From an uncultured Erysipelotrichaceae bacterium (lineage in GTDB: Bacteria > Bacillota_I > Bacilli_A > RF39 > UBA660): a stretch of DNA of 64,000 nt. The number at the start of each line of letters is the position of its first letter. The stretch's first letter is position 1. Shown piece after piece: positions 1 through 64,000 of this stretch. The stretch is from contig CADANC010000001.1 of assembly GCA_902789225.1 (NCBI GenBank), positions 201,438 to 265,437 on the forward strand. The letters are read 5' to 3'. A program made the position numbers and the translations under genes. A model generated the notes under the pieces. That model was not told where the DNA came from, ran no database searches, and worked only from the letters and a program-made list of their open reading frames with translations.

Positions 1-7805: not shown

Positions 7806-8786
7806 CTAATCTAATCCTAATTTTTCTACTACTTGTACGCCACTATTAAGTTGAGCTTCCTCTTCAGCAAATATTTCATCAAATTGAGGAATTGCTTTAT
7901 TAATAACATCTTGATAAATGTTTTTACTATTTAAAATAGCTAATCTAAAGTCATTAACATTAACTTGATTTCTATTATCAAATAATGCATTCGAAAAAGC
8001 TTGTTGAACTAAAGTCAAAGTAACATCAGGATATCTAGATCCTATTTCATAGATTCTCTTATATTCAGAAGTTATATCTGTAAGAAATTCCATCATTTGT
8101 CTTTTCTTAAAATCTGTATACATCATTTTTGCCCCTGTACGTTTTTCAATCTTAGGTAAAGTACCTAATAATATTCTAATATTTTCATTTCTAGTAGGTT
8201 CTTCTATTTGTATTTTTTGAAAACGTCTAACAAAAGCCTTATCTCTTAAAATAAATCTTTCATACTCTTCTGAAGTTGTTGCACCAATAACTTTTATATC
8301 ACCACGGTCTAATGCCGGTTTAAACATATTGGCAAAGTCTAAACTTTCATTTTTATTACCCATTAAAGTATGAATCTCATCTATGAATAGAATCAATTTT
8401 GATTTTGATTTTAACTCATCTATTAAGTTTTGAATTTTAGATTCACCTGTTACCGGATCTACACCAAGTAATGCAGAAGTATTTACTTTAATTACTTGAT
8501 AACCTTTTAATAAGTCAGGCACTTGTCCCATTTGTATTCTCCAAGCAAGACCTTCAACAACAGCAGTTTTACCAACACCAGGTTTACCAGTAAGTATAGC
8601 ACTCTTATCAGGCGTTAAAAGAATTAAAATTAATTGTTTAATTTGTTCATCTCTACCTATAGCAGGATTAGTAATATAATCTTTTTCTTGAAAGTTTTCA
8701 CCATAAGTATCTAATATACTAATTCTTTTTTTCTTAACATCATATTCATCACCATAATTAATGCTACTATCCATTAATTCATTCAT
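7806..8786 (-). CDS. Clp/Hsp100-family AAA+ ATPase, stand-alone D1 module (no N-domain, no D2)
   Basis: Walker A GKPGVGKT, Walker B LILFIDEIHTLMG, sensor GATT and Arg finger FVRRFQKI. The N-terminus aligns with ClpC around LDKYGRDLT...VIGREEEI. Confidence 0.6.
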   Translation of the reverse strand: MNELMDSSINYGDEYDVKKKRISILDTYGENFQEKDYITNPAIGRDEQIKQLILILLTPDKSAILTGKPGVGKTAVVEGLAWRIQMGQVPDLLKGYQVIKVNTSALLGVDPVTGESKIQNLIDELKSKSKLILFIDEIHTLMGNKNESLDFANMFKPALDRGDIKVIGATTSEEYERFILRDKAFVRRFQKIQIEEPTRNENIRILLGTLPKIEKRTGAKMMYTDFKKRQMMEFLTDITSEYKRIYEIGSRYPDVTLTLVQQAFSNALFDNRNQVNVNDFRLAILNSKNIYQDVINKAIPQFDEIFAEEEAQLNSGVQVVEKLGLD

Positions 8787-8828
8787 CTATATCACCTAAA
8801 CTTTCTAACCTATTACATTATAACACAT

Positions 8829-9689
8829 CTACATAGGATTAACATGTATAACAGTTAAATATATATCTTTAAATCTAGAATGTATTTCTTCTTCTAAATA
8901 ATTAGCTATCTCATGAGACTCAAAAGTAGTCAAATTACCATCTACAAATATAGTAAAACTAATTTGATATCTATATCCTATAGGAGTAGCATTAAAATGA
9001 TTTATCTTTTTCACTTCTTTATGACTCTTTACAAAATTAATAATTTCATTTTTTACATCATCATCTAAACATTTATCCATAAGAACATTATAACTAGTTA
9101 TTAATATTTGAACACCTTGTAATATTATCCAAACACCTATACCCAATCCAACAATCCTATCTATATATGAAATACCATAATATAATAGAATACTTGATAC
9201 TAAGTTAAAACTAGTAACTAAAACATCATTTCTATGATCATAACTATTAGCCTTCATAAGAATATTATTATATTTTTTAGATAATTTATTAGTATAAATA
9301 AATAATCCAGTCTTAATAATTATTGTAATAATATTAACTATTATTAAAAACCAACTGAATTTAACAATATTACTTTCAAATAAACTACTTCTAATAATAG
9401 ATATTCCTAATTGAATAGAAACTAAAGCTATAACAAAAGAAAATATATATTCAGCTTTTCCATGTCCTAAATTATGATCATTATCTCTAGGTTTACTAGA
9501 AATATGATTACCAATAAATGTCATTAATGAAGAAAAAACATCACTAAAACTATTATAAAAATCTGCAATCATAGCTTGACTCATAGTAAAGAATCCAACT
9601 ATTCCTTTCATAATAGCCAGAATAACATTAAAAATAATGCCAAAAATACTTGCAGTTTTAATACTTTTATACTTCTTCTTCATAATCAT
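8829..9689 (-). CDS. Cation diffusion facilitator (CDF) family efflux transporter
   Basis: Has about 6 TM helices and the HxxxD-like GHGKAEY motif. The C-terminal cytoplasmic domain is typical of CzcD-like proteins. Confidence 0.65.
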   Translation of the reverse strand: MIMKKKYKSIKTASIFGIIFNVILAIMKGIVGFFTMSQAMIADFYNSFSDVFSSLMTFIGNHISSKPRDNDHNLGHGKAEYIFSFVIALVSIQLGISIIRSSLFESNIVKFSWFLIIVNIITIIIKTGLFIYTNKLSKKYNNILMKANSYDHRNDVLVTSFNLVSSILLYYGISYIDRIVGLGIGVWIILQGVQILITSYNVLMDKCLDDDVKNEIINFVKSHKEVKKINHFNATPIGYRYQISFTIFVDGNLTTFESHEIANYLEEEIHSRFKDIYLTVIHVNPM

Positions 9690-9730
9690 AATTCTATCAC
9701 AAAAAAGATATACGCGAATAGAGAATATTA

Positions 9731-10063
9731 TTATAAACGTAAATTATCAATTACTTCAATGTCAACAATACTATCAATATCAATTATAGTATTTAAAAGA
9801 TATATCTTCTTTCTATAATTATCTATCTTTTTAATCTTACCACTACTTTCTATATAATTATCTCCATCATAATATTTAACTCTAATTAAATTATTTTTAT
9901 TTATATTATTCAAACAATTATTAATTTCATTATTATAGTCATCATCTAAATATATAAATTTATCTTTATATTTAATATTTTTAGTCTTATTAATTAAACT
10001 TCCATATCCACTGAGAGCATCAAAAGCAAGAAACTGTTTAGCTCTATCTAATCTATTCTGCAT
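9731..10063 (-). CDS. YolD-like protein (UmuD-equivalent partner of Y-family polymerases in Firmicutes)
   Basis: 110 aa. It lies immediately downstream of, and overlapping, the UmuC-like gene. The size and position are typical of YolD-like proteins. Confidence 0.5.
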   Translation of the reverse strand: MQNRLDRAKQFLAFDALSGYGSLINKTKNIKYKDKFIYLDDDYNNEINNCLNNINKNNLIRVKYYDGDNYIESSGKIKKIDNYRKKIYLLNTIIDIDSIVDIEVIDNLRL

Positions 10064-11336
10064 TGTGTCCTCCTACAAATTTATTTCTATTAAGTTGATT
10101 TGCACCTTCCGTATAACTAATTCCTCTAAGTATGCTATTCTTACCATATTTATTTTTTATTTTAGAAACATTTCTTAATAAAGAATATTCTTTCTCATTA
10201 TCATCAATATCATTAAATAAATCCAATTGTTTATTAATATTATTTGTAATATGAAAACTTATTCCAATTCTTCGAACAGGATAATCTTTATTAATATTAT
10301 GATCATATAAATCTAATATACATTTACTTATATCATCAAAACCACAAGTACTATTATCTAATTTTTTACTAACATTAAGTCCTTTAATTTTATCTTTACT
10401 ATATCCTATATATAATGATAAACAATCAGAAAAATATCTCTTAGTAATTAATTCCATTACTAAATCATCAATCATTTCAGTAAGCACAATTCTAGCTTTT
10501 GAATATGTATAATCATGAAACAAAATTTGTGAAGAAGAAATACTTCTACTTTTAGGAACATATTTTTTTATATCACTAATAGTAGTAGTTTCTATTCCCC
10601 AAGAGTGATCAATAAGTAATCTAGCATTAATACCAAATTCACTAAATAATGTAGCCTCATCATAATGAGCTAAATCATACATATCAAATATACCTAATCT
10701 ATTTAAATGAGTTGAAATGCCTCTTCCAATAGACCAAAATTTATCTAAAGGTTTATAATGCCATAAATATTTTTTAAATAATTCTTCATTCAAATATCCT
10801 ATATGAGAATCATTATGCTTAGAAATAATATCAAGAGCAATCTTTGCAAGATATAAATTAGTACCAATACCAGCAGTAGCAGTAATACCAGTCTTTTCAT
10901 ATATCTTATCCATAACCATTTTAGCAATCCTCCTAGAATTATCACCATATAAATATAGATAAGGATTAAGATTAATAAAAACTTCATCAATCGAATAAAC
11001 ATGTATATCTTCATCGCTAAAAAAATCTAAATAAATATTATATATATATGAAGAAACTTCCATATAAAATCTCATTCTAGGTTTAGCAATTATATAATCA
11101 ATATCATCAGGTATCTCAAATAATCTACATCTACTACCAACACCTAATTCTTTAATATGAGGTGAAGCCGCCAAACAAATAGTACCTTTACCCCTAGATT
11201 CATCTGCTACAACCAAATTAACTTTAAAAGGATCAAGCCCCCTCGCAACACATTCACAAGAAGCATAAAAACTTTTTAAATCAATACATAAATACATTTG
11301 TTCGTCACCTCTACTTATATTATAATTATCGAACAT
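10053..11336 (-). CDS. Y-family translesion DNA polymerase, UmuC-like
   Basis: Has LCIDLKSFYASCECV (the YASCE UmuC signature) followed by palm, fingers and little-finger regions. 427 aa. Confidence 0.8.
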   Translation of the reverse strand: MFDNYNISRGDEQMYLCIDLKSFYASCECVARGLDPFKVNLVVADESRGKGTICLAASPHIKELGVGSRCRLFEIPDDIDYIIAKPRMRFYMEVSSYIYNIYLDFFSDEDIHVYSIDEVFINLNPYLYLYGDNSRRIAKMVMDKIYEKTGITATAGIGTNLYLAKIALDIISKHNDSHIGYLNEELFKKYLWHYKPLDKFWSIGRGISTHLNRLGIFDMYDLAHYDEATLFSEFGINARLLIDHSWGIETTTISDIKKYVPKSRSISSSQILFHDYTYSKARIVLTEMIDDLVMELITKRYFSDCLSLYIGYSKDKIKGLNVSKKLDNSTCGFDDISKCILDLYDHNINKDYPVRRIGISFHITNNINKQLDLFNDIDDNEKEYSLLRNVSKIKNKYGKNSILRGISYTEGANQLNRNKFVGGHNAE

Positions 11337-11442
11337 TTGTTTTTCAATATTAATTTAATTTTTTTAACAAAAAAAACAGATACCTAAGTATCTAAAGATT
11401 TTTAAGCGTAAATATTTACATAAAAAAAGATGTGCAATCACA

Positions 11443-11919
11443 TCATTTATTTTCTTTATAAGATACATAATTATCTTCTTGAACTATATCATAAGGATTT
11501 TCAAAATAAGCAACAATACCATCATCTGTTAATTCTATTTTTTTAATATTAGTTGCTAACTTAGTAGTAGGAAATTCATCTACTAACTCTAAATGATATA
11601 AATTATAATCTTTATCAATATAATATATATTAGCAGTTGCTCCACTAAATCCAGATAATTGTTCAACTTGTCTAGCCTTAATTGAAATAGTTTTAGTACC
11701 ATCACCAAATTCGTTTTTAAAAGTATATTCAACTAAAGATGAACCATATTCATCATTAGAATCATCACTAACTGTTGGTGTAGTACTAGGAGTAGCAACA
11801 ACTTCTTCATCTTCTACATCATCTAATTTATCTAAATTATTATGTTGATAAACAAAAACTGCTACAATACCAACTACAATTAATGCAATCATCATAAATA
11901 AATAACTATGTTTACTCAT
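11443..11919 (-). CDS. Membrane-anchored hypothetical protein
   Basis: 158 aa with an N-terminal TM helix and an acidic linker. Confidence 0.5.
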   Translation of the reverse strand: MSKHSYLFMMIALIVVGIVAVFVYQHNNLDKLDDVEDEEVVATPSTTPTVSDDSNDEYGSSLVEYTFKNEFGDGTKTISIKARQVEQLSGFSGATANIYYIDKDYNLYHLELVDEFPTTKLATNIKKIELTDDGIVAYFENPYDIVQEDNYVSYKENK

Positions 11920-11931
11920 AAAAACCTCCTG

Positions 11932-12558
11932 TTATTTAGCATTTCCCTCCGTATAATCAACAAATAAATAATCATCTAAATATTTGTCATTAAAACCGAT
12001 TATATGCTTATTATCTTTACACTTATTAGCTGCATAACTAAAGAAATCTCCAATTACATCATAAGCTAAATGAATATTAAAATCTTTACTATTATTATCT
12101 AAAGTACGAAGATTTTCTTCAGCGCTTATTGTATCACTTTCTACAATATTATTAAAAGTATCATTAAGAAGATCTAATCTTTTTATATGTTTCATTAATA
12201 TTTTTTCATTAAATTCAATTATATCTTTCATCTCATTTAACATATCACTTCTAGCTATTCTAGCACTTTTACTTTTAGTTTTCAAAGATTTAATTTTTCT
12301 ATTATATTTTTTCTTTTCATCAACTAATTTACGTAAACGAGAAAATATGTTCTTTTTAATGAAATAATCCATTATAACTTTATCAGCAATAAATCTTTCA
12401 TTTTTATTTAATTTACTATAATTATCATCACTTAATTTATATTCATTAACTATATCGTAACCCAATAAAATATCATCATCTGTTTCAACAAAAGGCTTAC
12501 TAACAGTTTCAATATTAATATTAAATTCACTAGCATCATATGGAGTAAATTTATTCAC
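11932..12558 (-). CDS. Hypothetical protein
   Basis: 208-aa ORF with consistent codon usage. Confidence 0.5.
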   Translation of the reverse strand: MNKFTPYDASEFNINIETVSKPFVETDDDILLGYDIVNEYKLSDDNYSKLNKNERFIADKVIMDYFIKKNIFSRLRKLVDEKKKYNRKIKSLKTKSKSARIARSDMLNEMKDIIEFNEKILMKHIKRLDLLNDTFNNIVESDTISAEENLRTLDNNSKDFNIHLAYDVIGDFFSYAANKCKDNKHIIGFNDKYLDDYLFVDYTEGNAK

Positions 12559-12611
12559 ACTACCACCTTCAATTCTATATTTATTATAGAAATATAATCA
12601 ATAAAAATCAA

Positions 12612-13226
12612 CTACAAATCAATTCTACCTATACATGTAAGTTCTTCATTATCTTCTACTTTTGCTAAGATATTTGTACCTCTTAATAAATTACCAAATA
12701 GATTACTATCTGTAAGTAATCCACATACCAAACCATCACTAGTACTACCCATTATCCTACACCAAATCTGTTCAGTATCATTTTCTTTATTAAAATTAAC
12801 TAAAATAATATCAGGATTACTTTTTAACCTATATTTATCTAATTCAACAATATTTCTAATATCAAGTATATGAGAATCACTATAATAAGGATTTAACATC
12901 TTATCAACTAATTCCTTATATTTAAAATTTTCTACTTCAACAACTTCAACATTTTTAATATCATCATATCTTAAAATATAAGGAATACCTACAATTAGAT
13001 TATTATTATCATCACCTAATATTCTTAAACTAATACCCTTTTCATGATCAATATAAATAACCCCGTAAAAAGGAACATCTAATTTTAAATCAATTACTTT
13101 TAATATATTAGTATCATCCAATTGAATTATCATCTTATCAATATCTCTAAAATTAAAATCAATAATTTTCATAAAAACACCCAATAAAATTATAACATAA
13201 AAAAAGACAGGCCAAAGGCCTATCAA
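12612..13226 (-). CDS. Hypothetical protein
   Basis: 204-aa ORF. The true start may be the internal MKIIDF. Confidence 0.45.
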   Translation of the reverse strand: MIGLWPVFFYVIILLGVFMKIIDFNFRDIDKMIIQLDDTNILKVIDLKLDVPFYGVIYIDHEKGISLRILGDDNNNLIVGIPYILRYDDIKNVEVVEVENFKYKELVDKMLNPYYSDSHILDIRNIVELDKYRLKSNPDIILVNFNKENDTEQIWCRIMGSTSDGLVCGLLTDSNLFGNLLRGTNILAKVEDNEELTCIGRIDL

Positions 13227-13370
13227 AAAGTTTTTAAGAAAGTTTATGAAAAATTAATAATTATTTTATGTTTTGTATCTGAAATTTCTAATTGCATCAC
13301 TCCTTCTCTTCATAATACAACTATACACAATAATTATGTATAAAATATGAAAGAATTATGTGAAATTATG

Positions 13371-15014
13371 TTATTTAAACCAATAATCATTAAATGTATA
13401 TTTATAAACTCTATATACTTGATTTTTATTTAATTTAACTTTAAAAGATTTAATAGCATTATGATTAGAATCATATTCACTAAATTGACCATTAATCGCA
13501 CTATCTATTAATATATTACCATTATCTAAAACTTGAGCATTACCATTAATACCAGAATATGAAACAATAAAACTATCTACAAGTTCAAAAGACTTATTAT
13601 CTTCATCTATTTTATATTTATAAAACATAGATTTAGTTCCGGTATTAACTTCTGTATTAGTAATACCTAAATCTTTATAAATTTCTTTATTTATAGAATA
13701 ACTAGATTGATTAGCATAATTATTATTAAACATAGTAATATATTGATCATTATATCTACAATCACTTTGTCCAGCATTAATAACAAAGTCACCTTTTTTT
13801 TCAAATACTAAATCATAATAATTAGTATCCTTCCATAACTCTTTAGCTCCAATGATATAACTAATTTTAGGTTCATTATTAATATTATCTACTTTAATAA
13901 TAGAAGATGTTTCTCTACTACTAACTAATATACTATTATCAATATATTCTATAGAATTAAGTCCTAAATAATTTAAACCATTACTATTAATATCTTTAAT
14001 AGTATCAGGATTATCTTCACAAAACTCAATATAATCACTAAAAATACTACTAAAATCAACTAAATTAGTTATTTCATGAGTATCAGTATTAATCATAATA
14101 ATTTGATCTTCAACAGTCTTTTTCTTAGTATCACTAGTAATAACTAACAAGTTACCTTTATCATCAAAAGTATAATCATAATTAATTTTATAATTCTTAG
14201 TACTATAAATATCTACAACTTCACCCAAATTATTCATTTTAACTATCTTTTTACTAGAAATAGAAAAATACATATAATTATCTTTAAATAATATCTTATT
14301 AGCACGATAATTCATAATAGGAATTTCACTTCTCAAAATACCATCATTATCATACATAGCTAGATAATTGCCTGATCCACTATCATTTCCTAATACAGTA
14401 TAAAGTCCATCATATAAATTAGTATCATCAGAACTTTCACTTATTTTTAACTTAGCTTGACTCTTAGTCTTTTGATTAACCAAATCAACTTCAAAATTAT
14501 ATTTTTGAGAAACATTATTATTTTCATCAAGAAGTTCTATCTTAATATTATTTAAATATCCAGGTACTAATCCAATAATTTGATAAGCATGTTTCGAAGT
14601 CAAATTACCATTCAAAACTTTACTAAAATCATGAATATTTTCATCATCAACACTAATAGTATATTTAACATTATATTTCTCTTTAGTACTAAAATACATA
14701 TTAACAGATTGAGTATTAGTACCATAAGCATTATATAAAATAAAAGGTTCATTTAAAGTATAAGACATATTTAATTTATCATGAATTTTTTCATCAATAA
14801 CTTTTCTATAATTATCAGAATATATATTAATAGAGTTATCTTTATCAACAACATATATTCCACCACTCTTAACAAGTTTTACATTATCTTTTAACCATTC
14901 ATAATCATTAATATGGTCTTTATTAACTATAGATTTAAACTTATTAAATGAAAAAAATATAACAATTACAATAATAATAAAAACAATTAATCTTATAGCA
15001 CGATATTTATTCAT
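13371..15014 (-). CDS. Membrane-anchored extracytoplasmic protein, possibly arylsulfotransferase (ASST)-like beta-propeller
   Basis: 547 aa with an N-terminal TM helix. The size and Asn/Tyr-rich repeats are reminiscent of ASST; this is a weak assignment. Confidence 0.3.
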   Translation of the reverse strand: MNKYRAIRLIVFIIIVIVIFFSFNKFKSIVNKDHINDYEWLKDNVKLVKSGGIYVVDKDNSINIYSDNYRKVIDEKIHDKLNMSYTLNEPFILYNAYGTNTQSVNMYFSTKEKYNVKYTISVDDENIHDFSKVLNGNLTSKHAYQIIGLVPGYLNNIKIELLDENNNVSQKYNFEVDLVNQKTKSQAKLKISESSDDTNLYDGLYTVLGNDSGSGNYLAMYDNDGILRSEIPIMNYRANKILFKDNYMYFSISSKKIVKMNNLGEVVDIYSTKNYKINYDYTFDDKGNLLVITSDTKKKTVEDQIIMINTDTHEITNLVDFSSIFSDYIEFCEDNPDTIKDINSNGLNYLGLNSIEYIDNSILVSSRETSSIIKVDNINNEPKISYIIGAKELWKDTNYYDLVFEKKGDFVINAGQSDCRYNDQYITMFNNNYANQSSYSINKEIYKDLGITNTEVNTGTKSMFYKYKIDEDNKSFELVDSFIVSYSGINGNAQVLDNGNILIDSAINGQFSEYDSNHNAIKSFKVKLNKNQVYRVYKYTFNDYWFK

Positions 15015-15086
15015 AAAATCCCTCTTAAAAAAATATTATCAAATTATTTATATAAATACAACAAAAGAAAAAGAAGGCAAAGCCTT

Positions 15087-15590
15087 CTAAACAGCAATAA
15101 ATCTTTTTTGATTTACACTTTTTTCATTTTGTGAAGCATCTTTTAATTCTTTATCATAACTTCTAGCCATACTAACTAATAAATCATGATAATCATAATC
15201 ATTAGATCCTGTAATTGCATTAGTTATATCTTGAACTCTAGTTCTAAAATTAATCAAACCAACTTCATATAAAAATTTAGAATATTCAACACAAATAGAA
15301 TCAATATATGAATCAACGATTTCCCTGTCATTCTTATCTAAACTATCAGCTAATAAAATATTACCAACAGCTCTTTCTCTTACATAACAATTTCTAACAA
15401 ATTCTGAATTCATATCTTTATTACTAATATCAATATAGTCTCTAGCAAGATCCATTGCTTCACCAAGTTCATTTAAGACATCAACAAAATATCCAAAAGA
15501 CTTTTGATCATATTCTTTATCCCCAAGTAAATCTTTTACTCTTTGAGATCTAGCAGTATTTTTAACAATTTGTGATTCATCTGTAAACAC
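15087..15590 (-). CDS. Hypothetical protein
   Basis: 167-aa ORF. Confidence 0.5.
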   Translation of the reverse strand: MFTDESQIVKNTARSQRVKDLLGDKEYDQKSFGYFVDVLNELGEAMDLARDYIDISNKDMNSEFVRNCYVRERAVGNILLADSLDKNDREIVDSYIDSICVEYSKFLYEVGLINFRTRVQDITNAITGSNDYDYHDLLVSMARSYDKELKDASQNEKSVNQKRFIAV

Positions 15591-15676
15591 TTTACTTCCC
15601 CCTCACTTGTTTTAACACAAACGCTAATAAAATACCACAAAATCATCAAAAAGTCAAGAAAAAAGCCAGTTATAAG

Positions 15677-17698
15677 TTAGCCTTTTTCTATAGAATTAAT
15701 TAACTTTTCTTTTAATACTTTATCAGCTTTTCTATTTTCTAAGAATTCTTCAGAATCTTTCTTTGCTTGTAAAAGTATTTTATAATCACTTCTTATATTT
15801 GCAATTCTAAATATCATATCTCCAGATTGTTTAGTTCCAAATAAATCTCCATGACCTCTCAATTTAAAATCTTCTTCACTGATTTCAAATCCATCATCAC
15901 ATCTTTCCATAATTGATAAACGTTCTGTATCACTATCACTTATTAAAATACATTTACTTTTATCAGCACCTCTACCTACTCTACCTCTTAACTGATGTAA
16001 TGTAGAAAGACCAAATCTATCTGCATCAAATATTACCATGCATGTTGCATTAGGAACATCTACTCCAACTTCTACAACAGTAGTAGAAATAAGAATTTGA
16101 ACTTCATTATTTTTAAATTTATCCATTATGATATCTTTAGCACCATTAGCCATCTTACCATGAATAATATCTATCTTATAATATTCTCCAAAAGCTAAAG
16201 ACATATCTTCTTTTAATTGAATTACACTAGTCAAATCACTATTTTCATTAGCATCTTCAATTAATGGAGCAATTACATATATTTGATGATGTTGTTTTAA
16301 TTCTTCCAACATCATATTTAATACATCTTTAATTTCATCATTTCTTTTTAAAATTGTTTCTATCTTTTGTCTATTATTAGGTTTTTCTTTAATAGTAGAA
16401 ACATCCATATCACCATAAATAGTTAATGCATAAGTTCTAGGTATAGGTGTAGCACTCATATATAAAACATCAGGTCTAATACCTTTATTTTGTAAATTAG
16501 CTCTTTGATGAACTCCAAATCTATGTTGTTCATCAGTAACAACTAAACCTAAATTATTATAAGAAACATCATCTTGAATTAATGCATGTGTTCCAATAAT
16601 AATATTAATTTTTCCTTCTTCTAACTCTTTATATATTTTAGTTTTATCCTTTTTAGGAGTAGAACCAGTCAATAATGCAACTTTAATATCTTTATAATCT
16701 TTTAAGAATTTAACTAAATTATTATAATGTTGAGTTGCAAGTATTTCTGTAGGAGCCATTAAAGCACCTTGATAACCAGAATAATAATTAATAATTAAAG
16801 CTACAAATGACACAATAGTTTTACCACTACCAACATCACCTTGTAATAATCTATTCATTCTACCTTTACTACCAAGATCTTTTAATATTTCATCAATTAC
16901 TTTTAACTGATCATTAGTTAATTGGAAAGGAATTTTACTAATTATTTCATCAACTTTACTTCTATCAATAACTCTTTCTAAGCCATGCTCTTCTTTTTTC
17001 TTTAGATATTTTAAATAATTAATTTTAAACATAAAATTAAATAATTCTTCATATTTTAACCGAATAGTTACTTCTTTTAATTTATCCATTGTACTAGGAT
17101 TATGAATAACATTTAAAGATGTTTTTTTATTTAAAAAGTTATACTTTACCCTGTACTCTTCAGGTATATAATCTTCAATATCATTACCAAATTCTAATAA
17201 TGCCATATTTATATATGAAGATAAAGTCTTACTAGTTAATCCACTAGTAGAATGATAAACAGGCTCTATTCTAGTTTTATCAGAAAGCCCACCCATCTTT
17301 ATCTCATTAGCAGTTATAACATTCTTGGTCTTATCATATTTACCAATAACTGTAATAGTAGTTCCTATATTTAATTGACTTTTTAAAAATGCTCTATTAA
17401 AAATAGATATTCCTACTACTCCACTAGGAGTAACTAACCTAAAATTCATTTTATTTAGTCCTGCTTTAAATCTCATTAAAAGAGGAACACTTTCTATTCT
17501 TCCATCTATAACAATTTTATCTCCATCTTTAGTAGTTAATAAGTTACATCTTTCAAGTAATTCATACCTAAATGGATAATGAGTAACTAAATCATCTATT
17601 GTATTTATACCAATTTTGTTTAATAAGGTTAACGATTTAGGTCCAACCCCTCTAACATCTTTTAAAAGAGCCACACTGATCACCACGCCTTCTCGCAT
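15677..17698 (-). CDS. recG: ATP-dependent DNA helicase RecG
   Basis: Wedge domain followed by the helicase motifs GDVGSGKT, DEQHRFG and QLRGRVGRG. The start is taken at MREGVV... (the ATG at 17698) rather than the longest ORF start at 17833. Confidence 0.9.
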   Translation of the reverse strand: MREGVVISVALLKDVRGVGPKSLTLLNKIGINTIDDLVTHYPFRYELLERCNLLTTKDGDKIVIDGRIESVPLLMRFKAGLNKMNFRLVTPSGVVGISIFNRAFLKSQLNIGTTITVIGKYDKTKNVITANEIKMGGLSDKTRIEPVYHSTSGLTSKTLSSYINMALLEFGNDIEDYIPEEYRVKYNFLNKKTSLNVIHNPSTMDKLKEVTIRLKYEELFNFMFKINYLKYLKKKEEHGLERVIDRSKVDEIISKIPFQLTNDQLKVIDEILKDLGSKGRMNRLLQGDVGSGKTIVSFVALIINYYSGYQGALMAPTEILATQHYNNLVKFLKDYKDIKVALLTGSTPKKDKTKIYKELEEGKINIIIGTHALIQDDVSYNNLGLVVTDEQHRFGVHQRANLQNKGIRPDVLYMSATPIPRTYALTIYGDMDVSTIKEKPNNRQKIETILKRNDEIKDVLNMMLEELKQHHQIYVIAPLIEDANENSDLTSVIQLKEDMSLAFGEYYKIDIIHGKMANGAKDIIMDKFKNNEVQILISTTVVEVGVDVPNATCMVIFDADRFGLSTLHQLRGRVGRGADKSKCILISDSDTERLSIMERCDDGFEISEEDFKLRGHGDLFGTKQSGDMIFRIANIRSDYKILLQAKKDSEEFLENRKADKVLKEKLINSIEKG

Positions 17699-17750
17699 AT
17701 TATAACATAAAAAAATAAATAAAAAAAGCGAAATTTTTTGATTTTTTTTA

Positions 17751-17782
17751 TTGACAAACTTAACGAAATCAATTAGTATATT
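17751..17782 (+). promoter_or_regulatory. Candidate promoter (TTGACA-17-TAGTAT) driving a structured leader
   Basis: Consensus -35 box. It lies in the divergent region between recG and the 17969 ORF. Confidence 0.35.
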
Positions 17783-17885
17783 AATCACCAATTCGATATT
17801 AGGCGAATTGGTCGCTAGTATCACACTAGCCAACCCCTTTTTATTCTTTTTGGAGACTGCCCTCAGGGGGTGCAGTCTCTTAGAT

Positions 17886-17931
17886 AAAAAACTAAGAAGT
17901 TATGTTGTCGAATTCATAACTTCTTTTTTTG
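17886..17931 (+). terminator. Intrinsic terminator within the 5' leader of the 17969 ORF (candidate attenuator)
   Basis: An 11-bp stem aagaagttatg/cataacttctt followed by a T7 run. It is preceded by hairpins at 17784-17808 and 17852-17879, and a cgaatt segment could pair alternatively. Confidence 0.45.
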
Positions 17932-17968
17932 TATACTATTTTTATGTTAAAATAAATTAGGTGATAGA

Positions 17969-18703
17969 ATGATATATATAGTATTAAGTGTAATAATAGG
18001 AATAGTTATAGTAGGTCTAATTATTTGGACTTCAATTAAAATATCATTAAAAAGAACTCTCGGAGTAAGTAATTTAGATGATGCTATAAAAAATGTTGTG
18101 CAAGCAGAAAGAGATTCATATCAAAGTATAAAATCTACTGGAGGATTAACAAAATTGCTTCTACCAGAAATACAAAAAGATTTTAAAGACTTTAACATTG
18201 ATAATTTCTTTGGTAAAGTTGAAAAAAATATATCAGATTATTTAAATGCACTAACAGCAAAAGACTATAATAAAATAGTTGAAGATAAAGATTATATATT
18301 TGTACAAGATAAAATAAAAAACAAAATTAAAAATATGCTATCAAATCATATAGATGAAGAATTTAATGATATTAAATTTCATCATAACAGTATAAAAAGT
18401 TATACTAAAAATAACGGAACAGCTACAATTAAAGTATCAACATCTCTTGGTTATTATTATGAAACAAATAAAACAGATGAAAAAGTACATCCTGAGTTAA
18501 GAAAAGAAGCTATAATTGATACAGAATATGTATATGTATATGATGAAACTAAATTTGAAAACGATAAAGCATCATTCTCACTACATTGTCCAAATTGTGG
18601 AGCTCCAATAAGAGACATAAATACAGTATGTTCTTATTGTACAGCAGAAGTTATTCCAATTAATTTTAGAGCCTGGAAAATAAATAAAATAGTAATAAAA
18701 TAA
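17969..18703 (+). CDS. Membrane-anchored protein with a C-terminal zinc-ribbon (CPNCG...CSYC)
   Basis: 244 aa with an N-terminal TM helix. It is the only sizeable plus-strand gene in this stretch. Confidence 0.55.
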   Translation: MIYIVLSVIIGIVIVGLIIWTSIKISLKRTLGVSNLDDAIKNVVQAERDSYQSIKSTGGLTKLLLPEIQKDFKDFNIDNFFGKVEKNISDYLNALTAKDYNKIVEDKDYIFVQDKIKNKIKNMLSNHIDEEFNDIKFHHNSIKSYTKNNGTATIKVSTSLGYYYETNKTDEKVHPELRKEAIIDTEYVYVYDETKFENDKASFSLHCPNCGAPIRDINTVCSYCTAEVIPINFRAWKINKIVIK

Positions 18704-18704
18704 A

Positions 18705-18732
18705 AAAGAAGTTAAAAACTTCTTTTTTTATT
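18705..18732. terminator. Bidirectional terminator between the 17969 ORF and PFOR
   Basis: aaaaaagaagtt-aaaa-acttcttttttt. Confidence 0.55.
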
Positions 18733-21700
18733 CATCTTCTTCTATTTTACTTAAATCTTCATAATGGGAATAATCTTTTATAGCTGCCTCTTTATTTTCA
18801 TTAAATAATTTTTCACTATCTTTAGTTATCTTAGTTAAGCTTAAATATCTATTTTCCCCTATTAAGAAATCCTTATATTTAGAAAAATCAGCCTTTGAAT
18901 CTAAACTAAACTTTCCAGATGCAGGATTATAGTGGAATAATGGGAAATAACCAGAATTAGTAGCTTCTCTTTCTTCATTAATAGCGTTTTTCATTCCCTT
19001 AATAATTCCCTGAGCAATACATGGACAATAAGCAATAACTAAACTTGGTCCATTATATGCCTCAGCTTCTTTTAATACTTTAATTGCTTGTGCAGGATTA
19101 GCACCTAAATTAATAGTACCAACATATACATGACTATAATTAAGTGCCGCTTTAGCTAAATTCTTCTTAACACCTTTTTTACCTTGAGAGGCAAATTGAG
19201 CAACAGCACCTGTTCTTGTAGATTTTGATGCTTGACCACCAGTATTAGAATAAACTTCAGTATCAAGAACTAATATATTAACGTTTTCATTATTACTTAA
19301 TACATGATCAATTCCATTATATCCAATATCATAAGCCCATCCATCTCCACCTATTATCCAGAAACTTCTAGGTCCAATATAATCTTTTAATTCTTTTAAA
19401 TCAGGTATCTTAGTCTCATCAATTATATTCAATAACTCTTCACTAGTTTCTTTATTAATTTCATTAACATAATTTTTATAAATATCTTTTTCACTCTTCT
19501 TAACTAAATCTAAGTTATTAGAAATTAAACTTTTAATTCTATCTTTAAATGAATTATCTGCTATTTTCATACCATATCCATATTCAGCATTATCTTCAAA
19601 TAAAGAGTTAGCCCAAGGTACATTATATGGCATAGAAGGCATACTTGCTCCATAAATAGAAGAACATCCTGTAGCATTAGCAACTACCATATTATCCCCA
19701 AATAATTGTGAAACAAGTTTAATATATGGAGTTTCTCCACAACCAGCACACGCTCCACTAAATTGGAATTTAGGTTTAACAAATTGACTACCCTTAACAG
19801 TATTATTACTCATTACATTTTCTTTGTAACTTACATCTTCATATAAATATTTTTGTTCTTCAACCTTACCATCACTCAATAATTCTTCTTTCATCTTCAT
19901 AGTAAGTGCTTTTGCACCTTTCATACCAGGACATACTTCACTGCAAAGTCCACATCCAGTACAATTATCTAAGTCAATTCCAATAATAAATTTATATTTA
20001 TTGTCTCCTAATTTAATATCCCCTAAATTTCTAACAACAACATCAGGAGCATCAATAACTTCTTTTTCATTTAATAGGAATGGTCTAATTGCCCCATGAG
20101 GACATGATAATGAACACAAATTACATTGAATACAGTTACTATGATCATAACTAGGACATTTATCAGCAACATTAGGTTTATCAAAACAAGATGTATTAGC
20201 ATCCATTCCACCATCAGGCATATTAATAAATTTACTAACAGGCAATTTTTCCCCTTCTAAATTATTAATAATATCAAATAAACTATCATTTGAATTATTA
20301 TCTTCAACAAAATCAACATTAGGAACTTTAACTACTTTTAAAGATTCTAATGCCATGTCAATAGCTTTAATATTCTTATCCGCAATATTTCCACCTTTAT
20401 TAGCAAATTTATTAGTAATATTTTCCTTTATCTTATCAACAGCAAATTCAAAAGGAACAATTTTACCTAATTTAAATATTATAACTTCCATAATAGCACT
20501 AATTTTACCAGGAATACCTGCATCGCTAGATATTTTAGAAGCATCTATTATAAAAAATTTAATATTTCTATCCCTTAAAATTTTCTTATCATGAGAACTC
20601 ATCATCTTTAATATTTCTTCATTGTTCTTACTAGTATTTAAAATGAATATACCATCTTTACTAATATTATCTAACATTTTCAATTTCGTTAAATAAGAAT
20701 CTTTTGTACAAACAACTATTGATGGATTTGATACATAATAACTTGAAGAAATAGGATTTATACCAAATCTTAAATTAGAAACAGTCTTTCCACCACTTTT
20801 TCTAGAGTCATATTTAAAATATCCTTGTACATAGCCATTAGAATTTTCTCCACTTATTTTTAATATATCTTTAGATGCACTTACCATTCCATCACTACCA
20901 TACCCATATATTAAGAATTCAACATTATTATTTTTAATAGTAAATTTCTCATCATATGGAATAGATAAATGAGTAATATCATCTTCAATACCTACAGTAA
21001 AATTAGTATGTACATCTCTACTATCTAGAAAATCAAATACACCTTTAATCATAGCAGGAGTAGTATTCTTAGAAGATAGTCCATATCTTCCCCCATAAAC
21101 ACTTACTCTAGCATCACTATTTTTAATTACATTACAAACATCCAAATATAAAGGTTCTCCATTAGATCCAGCTTCTTTAGTACGATCAAGTACTGCTACT
21201 TTTCTAACTCCTTTAGGTAAAACATTTAAAAAGTATTTAGAACTAAAAGGTCTATATAAATGTACTTCTACAAGTCCCACATTATTACCTTTAGAATTTA
21301 AATAATCAACAACTTCTTTTATAGTTTCACAAACACTACCCATCGCAACAATAACTTTAGTAGCATAAGGACTACCATAATAATTAAAAGGTTTATATTC
21401 TCTTCCAGTTAAATCAGATACCTTTTTCATATAATCATTAACAATATCAGGAGTCTTATCATAATAACTATTTCTTACTTCTACTTCTTGAAAATAAATA
21501 TCTTCTCCTTGATTAGTTCCATATATTTTTGGATTATTAGGATTTAGTGCTCTATTTCTAAAATCTGAAAGAGCATTTTGATTAATCATTTCTTTTAAAG
21601 CATCTGTATCAATGACATCAACTTTATTAATTTCATGACTTGTTCTAAATCCATCAAAAAAGTTTACAAATGGAATACTAGATTCAATAGAAGATAAATG

Positions 21701-22168
21701 TGCTACTCCAGTTAAATCCATAACTTGTTGTACAGATGAAGAAGCAAGCATTGCATATCCAGTACTCCTAACCGCATAAATATCTTGATGATCTCCAAAT
21801 ATTGATAACGCGTGAGTCGCCAAACTTCTTGCCGCAACGTTAATAACGCCAGGAAGTAATTCACCAGCAATTTTATACATATTAGGAATCATTAATAATA
21901 ACCCTTGAGAAGCAGTATAAGTAGTAGTAAGAGCACCACACCTTAAACTACCATGAACCATTCCAGCTGCTCCAGCTTCACTTTCCATTTCAACAACTCT
22001 AACTGGAGTCCCAAAATAATTAAGTTTACCTTCACCTGCCCATTTATCAGTAACCTCCGCCATAGGAGAAGCAGGAGTAATTGGATATATTCCAGCTACT
22101 TCAGTAAAGTTATATGAAACATAAGCTGCTGCTTCATTACCATCCATAATTTTTTTCATAACAATCAC
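18728..22168 (-). CDS. nifJ: Pyruvate:ferredoxin (flavodoxin) oxidoreductase, single-chain PFOR
   Basis: 1146 aa. It has N-terminal MDGNEAAAYVSY...IYPITPAS, two 4Fe-4S motifs (CIQCNLCSLSCP, CTGCGLCSEVCP) and a TPP domain GGDGWAYDIG. Confidence 0.95.
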   Translation of the reverse strand: MIVMKKIMDGNEAAAYVSYNFTEVAGIYPITPASPMAEVTDKWAGEGKLNYFGTPVRVVEMESEAGAAGMVHGSLRCGALTTTYTASQGLLLMIPNMYKIAGELLPGVINVAARSLATHALSIFGDHQDIYAVRSTGYAMLASSSVQQVMDLTGVAHLSSIESSIPFVNFFDGFRTSHEINKVDVIDTDALKEMINQNALSDFRNRALNPNNPKIYGTNQGEDIYFQEVEVRNSYYDKTPDIVNDYMKKVSDLTGREYKPFNYYGSPYATKVIVAMGSVCETIKEVVDYLNSKGNNVGLVEVHLYRPFSSKYFLNVLPKGVRKVAVLDRTKEAGSNGEPLYLDVCNVIKNSDARVSVYGGRYGLSSKNTTPAMIKGVFDFLDSRDVHTNFTVGIEDDITHLSIPYDEKFTIKNNNVEFLIYGYGSDGMVSASKDILKISGENSNGYVQGYFKYDSRKSGGKTVSNLRFGINPISSSYYVSNPSIVVCTKDSYLTKLKMLDNISKDGIFILNTSKNNEEILKMMSSHDKKILRDRNIKFFIIDASKISSDAGIPGKISAIMEVIIFKLGKIVPFEFAVDKIKENITNKFANKGGNIADKNIKAIDMALESLKVVKVPNVDFVEDNNSNDSLFDIINNLEGEKLPVSKFINMPDGGMDANTSCFDKPNVADKCPSYDHSNCIQCNLCSLSCPHGAIRPFLLNEKEVIDAPDVVVRNLGDIKLGDNKYKFIIGIDLDNCTGCGLCSEVCPGMKGAKALTMKMKEELLSDGKVEEQKYLYEDVSYKENVMSNNTVKGSQFVKPKFQFSGACAGCGETPYIKLVSQLFGDNMVVANATGCSSIYGASMPSMPYNVPWANSLFEDNAEYGYGMKIADNSFKDRIKSLISNNLDLVKKSEKDIYKNYVNEINKETSEELLNIIDETKIPDLKELKDYIGPRSFWIIGGDGWAYDIGYNGIDHVLSNNENVNILVLDTEVYSNTGGQASKSTRTGAVAQFASQGKKGVKKNLAKAALNYSHVYVGTINLGANPAQAIKVLKEAEAYNGPSLVIAYCPCIAQGIIKGMKNAINEEREATNSGYFPLFHYNPASGKFSLDSKADFSKYKDFLIGENRYLSLTKITKDSEKLFNENKEAAIKDYSHYEDLSKIEEDE

Positions 22169-22198
22169 CTACTTATATTATACATTAAAAAAGTGATT

Positions 22199-22948
22199 TT
22201 AAAATTTAAAATCACCAAAGTCATCGTTTTTATCAGTAACCTTATTTCTATTTCTAAATAAGAAATAATATACTCCAAATCCTGTTATTCCTAAAAAAAC
22301 AAGAATTAATATAACAAGAACAATAGTATTCGCATTATTCTTTTTAATTTCTTCATTAGTTACAAATAAGAATAATTCTGTATTATCTTCATTAGATTTA
22401 TTAATTATCCAAGAATATACTCCATCTTTAGATATAGAAGTAGCATTACTATCAACAACAAATTTATCTGTTTTGACATTAACTTTTACTTGTCCACCAC
22501 CACTACAATAAAATTTTCCTTTAAAGATAATCAAAAAACCATTCTCATAATTACCTATATATGCTTCATCAAAACAAGTATTATATACTTTAGAATCTAA
22601 ATAATCTGACAAAGTATAGTTATATCTTAAAGTAACTATCTTTTTATCACCTTTAGTCTCAACTTTTTTATCATAAACAATTGTATTATTGTCCTCAAAA
22701 ACATATTGATCGTTTTCAATAAAAGATGCCAATTTATTATTAAGTTTAATCTCTGCTTTTTGATTTGCAATATTTTGAGAAGAAATTTCAGAATTATCGA
22801 TAGTAGAAACAATTTCCTCAGTAACAGTATTACCTCTAAAAGTTAAATTATATTCACTACTACATCCAGTTAAACATAGCATTAAAATTATAATTATAAT
22901 CAATAATAATTTTTTCTTCATACTTTTCTCATCCTTAAAATTTCTCAC
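22199..22948 (-). CDS. Lipoprotein with a C-terminal TM anchor, hypothetical
   Basis: Lipobox LTGC and a C-terminal hydrophobic helix. Its start overlaps the stop of the upstream paralog (ATGA). Confidence 0.55.
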   Translation of the reverse strand: MRNFKDEKSMKKKLLLIIIIILMLCLTGCSSEYNLTFRGNTVTEEIVSTIDNSEISSQNIANQKAEIKLNNKLASFIENDQYVFEDNNTIVYDKKVETKGDKKIVTLRYNYTLSDYLDSKVYNTCFDEAYIGNYENGFLIIFKGKFYCSGGGQVKVNVKTDKFVVDSNATSISKDGVYSWIINKSNEDNTELFLFVTNEEIKKNNANTIVLVILILVFLGITGFGVYYFLFRNRNKVTDKNDDFGDFKF

Positions 22949-24018
22949 GTATTACTATTTATAAAATTATATATTTTTTCATATGTAGCTTTATCATAAT
23001 GTACTCCATCACCACTGTGCCAACCGGCACTATTTAAATAACCATATGCATCTAAATAAGTAACATCACCAGATAAAGAACTTTTCATCTTATTATTAAA
23101 TTCAGGAATTCTAGTTGATAACGTTCCAGAACTACCTTGAGTAACAGAAACAAAATACGTTTTTGCTCCCTTACCTTTCCATTCCGCAGCCTTACTATTT
23201 ATATAAGAAATATAACCATTTACATTATGCAAATCATTTACTCCCATCAAGATAATTATCCTATTGTCACTAGCAATACTACCCTCTATATTAGGTACAC
23301 CAGTACTTTTCATCCAATCAAGCCCCATAGATCCTTTACAAGACCAAACATCATTTTTTGAATCTGTAGTACCAGAAGCTAATTTATTAACAGTAGAACT
23401 ATTCCAATCACCAAATAAATTAATATACATTTGAACAGTTCTAGAATCTCCTATAAAAAATTTTCTATTTCCAGAAGATCCAGGACCTAAATTACTACTT
23501 CCCGAAGAAGTATTTCCTCTACCAGATCCGCCATTATTTCTTTTATTTTGTCTTTCTTTTTCTTTCTCTTTATATATTTTATTAGGATCAACTCCACTAG
23601 ATCCTTCCCCTACATCTGCATCAGTTATTTTTACTGTAGTTCCATCTCCATATGGAGACTCAGGCTGTTGATATGAAGAACTAGTCGAAAATGCAGTATC
23701 TCTTGCCTTATCCCAACAATCAGCTACATCAAATACACTAAGTCCTCCTTGACTAATAGCCCACATTAATAAATTAACAATATATGGAAGTAAAAATATA
23801 ACTACAGTCGCAATCAATTGATTAGATATTTGTTTTTTTAGTTTTTGTTCTTCCTTAACATCTTTAAACTTAACTAATTTAAATAAATTTATTCCTAAAC
23901 CAACAAGTAATAAAACAGGTGCAGCAATATGTAAAATAACTAATGCTCTGACAAAAATAGCTAATATAGGAATAATAGCATGATTACTACAAACAGATAC
24001 TAAGTCCATTATTAACAT
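22945..24018 (-). CDS. Paralog family P1: N-terminal 2-TM hairpin module + SGNH/GDSL hydrolase domain
   Basis: The N-terminal 165 aa are near-identical to P2. The C-terminal domain has SGNH blocks FIGDSRT, GVNDL and DGVHYD. Confidence 0.7.
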   Translation of the reverse strand: MLIMDLVSVCSNHAIIPILAIFVRALVILHIAAPVLLLVGLGINLFKLVKFKDVKEEQKLKKQISNQLIATVVIFLLPYIVNLLMWAISQGGLSVFDVADCWDKARDTAFSTSSSYQQPESPYGDGTTVKITDADVGEGSSGVDPNKIYKEKEKERQNKRNNGGSGRGNTSSGSSNLGPGSSGNRKFFIGDSRTVQMYINLFGDWNSSTVNKLASGTTDSKNDVWSCKGSMGLDWMKSTGVPNIEGSIASDNRIIILMGVNDLHNVNGYISYINSKAAEWKGKGAKTYFVSVTQGSSGTLSTRIPEFNNKMKSSLSGDVTYLDAYGYLNSAGWHSGDGVHYDKATYEKIYNFINSNT

Positions 24019-24045
24019 ATTATTACACCTCCTTATAAATATATA

Positions 24046-25350
24046 TTAATCTAAATTATATGATTTAGAATTATAATAAGAAAAACCATTTGATTTACAA
24101 TATTCGGCTATTTCTTTTTCTTTAGAATTACTAGCTCCATATTCTAACAGATAAACCATTAAATTTTTAGATTTAACAGTTTTTAAATAATTTTTATAAT
24201 ATTTAGTTTCACTACTAGTTTGGTTTCTATATGTATGATTATCAAAATTAATAAGAGTAAATACTTCTTCTTGATTAACACCATCAAATAAATTATTATA
24301 AGTACCTTCATTAATTGCTTTAGAAACAAATTCGTCTCCACCATTAATCAAAATAGGTAAATTATGACTATGAACAGAACTAAGTATAGTTTTTAAACCA
24401 TTATATATTTTTTCTTTCTTAAAATTTGCATAAACATCACAATTATCTATAAAATAGCCATCAGCACCTTTATTTCTTAAAGATGGTTCTAATTCATTGA
24501 TAATATAATCTTGAAAAGACTTTTTACTAACGTCTACCCATTTCTCATCTTCCCAATTTTCATAGGTACCTAAATAATAATCCTTAAATTTATTATAATA
24601 ATTTCTATACTTTTCAACAGAACCAATATTCAAATATGAATACACTTTAATTCCGTTTTCATGTAATTTATCAACATCTTCTTTTGAATATTCTTGTAAG
24701 TCAATAACAACCAATTTATATTTTAATAGTTTATTTATTCCATCACCATGATCTAAACCTAAAAACACTCCATAACTAGATTCAACTGAACGATTATCAC
24801 TAGAGTTTCCAAATGAATTACCGGAAGAATTACTAGATGAATCAGAAGATCCATTTGATGAAGAATTATTTCTTTTATTTTGTCTTTCTTTCTCTTTATC
24901 TTTATAAATTTTATTAGGATCAACTCCACTAGATCCATCTTCTACATCTGCATCAGATATTTTTACTATTGTACCATTACCATTTGGAGACTCAGGTTGT
25001 TGATATGATGAGTTTGAAGAAAAAGAAATCTTTCTTGCACTATCCCAACAATCAGCTACATCAAATACACTAAGTCCTCCCTGACTAATAGCCCACATTA
25101 ATAAATTAACAATATATGGAAGTAAAAATATAACTACAGTCGCAATCAATTGATTAGAAATTTGTTTTTTTAGTTTTTGTTCTTCCTTAACATCTTTAAA
25201 CTTGACTAATTTAAATAAATTAATTCCTAATCCAACAAGTAATAAAATAGGCGCAACAATATGTAAAATAACTAACGTTCTAACAAATACAGCTAAAATA
25301 GGAATAATAGCATGATTGCTACAAACTGAGACTAAATCAAGTATTAGCAT
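24046..25350 (-). CDS. Paralog family P2: N-terminal 2-TM hairpin module + GH114-like (endo-alpha-1,4-polygalactosaminidase/TM1410-like) TIM-barrel domain
   Basis: The C-terminal domain reads VVIDLQEYS...LHENGIKVYSYLNIGSVEKYR...WVDV...GADGYFIDNCDVY, which matches the GH114 pattern as I recall it. Confidence 0.6.
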   Translation of the reverse strand: MLILDLVSVCSNHAIIPILAVFVRTLVILHIVAPILLLVGLGINLFKLVKFKDVKEEQKLKKQISNQLIATVVIFLLPYIVNLLMWAISQGGLSVFDVADCWDSARKISFSSNSSYQQPESPNGNGTIVKISDADVEDGSSGVDPNKIYKDKEKERQNKRNNSSSNGSSDSSSNSSGNSFGNSSDNRSVESSYGVFLGLDHGDGINKLLKYKLVVIDLQEYSKEDVDKLHENGIKVYSYLNIGSVEKYRNYYNKFKDYYLGTYENWEDEKWVDVSKKSFQDYIINELEPSLRNKGADGYFIDNCDVYANFKKEKIYNGLKTILSSVHSHNLPILINGGDEFVSKAINEGTYNNLFDGVNQEEVFTLINFDNHTYRNQTSSETKYYKNYLKTVKSKNLMVYLLEYGASNSKEKEIAEYCKSNGFSYYNSKSYNLD

Positions 25351-25388
25351 ATTATCACACCCCCTTATAAAATCTTATTTTAGATAAA

Positions 25389-25832
25389 TTAATCATCTGC
25401 ATTTTCAGAATCATTTGGATTAACATTATTAGAACCTTCAGGAAAAGCATCATTATCTATTATTCTAATAACATTGCCTCCTCGTTGAGTGTTTCCACTA
25501 CCTCCACCATTAGAAGGACTAACTTGTCCCATATTATCTAAATTATTCCAACATTCAGTAAGTACAGTATTATTACCTACTAAATACATAACAATATTTA
25601 TAAATAAAGGAATAAAGAATATAGTTACTAAAGCAACTAAACTATTTTTAATTCTTTTTTTATTCTTTTCCATTTCTCCTATATCTGAATTACCAACCAT
25701 CTTAAACAAAGTTATCATTAAAGATACGATTGCAAGAACAGGACCCAGTATTTGAATAATAGTTAGTCCTCTTTTAAGAACCATCAATATAGGATATATT
25801 CCTCCACAATGTAAACTTTCACCAATTAACAT
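25389..25832 (-). CDS. Paralog family P3: N-terminal 2-TM hairpin module only, with a short Gly/Asn-rich tail (headless)
   Basis: 147 aa. It shares the P-L-V..I..I.GP.LA..SL....FK.V and N.VMYLVG...ECWN motifs with P4 and P5. Confidence 0.6.
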   Translation of the reverse strand: MLIGESLHCGGIYPILMVLKRGLTIIQILGPVLAIVSLMITLFKMVGNSDIGEMEKNKKRIKNSLVALVTIFFIPLFINIVMYLVGNNTVLTECWNNLDNMGQVSPSNGGGSGNTQRGGNVIRIIDNDAFPEGSNNVNPNDSENADD

Positions 25833-25836
25833 CTAA

Positions 25837-27150
25837 TCACCCGCAATTCTGTGTTAAATTTGTAATTCTAATACCAACCCACCTATTTTGTTCATGTCCA
25901 TATACTTTTCCCTTGCTTATTTCAGAAACCCATTTATAGTTTCTTCCTTGTTGATAATAACTTCCACCATCATACCCAGTAACAGTACCTTTCTTTTTAT
26001 CAACTTCACCTATAAAAGCTACATGAAACCAACCACTCCAGGTATCTGGATTTTTCGGATCAATTGAGTTATGAAAGAAATGAACTATATCACCAACTTG
26101 TAAATCCTCAATATTTGAAATGATTTCATAGTTTCTACCCAATGATTTAAAGGACGCTGAAGAAGTTGGCTGTCCATTACCACCAAATAAACCAGCTTTA
26201 TAATAAACCATATCAACAGTCCAATTACAATTAGTCGTCATATTAACTCCATTAGCACCGGTAATTAATTTATCGAAATCTTTTACCGGTCCTGAAAGAC
26301 CTCCACCATCATTTCTCATAGTACCAGGATAAAAAGCATCACTAGTACCTGTACCTGCTGAAGATCCTTCTTTTTCATAATATAAGCAACTTCCACCCCA
26401 TTTACAATAGTGACCATTACTTCCTCGACCATTAAAATAATCAAATCCATATAAATACATTAATCCAAAAACATACTCAGCTACTTCTTGTAATTCACCA
26501 GCAGTAGTTACTTGAACATCTCTACCATAATATTTACTAAATACTCCACCTAAAGATCTAATATAACTAGGAGCATTAGCAGGACTAAAAGTACTATAAT
26601 CAAAATCATTTAAATGTTTTTCAATAATACCCATAGTTTCTGCATCAAAAGAAGATTTAACTGTATTATTAGGTTCAACAAATCTAGGACAATATCCTTT
26701 ATTAGGATTTATACCAGTACTACCTCTTTCGTAATCACCAGGATCAACATAAACCTTTTGAATAGACTTTCCTGTATTATCATCTATTCCATCTCCATCT
26801 TCATCAACAAATTCATGACCTTTAAATTCACTTTTTGAAGTAAATGTAACAGTATCTATAGTATTCCAACACTTAGTAACTCTAAAATTATCACCAACTA
26901 AATACATAACTAAATTAATTAGCAACGGTAAAAAGAATAGTACAGCTAATGCAACTAAACTATTTCTAATTCCCTTAAGATTTTTATCTTTATTATTCAT
27001 AGATGAGTCAGTAACCAATTTAAAAGATATAATACCTAAAGATACTAAAGCTAAAACCGGACCTATTATATGAATAATATCAATTACATTTTTAAAAACT
27101 TTAAGTAACGGCATTAAAGCATAATCATTACAACTAACATCTAATATCAT
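25837..27150 (-). CDS. Paralog family P4: N-terminal 2-TM hairpin module + CHAP/NlpC-P60-type papain-like amidase/peptidase domain
   Basis: Has the catalytic Cys in CNWTVDMVYYKAGLFGG and His in WFHVAFIGEVD. It is about 80% identical to P5. Confidence 0.65.
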   Translation of the reverse strand: MILDVSCNDYALMPLLKVFKNVIDIIHIIGPVLALVSLGIISFKLVTDSSMNNKDKNLKGIRNSLVALAVLFFLPLLINLVMYLVGDNFRVTKCWNTIDTVTFTSKSEFKGHEFVDEDGDGIDDNTGKSIQKVYVDPGDYERGSTGINPNKGYCPRFVEPNNTVKSSFDAETMGIIEKHLNDFDYSTFSPANAPSYIRSLGGVFSKYYGRDVQVTTAGELQEVAEYVFGLMYLYGFDYFNGRGSNGHYCKWGGSCLYYEKEGSSAGTGTSDAFYPGTMRNDGGGLSGPVKDFDKLITGANGVNMTTNCNWTVDMVYYKAGLFGGNGQPTSSASFKSLGRNYEIISNIEDLQVGDIVHFFHNSIDPKNPDTWSGWFHVAFIGEVDKKKGTVTGYDGGSYYQQGRNYKWVSEISKGKVYGHEQNRWVGIRITNLTQNCG

Positions 27151-27195
27151 AATTATCCCTCTACTATTAATTATTTTATCATAGTTATATTAAAA

Positions 27196-27226
27196 AAATA
27201 ATACCAAGTGGTATTATTTTACAATT
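27196..27226 (-). terminator. Intrinsic terminator after P5
   Basis: On the minus strand, aaataatacc-actt-ggtattattt followed by a T-run. Confidence 0.5.
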
Positions 27227-27242
27227 TAGAATAATTACATAA

Positions 27243-28520
27243 TTATCCACAATTTTGAGTTAAATTTGTAATTCTAACAGCAGACCAGTTCTCAGTACCA
27301 TGAAGTTTTCCACTCTTCATTTCAGACACCCACTTATAATTCTTATTATTAGTAAAATAACTTCCTCCATCATAACCAGTAACAGTACCTTTTTTCTTAT
27401 CAACCTCTCCAACAAAAGCAACATGATACCAATCAGACCAAGTATCAGGATTGCTTCTATCTATACTATGTTCAAAGAAGTGTAATATATCTCCAACTTG
27501 TAAATCTTCTATATTTGATATTACTTCGTAATTTCTACCCATAGATTTGAATGAAGCAGATCCATGAGGCTGCCCATTGCCACCAAACAAACCTGCTTTA
27601 TAATAAACCATATCAACAGTCCAGTTACAATTAGTTGTCATATTAACTTCAGAACCGCCAGTAATCAATTTATCAAAATTTGATGTAGGACCAGAAAGAC
27701 CATCACTAGTATGAGTAACTCCTGGAGGATAAAACGCATCATTTTCTCCACTATTAGGAGCATTACAACTTCCACCCCACTTACAATATTTTGAACCATT
27801 ATAGTAATCAAAACCATATATATACATTAAACCAAAAACATATTCAGAAACTTCTTGTAATTCACCAGCTGTAGTTACTTTAACATCTTTACCATAATAT
27901 TTACTAAATACTCCACCCAAAGATCTAATATAACTAGGAGAACTAGATGCATTAAAACTACTATAATTAAAATCATTATAATGTTTTTCAACTATATTCA
28001 TAGTTTCAGCATCAAAAGAAGATTTTACTGAATTGTTAGGTTCAACAAATTGAGGACAAATACCTGATTTATTAGGATTTATTCCAGTACTACCTCTCTC
28101 ATATTCACCAGGATCAGTATAAACTTTTTGAATAGATTTCCCTGTAATATCATCTATTCCATCTCCATCTTCATCAATAAATTCATGACCTTTAAATTCA
28201 TTTTTAGAACTAAATGTAATAGAATCAACTTTATTCCAACATTCGCTTACTCTAAAATTATCATCAACCAAGTACATAACTAGATTAATAAGCATCGGTA
28301 AAAAGAATAGCACTGCTAATGCGACTAAACTATTTTTGATACCTTTTAGATTTTTATCTTTATTATTCATAGAAGCATCAGTAACTAATTTAAAAGTTAA
28401 AATGCCTAAAGATAGTATAGCCAAAACAGGCCCAACTATATGAATAATATCTATTGCATTTTTAAACACCTTAAGTAATGGCATTAAAGCATAATCATTA
28501 CAACTAACATCTAATATCAT
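27243..28520 (-). CDS. Paralog family P5: N-terminal 2-TM hairpin module + CHAP/NlpC-P60-type domain (tandem duplicate of P4)
   Basis: Same architecture as P4, with CNWTVDMVYYKAGLFGG and WYHVAFVGEVD. Confidence 0.65.
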   Translation of the reverse strand: MILDVSCNDYALMPLLKVFKNAIDIIHIVGPVLAILSLGILTFKLVTDASMNNKDKNLKGIKNSLVALAVLFFLPMLINLVMYLVDDNFRVSECWNKVDSITFSSKNEFKGHEFIDEDGDGIDDITGKSIQKVYTDPGEYERGSTGINPNKSGICPQFVEPNNSVKSSFDAETMNIVEKHYNDFNYSSFNASSSPSYIRSLGGVFSKYYGKDVKVTTAGELQEVSEYVFGLMYIYGFDYYNGSKYCKWGGSCNAPNSGENDAFYPPGVTHTSDGLSGPTSNFDKLITGGSEVNMTTNCNWTVDMVYYKAGLFGGNGQPHGSASFKSMGRNYEVISNIEDLQVGDILHFFEHSIDRSNPDTWSDWYHVAFVGEVDKKKGTVTGYDGGSYFTNNKNYKWVSEMKSGKLHGTENWSAVRITNLTQNCG

Positions 28521-28559
28521 AAACGTACCTCTACTATTATCATTTTATCATAATAAAAA

Positions 28560-28591
28560 CAAAAATAATACCAAACGGTATTATTTTACAA
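28560..28591 (-). terminator. Intrinsic terminator after the phosphodiester glycosidase gene (duplicated with the P4/P5 unit)
   Basis: On the minus strand, aaataataccgtttggtattatt followed by a T-run. Near-identical to the 27196-27226 element. Confidence 0.5.
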
Positions 28592-29597
28592 TCCAAAATG
28601 TTGGCATATCTCTTAGTCCATATTTACCACCTGCAACAGGTGTATTAATAATCTCATTATTAATAACTAATTCACTAGAAGAACCTCCATCTAAATTAGC
28701 AGCATTTATAGCACCAAAATCTTCCATAAGATCACATAAATCAACCATATCAGCCCCAATAGAAGAAGCAATTCTACCATTGATTACTAGGAATATTACT
28801 ATTCCATCACTTCTTTGTCCAATAGCAGTTCTAGGAGAAATACCCCAACCTCCATTACCTTTTACAAAACTTCTTTTTCCATTAATTATTAAAAAAGGTC
28901 CAAATTCTACAGCATCTCTCATGCCCATATTTAAAGCTTCTTGAGCACTCATTTTACCTAGAATGAGTTTATCATTAGAATCAAATCCAATAAATCCTCC
29001 ACCCATTCCAGCACCATTATAAGAACTAACTATTTTACCATCTTGAATGACAGTACCATGTGGAATAGCACCATTGCTATTCCAATCAGGATCATAAAAA
29101 CCACCTGCATTCATAGCAACAATAGCATTTTCTCTTTTACTAACTGTTAAAATATCTTCTCCTCTCTTTTTAAGATATTTAGTAGTTGCAATTCCAACTC
29201 TACTAGGATCATATATCGCAACAGCATATCCCTGATATCCAGTTCCACTAACTTCTATCAGTTTATATAGATCATCTTTATCATGATCTAACAATTCTTT
29301 TTCATATTTATTTCTATATATACTAGTAGTATATTTTTTAAATTGAATCATATTAGGATCAGTAACATCATTACCTTCAACAACTGTATTATTATTAAGA
29401 ACTTTTTGTATTGTTTTATCTGAATAAAATAAAGTTGCTAAATATCTATGATTTTTAGTTGTCATAGCAGTAGTAATCCAGAAATTTCTAAAGCCAGACC
29501 AAGGACCATAAAATAAAAACGTAAAACTAAAAAGAAAAAGAGAATCTAAAATAATAAAAGTAATTAAATATTTCTTTTTAATATTTAGTAATTTCAT
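28581..29597 (-). CDS. Phosphodiester glycosidase family protein (NAGPA/DUF2233-like), membrane-anchored
   Basis: N-terminal TM helix. The AMNAGGFYDPDWNSNGAIPHGTVIQDGKI block is typical of this family. Confidence 0.55.
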   Translation of the reverse strand: MKLLNIKKKYLITFIILDSLFLFSFTFLFYGPWSGFRNFWITTAMTTKNHRYLATLFYSDKTIQKVLNNNTVVEGNDVTDPNMIQFKKYTTSIYRNKYEKELLDHDKDDLYKLIEVSGTGYQGYAVAIYDPSRVGIATTKYLKKRGEDILTVSKRENAIVAMNAGGFYDPDWNSNGAIPHGTVIQDGKIVSSYNGAGMGGGFIGFDSNDKLILGKMSAQEALNMGMRDAVEFGPFLIINGKRSFVKGNGGWGISPRTAIGQRSDGIVIFLVINGRIASSIGADMVDLCDLMEDFGAINAANLDGGSSSELVINNEIINTPVAGGKYGLRDMPTFWIVK

Positions 29598-29599
29598 AT

Positions 29600-30145
29600 T
29601 TATCTACCATCATATTCCTTATCTTTATTATAGTCTATATAATCCCTGGTAGTTTTATAAGTTTCTAATTTATTTTCATTTACTTCATTATAAGTTTCAA
29701 TATTCTTATTATAAGTAGAAACATCTCCTACAAAGAAGTTGTTTACTTGTTCATAAACTAACTTATAATCTTTACATTTCTTATTAACTGAATTATCTGA
29801 ATAATAAGAATCATCACATAATTCATTTAAATCACCAACTAAATATTGAATAGTATTAACTTTATTTTCAAAATCCAAAAAAGCTTGTTTAATACTTTGA
29901 TCATTCACAAAATATTCATCATATGAAGCACTCTCTAAAACACTAGAATATAAACTCTCTCTAGCATTTTCAAAATCAATTACATCTTTATTAAACTTTT
30001 CATAATTTTTAAGTACCTTCTTACCATTAGCTTCTACATTAGCATGATCTTCTTTTAAACCATTAATATACATAGAAAAAGATCCACCCATTATTAGAAA
30101 CAATCCTATAGCAAATAAAATATAAGGTAATTTTGAATTCTTCAT
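29600..30145 (-). CDS. Membrane-anchored hypothetical protein
   Basis: 181 aa with an N-terminal TM helix. Confidence 0.5.
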   Translation of the reverse strand: MKNSKLPYILFAIGLFLIMGGSFSMYINGLKEDHANVEANGKKVLKNYEKFNKDVIDFENARESLYSSVLESASYDEYFVNDQSIKQAFLDFENKVNTIQYLVGDLNELCDDSYYSDNSVNKKCKDYKLVYEQVNNFFVGDVSTYNKNIETYNEVNENKLETYKTTRDYIDYNKDKEYDGR

Positions 30146-30228
30146 ATTGTCACATCCTAATATATTCTACTATATATATAGTAACAATTAACAATATATT
30201 TTACAACCCATAAAAAAAGATAATTCTA

Positions 30229-30795
30229 TTATCTAAATATCATTATCAATATAAAGATAACTAGAATTATCAATATTAAAAACTTATATTTATTCCACCA
30301 ACTTACATGATTATTATCTATGTAACTTGACACTAATTTTTGCATATTTTTCTTATTACTCTTGTATTTTTTAGGTTTAAACTTCTTTGCTTTTTTCAAA
30401 ATATCTACTAAATTAGAAAAATCATCTAATTCTAAAATATATCCTTCTTTCACAAATTCAGCAACTATTTGCTTCTGATGATCATTAGTATGCTCTTTAT
30501 ATTTTGAAAGTCTTGCTGCTGCAATAACAGGTTTATCATATTTTAAAGCACCTAGTATTGATCCAACTCCACCATGAGTAATTAAAATATCTGCCTCTTT
30601 CATTAATTTATCTAATTTATCAGGTAATACAAAATCAAATATTTCCATATTATCAGATTTATATTTAGTATAACCAGCTTGTACTACAACTTTATCCTTA
30701 ATATTTCCATTCTCAATTTCTTTATCAATAGCTTTTACTAATCTTTCAAAGCTCTTATCCTGAGTCCCTAAAGTAACTAATATCAAAATATCCAA
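30229..30795 (-). CDS. Alg13-like glycosyltransferase C-terminal-domain protein (EpsF/Cps14G/PssE-type)
   Basis: ILVTLGTQDKSFERLV...ADILITHGGVGSILGAL...NDHQ matches Glyco_tran_28_C. Confidence 0.7.
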   Translation of the reverse strand: MDILILVTLGTQDKSFERLVKAIDKEIENGNIKDKVVVQAGYTKYKSDNMEIFDFVLPDKLDKLMKEADILITHGGVGSILGALKYDKPVIAAARLSKYKEHTNDHQKQIVAEFVKEGYILELDDFSNLVDILKKAKKFKPKKYKSNKKNMQKLVSSYIDNNHVSWWNKYKFLILIILVIFILIMIFR

Positions 30796-31271
30796 CCTCC
30801 ATACTCAGCATTTTCATATAAATCTAACATACTCTTCCACTGTACAATAAAATGATCAGCAAATTTATAAACAAGTTTTCCAGTTACAGTTTTATTAGTA
30901 ATATTAGCAAAAGTTTCAATATAGATTATTTCGCTACCAAATATCTTAGCTATTAAAGCCATAACTCCCCCTACATGAGCTCCTGTAGTAACAACATAAT
31001 CAGGATGAAATTTTAAATATACAAATAAACATATAAAAATATTAATTAACAAGATAAATGGATAAGTCAACATATGATCTTTAGTTCCATATAAAAGCAA
31101 AGTACTTTTTCCTTTATATTCATCTTTAATATACATATTAGATTTTTGCTTCTCTGTAACTAAATAATATTCATAGTTATCAAAAATATCCTTTAATTGT
31201 AATAATTCTGTTAAATGTCCTCCAGTTGAAGCAACAAATAATACTCTTTTCTTTTTCTTCATATCTATCAC
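30783..31271 (-). CDS. Alg14-like membrane-associated glycosyltransferase partner (EpsE/Cps14F/PssD-type)
   Basis: Has VLFVASTGGHLTELLQL and VVTTGAHVGGVMALIAKIFGSEIIYIETFANI...IVQW. It overlaps its Alg13-like partner. Confidence 0.7.
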   Translation of the reverse strand: MIDMKKKKRVLFVASTGGHLTELLQLKDIFDNYEYYLVTEKQKSNMYIKDEYKGKSTLLLYGTKDHMLTYPFILLINIFICLFVYLKFHPDYVVTTGAHVGGVMALIAKIFGSEIIYIETFANITNKTVTGKLVYKFADHFIVQWKSMLDLYENAEYGGWIF

Positions 31272-32518
31272 TACTTTTCTAATAATTTATACCAATCTTT
31301 TTTAACAACATCTACACTATATTTCTTTACACTTTCTTTTCCAGCTTTTCCAATCTTTTTACGTTTTTCAATATCATCCATTAATTGTTCACATTTTCTA
31401 ACATATTCTACTGAATTTCTATTTTTAATTAAATAGCCATTAAATCCACTACTTATAATTTCTCTTGCTCCTTCAGCAGAATCAAATGCAATACAAGGAA
31501 CACCATGACTCATTGCTTCAATAAGAACAATACCAAAACTCTCAGTATATGATGTCATTAAATATAAAGAACTATTATGTAATAATTCATTAATATAATC
31601 TTTATCTCTAAATCCATGTAAAGTAACACTATTATCTAAATCATTATCTTGTATATAATCCTTTAATTTTATCTTATCAACACCATCACCAATAATATCA
31701 AGATGCCAATCTGGATAATCCTCATGTATTTTATTAAAGATTTTTAATAGATCTAAAAAACCTTTTTCATGAGAAAGTCTACCAACACTAATAAGTCTTT
31801 TCTCAGTAAGATGAGATGAACGAACTGGAATTTTATCAATAACATTAGGTATATTTATACATTTACATTTATATCTACGCATTTCTTTAGAATAGTAATC
31901 ATATAATTCTTTAGAAACTAATACTAAATAATCTAATTTAGAACAAGAATTAACAATTTTTCTAGCATATTTATAATTATTATGGAAATGATTATGTTCC
32001 CATCCAATTTTAACTATATCTTTAGAACCATAATATCCTAACCATTCATCAAATATATCTCTTGAAGAAATAATAATATCAGCATCACTATTTTTTATAT
32101 AATCAATCATAGTTGATTTACGTTTTTGAAACATAGTAAATCCATTAAATCCATCACTAAAGAATTGTTTAGTTTGTTTCTTTTTAAAATAATCTCTATT
32201 TAATCTTCTAAATAATTTTTTAAATTTAAAACTTTTTAATAAAACATTATATTCTTGAAGTTTTATAGGTAAATCTGTATTTATTAAATATCTAATTTTT
32301 ACTTTAGAATCTATTGGAAACCTAGGTTTATCATATAACTTATATGAACAAACAATTTCAACATCATATTTTGAAACCAACATATTAGCAAGAGCTGCAA
32401 CACTCTTTTCAACTCCACCATATCCTAAATGTAAAGAAAGAATAACAACCTTTTTCATCTTACCACCCAATTTTATTGTAACAAATTTATAGACAAAAGA
32501 AAAGCAATGCTTAAGCAT
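31271..32518 (-). CDS. GT4-family glycosyltransferase
   Basis: 415 aa with the EX7E-like motif SYTESFGIVLIEAMSHGVPCIA. Confidence 0.75.
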   Translation of the reverse strand: MLKHCFSFVYKFVTIKLGGKMKKVVILSLHLGYGGVEKSVAALANMLVSKYDVEIVCSYKLYDKPRFPIDSKVKIRYLINTDLPIKLQEYNVLLKSFKFKKLFRRLNRDYFKKKQTKQFFSDGFNGFTMFQKRKSTMIDYIKNSDADIIISSRDIFDEWLGYYGSKDIVKIGWEHNHFHNNYKYARKIVNSCSKLDYLVLVSKELYDYYSKEMRRYKCKCINIPNVIDKIPVRSSHLTEKRLISVGRLSHEKGFLDLLKIFNKIHEDYPDWHLDIIGDGVDKIKLKDYIQDNDLDNSVTLHGFRDKDYINELLHNSSLYLMTSYTESFGIVLIEAMSHGVPCIAFDSAEGAREIISSGFNGYLIKNRNSVEYVRKCEQLMDDIEKRKKIGKAGKESVKKYSVDVVKKDWYKLLEK

Positions 32519-32530
32519 TGCGTTATTTTA

Positions 32531-33433
32531 TTATTGTCCTACTGATTGAATTTCAGGAACCTTTACTTCTACAGGTGCCTCAGCTGGAACTGGTGCAACT
32601 GTTGGTTCAGCAGGTACTGAAGAAATTGAAGGAACTTGTGGAATAGGTTGAGTATTCTCTAAAGGATCAGCTCCTCCATAAATTTGTTGTGGTTCAGCAG
32701 GTTGTGCTCCAACTGCAGGTACAGATGGATTTGCCCCTCCATAAATTGCTGGTGCCTCAGGTGCAACATTTTGAATTCCAACTGGTGCAACTGTTGGTTC
32801 AGCAGGTGCTGGTGCAATAGGTGCAGGTTGAACTTCAGGTGCTGGAGCAACTGGCACTGGTTGTGGTGCAGCAGGCATTGCAGGTGCTGGTGCAACTACA
32901 GGTTGAGCCTCTACTGGTGCAGGAGCTACAACTGCAGGTTGAACTTCAGGTGCTGGTGCAACTGGTGCTTGTTGTTGAGGTACTTCAAAACTTGGAGTAG
33001 TTACGTCTCCAGTAGATGCATCTACAGGAGTACCATCTATAGGTAAAACCTTAACTTCATTTGAAAAGCCATTTGTAGTTGCTTCATTAACCTCATTTGG
33101 ATCAATTGCAATTGGTTGAACACCATTAGCATCAGCAGCTACAACACCAGGTAATTGAGTCTCTTGAGCCATTCCCATATTTGGATCAACTTGTGGTTGA
33201 ACAGGTTGAGTAGGATCAGCTATAGGAGCCATACCTGCAGGCTGAACAGAAGGTTGAACGGCATTAGTTGCTGGAACTGGTTGTCCACCTCCAGCAGCAG
33301 CTGCTGCCTTCTTATTTGCCTTTTTAACTTTTTTACTTTGAACTAATAATATAACTAAAGCTACAATTAATAATACTATACCTAGGGTAATTAATAATCC
33401 AGGTACTGATTTGAAAAAATCCATATAATACAC
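32531..33433 (-). CDS. Pro/Ala/Val/Gln-rich low-complexity membrane-anchored protein, first gene of the locus
   Basis: N-terminal TM helix, then PVAPAPEVQPA-type degenerate repeats. The repeat DNA is locally GC-rich and generates shadow ORFs in other frames. Confidence 0.6.
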   Translation of the reverse strand: MYYMDFFKSVPGLLITLGIVLLIVALVILLVQSKKVKKANKKAAAAAGGGQPVPATNAVQPSVQPAGMAPIADPTQPVQPQVDPNMGMAQETQLPGVVAADANGVQPIAIDPNEVNEATTNGFSNEVKVLPIDGTPVDASTGDVTTPSFEVPQQQAPVAPAPEVQPAVVAPAPVEAQPVVAPAPAMPAAPQPVPVAPAPEVQPAPIAPAPAEPTVAPVGIQNVAPEAPAIYGGANPSVPAVGAQPAEPQQIYGGADPLENTQPIPQVPSISSVPAEPTVAPVPAEAPVEVKVPEIQSVGQ

Positions 33434-33537
33434 TCCCTTATTTTACTCTTAATCTATATTAATGATATCAAAAAAGATTTATCATTGCAATAATTTTATT
33501 TTTTATACTTTTTTTTACATGAAAAATAATTGTATAA

Positions 33538-34224
33538 TTATAAAATTTTATTTACATCAAATAATTTCCAAAAACCATAATTCTTAGGCAATAATTGAAA
33601 ACTCATTTCTTCTTTCTTTACAGGATGAACAAATTCTAACTTATAAGCATATAAAGCAATAGGATAATCTTCTTCTCCAAAACTATACCTATGATCTCCA
33701 AGTATCGCATGTCCAATATTAGCAAACTGAACTCTTATTTGATGATGTCTTCCTGTCAATAAATGAATTTTAACTAAAGAACAATTCTTCTCTTTGTTAT
33801 AGGAAATAGCTTCATAATCTAATATAGCTTCTTTGCCATCAGGAGAAATAACACTATTTCCATTATCTAATTTCTTAATATTATTAATAAGTCTATTTTT
33901 ACCTTCTAATTTTCCATGAACAATTGCCATATAATATTTATTTATTTCATTTTTCCTAATTGAATCAGATAATCGAGATGCAGCTTTACTAGTTTTAGCA
34001 AACACCATAATACCTCCAACCATTCTATCTAGTCTATGTACTAAACCTAAATAAACATTTCCAGGCTTATCATATTTTTCCTTAATATAAGATTTAACTA
34101 TATTAACTAAATCATCATCACCAGTATTATCAGCTTGACTAAGAATGCCTATACCTTTTTCAACTACTATAATATGATTATCTTCATATAAAACATTAAT
34201 ATCCGGAATTTTCATATTTATCAC
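33538..34224 (-). CDS. RluA-family pseudouridine synthase
   Basis: Has HRLDRMVGGIMVFAKT with the catalytic Asp. Confidence 0.75.
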   Translation of the reverse strand: MINMKIPDINVLYEDNHIIVVEKGIGILSQADNTGDDDLVNIVKSYIKEKYDKPGNVYLGLVHRLDRMVGGIMVFAKTSKAASRLSDSIRKNEINKYYMAIVHGKLEGKNRLINNIKKLDNGNSVISPDGKEAILDYEAISYNKEKNCSLVKIHLLTGRHHQIRVQFANIGHAILGDHRYSFGEEDYPIALYAYKLEFVHPVKKEEMSFQLLPKNYGFWKLFDVNKIL

Positions 34225-34717
34225 CTAGATACTCTTCAAAATCATTAAGATTATCTCTACCTACAATATTCATAAATACATCTCTAGTTTCATCATAGGT
34301 TTTATTATATTTGCAATAATTATAAACTGATTTTTCATAATCTTTTGTTTTGATAGATAAGGTAGAACTTCCTGCATCTAAACAATTATCATCTGATATA
34401 TCAGACTTTAATCTACTAAATTTACCATGTGTCATTTCATTTGCTAGATCTTCAATTTCTGAATCACTTACTCTATATTTTTTAGTTTCCTTTTCATCAT
34501 AAACATATGCATATATTAATACATTCCCTTTACTATCTAATTCAATAGTTTTAGTAATAGTACTAATATAAGTACCATATCCACCACCATAAGAATAAGT
34601 AATTATATAATCACCATCTAACTGAATATTATCATTTTTCTTAGCTAATAGAAAAAATACAATAGAAGAAACAACTATAATAACAATAGCAATTAATAAT
34701 AACAATTTATTTTTCAT
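34196..34717 (-). CDS. Membrane-anchored hypothetical protein
   Basis: 173 aa with an N-terminal TM helix. Confidence 0.5.
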   Translation of the reverse strand: MKNKLLLLIAIVIIVVSSIVFFLLAKKNDNIQLDGDYIITYSYGGGYGTYISTITKTIELDSKGNVLIYAYVYDEKETKKYRVSDSEIEDLANEMTHGKFSRLKSDISDDNCLDAGSSTLSIKTKDYEKSVYNYCKYNKTYDETRDVFMNIVGRDNLNDFEEYLGDKYENSGY

Positions 34718-35198
34718 TTTGAATCTCCTTATTTATAATCATAATAGTCTTTTCATCAATAGAAGTATAAAATTTATCAAGTACTTCTTTAAATATATTA
34801 GTTTTTTCAAAATTAAAAGGTACATAATCATAATGATAATCATCTAATCCTAATACAAAATCATCAGTATTAATTAAATAAAACAAAGTCATACAACTCT
34901 TCAATTTCAAAGAATCTACTCCTCCAAATATAGTAGCAGGATTCTTCACTTTAACATTAAGTAACAAATTACATATCTTAATCATATTATTATATAAATA
35001 CTCATTATTAAGATAACTAATAGCTTCATTTATACTTTTAATAGAATAAAACACTGAAGTTTCACTATATCCCAAACCATGTATTTGAGGAAAAATATAC
35101 CACATCCAATGAGTTTTCTTTTTACCACTTTTAATTTCTTCATATGCAATGTCATAATAATCTTCTTGAGCTTCAATAAATCTATTTAAATCTTCCAT
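34707..35198 (-). CDS. DUF1810-family protein
   Basis: Has LNRFIEAQ...HWMWYIFPQIHGLGYSETS... Confidence 0.55.
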   Translation of the reverse strand: MEDLNRFIEAQEDYYDIAYEEIKSGKKKTHWMWYIFPQIHGLGYSETSVFYSIKSINEAISYLNNEYLYNNMIKICNLLLNVKVKNPATIFGGVDSLKLKSCMTLFYLINTDDFVLGLDDYHYDYVPFNFEKTNIFKEVLDKFYTSIDEKTIMIINKEIQNEK

Positions 35199-35842
35199 AT
35201 ATCCTCCATATCAATATGAGTAATATTTGTAAGTTCATTTTTATTATTAAATTCAAGTTTAAATAAATCAGGCATTTCTAGAACTCCATCAAAAATAATT
35301 TTATTTTTATATTTAAATTTAAAATAAGCATTATATTTAACATCAAGTAATTCTAAATATTTCATTAAAAACATCGTAATAGCATATCCATGAGAAAATA
35401 TAGCAACTCTTTTAAATTTTTTATTATTTAAAATCTCATCAAAAGCTTCTTCAAATCTCTTTCTAACATCTCTTTGGCTTTCTCCACCAACAGTTTTATA
35501 ATCTATATCATAATATTGTCTTTCATACCAATCTGGAACACTATCACTATTGAAAACGCCTATCCTTCTTTCATCAAACCTTTCATCAATAGTAACATCT
35601 AAATCTTGTTTTTCAAGTAGATATTTAGCCGTAGATAAAGTTCTAACACAATTACTAGCATAAACTGCATCAAGATTATCTAACTCTTCTAAAGTTGCTA
35701 AAGCTTCTGCTCTTTTTTCTCCTTTTGGAGATAAAATAATCTTTTCACTTTTAAGCATATAACTCTGATCAGTTTTATAATCAATGACATTAGAATAATC
35801 AAATCTAACAGAATGTCTAACTAAATAAATAACTTTACTCAT
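35186..35842 (-). CDS. Histidine phosphatase (phosphoglycerate-mutase-like) family protein
   Basis: N-terminal VIYLVRHSVR. This is a tentative assignment. Confidence 0.45.
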   Translation of the reverse strand: MSKVIYLVRHSVRFDYSNVIDYKTDQSYMLKSEKIILSPKGEKRAEALATLEELDNLDAVYASNCVRTLSTAKYLLEKQDLDVTIDERFDERRIGVFNSDSVPDWYERQYYDIDYKTVGGESQRDVRKRFEEAFDEILNNKKFKRVAIFSHGYAITMFLMKYLELLDVKYNAYFKFKYKNKIIFDGVLEMPDLFKLEFNNKNELTNITHIDMEDIWKI

Positions 35843-35900
35843 ATAAACACCTACACTACCTTAATTATAACATAATAAAAAAAAGAAAAGACTAATAAAA

Positions 35901-36755
35901 TCATCTTTCCCATCTACAATAAATACCACAAGGTAAAACTAAATCATTACTACTACATTTCAAGCCTATCTCTGAAGAAGATACATTTCCACCAAATTTA
36001 TTACATATATTCATTTTAACTACATTACTAATAACCTCATGAGATAGCCCACTATAAGAATTGACTAAAAGATGCGAATCTCCCTCGACCAGTAATTCTG
36101 AACATAAAGAAATTAATTCTGATAAATTTTTCTCTAATGACCAAACTTCCCCGTTAGATCCTCTTCCATAACTAGGAGGATCCATAATAATCATATTATA
36201 CTTATGCTCTCTTCTAATTTCTCTTTTTACAAATTTTATAACATCATCAACTATATATCTTACTTTTGTAGTATCGCAATTAGAATCTATAACATTTTCT
36301 TTTGCCCAATCAACCATACCTCTACTAGAATCTACATGAACTACATTTGCCCCAGCTTTTAAACAAGCTACTGTAGCAGCTCCAGTATAAGCAAATAAAT
36401 TTAATACATTGTCACCTTCTTTAACAACACTTCTAAGGTAATCCCAATTAACAGCTTGTTCTGGAAATAAACCTGTATGCTTAAATCCCATTTGCTTAAT
36501 ATTAAAAGTATAATCTTTATAATTAATTTTCCAGTGTGCAGGCACAGATTTTAAATTTTTCCATCTACCTCCACCTTTATCACTTCTATAGTATATAGCA
36601 TCTATTTTGCCTTTATATTTTTCCATTAGATCACCATTATCCCATATAACTACTGGATCTGGTCTTAATAAAAACACATTACCCCATCTCTCATATTTAT
36701 ATCCTAATGAAGCATCTATTAATTCATAATCTTTCCAATCATTTGAATAAATCAT
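35901..36755 (-). CDS. Class I SAM-dependent (rRNA) methyltransferase, RlmI-C-terminal-like
   Basis: Has NLFAYTGAATVA...VHVDSS...IIMDPPSYGRG. Confidence 0.65.
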   Translation of the reverse strand: MIYSNDWKDYELIDASLGYKYERWGNVFLLRPDPVVIWDNGDLMEKYKGKIDAIYYRSDKGGGRWKNLKSVPAHWKINYKDYTFNIKQMGFKHTGLFPEQAVNWDYLRSVVKEGDNVLNLFAYTGAATVACLKAGANVVHVDSSRGMVDWAKENVIDSNCDTTKVRYIVDDVIKFVKREIRREHKYNMIIMDPPSYGRGSNGEVWSLEKNLSELISLCSELLVEGDSHLLVNSYSGLSHEVISNVVKMNICNKFGGNVSSSEIGLKCSSNDLVLPCGIYCRWER

Positions 36756-36781
36756 AATACCTCCTGCATAAAAAAGGAATC

Positions 36782-37627
36782 TTAAGATCCCACTGTAAAC
36801 ATTCTACCATAACTTGTGAATAAAATCTTCCCATTATATAACACAATTTTATCTAAATTTTCAGTTAATGTAGTATCAACTGCTATTTCATATTCACAAG
36901 GTACATCAACATATTTAGAACATTCTTCTTCATTTCCAATCAAATTTCTATAAATTGATGTAGGTGTTCTAAAGAAAGTAGCTGTAGAATCACCTGCATA
37001 GAAAAAGTCTATAATCTTTCCATCATAAGAATTTGAAGTAAATTGTACATTATCACTTTTAACAAAATACTGTTTAGTATCTTTATCTTGAGTTAAAACA
37101 TAATTGTATATTGAACCATCTTCTTTTAAAACATAATAACTATTTATATTAGCATTAACTGTAACTGCTTTTTTTACATCACCAGTAAAAAACAAAGATA
37201 ACAATTGATAATTCTCATCTTCTTGAGGCATTTCACTAAATTGTTCAACTACACCTCCATCATCAGCATTTAAATAATAATATTTACCATCTTCTCCTAA
37301 AATAAATTTATCATCTAAAACAGCCTTAGTTGGAATAGTAGCAACTTTCTTGCAATTCATATCATTGGAAAATAACTGATCATAAGATAATTGATAAATA
37401 TTTCCACTAACACCAATAGCATAATTTCCAACTAAAAATTTAACATCTTCAGATGTATTGTCTTCTTCATCATCTACTTTTCCATCTAAATTAAGTAAAC
37501 TACACTTAAATTTATTATCTTTTACAGAAAAACCATCATTTCTTAACGCTCTAGTAACAGTTCCATTACATCCAGTTAAAACTAAAGCAAACATCATAAT
37601 ACTAATTAAAACAAACACTTTTTTCAT
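36782..37627 (-). CDS. Lipoprotein, hypothetical
   Basis: Lipobox LTGCNG. 281 aa. Confidence 0.55.
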   Translation of the reverse strand: MKKVFVLISIMMFALVLTGCNGTVTRALRNDGFSVKDNKFKCSLLNLDGKVDDEEDNTSEDVKFLVGNYAIGVSGNIYQLSYDQLFSNDMNCKKVATIPTKAVLDDKFILGEDGKYYYLNADDGGVVEQFSEMPQEDENYQLLSLFFTGDVKKAVTVNANINSYYVLKEDGSIYNYVLTQDKDTKQYFVKSDNVQFTSNSYDGKIIDFFYAGDSTATFFRTPTSIYRNLIGNEEECSKYVDVPCEYEIAVDTTLTENLDKIVLYNGKILFTSYGRMFTVGS

Positions 37628-37701
37628 AATAATACTAACCTACCTTAAATAAAATATATCATAAATTCAAAACAAATTAAACTATTCAAACAAAAAAATC
37701 A

Positions 37702-38271
37702 CTATTGAGTGACTTTAATAGTATTCTTTATAAAATTATAATCTTTACTTAATTGTAAAATCTCTTTTTCTTTAAATTCATCTTTATTTAAATCTATATT
37801 AATTGATTTACTATTATTCTTAATTCTTAATCTATATTTAAATGTCTCATAAATAGAAATTTCTTTATCAATAAGTGAAACTATCATTCCAGCATAACTT
37901 TTAGGAATAGCTTTAGTTACAGGAAACATATGAGTTCTAATAATATCTTCTTGTTCTTCATTAATATTAAAATACATTTTAGAATTTACTACAGACATCA
38001 TAGGATGAGTTCTCAACTTAAATAATTGTTCATTTGAACCAAAATCTTTATTAAAAAAGAAATCATGCAACAAAGAGGCTCTAGTTACTTCAACTACATC
38101 CATATTATGTTTAATTGCATATTTATAAGTTTTAATAGCAACTCTTAAAGAATGATCATATCTGTTTGAACCATGATGTTTTTCAAAACGAAGTTTCAAA
38201 AACATAGGATGACTAACTATATCACCAACAATTCCTAAAAAGTTGTATAAATCATTATATTGTAAATTCAA
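37702..38271 (-). CDS. HD-domain phosphohydrolase (paralog of 5260-5769)
   Basis: Has H.SLRVA...LLHDFFF...HMFP. Confidence 0.55.
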   Translation of the reverse strand: MNLQYNDLYNFLGIVGDIVSHPMFLKLRFEKHHGSNRYDHSLRVAIKTYKYAIKHNMDVVEVTRASLLHDFFFNKDFGSNEQLFKLRTHPMMSVVNSKMYFNINEEQEDIIRTHMFPVTKAIPKSYAGMIVSLIDKEISIYETFKYRLRIKNNSKSINIDLNKDEFKEKEILQLSKDYNFIKNTIKVTQ

Positions 38272-38338
38272 AATAACACCTCAAAGATATACTAACATAT
38301 TAAATGTAAATAAAAAAGATTATTTAGTAAACAGAATG

Positions 38339-38662
38339 TCAATTAAAATAATCTTTCTTTCCTAACTTTTTAAGTCTTTGTTTTACCAAAAAAACTAAAT
38401 CCATAGGAGCTTCCATTAATTGTAATACTAATAAAGCATCTTGTAATTTTACTCTATCCGTATAGTTATTCTTAATATTTTCTCTATCTTTTTCAAAATC
38501 AAAATTATCAATTGGATTTGTATTTATATAGTCATCTATATATTTATTAATATCTGATAACATATACTCTTTAATAGGATATTCATCTATCATTGAAACG
38601 CCATAATATCCAGCTACTAAATATCTATATGTATTTATTTGTTCTTCCATAGATATCACCAA
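38339..38662 (-). CDS. Small hypothetical protein
   Basis: 107 aa with no signal peptide. Confidence 0.4.
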   Translation of the reverse strand: MVISMEEQINTYRYLVAGYYGVSMIDEYPIKEYMLSDINKYIDDYINTNPIDNFDFEKDRENIKNNYTDRVKLQDALLVLQLMEAPMDLVFLVKQRLKKLGKKDYFN

Positions 38663-38686
38663 AAAAAGTATATCATAAAAAAGAAG

Positions 38687-38905
38687 TTAATTCGCATTAA
38701 CTTCATTTAATAAACTATCTAACATTGTAGTAGAAGCTTTTTCACTAAATATTGAGCTAGTATCAATATTATATTTATTAAATATACTTATTACACCAGA
38801 AATATAATTTGCTATATAAACAGATGCTGTTTCGTCTATATAAAATTCATCAAAATCATATTTACTAAGAATTTTATTAATATTAGCTAAATATTCCATA
38901 GACAT
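38687..38905 (-). CDS. Small hypothetical protein
   Basis: 72 aa. Confidence 0.4.
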   Translation of the reverse strand: MSMEYLANINKILSKYDFDEFYIDETASVYIANYISGVISIFNKYNIDTSSIFSEKASTTMLDSLLNEVNAN

Positions 38906-38918
38906 TCTCCTACTCTAA

Positions 38919-39521
38919 CTATATTATATCATCCTCATTATCTACTTTATCAACCATTTTTGTATTTTTATCTGTATAGTTTTTGATTTTCTTTACACTA
39001 GTTTTCTCTTCTTTAAAAACAATTACAAATTGAACTAACTCATACAAGAAAACTATAAATATAGGTAAAATAACTAAAAATAAGAATCCAATTCTACTTT
39101 CTAATAAATCTACTAAATAACCCAAAGTCCCTATTTTTAAATAACTTTTTCCAATAATCTTTTTACTATTTAATTTTACTTGAACAACTTCATTATTTTC
39201 ATTAACACCATCAACAATATATTTTCCATCTTCTATGTTTACTATTCTATCTGAAACAACTATATATTTTTGATCTCTAATATCATAATAAAACACTTCA
39301 TCATCAACTTTAAAACTACTAGAATCTTTTATTAACAATAATGATCCATTAGAAATATTTTCAAAGTCATTCACATTAACATCATTAACAGTTACAACAG
39401 TCATAGATCCAAATTGAGTATACCCATAACCATTTCTAAACAATATACAAGCAGTAACAAAAACAACATAACATATTATAATTACTTCCAGTATATGCCA
39501 TAATACTTTAACTACTTTCAT
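38919..39521 (-). CDS. Degenerate SipW-like signal peptidase paralog (catalytic His and TKGD motif lost), C-terminal TM
   Basis: N-terminal TM helix followed by FGSMTVVT, which aligns to the SGSM box. Where the active neighbor has THRV and TKGDVN, this copy has SDRIV and DGVNEN. Confidence 0.4.
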   Translation of the reverse strand: MKVVKVLWHILEVIIICYVVFVTACILFRNGYGYTQFGSMTVVTVNDVNVNDFENISNGSLLLIKDSSSFKVDDEVFYYDIRDQKYIVVSDRIVNIEDGKYIVDGVNENNEVVQVKLNSKKIIGKSYLKIGTLGYLVDLLESRIGFLFLVILPIFIVFLYELVQFVIVFKEEKTSVKKIKNYTDKNTKMVDKVDNEDDII

Positions 39522-39529
39522 GATATCAC

Positions 39530-40789
39530 CTACTCATTAATGTAATTTTTTATTTTAACAAGACGCTTAATTTTGTCAAGTTCAAAAACATTATTATTAT
39601 CATATTTTTTAGAAACCTTCTCAATAAAAGTAATTAAACTTTTTATTTGTTTCAAAGAATAATTATTATCAACTACTCTAAAATTATTATTTTTATCTAT
39701 TAACACTTTATATTTCATAATCTTAAATATAGCATCAAATATAGCATCATCATTATATAGAACAGCCATAAATAATACTTTAGCAAATACATATATAGGC
39801 ATCTCATATAAAAGATTTCTTACATTCTCATATAAACCTATCTTATCTAAATCATAATCATATATTTCTCTAAAAGAAGGATGTTCTATTAATTCAACTA
39901 AACTATAAGTATCTTTATATTCTAAAACATTACATAATTTATAAACATATTGATATTTATTCAACCATTTCTTATTAATTTTAGATGTATCGATAGAACT
40001 ATTTTTTATTTTTAATAAACTATTCATCAAATCTAAGAATTCTTCTTCTTTTTCTTCTTGATTCATATTAACAGTAATTAATTTATCTTCATCTAAATCA
40101 AGTATTTCTTCTTCACCTAATATTTCTATTTCTTCTTTATCAACGATCTTCTTTATATTTTCAATCTCTTCTAAAGGAATATTAACAGTTAATCCTAAAC
40201 TAGTTGGATCTTTTCTATCTTTTGGACTAGAAAAAATATCTTCTGGTAATACATCTCTTTCCTCAAGTAATCTATCTTCAGCATCACTCATTTTCTTAAC
40301 TAGCTTTTTAAAACTAAATAATATCAACAAAATAAATATAATTATAGCAAAACAAACAAATTGAATTAAAGCTGTAGGATTAATAATATTAACAACTTTT
40401 CCAATTACTCTTTTTTTACTAATAGGATCATCTTTTTCTGGATTAACGTCACCTTTAGTAATAACACTATCTCCATCTATAGAAACAACTCTATGCGTGA
40501 TAGTTAATCCATCACTATTCTTATATGTAATAATATCATCAACTTTATATTTAGAATCAACTTTAACAACTATGAAATCATTTACTTCAATAGTTCCATG
40601 CATTGAACCACTTTCAGTAATAAAAAAAGTATATCCAAAGAAATTAACATAATCTTTTTTCAAAATATTAAGCACAAAAAAACTATATACTAAAAGTATA
40701 ATAATCATTGTAATTATAAAATAAACTAATCCTTTAGAAATCTTTTTTACAATATTCATCACACTAGTCATTCCTTCTATTATAGTCAT
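39530..40789 (-). CDS. sipW: SipW/Sec11-type (ER/archaeal-type) signal peptidase I with an ~270-aa C-terminal extension
   Basis: Has ESGSMHGTI (the Ser box), ITHRVV (catalytic His) and TKGDVN. It is 419 aa against about 190 for canonical SipW, with a second TM helix and an acidic coiled region downstream. Confidence 0.65.
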   Translation of the reverse strand: MTIIEGMTSVMNIVKKISKGLVYFIITMIIILLVYSFFVLNILKKDYVNFFGYTFFITESGSMHGTIEVNDFIVVKVDSKYKVDDIITYKNSDGLTITHRVVSIDGDSVITKGDVNPEKDDPISKKRVIGKVVNIINPTALIQFVCFAIIIFILLILFSFKKLVKKMSDAEDRLLEERDVLPEDIFSSPKDRKDPTSLGLTVNIPLEEIENIKKIVDKEEIEILGEEEILDLDEDKLITVNMNQEEKEEEFLDLMNSLLKIKNSSIDTSKINKKWLNKYQYVYKLCNVLEYKDTYSLVELIEHPSFREIYDYDLDKIGLYENVRNLLYEMPIYVFAKVLFMAVLYNDDAIFDAIFKIMKYKVLIDKNNNFRVVDNNYSLKQIKSLITFIEKVSKKYDNNNVFELDKIKRLVKIKNYINE

Positions 40790-41221
40790 TATATCATATT
40801 AGTTTTTTAATAAGAAACATTAATTCAATAAAAAACAAAAATTAACACTTTACGTAAACTATTTTTTTAAAATTAGATAATATTGACAAAAAATATAAAC
40901 TATATTAAATTATAATTGTATTTTGATTAAAAGACGTCGCAACTATAAAAATAGTTGAAGTATGGGAAATGTGAAAAAACATTTTTAAACAATAACTTAC
41001 TATAGTCAAAATACTGTAACCGTGAAAGAGAAAGAAAACTCTAATGATAAGCTAGAATAAATATTTGTACTGATAATACAAATACAAAATCTAAGTAATT
41101 TAAACTCGGTTTTATAAGCGTTGAATGATATTACTAATTGAATTAAAATAATTTTACCCGTTTAGTATTATTAGTTTAAAGAGATTTTTAATATTATGAT
41201 GTAGCTCATAAAATTTTAGAA

Positions 41222-41250
41222 AAGAATGTTGCTGAAACATTCTTTTTTTT
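41222..41250 (+). terminator. Intrinsic terminator ending an ORF-less ~490-nt region, directly followed by an extended -10 promoter (TGTATAAT)
   Basis: gaatgttgc-tgaa-acattc followed by a T8 run, then tgtataatt just upstream of the 41284 ORF. Confidence 0.45.
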
Positions 41251-41283
41251 GTATAATTACTTTGAAAGATAAGAGGTATTTAT

Positions 41284-41946
41284 ATGAAAATAAATAATTT
41301 AAAATGTCCAAATTGTAGTAGTAGTCTTAATGTAGACGTTGAAGATACTAATAATTTAAAATGTGAATATTGTGGCTCTACTTTAAAATATGTTCCTGAT
41401 AAAGAAGAATTAGAACTAATTAGAGCACAAGCATTAAAAGCTGAAAGTAATGCAAAAGAAATGAATGCTAAAACTATTAACGATGTTGTTAATAATATAG
41501 CAAAACCATTAGCTAAATCATATATAGCATTAAAAATTGTTGGATTAGTATTAGTTGTTATAATCTTTGCAGTTATAGCAGGATTAATAATTACACAATT
41601 CAATGGTACAAAAGTAAGTAGCGGAAATGGAATAAATCAAACTGATGGACAAAACAAAGTAGAAGAATATTATAACAAAGCTAAAAAAGATTCATTTAAT
41701 AATAGATTCAATAAAGGAGAAACTCCAGGAACATTTATAAAAGATGATTTAGATGACATAATTGATTACTTAAATCAAGATACATATAAAGTATCAGTTA
41801 CATATAAAGATATAACTGAATCAACTAATATAGACGAAATAAAAACAATAAGAAAATCTCTTGATGATTATAAAGAGTATGATGTTACACTAAAATATGA
41901 TGATAAAGGTTTTGTAAATCAATATATAATAGAAGATTTATCATAA
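41284..41946 (+). CDS. Zinc-ribbon plus single-TM protein, hypothetical
   Basis: N-terminal CPNCSS...CEYCG motif and a central TM helix. Confidence 0.55.
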   Translation: MKINNLKCPNCSSSLNVDVEDTNNLKCEYCGSTLKYVPDKEELELIRAQALKAESNAKEMNAKTINDVVNNIAKPLAKSYIALKIVGLVLVVIIFAVIAGLIITQFNGTKVSSGNGINQTDGQNKVEEYYNKAKKDSFNNRFNKGETPGTFIKDDLDDIIDYLNQDTYKVSVTYKDITESTNIDEIKTIRKSLDDYKEYDVTLKYDDKGFVNQYIIEDLS

Positions 41947-42419
41947 GATAGATCTTTTTTTATGAAAAAAAGTCACAAAAAAAATAGCCCTTATGAGAAG
42001 ACTATTTCAAAAAGTATACTACACTTTTGTCAGTATAAATTAATCTGATAATTTAATTTATACCCGGTTCAATGGGAGTTAATCATTACTCAAATCAGAT
42101 TAACCACTCACTATATCATATTTTCCTTTATTTGTAACTCCTAGTATATACCCCGATAAGATTAATTTATTACTCACACTTAACAAGTATAATATAAAAC
42201 GATTATCACTTATTATTTCATAAAATAGTTAAAGTAAATACTAAATATCTACAATAAATAAATTACGTAGTAAGTATAAATTAATTAATAAAATATATAC
42301 TAACAATTACATTAAAACATAAAAGCAGTAAAAGGTCAATAGCATAAATAATTTTACATTTTACTTTACAAAAAAAAGAAAAAAAGTAATTTTTTTCTTT
42401 TTTATCGCAATTATAATGA

Positions 42420-44456
42420 TTATTCTAGTTCTTCATCAATTAATATTTCTCCAGAATCCCCTCTATTTTGACAATAACCATTTTTAATTTCAACATACAT
42501 TATATTGTCATATATAAAGTTAATTAATTCTATAATTTTTTCTGGATTATTATCTAAATTTAAAATATCAACATAAGAACTTGCTCCTCCAGAACTTAAT
42601 TTTTGAAATTCACTCTCTAGTTTTAATTTTTCAAAAATATCAGTTTCTTCAAAACTAGGAATATGATAACTATTAGTAATAAAATCTCTATCTGTAATTC
42701 CTTTTATCTTTCCAAACTTTTCTCTTAAACATTTAGCAAATCTATATGATACTGAATTTGAAGTTGTTCCAAAAACAACATAATCTATATCTTCTTCATT
42801 ACCCCATTTAGCACATGCTTCGTTTAAATAATTCAAAACCTTTATAGCAAAATCATATCCTTCACTTTTGTCAGTATAAGAATGTCCTGTCATATATTTA
42901 ACACATTCATATAATCCCATATATCCTAAAGAAATTGTTGAATATCCATGATGTAGTAATTCATGAATAGATTCTTGCTTTCCTAATCTAGCTAATGCTC
43001 CATGTTGCCACAATATAGGAGCAACATCACTTGTTACTTTAGATAAACGTTTATGTCTAATTTGTAGAGCTTTATGACATAATTCTAGTCTATCATCAAA
43101 TATCTTCCAAAACTCATCCACATCTTTATTTGAAGAAAGAGCAATATCAGGCAAACTAATAGTAACTACACCTTGATTAAATCTACCATAATATTTACCT
43201 CTATTATCAACATAATTTTTAGACTTAGAAATATTTCCTAATGAAATTGATCTATCAGGTGTTAAGAAAGATCTACACCCCATACAAGGATAACAATCTC
43301 CTTCTCCCAATTCATTTTTCTTTAACTCTAACATCACTTTTTCAGAAATAAAATCAGGCATCATTCTTTTAATACTACATTCACAAGCTAATTTAGTTAA
43401 ATAATAATATTTTCCTTTAGGATTAATATTATCTTTTTCAAGAACATATATTAACTTTGGATATGCAGGAGATATATAAATACCATCCTCATTTTTCATA
43501 CCAACAATCTTCTGATTAAAGAACTCTTCAATTATCATAGCAAGTTCTTCTTTATATTCATCAGTTTCTCCTAAATACATACATACTGATAATAAAGGAG
43601 ACTGTCCATTAGTATTAGTCATTGAATTAATTTGATATAAAAATGTTTGTACTCCATCAACTATTTCTTTATGTAAATCTTCTTCTACAAATTTATTAAT
43701 TTGTTCTTTAGTTAACTTACGTTCTTTATAAAGATTTTCATACTTTTCTTTACTACTTCTAACAAAAGGTGCTAAATGAGTCAATGTAATTGTTGCACCA
43801 CCATATTGTGAAGAAGTAACTGAAGTAATTATCTGAGTAGCAATAGTCATAGCAGTTAAAAACTTATGAGGTTTTTCTATCATTACTCCATTTATATTAG
43901 TACCATTTTGTAACATATCATCTAAATTAATTAAATCACAATTATGAAGTGCATTCTGAGCAAAATAATCAGCATCATGAAAATGAATCATCCCATCATC
44001 ATGAGCTTGAACAATATCTTCAGTTAATAAAAATCTTCTAGTAATATCAGTACTTGTAATACCAGCTAAATAATCTCTTTGTGTAGTAACAGCTTTAGCA
44101 TTTTTACTTGAATTTTCATTATTCCAATATTCATTTTTTCCATCAATTAACTCTTTAATAGATCTATCAGTAGTATTACTTCTTCTAACTAATTCTCTAG
44201 TATAACGATAAGTAATATATTGTTTAGCAAGATTATATTTTCCTAAAGCCATCAAACGTATTTCTATAATGTCTTGAATATCTTCAACAAGCATCCTCTT
44301 CTTATGAAGACCTTCTATATATTTAATAATATTCTTAATTTGAATATCAGTAACTTGATCTTCTTCAACTACTTCTGCATTAGCCTTAGAGATAGCAGAT
44401 TCAATTTTCTCAGGACAATAATCAACAATATGTCCATCTCTCTTAACAATTTTCAT
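42420..44456 (-). CDS. nrdD: Anaerobic ribonucleoside-triphosphate reductase (class III)
   Basis: N-terminal ATP-cone (MKIVKRDGHIV...). 678 aa. It has a Cys cluster CYPCMGC and a C-terminal GY-containing tail. Confidence 0.8.
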   Translation of the reverse strand: MKIVKRDGHIVDYCPEKIESAISKANAEVVEEDQVTDIQIKNIIKYIEGLHKKRMLVEDIQDIIEIRLMALGKYNLAKQYITYRYTRELVRRSNTTDRSIKELIDGKNEYWNNENSSKNAKAVTTQRDYLAGITSTDITRRFLLTEDIVQAHDDGMIHFHDADYFAQNALHNCDLINLDDMLQNGTNINGVMIEKPHKFLTAMTIATQIITSVTSSQYGGATITLTHLAPFVRSSKEKYENLYKERKLTKEQINKFVEEDLHKEIVDGVQTFLYQINSMTNTNGQSPLLSVCMYLGETDEYKEELAMIIEEFFNQKIVGMKNEDGIYISPAYPKLIYVLEKDNINPKGKYYYLTKLACECSIKRMMPDFISEKVMLELKKNELGEGDCYPCMGCRSFLTPDRSISLGNISKSKNYVDNRGKYYGRFNQGVVTISLPDIALSSNKDVDEFWKIFDDRLELCHKALQIRHKRLSKVTSDVAPILWQHGALARLGKQESIHELLHHGYSTISLGYMGLYECVKYMTGHSYTDKSEGYDFAIKVLNYLNEACAKWGNEEDIDYVVFGTTSNSVSYRFAKCLREKFGKIKGITDRDFITNSYHIPSFEETDIFEKLKLESEFQKLSSGGASSYVDILNLDNNPEKIIELINFIYDNIMYVEIKNGYCQNRGDSGEILIDEELE

Positions 44457-44559
44457 ACTATCCTCCTTATATCACTAAATTAAATATATCATTAAAACAC
44501 CAAATAACAATGTTGCCGTTGCAACATTACATGTATTTTGATAAAATTTTTTTAAGGAG

Positions 44560-45231
44560 ATGATTTTAATGACTAATCCATTTGAAGATATATCAAAAAA
44601 AAATATAAAAAAGTTATTATGGTTATTAGAATCAAAAGAAGAAACCTTTACAAAAGGAATGTCAATAATTAATTATTATAAAAATACTAATATTGTTGGT
44701 GTAATTATCTCCGGAGCAGTTCAAGTAGTAAGAACAAACTCTCAAGGAGTATATAATATAATAGAAGAATTAAAAGAAGATGAAGTATTCACTACAGGAA
44801 TACATATATATAGTAATGAAATAAACATAATAGCTATAGAAGATACAAAAGTAGTAATAATAGACTATGATTATATAATTAGTAATATAAACAATGAGAA
44901 ACAATACTTTAATAAATTCATTAAGAATATGTTTCAAATATATAATGAAAAATTAATAGAAAAAAATGAAAGATTAGAAATATTATCAAAAAAATCAATT
45001 AGAAATAAGTTATTAACATATTTTGAAATTCAATATAATAAAAAAGGATCTAAATATATATATTTACCTTTTAATTTTAAAGATTTAGCAGAATATTTAT
45101 CTATAGATAGAGCAGCTATGTCAAGAGAAATAAAATATTTAAAAGAAGAAGGATTTATAGAAACAAAAAGTAAAAGAATTACTCTACTTTATAAACAAAA
45201 ATCTATAAATATAAACAATCAAATAATATAA
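44560..45231 (+). CDS. Crp/Fnr-family transcriptional regulator
   Basis: cNMP-binding-like beta-roll and a C-terminal HTH (LAEYLSIDRAAMSREIKYLKEEGFI). It is divergent from nrdD. Confidence 0.75.
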   Translation: MILMTNPFEDISKKNIKKLLWLLESKEETFTKGMSIINYYKNTNIVGVIISGAVQVVRTNSQGVYNIIEELKEDEVFTTGIHIYSNEINIIAIEDTKVVIIDYDYIISNINNEKQYFNKFIKNMFQIYNEKLIEKNERLEILSKKSIRNKLLTYFEIQYNKKGSKYIYLPFNFKDLAEYLSIDRAAMSREIKYLKEEGFIETKSKRITLLYKQKSININNQII

Positions 45232-45245
45232 AAAAAAAGAAATTA

Positions 45246-45866
45246 TTAACCTAATTTCTTTTTTTGTTTATTTTTTTTCTTAAGATTATTTAATACATTA
45301 TTAAGCACTTCTTTAGAAGAAGCATTTCTATTTCTTAATCTATAATTAATTATATCTTCACCAACATTAGCTAAATATGGATAATTTGCGTATTCATCTC
45401 TAAATTCTAAGTTGTGATATAATCCATGTTTACTGTTATGATCTAGTATAATAACTTTATTATCATTACAATTACTACAAAAATCCGCCATATTAAATCC
45501 AGAAGGACTTTCATATATTGCATTTGCATGAGTAGTAGTAGTAATAATATCATATGATCTTCTAGTTATTTTATCATATATATTATCAACAAAAGTATAA
45601 TTATCATGTTCCTTATACTCCAATAAATCAATCATAAAAGGAACAAAATCTTCTTTATCAAATTCACTATAATCGTTTCCAGTTTGATATATAGAATCAA
45701 TTTGTACTACATAATACTCTAACCTTCTTAAAGCATCCTTTCTACCAGAAAAATTAAAAATACTATAACCTTTGTATTCAGAAGTAATTTCTCTAGCATA
45801 TTTTTTACATAATCTTAATTCACTTCTAAGGTCACTAATCGACGACCCGTATGTATCCTCAGACAT
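45246..45866 (-). CDS. Hypothetical protein
   Basis: 206-aa ORF. Confidence 0.45.
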   Translation of the reverse strand: MSEDTYGSSISDLRSELRLCKKYAREITSEYKGYSIFNFSGRKDALRRLEYYVVQIDSIYQTGNDYSEFDKEDFVPFMIDLLEYKEHDNYTFVDNIYDKITRRSYDIITTTTHANAIYESPSGFNMADFCSNCNDNKVIILDHNSKHGLYHNLEFRDEYANYPYLANVGEDIINYRLRNRNASSKEVLNNVLNNLKKKNKQKKKLG

Positions 45867-45991
45867 AATCTAATTAATCTACCTCTTTCCTTGAAAATAC
45901 GAATAGATTATACTCTTTTTATAATTAATTGTCAATCTCATGCCAATTGACAAAACTATTTATAAAAAAAACAATAAAAATATTTATTGTT

Positions 45992-46690
45992 TTAATTCTG
46001 AGTCAAATTATTATTATCATTATTATTATTTTCATTATTATTTATTTCTTCTATAGTTTTATTTTCAATAGGAACAGGAATATCTTCTTTTTTAACTTCA
46101 GTTTCTTGTAGTTGAGAAATAGGATTATTTTTATTAATGAAATTTTTATAATTTTTTAAAAGTAATAATAAGCCTACCCCTAGAACTATTCCTAAAACTA
46201 TCTTTAAAATAAAGAATGATAATATCATACAACAAGCTCCAGCTAAACCTGCATAAATACCATTAATATTATTTTTTCTTAAAACAATAATTGAATAAGT
46301 AAAACAAACTATAGCAAACAAGTCAAAAATACCATGATAAGAAACAAATTCTACTACACAGACAATAAGCATTATAACAACAAATATTGAAGCATTCTTA
46401 CATCTATTAGTCAAATCATTATTATCAATAATTGCAGTATTAGAAAAAAACAATAATCCAGAATGTTTAATTTTATTAGTGGTTTCATCTATTAACTCAG
46501 CTTTTTGTTCTTGAGTCAAAGTATTTTTTGATTTCATTTGATCATTATCATAATAACTAGTTAAATTTTCTGTAAATTGAGTATTTTTATCTACAATTCT
46601 ATTTCCATTATCATCAAATACTCTACTTTGATCATTAATATCAGTAGAAATATTTTCAGTATTAATTTGATTATTCTGTTTCTCGTTCAT
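45992..46690 (-). CDS. Membrane protein with an Asn/Gln-rich N-terminal region
   Basis: 232 aa with 3-4 TM helices. Confidence 0.5.
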   Translation of the reverse strand: MNEKQNNQINTENISTDINDQSRVFDDNGNRIVDKNTQFTENLTSYYDNDQMKSKNTLTQEQKAELIDETTNKIKHSGLLFFSNTAIIDNNDLTNRCKNASIFVVIMLIVCVVEFVSYHGIFDLFAIVCFTYSIIVLRKNNINGIYAGLAGACCMILSFFILKIVLGIVLGVGLLLLLKNYKNFINKNNPISQLQETEVKKEDIPVPIENKTIEEINNNENNNNDNNNLTQN

Positions 46691-46883
46691 CTACATCCTC
46701 CATATCTTCATTAAAATAATGATTACAAAATCTACAATAATATTTAGGAGAATCTTCATATATAACACATCCTCCTAATATTATTTTATTATCATCTATT
46801 TCTTTTTTTAAGTCATCATCATCTAAGTTTACCTTGCCATATATTATTTCACTTAATTCATTTCCACAATTAGGGCAATTCAT
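46671..46883 (-). CDS. Small zinc-ribbon protein
   Basis: Has CPNCGNEL...YYCRFCNHYF. The tracked ORF start at 46946 is a TTG, so the ATG (MNCPNCG) at 46883 is preferred. Confidence 0.45.
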   Translation of the reverse strand: MNCPNCGNELSEIIYGKVNLDDDDLKKEIDDNKIILGGCVIYEDSPKYYCRFCNHYFNEDMEDVDERETE

Positions 46884-46946
46884 ATTATCACATCCTAAAA
46901 TAATATTAACACATAATTCAAAAATATGATACAATAGTTGTGTCAA

Positions 46947-47033
46947 GCCTCTATGGCGGAATTGGTAGACGCGGTAGACTCAAAATCTACTTCTAGCAAT
47001 AGAGTTCCGGTTCGAGTCCGGATAGGGGCACCA
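46947..47033 (+). tRNA. tRNA-Leu (anticodon CAA), with encoded CCA
   Basis: Hand-fold: acceptor GCCTCTA/TAGGGGC with one G-U pair, anticodon stem GTAGA/TCTAC with loop CTCAAAA, a long variable arm, and T-loop GGTTCGAGTCC. Confidence 0.8.
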
Positions 47034-47043
47034 ATATAATATA

Positions 47044-47072
47044 AAAAAAACAACTCATAGAGTTGTTTTAAT
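47044..47072 (+). terminator. Intrinsic terminator after tRNA-Leu
   Basis: aaacaactc-atag-agttgttt followed by a T-run. Confidence 0.55.
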
Positions 47073-47134
47073 TTATCTTATTAATTTTATTTTACTTATA
47101 AAAAAACTCTTCTTTCGAAGAGTAAATATCATAT

Positions 47135-47212
47135 TGGTGCCGAAGAGATGGACTTACACCACTAACCATTCACAAACAAAGTGACTGCTCTAGAATTGAG
47201 CTACTTCGGCAT
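47135..47212 (-). pseudogene. tRNA-like remnant / degenerate tRNA (perfect 7-bp acceptor stem and D-arm, 3' ACCA, poor T-arm)
   Basis: The minus strand reads GCCGAAG-TA-GCTC-AATTCTA-GAGC-A-GTCAC-TTTGTTT-GTGAA...CTTCGGC-A-CCA. The anticodon-loop centre is TGT, and the T-arm cannot be paired. Confidence 0.35.
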
Positions 47213-47326
47213 TTCTTATGTAATTATAATAACAAAAAACAAAGAAAATGTAAATACTTTTTGTTTAATTAGAAGTATTTATCTGCAAATAAAAAAAGAA
47301 ATAGTTCTAAACTATTTCCTTTTTTA

Positions 47327-48382
47327 TTATTTTTCATGCATAGACTTCTTCATTTGTTTTAAAAGAATAGCAAATCCAAATATTAAGAATATAAAGTTAG
47401 CAAGACCACCTATTATCGGAATATACTTAATAATAAAAATCACAAATAAAGAGATTCCTAACATAGCATATTCATTACTAATTTTATCTTTTAATATCCA
47501 TCCACCTAAATAATAAGCAGTAGGTATTAAAGAAATATAAATAAATATACCATATAATAATAAAGCAATAATACTTATTGGAATACCAATAACAGTAAAT
47601 AAAGCAATAATAGCTAAAAGTGGTATAAGTAGTAATAATCCTAATCCAATTAAAGAATTCTTAAGAAAACAATTTACGCTTTTTTCTTCTTTACTTATTT
47701 GTTTAAATAGTTTTTTATTAGTACCTAGTAAAATAAACGCTACTAATAATAATGATAAGAAACTAGTAACAGCAGAAATAATTGTATCTTTAATAGTTAC
47801 TTCAGTATTCACTTCTTTTGTCTTATATGTTTCTTTATTTTGTACCTCTGCTGTTTCAGCAATTTTAATATTTGCCTTCTCAGGATATTTTAATGTACCA
47901 TTTACAGAAGCGTTTTCCCCAATAATAATTTCATCAGCTTCTATCTCCAAATCTCCTTTAATAGCACCATCAATAGTAACCTTACTACCCCCAATATAAG
48001 CATCTCTTGTAATATCAGAAGTAATCTTTATATCTTCAGCAGCAACATATAAATCCCTAATTTTAGAAGATTCAATAGTAACACTATTACCAGCAATAAA
48101 AGCATCTTTAGTATCAGCATTTACTAATTCAATATTATTACCTGCTACAAACAAATAATCTTGTTTATTAGATACAATAATATTATTACCAGCAGCAAAA
48201 CTTGCTCCATCTATAGTAGAAGATAAGTTAATATTATTACCAGCAAAAAATGATGTAGAATTAACCTCCTCTTCTAAGTTAATAGTTTCTCCTGCTTTAA
48301 ATGCATTCTTATCAGTAGCAAATACAGGAACTGTACAAATTACCAATAAAAAAATTGTTATTATTATTAATTTTTTCTTCAT
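47327..48382 (-). CDS. Secreted beta-helical repeat protein (bactofilin/DUF4097-like ~18-aa repeats with F-x-AGNN) carrying a C-terminal polytopic membrane domain
   Basis: Signal peptide, then repeats FFAGNNINL / FAAGNNIIV / FVAGNNIEL / FIAGNSVTI, then about 4 TM helices. Confidence 0.4.
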   Translation of the reverse strand: MKKKLIIITIFLLVICTVPVFATDKNAFKAGETINLEEEVNSTSFFAGNNINLSSTIDGASFAAGNNIIVSNKQDYLFVAGNNIELVNADTKDAFIAGNSVTIESSKIRDLYVAAEDIKITSDITRDAYIGGSKVTIDGAIKGDLEIEADEIIIGENASVNGTLKYPEKANIKIAETAEVQNKETYKTKEVNTEVTIKDTIISAVTSFLSLLLVAFILLGTNKKLFKQISKEEKSVNCFLKNSLIGLGLLLLIPLLAIIALFTVIGIPISIIALLLYGIFIYISLIPTAYYLGGWILKDKISNEYAMLGISLFVIFIIKYIPIIGGLANFIFLIFGFAILLKQMKKSMHEK

Positions 48383-48456
48383 ACTCCATCTCCTTAATAA
48401 TTAAATTATACTACATATTTTTCAATATAATAGCAATTCTTTTAAATTTTGATTTT

Positions 48457-49026
48457 TTATTCACTTTCAACATATTTTGAAGTATATAAATCACTATTTT
48501 CATCAACTTCTTCAGTATTTTGTTCTATAAATTTAGAAACATCAGGTAATTCATCAATAGAAGATAATCCAAAATAATCTAAAAATTCATTAGTTGTTTC
48601 ATATAAAATAGGTCTTCCAGGTAAATTACTTCTACCACTCTCTTTAATAAAGCCTTTAGCAACTAATTTTCTAATTATTTGAACTGAAGAAACTCCTCTA
48701 AGATTATCTATTTTCATCCTAGTAATTGGCTCATTATATGCAATAATTGCTAGAGTCTCTAACGCTGCTTGACTAAGCTTATTAGACATAGGATTTTCAA
48801 TTAATTTTTGATAATAATCTTTATGTTCTTCTTTAGTAGTTAATTTAAATCTATTACCTAAAAAATCTATTCTTAAACCACGAGACTCATCTTCATAATC
48901 AGACTTTAATTCTTTAATTAACTCTTTAGAAGCATTTTCATCTATATCTAAAATATCCATTATTTGATCAATAGTTAATCCATCTTCTCCAACAACAAAT
49001 AATAGTCCTTCTAATACTGCCTTCAT
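48457..49026 (-). CDS. scpB: Segregation and condensation protein B
   Basis: 189 aa with a winged-helix pair. It is adjacent to scpA. Confidence 0.8.
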   Translation of the reverse strand: MKAVLEGLLFVVGEDGLTIDQIMDILDIDENASKELIKELKSDYEDESRGLRIDFLGNRFKLTTKEEHKDYYQKLIENPMSNKLSQAALETLAIIAYNEPITRMKIDNLRGVSSVQIIRKLVAKGFIKESGRSNLPGRPILYETTNEFLDYFGLSSIDELPDVSKFIEQNTEEVDENSDLYTSKYVESE

Positions 49027-49749
49027 CTATACACTCTCCACAATTATATCTCCAAAAGTATCATCTTGATTAATAGTCAATTCTTTATTTTTACACATCT
49101 CAAGAATTGCTAAAAATGTAACAACTATATAGTCTTTACTATTATATTCAAATAACTTAAAAAAAGATACTTTCTTATTACTTTTTAATATATTTCTAAT
49201 ATCACTGCATCTTTTAGTAATACTAATTTCATTTACAGTTACTTTAGTTTTCAAAGGTTTATTCTTTTTATTTCTTTCTAGAAATAATTTAAAAGCATTA
49301 ACCAAATCATCTATTTCACCATTTTGTTCAATAGGTTTATCATCAATATAATTATTAATGTTTTCAGGTAATTTAGTATAAATAAAACTTCTATTTTCAT
49401 TTTTTTCTTCTAAAATATTACTTATTTTCTTATATGCCTCATATTCAAGCAATCTATTAATTAAGTCTTCTTTAGAATTAATTTCTTCTTCATCTTCAGA
49501 TTCAATACTCTCATTAGGTAGCAACAATTTACTCTTAATTTGTATTAATTCACTAGCCATAACTAAATATTCAGAAGCTACCTCTATATTCATTTTTTCT
49601 AAAGAATTAATATATTCTACATATTGATCAGTTATTTTTTCAATTTGAATATTCATTATATCCATCTCATTAACTTTAATAAGATGAAGTAATAAGTCTA
49701 AAGGTCCTTCAAAGTCATTTATTTTAAAGTCATAATTCATACTTTTCAC
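49027..49749 (-). CDS. scpA: Segregation and condensation protein A (kleisin)
   Basis: Has FEGPLDLLLHLI at the N-terminus. 240 aa. Confidence 0.8.
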   Translation of the reverse strand: MKSMNYDFKINDFEGPLDLLLHLIKVNEMDIMNIQIEKITDQYVEYINSLEKMNIEVASEYLVMASELIQIKSKLLLPNESIESEDEEEINSKEDLINRLLEYEAYKKISNILEEKNENRSFIYTKLPENINNYIDDKPIEQNGEIDDLVNAFKLFLERNKKNKPLKTKVTVNEISITKRCSDIRNILKSNKKVSFFKLFEYNSKDYIVVTFLAILEMCKNKELTINQDDTFGDIIVESV

Positions 49750-49901
49750 CGAAATTATTATATCACAAAAAAGTAAGACTAGTCTATTTAGACTAGTCTA
49801 TGAGAGAATATGAAAAATTCATAGTAAGCTCATCACTTACATAATAATCATATCATACATTTTCTACATTTCAAGATATTTGTTGTTTTTTTCTAAAAAA
49901 T

Positions 49902-51062
49902 TTACAAATAAAACAGCTTATCTTTTCTTTGATTAATAACTTCTTCTATAGCATTATTAGCCATAAAATAATTAGAAAACACTCCGTTATATTTATTAAG
50001 TAAAGCAGGATAATTATTAGTAATTTCTCTACAAATAGATATTCCATATCCCTCTTTTATATAATTACTAACATTAGTCATATTAATATCTTTAATACTA
50101 GGAAATTCACTAATCTCTTTATTATAAGCACTTAATATAGCATTAATAAATTCTTTTGCTTTCCATTTCTTATATTTATTTAATTTATATATTAATCCAG
50201 CTTCTTCTAATCCTAAAACATCATCAATACTATATCTACTTAATAATTTAAAATATTCGATTTTTTCAAAGTAAAAATGTTTTCCCATTAAAACCCTAAA
50301 AGCTTTTAAGGTATCAAGATAACCCAAATTAATATTATGATCAATCTTCTCTTTATTAAATTCAAAAGTACCACCTAAATCTTCAGTAGGCTTAATTACT
50401 TTGAAATAAATGTCATCACCCATAGTTCTTCTAATCATACCTATTCCATTAATATCAATTAATATAATATTTTTATATCCCTTATTAATTAACATATTAA
50501 TAGGCATATTATCATATAAACCACCATCTAAATATACGTTACCCCCTATTTTCTGAGGTTTAAAAATAGGAAAGCAAGATGAAGCAAGAAGATAGTCAAT
50601 CATTTTGTCTTTAGGTATATCATCTCTATACAGTTCTATTCCAGTCTCTTTAGATAAATCATATGTCATAATACCAAAATCTATTTTAGATTTATATAAT
50701 TTATCCAAATTTATATATTTATTCATTAGTTTTCTTAAAGGCTCATTAGAAATACCCTTATTGCGAAAATACTCATTCGCAATCTTCAAAATATTATCAG
50801 GACTTAATAAATTCTTAGAAACATCCAATTTATTCTTTTCACTAACCTCCATAATATCTTTCATCTCAATATTATGATATAAATCTTCTAATAATTTTAA
50901 ATCCCCTTGTACAAACAAAGCTGCATTAATAGAACCTATAGATGCTCCGGAAACAGCTCCTATTTTTATATGCATTTCTTTTAATGCTTTCAATGCTCCT
51001 ACTTGATAAGAACCTTTAGTTCCACCACCAGAAAAAACTAATCCATATTTTGTATTATTCAT
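49902..51062 (-). CDS. Patatin-like phospholipase
   Basis: Has GGGTKGSYQVGA (oxyanion), GASIGSINAA (GxSxG) and the DGG motif YLDGGLYDN. Confidence 0.75.
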   Translation of the reverse strand: MNNTKYGLVFSGGGTKGSYQVGALKALKEMHIKIGAVSGASIGSINAALFVQGDLKLLEDLYHNIEMKDIMEVSEKNKLDVSKNLLSPDNILKIANEYFRNKGISNEPLRKLMNKYINLDKLYKSKIDFGIMTYDLSKETGIELYRDDIPKDKMIDYLLASSCFPIFKPQKIGGNVYLDGGLYDNMPINMLINKGYKNIILIDINGIGMIRRTMGDDIYFKVIKPTEDLGGTFEFNKEKIDHNINLGYLDTLKAFRVLMGKHFYFEKIEYFKLLSRYSIDDVLGLEEAGLIYKLNKYKKWKAKEFINAILSAYNKEISEFPSIKDINMTNVSNYIKEGYGISICREITNNYPALLNKYNGVFSNYFMANNAIEEVINQRKDKLFYL

Positions 51063-51125
51063 ATTATCACCACTTTAATATTATCATAATAATATATTTA
51101 ATGATATAATTTAATTGGTGAAACT

Positions 51126-51428
51126 ATGAAAAGATTTAATGAATTAGACGAAGAATTTATTTGCCTAAATTGTGGAAAAAAAGTAGAAAAATTAGAATAT
51201 TCATCTAGAGATCATTGTCCACATTGCCTATATTCACTACATGTGGATATAAACCCAGGTGATAGACAAAATAATTGTAAAGGTCTACTAAAACCAATAG
51301 ACCTAGAAAAATTTAAAGATACATATAAGATTATTTATAAATGTGAAAAGTGTAATCAATTACATAAAAATATTATGGCAAAAGATGACAACTATGAAGA
51401 AATAATAAAATTAACAAACAATAAATAA
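51126..51428 (+). CDS. RNHCP-domain zinc-ribbon protein
   Basis: Has CLNCGKKV...RDHCPHCLYSLHVD...CEKCNQLH. Confidence 0.55.
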   Translation: MKRFNELDEEFICLNCGKKVEKLEYSSRDHCPHCLYSLHVDINPGDRQNNCKGLLKPIDLEKFKDTYKIIYKCEKCNQLHKNIMAKDDNYEEIIKLTNNK

Positions 51429-51444
51429 AACCTACTAAGTAGGT

Positions 51445-51918
51445 TTATTTTTTATCTGTTGAACCAAATCCTCCAGTTCTTTTTCCAGTTGCATTATCTC
51501 CATCACATATCAAATACTTTGTAAACATAACTTGTGCTATTGCATCCCCTTTTTTAATATGTATAACTTTATCACTACAATTAAATATTTGAACCATAAA
51601 ATGTCCATCGTTATCTTGATTTTCATAATAATCAGCATCGATTAATCCCAACCCATGTGGAGTCAAAAGTCCCTTTTTTGGTCCACCAGATCTATTCATC
51701 AAAAAATAACATTCATCATCTTGACAATATGCTTTTAAACCAGTTGGAATAAGTGTTGGTTTAATACCAGGCTTAAATACTGGAACATCAATGTCTTCTG
51801 CTGCCTCTATATCATAAGCAGCAGATCTAGATGTCTTTCTAACAGGTAAATTAATATTTTTGTCTTCCCATCCTTTAGCAATTTCAAATCCTCTAGTTTT
51901 CATAATAATTACCTCCAT
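51445..51918 (-). CDS. dut: dUTP diphosphatase
   Basis: About 150 aa, trimeric dUTPase motifs (AAYDI..., GLIDADY). Confidence 0.75.
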   Translation of the reverse strand: MEVIIMKTRGFEIAKGWEDKNINLPVRKTSRSAAYDIEAAEDIDVPVFKPGIKPTLIPTGLKAYCQDDECYFLMNRSGGPKKGLLTPHGLGLIDADYYENQDNDGHFMVQIFNCSDKVIHIKKGDAIAQVMFTKYLICDGDNATGKRTGGFGSTDKK

Positions 51919-51970
51919 ATCTATAATAACATATTTTATAAATAATAAAAAAAGATAAAAGATTTCTCTT

Positions 51971-54133
51971 TTATCTAGGAAGTAAGCTCAAACTTACTTT
52001 TTCTTTTTCTAAAGATATATCATCAACATAGCAATCTACTATATCACCTACACTAAATAAATCACTTGGATGTTTAATATATTGATTAGATAATTTACTA
52101 ATATGAGCTAATCCATCATTATGTAGACCAATATCTATAAATAAACCAAAGTCTACTACATTTCTAACAGTACCTTGTAATTTATCACCTATCTTTAAAT
52201 CTTTAATATCAAGAACATCACTTTTTAATATTGGTTGAGGCATTTCATCTCTAGGATCTAAATTAGGTTTCTTTAAACTAATCATAACATCTTCTAATGT
52301 ATAATTATCTGTTCCTAAATCTTTAGCCATTTCACTAACATTAACATTACCTAGTTTTTCTTTAATATTATCAGTACCAATATCATTCAAAGTACAATTA
52401 ATTTTATCAAGTAATTTTAAAGCAATATCATAACTCTCTGGATGTATTGCGGTAGAATCAAGTATATTATCTCCATCAGCTATTCTTAAGAAGCCAATAG
52501 CTTGTTCATAAGTTTTATCTGTTAATATTTTTTTCTTCTTTAATTCTTCTCTTGAATTAATTCTACCCATTTTTTCTCTATATTCAATAATCTTATCAAT
52601 AGTTTTCTTAGTAATACCAGAAACATATTTTAATAATGATTTAGAAGCAGTATTTATATTTACTCCTACACTATTAACACATTTTTCTACTACAAAATCT
52701 AATGAAGTTGATAATTTTGATTTTTGAACATCATGTTGATATAAACCAACTCCTATTCCTTCAGGCGGTATCTTAACAAGTTCAGCTAGTGGATCTTGAC
52801 ATCTTCTACCAATACTAACAGCGCTTCTTTTTTCTACTGCTAAATCAGGAAATTCTTCTATTGCTACATCACTTGCTGAATAAATTGATGCCCCTGCTTC
52901 ACTAACTATAATATATTTACATTTTAAATTATATTGTTTAATCATTTTAGCACAGAACTTTTCACTTTCACGAGAAGCAGTACCATTACCTATTGCAATA
53001 ATATCAACATTATATTTATTTACTAAATCTACTACTATTTTCATAGAAGGCTCTTCTAATTCTTCTTCTTTTCCTTTTAAGAAAGGTTTAATAACAGTAG
53101 AATCTAAATATTTACCAGTCTTATCAATAACAGCTAACTTGCAACCATTAACAAAACCAGGATCAAAAGCAAGAATTATTTTTTCTTTCATAGGAGGAGT
53201 TAATAATAAAGCTTCTAAATTCTTACCAAAATTATCTATAGCAGCAATCTCACCTTTTTCAGTTAAATCACTTCTAACTTCTCTTTCTACACTAGGTTCT
53301 ATTAATCTCTTATAAGAATCTTCAATAGCTTCTTTAACATAATTAACTACAAAACTATCTTTATTTTTAATAATTTTACTCTCTATATAATTAATTATTT
53401 CTTCTTTTTCTACATCTATACTTACATTAAGTATTTTTTCGTTTTCTCCTCTATTTAGAGCTAAAATTCTATGAGGTTTAATAGATTTAACAGCTTCATT
53501 ATAGTCATAGTACATTTCATATATTTTACCTTCATCTACAGCACCTTTTTTTATTTTAGATACAATAACACCATTTTTATAGAAATAACTTCTTATCCAC
53601 TTTCTATATGAAGCATTATCACTAATCCATTCAGCTATTATATATTTAGCACCTTCAATACATTTATCTTCATTCAAATCATCTTTTATAAATTTAGAGC
53701 AAATACTTTTAATATCACCACTTGTTGGAAAAGACATTATTATTTTTGCCAAAGGTTCTAATCCCAACTTAATAGCTTCAGTTGCCTTAGTCTTTTTCTT
53801 TTCTTTATAAGGTCTATATAAATCTTCTACTTCAACTAACTTAATACAATTCATTATTGAATTTTTTAATTCATCAGTAAGTAGTCCTTTTTCATCAATT
53901 AATCTAATAACATCTTCTTTTCTTTTCAATAAATTAACTTGATAGTCATATACTTCACCAATTGCTTTAATCTTTTCTTCATCTAATCCACCAGTAGCTT
54001 CTTTTCTATATCTCGCAATAAAAGGAATAGTATTTCCTTCATTTAATAAATCAAGTACAGTCCTAGCTTGTTTATCACTAATATCTAAATCTTTACTAAT
54101 ATTTTTAATTATGTCTTCATTCATCTTAATCAC
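51971..54133 (-). CDS. tex: Transcription accessory protein Tex (S1 domain, YqgF/HhH)
   Basis: 720 aa with a C-terminal S1 domain (GDKLQGTVRNVVDFGLFIDIG). Confidence 0.9.
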   Translation of the reverse strand: MIKMNEDIIKNISKDLDISDKQARTVLDLLNEGNTIPFIARYRKEATGGLDEEKIKAIGEVYDYQVNLLKRKEDVIRLIDEKGLLTDELKNSIMNCIKLVEVEDLYRPYKEKKKTKATEAIKLGLEPLAKIIMSFPTSGDIKSICSKFIKDDLNEDKCIEGAKYIIAEWISDNASYRKWIRSYFYKNGVIVSKIKKGAVDEGKIYEMYYDYNEAVKSIKPHRILALNRGENEKILNVSIDVEKEEIINYIESKIIKNKDSFVVNYVKEAIEDSYKRLIEPSVEREVRSDLTEKGEIAAIDNFGKNLEALLLTPPMKEKIILAFDPGFVNGCKLAVIDKTGKYLDSTVIKPFLKGKEEELEEPSMKIVVDLVNKYNVDIIAIGNGTASRESEKFCAKMIKQYNLKCKYIIVSEAGASIYSASDVAIEEFPDLAVEKRSAVSIGRRCQDPLAELVKIPPEGIGVGLYQHDVQKSKLSTSLDFVVEKCVNSVGVNINTASKSLLKYVSGITKKTIDKIIEYREKMGRINSREELKKKKILTDKTYEQAIGFLRIADGDNILDSTAIHPESYDIALKLLDKINCTLNDIGTDNIKEKLGNVNVSEMAKDLGTDNYTLEDVMISLKKPNLDPRDEMPQPILKSDVLDIKDLKIGDKLQGTVRNVVDFGLFIDIGLHNDGLAHISKLSNQYIKHPSDLFSVGDIVDCYVDDISLEKEKVSLSLLPR

Positions 54134-54177
54134 CAGTTTCTATTATAACATTAAAAAAGTTTTGATTAAATCAAAAC

Positions 54178-54834
54178 TTAATATCCATTTCTAATTACAT
54201 TATAAGTAATATTACTTATACCATATTGATAAGCTTCTTCATTACTATTAACTAAAATATCAAATACTCTATTTTTGTTAGTACCTATCATACCACCTCT
54301 ATCTAGGCAAATTCCATTAAAATCACCTAAAGGAGTACCACTAATACTAACAACAGTTCCATAAGGATATTCCTTACCACAGGCCATTGCTCTAACATGT
54401 CCATATGTTGGATCATTATAAAAAACTCCATCTAGTGCAGCACCACTTCCAAGATTTCCTCCACAACCAGAACATTTTAATGAATAATAACTTACTTTAC
54501 CTGATGCTACACCATCACCAGAAATATTAAATTCAATAAGATCACCACTATTTATAGCAACATTATTATTTTTCTGTCTTTCTCTTTCTTTTTGCTTCTC
54601 TTTTTCCTCTTCTTCTTTTCTTAGTTGAACATCATCTATTTGATTAACTAAATTTGTATTTAAAGCCCTATCAAGCTTATTACTACCTAAATTAGTATAT
54701 GAATATTTAATAGGTTTCAATAAGAAAACACCACTAAATACAAGGAATAAAGATAAATAGATAAGTGCATAGCTCATCTTTTTCATAAAAATTACCTCTA
54801 TAAAGATAATACCATAATAAAAAAGGATTAACAA
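54178..54834 (-). CDS. 3D-domain (MltA/YuiC-like) cell-wall-binding/lytic protein, membrane-anchored
   Basis: C-terminal YGTVVSISGTPLGDFNGICLDRGGMIG...FDIL. N-terminal TM helix and a charged EKER linker. Confidence 0.65.
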   Translation of the reverse strand: MLILFYYGIIFIEVIFMKKMSYALIYLSLFLVFSGVFLLKPIKYSYTNLGSNKLDRALNTNLVNQIDDVQLRKEEEEKEKQKERERQKNNNVAINSGDLIEFNISGDGVASGKVSYYSLKCSGCGGNLGSGAALDGVFYNDPTYGHVRAMACGKEYPYGTVVSISGTPLGDFNGICLDRGGMIGTNKNRVFDILVNSNEEAYQYGISNITYNVIRNGY

Positions 54835-54836
54835 TG

Positions 54837-64000: not shown

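Follow-up and report, generated by a model that had tools for sequence, protein, structure and literature searches.

What is the protein segment that five neighboring genes of an uncultured Erysipelotrichaceae bacterium share, and why is it followed by differing enzyme heads? We analyzed these genes, which lie in the same direction on the minus strand (22945-28520), within a window of 64 kb (the whole stretch of DNA under study). The array (par1 to par5) and its immediate neighbors are as follows.

22199..22948, minus strand: predicted lipoprotein, 249 aa, with lipobox LTGC and a C-terminal TM segment
22945..24018, minus strand: par1, 357 aa; N-module 23704-24018; SGNH/GDSL-type head, residues ~186-357 (22948-23463)
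24046..25350, minus strand: par2, 434 aa; N-module 25036-25350; GH114 head, residues 211-431 (24058-24720; Glyco_hydro_114, Pfam, 3.5e-24)
25389..25832, minus strand: par3, 147 aa, headless; N-module 25518-25832 with a linker-type tail only
25837..27150, minus strand: par4, 437 aa; N-module 26836-27150; disordered linker, residues 106-151; NlpC/P60-like head, residues ~160-437 (25840-26673)
27243..28520, minus strand: par5, 425 aa; N-module, residues 1-105 (28206-28520); after the linker, NlpC/P60-like head, residues ~160-425 (27246-28043)
28581..29597, minus strand: phosphodiester glycosidase of the NAGPA family, 338 aa, anchored by an N-terminal TM segment of its own (PF09992, 1.3e-40)
29600..30145, minus strand: 181-aa protein with an N-terminal TM segment, upstream partner of NAGPA

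A shared N-terminal module with exchangeable heads

All five proteins begin with a common module of ~100-150 aa, and what follows differs: from par1 to par5 an SGNH esterase, a GH114 domain, no head, and two divergent NlpC/P60-like domains. In the five-copy alignment, P17, L19, P34, F46, K47, N66, A70, F75, P78, N82, M85, and C101-W102 are invariant, and a second common motif, G-S-x-G-[VI]-[ND]-P-N at about residues 139-146, was found that the initial annotation had not described. Among all ORFs of the window, a family HMM matched only par1-par5 (E = 1e-37 to 1e-44), so the likeness of the modules is not a matter of chance. Module and head are joined by a low-complexity linker of 50-70 residues with a conserved Y...P-x-x-Y-x-x-G motif. 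The gaps between the genes (27, 38, 4, and 92 nt) are too short for interleaved ORFs. Thus, the ORF coordinates, the alignment, and the HMM bear out the five-gene array with a common module and differing heads that had been annotated, and the gaps bear out the reported lack of interleaved immunity-type ORFs.

The DNA of par1 and par2 is ~90% identical over nt 1-480 and random thereafter, with the recombination junction near 23538 in par1 and near 24870 in par2. This drop in identity indicates that heads were truly exchanged between copies and, together with the alignment, supports the annotated modular design of swappable heads behind a low-complexity linker. The GH114 copy par2 is missing from L007/L016 and from L014, an array with 97% identity, and pairs of headless and headed copies recur among loci. 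The GH114 assignment itself was confirmed by Pfam and by a match to the Ega3 structure (6oj1, E = 6.4e-11). For the SGNH head of par1, the direct match is only weak (Lipase_GDSL_2, E = 0.015, over the whole profile length) and no PDB sequence matched; the assignment is supported by four SGNH blocks (FIGDS, CKGSMG, GVND, and DGVHY) and by a homolog with 43% identity to par1 (E = 2e-83; L036:9950-10924) that matches GDSL families at 2.4e-5.

The module belongs to a T4SS pilin family

The initial annotation could place the module in no family and proposed a previously unknown module dedicated to membrane insertion or sorting. We found that PF18895 (T4SS_pilin, Pfam) matches all five copies. Headless par3 scores 30.7 bits against a gathering cut-off of 26.6, the only one of the five above it, while par2 and par1 match at 4.3e-5 and 1.5e-4, and 70 of 90 longer relatives match as well (best E = 5.7e-12). 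NCBIfam Mycoplasma-ICE pilin-like families match weakly, and relatives occupy the pilin position in T4SS operons. The match to a described pilin family refutes the proposal of a new anchor or sorting module. An unrelated module would fit the lack of any match to PDB sequences, the lack of detectable similarity between the module profile and proteobacterial VirB2/TrbC (hhalign probability 0.2%), and the fact that public copies are all annotated 'hypothetical protein', but in the face of the family matches we regard it as very improbable. The anchor is a known family, and its use with enzyme heads appears to be undescribed.

Short family members open true T4SS operons in MAGs of related uncultured Bacilli (L011, L044, L048-50), where the gene order is pilin, VirB6-like, VirB3-like, VirB4, hydrolase, and VirD4; a short pilin-type member is present in three of three VirB4 contexts. 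These members carry the identical signature C...P...NPDxKK...F..P..VN...CWN. Together with Mbov_0395/0396/0397, they make up the Mycoplasma-ICE-type pilin-like genes, which match the family HMM at E = 1e-15 to 1e-25, share the N-terminal Cys, helix-1 G-P, D/E-K-K loop, helix-2 F-x-x-P-x-x-V-N, and C-W-N, and have closest relatives that likewise come from uncultured Bacilli. They differ from the window genes in being headless, 105-154 aa long, and placed directly upstream of the VirB6-like to VirD4 series. In the Mycoplasma ICE, a small TM gene beside VirB6-like and VirB4 genes is needed for transfer (PMC6030558); judging from gene order, it would correspond to Mbov_0395.

The T4SS operons also encode large proteins with the same hairpin at the C-terminus, so attaching cargo to the hairpin has a precedent in T4SSs. 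In those fusions a Sec signal comes first, then the cargo, and the hairpin last, whereas the window genes have the opposite order. VirB1-type hydrolases of Gram-positive T4SSs (PrgK, TraG of pIP501, CwlT, TcpG, and Tn916/CTn Orf14-type NlpC/P60 proteins) are anchored by a single TM segment or signal, and each element encodes one such enzyme within its conjugation operon. The window genes differ from these in their pilin-family hairpin anchor, in lying outside any T4SS cluster, and in forming a paralog array that includes non-peptidoglycan heads (GH114 and SGNH). Closer in layout are the tandem arrays of divergent VirB2-like pilins in Patescibacteria, one of which is reported to be essential (PMC12102498, PMC12857230). 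They share the PF18895 family, the two-helix hairpin, the tandem divergent paralogs (2-11 genes, compared with 1-5 here), and monoderm hosts with MPF-FATA-type T4SS. However, the published description is of short pilins, frequently close to virB4, and is silent on enzyme heads, whereas four of the five copies here carry enzyme heads of 200-300 aa and no T4SS gene lies within ±30 kb in the window.

The module is a predicted N-out/C-out hairpin

AlphaFold2 places helices at residues 12-47 and 52-85, followed by a short helix at 90-100 with the CW motif. In the five copies the loop carries a net charge of +3 to +4, the N-tail 0/+1, and the segment behind TM2 0 to -2; across 150 family members the loop stands at +2.6 vs +0.1 and -1.3 for the other two segments, and it ranks as the most positive one in 88% of them. 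The Cys pair that flanks the hairpin is conserved in 97%/99% of these members and the two helix prolines in 100%. No N-terminal Sec-type signal was found in the five sequences, as had been annotated. These predictions support the annotated N-out/C-out hairpin with flanking Cys pair and extracytoplasmic heads, and the Cys conservation fits the disulfide clasp that had been suggested, which would lie on the extracytoplasmic side. The predicted architecture matches that of VirB2/TrbC pilins (PF04956; T-pilin, RP4 TrbC) in its amphipathic and hydrophobic helices, basic loop, second hydrophobic helix, and ends that are both outside, and the putative disulfide would tie these ends much as head-to-tail cyclisation does in T-pilin/TrbC.

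Headed copies lie mostly in envelope and housekeeping neighborhoods

Across 1,787 cluster representatives (E<=1e-3), the module stands at the extreme N-terminus, alone or preceding mostly peptidoglycan hydrolases, and among the best 150 of the 1,787 matches it starts within the first ~26 residues. The fusions to other heads that the initial annotation suggested seeking in relatives exist: NlpC/P60 (15), CHAP (5), glucosaminidase (3), Amidase_5 (3), C39-like (3), M23 (2), and NAGPA (2), and further S11 DD-carboxypeptidase, Amidase_3, and GDSL. Most are wall enzymes, housekeeping types among them.

Some 39 of ~41 headed-copy loci, the present window included, lie in housekeeping or envelope neighborhoods without T4SS genes (neighbors at other loci are FtsW, SMC, PNPase, EzrA, FemAB, rpsD, and tsaBDE); only 2 adjoin VirB4. 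Headed copies often lie behind a conserved pair of TM protein and NAGPA. Homologs of NAGPA, which in two members is itself a head, were found directly upstream of N-module genes at 10 loci, distant ones included, and homologs of the 181-aa TM protein, which has no Pfam or NCBIfam match, occupy the equivalent position at 8 loci. At the other end, the start of the 249-aa lipoprotein gene and the stop of par1 share 4 nt, and the lipoprotein is thus probably co-translated with the array. Its family matches are weak and non-specific, and its homologs lie behind N-module genes in L014 and in L046 (E = 6e-13), where the head is of a different type (C39-like). The description of the array as embedded in a glycan-synthesis locus holds upstream, with GT4, Alg14/Alg13-like, and NAGPA genes, but not downstream, where PFOR and RecG are encoded.

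A pilin hairpin possibly exapted for envelope remodeling

We propose, at about an even chance of being right, that a T4SS pilin-family hairpin was exapted to anchor or scaffold the enzymes with which the cell remodels its own envelope. A pilin gene would have been duplicated away from its T4SS operon in this uncultured gut/rumen Bacilli lineage and come to serve, independently of a T4SS, as the common anchor for wall- and glycopolymer-remodeling enzymes. The first ~100 residues of each protein, which belong to the monoderm T4SS pilin family (PF18895), begin with a short N-tail that is acidic or neutral and contains a Cys. Helix 1 is amphipathic at first and then hydrophobic, with an invariant Pro, and is followed by a loop rich in Lys; helix 2, likewise hydrophobic, has a Pro and an Asn that are invariant, and the C-W-N motif comes after it. 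In the membrane, the loop of this hairpin would face the cytoplasm and its two ends the outside; TM2, left uncleaved, would serve as the internal signal that exports all downstream sequence, the two Cys would form a disulfide tying the hairpin ends, and the linker would hold the catalytic head at the membrane's outer surface. The array may be expressed together with the NAGPA phosphodiester glycosidase and the glycosyltransferases. The proposed topology is supported by the heads being enzymes that act outside the membrane, and exaptation by the wall enzymes among the heads, by the contexts lacking T4SS genes, and by selection on the hairpin (dN/dS 0.15-0.16, near the 0.13 of the head). Self-directed envelope remodeling, the function first suggested, stays the most likely one.

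Other readings draw on the same observations. If the proteins were enzyme-armed T4SS pilins, which we think unlikely, a filament or channel collar would consist of the headless copy as major subunit with headed copies as minor ones, working with VirB4 and VirB6 encoded elsewhere in the genome, and the heads would breach the wall of the cell itself or of a partner in conjugation, in the transfer of DNA or protein, or in epibiotic or predatory contact. Membership in PF18895, the same-signature members that open T4SS operons, the operon proteins with a C-terminal hairpin, the recurring headless and headed pairs, the tandem Patescibacteria arrays, and the transfer gene of the Mycoplasma ICE all speak for this idea, but nearly all headed copies (39 of ~41 loci) lie away from T4SS genes in vertically inherited housekeeping contexts. 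Moreover, T4SS operons already include a hydrolase (M23 + lysozyme, 900 aa), a 280-aa head per subunit would be hard to pack in a filament, and pili have been demonstrated for no monoderm T4SS (PMC12857230).

Somewhat less likely still, the array may encode polymorphic antibacterial effectors, with the N-module as an export or trafficking domain, heads that attack competitors' walls or exopolysaccharides, and immunity proteins or regulators in the 249-aa lipoprotein, the 181-aa TM protein, and a 195-206-aa TM protein that follows glucosaminidase copies. As in polymorphic toxin systems, a constant N-terminus precedes swappable C-terminal hydrolases, the linker holds a sharply defined recombination junction, the GH114 copy is present or absent at strain level, the repertoire is rich in peptidoglycan hydrolases, and small membrane proteins are conserved at the array ends. 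Unlike in those systems, no cognate immunity gene lies behind each head, the lipoprotein is not head-specific (SGNH here, C39-like in L046), the two-helix anchor is uncleaved with no evident release site, and the heads are envelope-metabolism enzymes, including housekeeping types such as DD-carboxypeptidase, rather than nucleases, deaminases, or pore-formers. Synteny is also conserved within core-gene neighborhoods, and the array matched no plasmid or phage records. A prophage-derived lysis cassette, in which a holin-like or SAR-type membrane segment is fused to endolysins, is scarcely credible: par1-par5 matched no PHROGs profile, tblastn against 50,697 phage records gave no match, the window holds no phage genes, different lineages keep the arrays in core-gene contexts, and N-out/C-out differs from holin class II topology.

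Some features sit less easily with exaptation. That heads vary behind a constant N-terminus, and that strains gain or lose the GH114 copy, is typical of antagonistic effectors too. The hairpin keeps the exact signature of T4SS-operon pilins and is conserved far beyond the need of a passive anchor, and arrays retain a headless member, suggesting that the hairpin may still act in a pilin-like way, for example by oligomerising or docking to VirB6. Orthologs of par3 with 76-97% identity keep a length of 143-147 aa, comparison with the RUG343 ortholog gives a dN/dS of 0.27 for the whole gene and 0.15 for the hairpin, and the AF2 model has the same three helices; this headless copy is probably a scaffold or partner for the other hairpins.

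A paralog array with a common N-terminal module

We found that the array consists of five consecutive ORFs, all labelled 'hypothetical protein [Bacilli bacterium]' in public sources and numbered here by rising coordinate:

22945-28520, minus strand: par1 (357 aa), par2 (434 aa), par3 (147 aa), par4 (437 aa) and par5 (425 aa), spaced by 27, 38, 4 and 92 nt

In their alignment (A1), P17, L19, P34, F46, K47, N66, A70, F75, P78, N82, M85 and C101-W102 are invariant, and a second common motif, G-S-x-G-[VI]-[ND]-P-N, lies at about residues 139-146, within what had initially been described as a linker. A family HMM recovered all five ORFs (E = 1e-37 to 1e-44) and matched zero further ORFs over the rest of the 64-kb window. 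The ORFs, A1 and this search confirm the five-gene paralog array with a common N-terminal two-helix part (the N-module) that the initial annotation had described; its observation that interleaved immunity-type ORFs are absent also holds, given gaps of only 4-92 nt with no ORFs within them.

By identity, three groups can be told apart: par1 and par2, whose N-modules are ~90% identical at the DNA level; par4 and par5, with 79% identity over the whole length; and par3, which shares 33-42% identity with the others and carries no C-terminal enzyme (head). The orthologs of par3 are constant in length (143-147 aa), and its dN/dS against the ortholog in the closest named genome, uncultured Firmicutes bacterium RUG343, is 0.27 overall and 0.15 in the hairpin. 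Because length is kept and substitution is constrained, we conclude that par3 is a maintained headless gene, which excludes a truncation.

The stretch between module and heads (residues ~106-150 of par1-par5, for example 26701-26835 in par4) is not featureless. A conserved Tyr follows C-W-N by ~14 residues in 79% of 150 members, and past it lies the motif [DN]-P-x-x-Y-x-x-G-[ST]-x-G-[VI]-[ND]-P-N, also found in headless members; AF2 confidence is low in this region. A promoter and terminator scan of the AT-rich window DNA gave results no better than shuffles. It placed no minus-strand terminator-like site between 32.5 kb and PFOR, an absence compatible with one long transcription unit, without showing one.

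The module belongs to a large pilin family

PF18895 (T4SS_pilin) matches all five copies. The headless par3 scores above the gathering score (30.7 versus 26.6 bits), and par1, par2, par4 and par5 fall below it (16.2-24.0 bits, E = 4e-5 to 0.011); we count these four as PF18895 relatives because they are homologous to par3 by the family HMM. The NCBIfam matches were weak and pointed to Mycoplasma-ICE families, namely Mbov_0395 (pilin-like conjugal transfer protein), Mbov_0396 and MMCAP2_0566. The module had initially been thought to fit no family, which proved wrong. The related proposal of a wholly new sorting module had named a match to a pilin family as what would count against it, and PF18895 is such a match; we regard that proposal as effectively excluded.

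A word-indexed homolog search with the headless copy returned only orthologs of 76-97% identity, so an exhaustive profile search was needed. With the module alone as query and hits counted as representatives of 50% identity clusters, it returned 1,787 representatives at E<=1e-3, of which 341 also pass E<=1e-10, and the match started at or before about residue 26 in the best 150 of the listed hits. Lengths are bimodal, with 103-198 aa in 55 of 145 members and 206-512 aa in the remaining 90, and 70 of these 90 longer relatives match PF18895 at E<=1e-3 (best 5.7e-12). Among 150 members, the N-terminal Cys is conserved in 97%, the Cys and Trp of the CW motif in 99% and 93%, both helix prolines in 100%, and the loop sequence N-P-D-x-K-K in ~80%. 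Searched against PDB sequences, profiles A2 and A5 of the module returned nothing beyond chance matches to GPCRs or channels (E>0.1), and a tblastn search with the module found no match among 72,556 plasmids and 50,697 phages. The metagenomic loci compared below were collected with module alignments A2 and A6, since A5 was too diverse.

Short members occupy the pilin position of T4SS operons

The module HMM finds short headless members in 2 of ~41 independent loci (L011 and L044), and both are T4SS operons. The gene order in L011, from an uncultured Bacilli MAG, is as follows:

Order 1: two pilins of 105 and 121 aa (PF18895 27.9 and 24.2 bits; module HMM 5e-16 and 5e-25)
Order 2: 365-aa protein that has a Sec signal and ends in the same hairpin
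Order 3: 618-aa Mbov_0396/MMCAP2_0566-like membrane protein (8e-14)
Order 4-5: TcpE/VirB3-like gene, then VirB4 of the Mbov_0397 family (7.9e-71)

L044 repeats this arrangement and has a TrbL-type VirB6. A reciprocal test took this VirB4 as its starting point; at E<=1e-20 it has over 7,216 homologs, and the best 120 of them are all >91% identical. In all three VirB4 contexts examined (L048-L050) we found a 124-aa PF18895 pilin followed by a 557-587-aa protein with a C-terminal hairpin, and next, again in 3 out of 3, TrbL_4/VirB6-like and PrgI-like genes, a split VirB4 (196 + 596 aa), a 900-aa M23 + lysozyme hydrolase and VirD4. This 124-aa pilin bears the full signature (…DICTGG…IAVPIGL…GDEKK…VFLIPIIVN…DCWNN…; module HMM 4e-21). 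By this signature and score, the window module is homologous to the pilin-position gene of a monoderm, Mycoplasma-ICE-type T4SS.

The T4SS cluster (L044 7959-17255; L048-L050 ~2700-16900) is chromosomal and very widespread in uncultured gut Firmicutes/Bacilli. Its order in these loci is PF18895 pilin, a 557-611-aa protein with C-terminal hairpin, VirB6-like, PrgI-like, split VirB4, M23 + lysozyme hydrolase and VirD4. WhiA and RmuC flank the cluster, and no relaxase lies within 10 kb. T4SS operons also contain the hairpin in a domain order reversed relative to the window genes, at the C-terminus of large Sec-signalled proteins (L011 10436-11533; L044 8753-10243 and 10359-12194; L048 4721-6484), a placement that still fits an N-out/C-out orientation.

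Transfer of the M. agalactiae ICEA is lost when transposons hit CDS15, CDS16 or CDS17 (PMC6030558), and from gene order CDS15 would correspond to Mbov_0395. A recent review calls CDS13 and CDS15 VirB3-like (PMC12857230). A VirB3-like N-in/C-in topology is unlikely for the PF18895-type family described here, since its heads have to lie outside and a separate TcpE/PrgI-type gene is present in the operons.

Predicted topology

Both AF2 models contain helices at 12-47 and 51/52-85 and a short helix at 90-100 that bears the CW motif, the remaining linker being disordered. The mean net charge is +2.6 in the loop, +0.1 in the N-tail and -1.3 in the 15 residues past TM2, and 88% of members have their most positive segment in the loop. 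Given this bias, and since enzymes of the head types work outside the membrane, a two-helix hairpin with both termini outside is the consistent reading. Such an orientation would place both conserved Cys outside. The initial annotation had proposed this hairpin and its outer Cys pair, and at the level of prediction the AF2 helices, the loop charge and the Cys conservation support it; the disulfide that it suggested is permitted by this arrangement. The first conserved Cys lies 5-15 residues from Met1, with no Sec-type or other hydrophobic leader before it, and TM2, which follows the K-rich loop, may serve the head as an internal export signal that stays uncleaved.

The heads are exchangeable and mostly of cell-wall enzyme families

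The heads of par4 and par5 are NlpC/P60-like (C40) domains, of papain-like fold with conserved catalytic Cys and His. That of par2 is GH114 (PF03537, 85.8 bits versus a cut-off of 27, E = 3.5e-24), with a match of 6.4e-11 to the solved Ega3, an endo-alpha-1,4-polygalactosaminidase. The par1 head is sub-threshold against the GDSL HMM (16.2 versus 32.9 bits, E = 0.015) and returned no hit in a PDB sequence search. SGNH blocks I, II, III and V are readable in its sequence (FIGDS, CKGSMG, GVND and DGVHY), and a metagenomic homolog, 43% identical (E = 2e-83), hits GDSL families at 2.4e-5 and 1.2e-4.

The heads of the 90 longer relatives are mostly cell-wall enzymes, and the family carries 25 or more head families. 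NlpC/P60 was counted 15 times, CHAP 5, C39-like, glucosaminidase and Amidase_5 3 each, and M23, NAGPA (a phosphodiester glycosidase family) and GDSL 2 each; the others include S11 DD-carboxypeptidase, Amidase_3, Amidase_6, a metallo-beta-lactamase fold, GH99 and alpha/beta hydrolases.

The DNA of par1 and par2 is ~90% identical over nt 1-480 and random beyond, which places a clean recombination junction within the linker. This junction, together with the number of head families, bears out the earlier description of a modular toolkit with swappable heads. The dN/dS of par1 is 0.16 in the hairpin, 0.43 in the linker and 0.13 in the head; the hairpin is therefore as constrained as the catalytic domain. 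The GH114 paralog (24046-25350) is strain-variable: the window and L001-L004 have it, whereas it is missing from L014, whose array is 97% identical, and from L007 and L016.

Headed copies lie among housekeeping genes

The window and its ±10-kb extensions encode PFOR, RecG, GlmS, NrdD, ScpAB, Tex, DinB, ClpB, GT4, Alg14/Alg13-like glycosyltransferases and NAGPA, and a search of the same region for VirB4, VirB6 and VirD4 found none. Across the family only 2 of the ~41 loci are T4SS-linked, and it is the short relatives (L011, L044 and L048-L050) that lie in a T4SS cluster. Headed copies elsewhere are found among FtsW, SMC, PNPase and IF2 (L008, a second locus of RUG343), among EzrA, FemAB, rpsD and tyrS (L013), and by tsaBDE (L009 and L010), and a four-gene array lies among SHMT, EF-P and L33 (L012). 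Arrays of 2-5 genes recur, and pairs of a headless and a headed copy are common.

Two kinds of neighbor accompany the arrays:

Window 28581-30145, and loci L007, L014, L016, L021, L028, L029, L036, L038 and L045: a 181-aa TM protein of no known family plus NAGPA, immediately upstream of the N-module genes (10 loci, including distant lineages)
L008 10964-11584, L009 9512-10099, L010 7616-8209, and also L019, L020, L025 and L033: a 183-206-aa protein that matches no family and has a TM at its N-terminus, in every case following a glucosaminidase-headed paralog (7 loci)

The second of these is a candidate partner, regulator or immunity protein. In addition, the gene of a predicted 249-aa lipoprotein overlaps the last array gene in the window. 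It is found again in L014 and also in L046, there with another type of head. We judged its weak CD1107-like and TraV hits to be chance, as they extend over TM or signal segments only.

Relation to known systems and possible function

As a family assignment, PF18895 holds for par3 by gathering score, and the two-helix hairpin with outer termini agrees with it at the level of prediction. T4SS pilins as a functional class (VirB2-like) are small stand-alone subunits of about 70-150 aa, encoded next to VirB6, VirB3 and VirB4, that depend on VirB4 to polymerise into a pilus or channel element; only par3 has that size, the others being 357-437 aa with heads, and no such cluster is present in the window or within ±10 kb. 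Since both size and locus fail, the four headed genes stand outside this class. We found no PF04956 hit that would link the module to canonical TrbC/VirB2, hhalign of A5 against six annotated proteobacterial VirB2/TrbC gave a probability of 0.2%, and the position of the first Cys leaves no room for the long, signal peptidase-processed N-terminal leader of those proteins. One relative matches DUF4134 (the TraE family of Bacteroides) weakly, at 3.9e-4. Given the hhalign result, 'VirB2-like' refers here to Pfam family, operon position and predicted topology, not to demonstrable homology with canonical VirB2. A5 and the proteobacterial VirB2 set (A8) show no statistical similarity, yet both have I-x-x-[FI]-[IQ]-[LI]-G-P at the start of the first hydrophobic helix (NNICTFILGPFG in VirB2, LTIIQILGPVLA in the N-module family), which may reflect convergence or a weak remnant of shared ancestry.

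We propose that a T4SS pilin-family hairpin was exapted as an N-out/C-out membrane anchor or scaffold, which would hold envelope-remodelling enzymes at the membrane's outer face, within a conserved envelope operon and independently of a T4SS. We give this reading about an even chance, and favor it because of the housekeeping contexts, the vertical synteny, the housekeeping-type heads and the absence of T4SS genes. Gram-positive VirB1-type hydrolases likewise combine an anchor with an NlpC/P60-like head, but lie in a T4SS operon, which is absent nearby here, and the related operons carry a separate M23 + lysozyme hydrolase. The strong conservation of the hairpin, with its pilin signature unchanged, and the maintained headless copy suggest that the hairpin does more than anchoring. 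The same features speak for an armed pilin or a T4SS-docked protein, which we consider unlikely overall. Still more doubtful is the specific form in which headless and headed copies would co-assemble into a surface filament or collar, alone or via a VirB4/VirB6 machine encoded elsewhere, as an enzyme-armed pilus of a Gram-positive-type bacterium, whose heads, cleaving peptidoglycan and glycans, would breach the envelope of a partner or of the producing cell.

Variable heads and strain-level turnover would also suit antibacterial effectors, and a constant N-terminus with recombined heads is what polymorphic toxin systems have. Against this, the cognate immunity gene that follows each toxin in such systems has no counterpart between the paralogs, and the terminal lipoprotein is not head-specific; we consider effectors rather improbable, a reading that is not mutually exclusive with the armed pilin. 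A phage lysis cassette of holin and SAR-endolysin would likewise pair membrane helices with wall hydrolases, and we dropped it after the five proteins gave no PHROGs match; the phage collection gave no tblastn hit and the neighbors are housekeeping genes, so that this least probable reading is effectively excluded.

Uncultured gut and rumen Bacilli thus have a large PF18895-type family, no fewer than 1,787 clusters when grouped at 50% identity, in two settings: at the pilin position of a chromosomal T4SS operon that is itself very widespread and, duplicated across the chromosome, as a putative anchor of wall and glycan enzymes. If the anchor works alone, it would be a lineage-specific, Sec-signal-free mounting of autolysins, in which a secretion-system part is reused for envelope housekeeping. 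If the hairpin still polymerises or docks to a T4SS, these proteins would be pilins that carry catalytic cargo, and an armed pilus would be the first functional class of VirB2-like pilins of that kind. Tandem arrays of divergent VirB2-like pilins are known from Patescibacteria (441 arrays of 2-11 genes; PMC12102498), where the pilin array of one member has been called 'remarkable' in a review whose list of the usual components of Gram-positive T4SS includes no VirB2-like pilin (PMC12857230). An armed pilus would link small-genome gut Bacilli to the T4SS- and pilin-array-dependent lifestyle proposed for that group. The fusion architecture, its scale and its detachment from T4SS appear undescribed; a limited full-text literature search for fusions of pilin modules to hydrolases, or for chromosomal arrays of them in Bacilli, returned none. 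On either reading of the hairpin, the Cys pair, the prolines, the CW motif and the headless copy offer testable handles on proteins labelled hypothetical, and the finding bears on whether monoderm T4SS pilin homologs function beyond conjugation.

Additional observations

The locus L010 (CAZHBS010000019.1) is labelled as an uncultured Muribaculaceae MAG and is probably mis-binned, because it is syntenic with the Bacilli locus L009 (tsaE/tsaB/rimI/tsaD, a pair of headless and glucosaminidase genes, and the 197-aa TM protein). The window also contains a small toxin-type cassette and one gene that is unusual among its housekeeping neighbors:

1501-2988, minus strand: toxin-type cassette with DUF4417 (2323-2988, 1.3e-43), an EndoU nuclease domain (1827-2420, 6e-16) and a 109-aa ORF without family match (1501-1830) that could be an immunity protein
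13371-15014, minus strand: arylsulfotransferase PF05935 with N-domain
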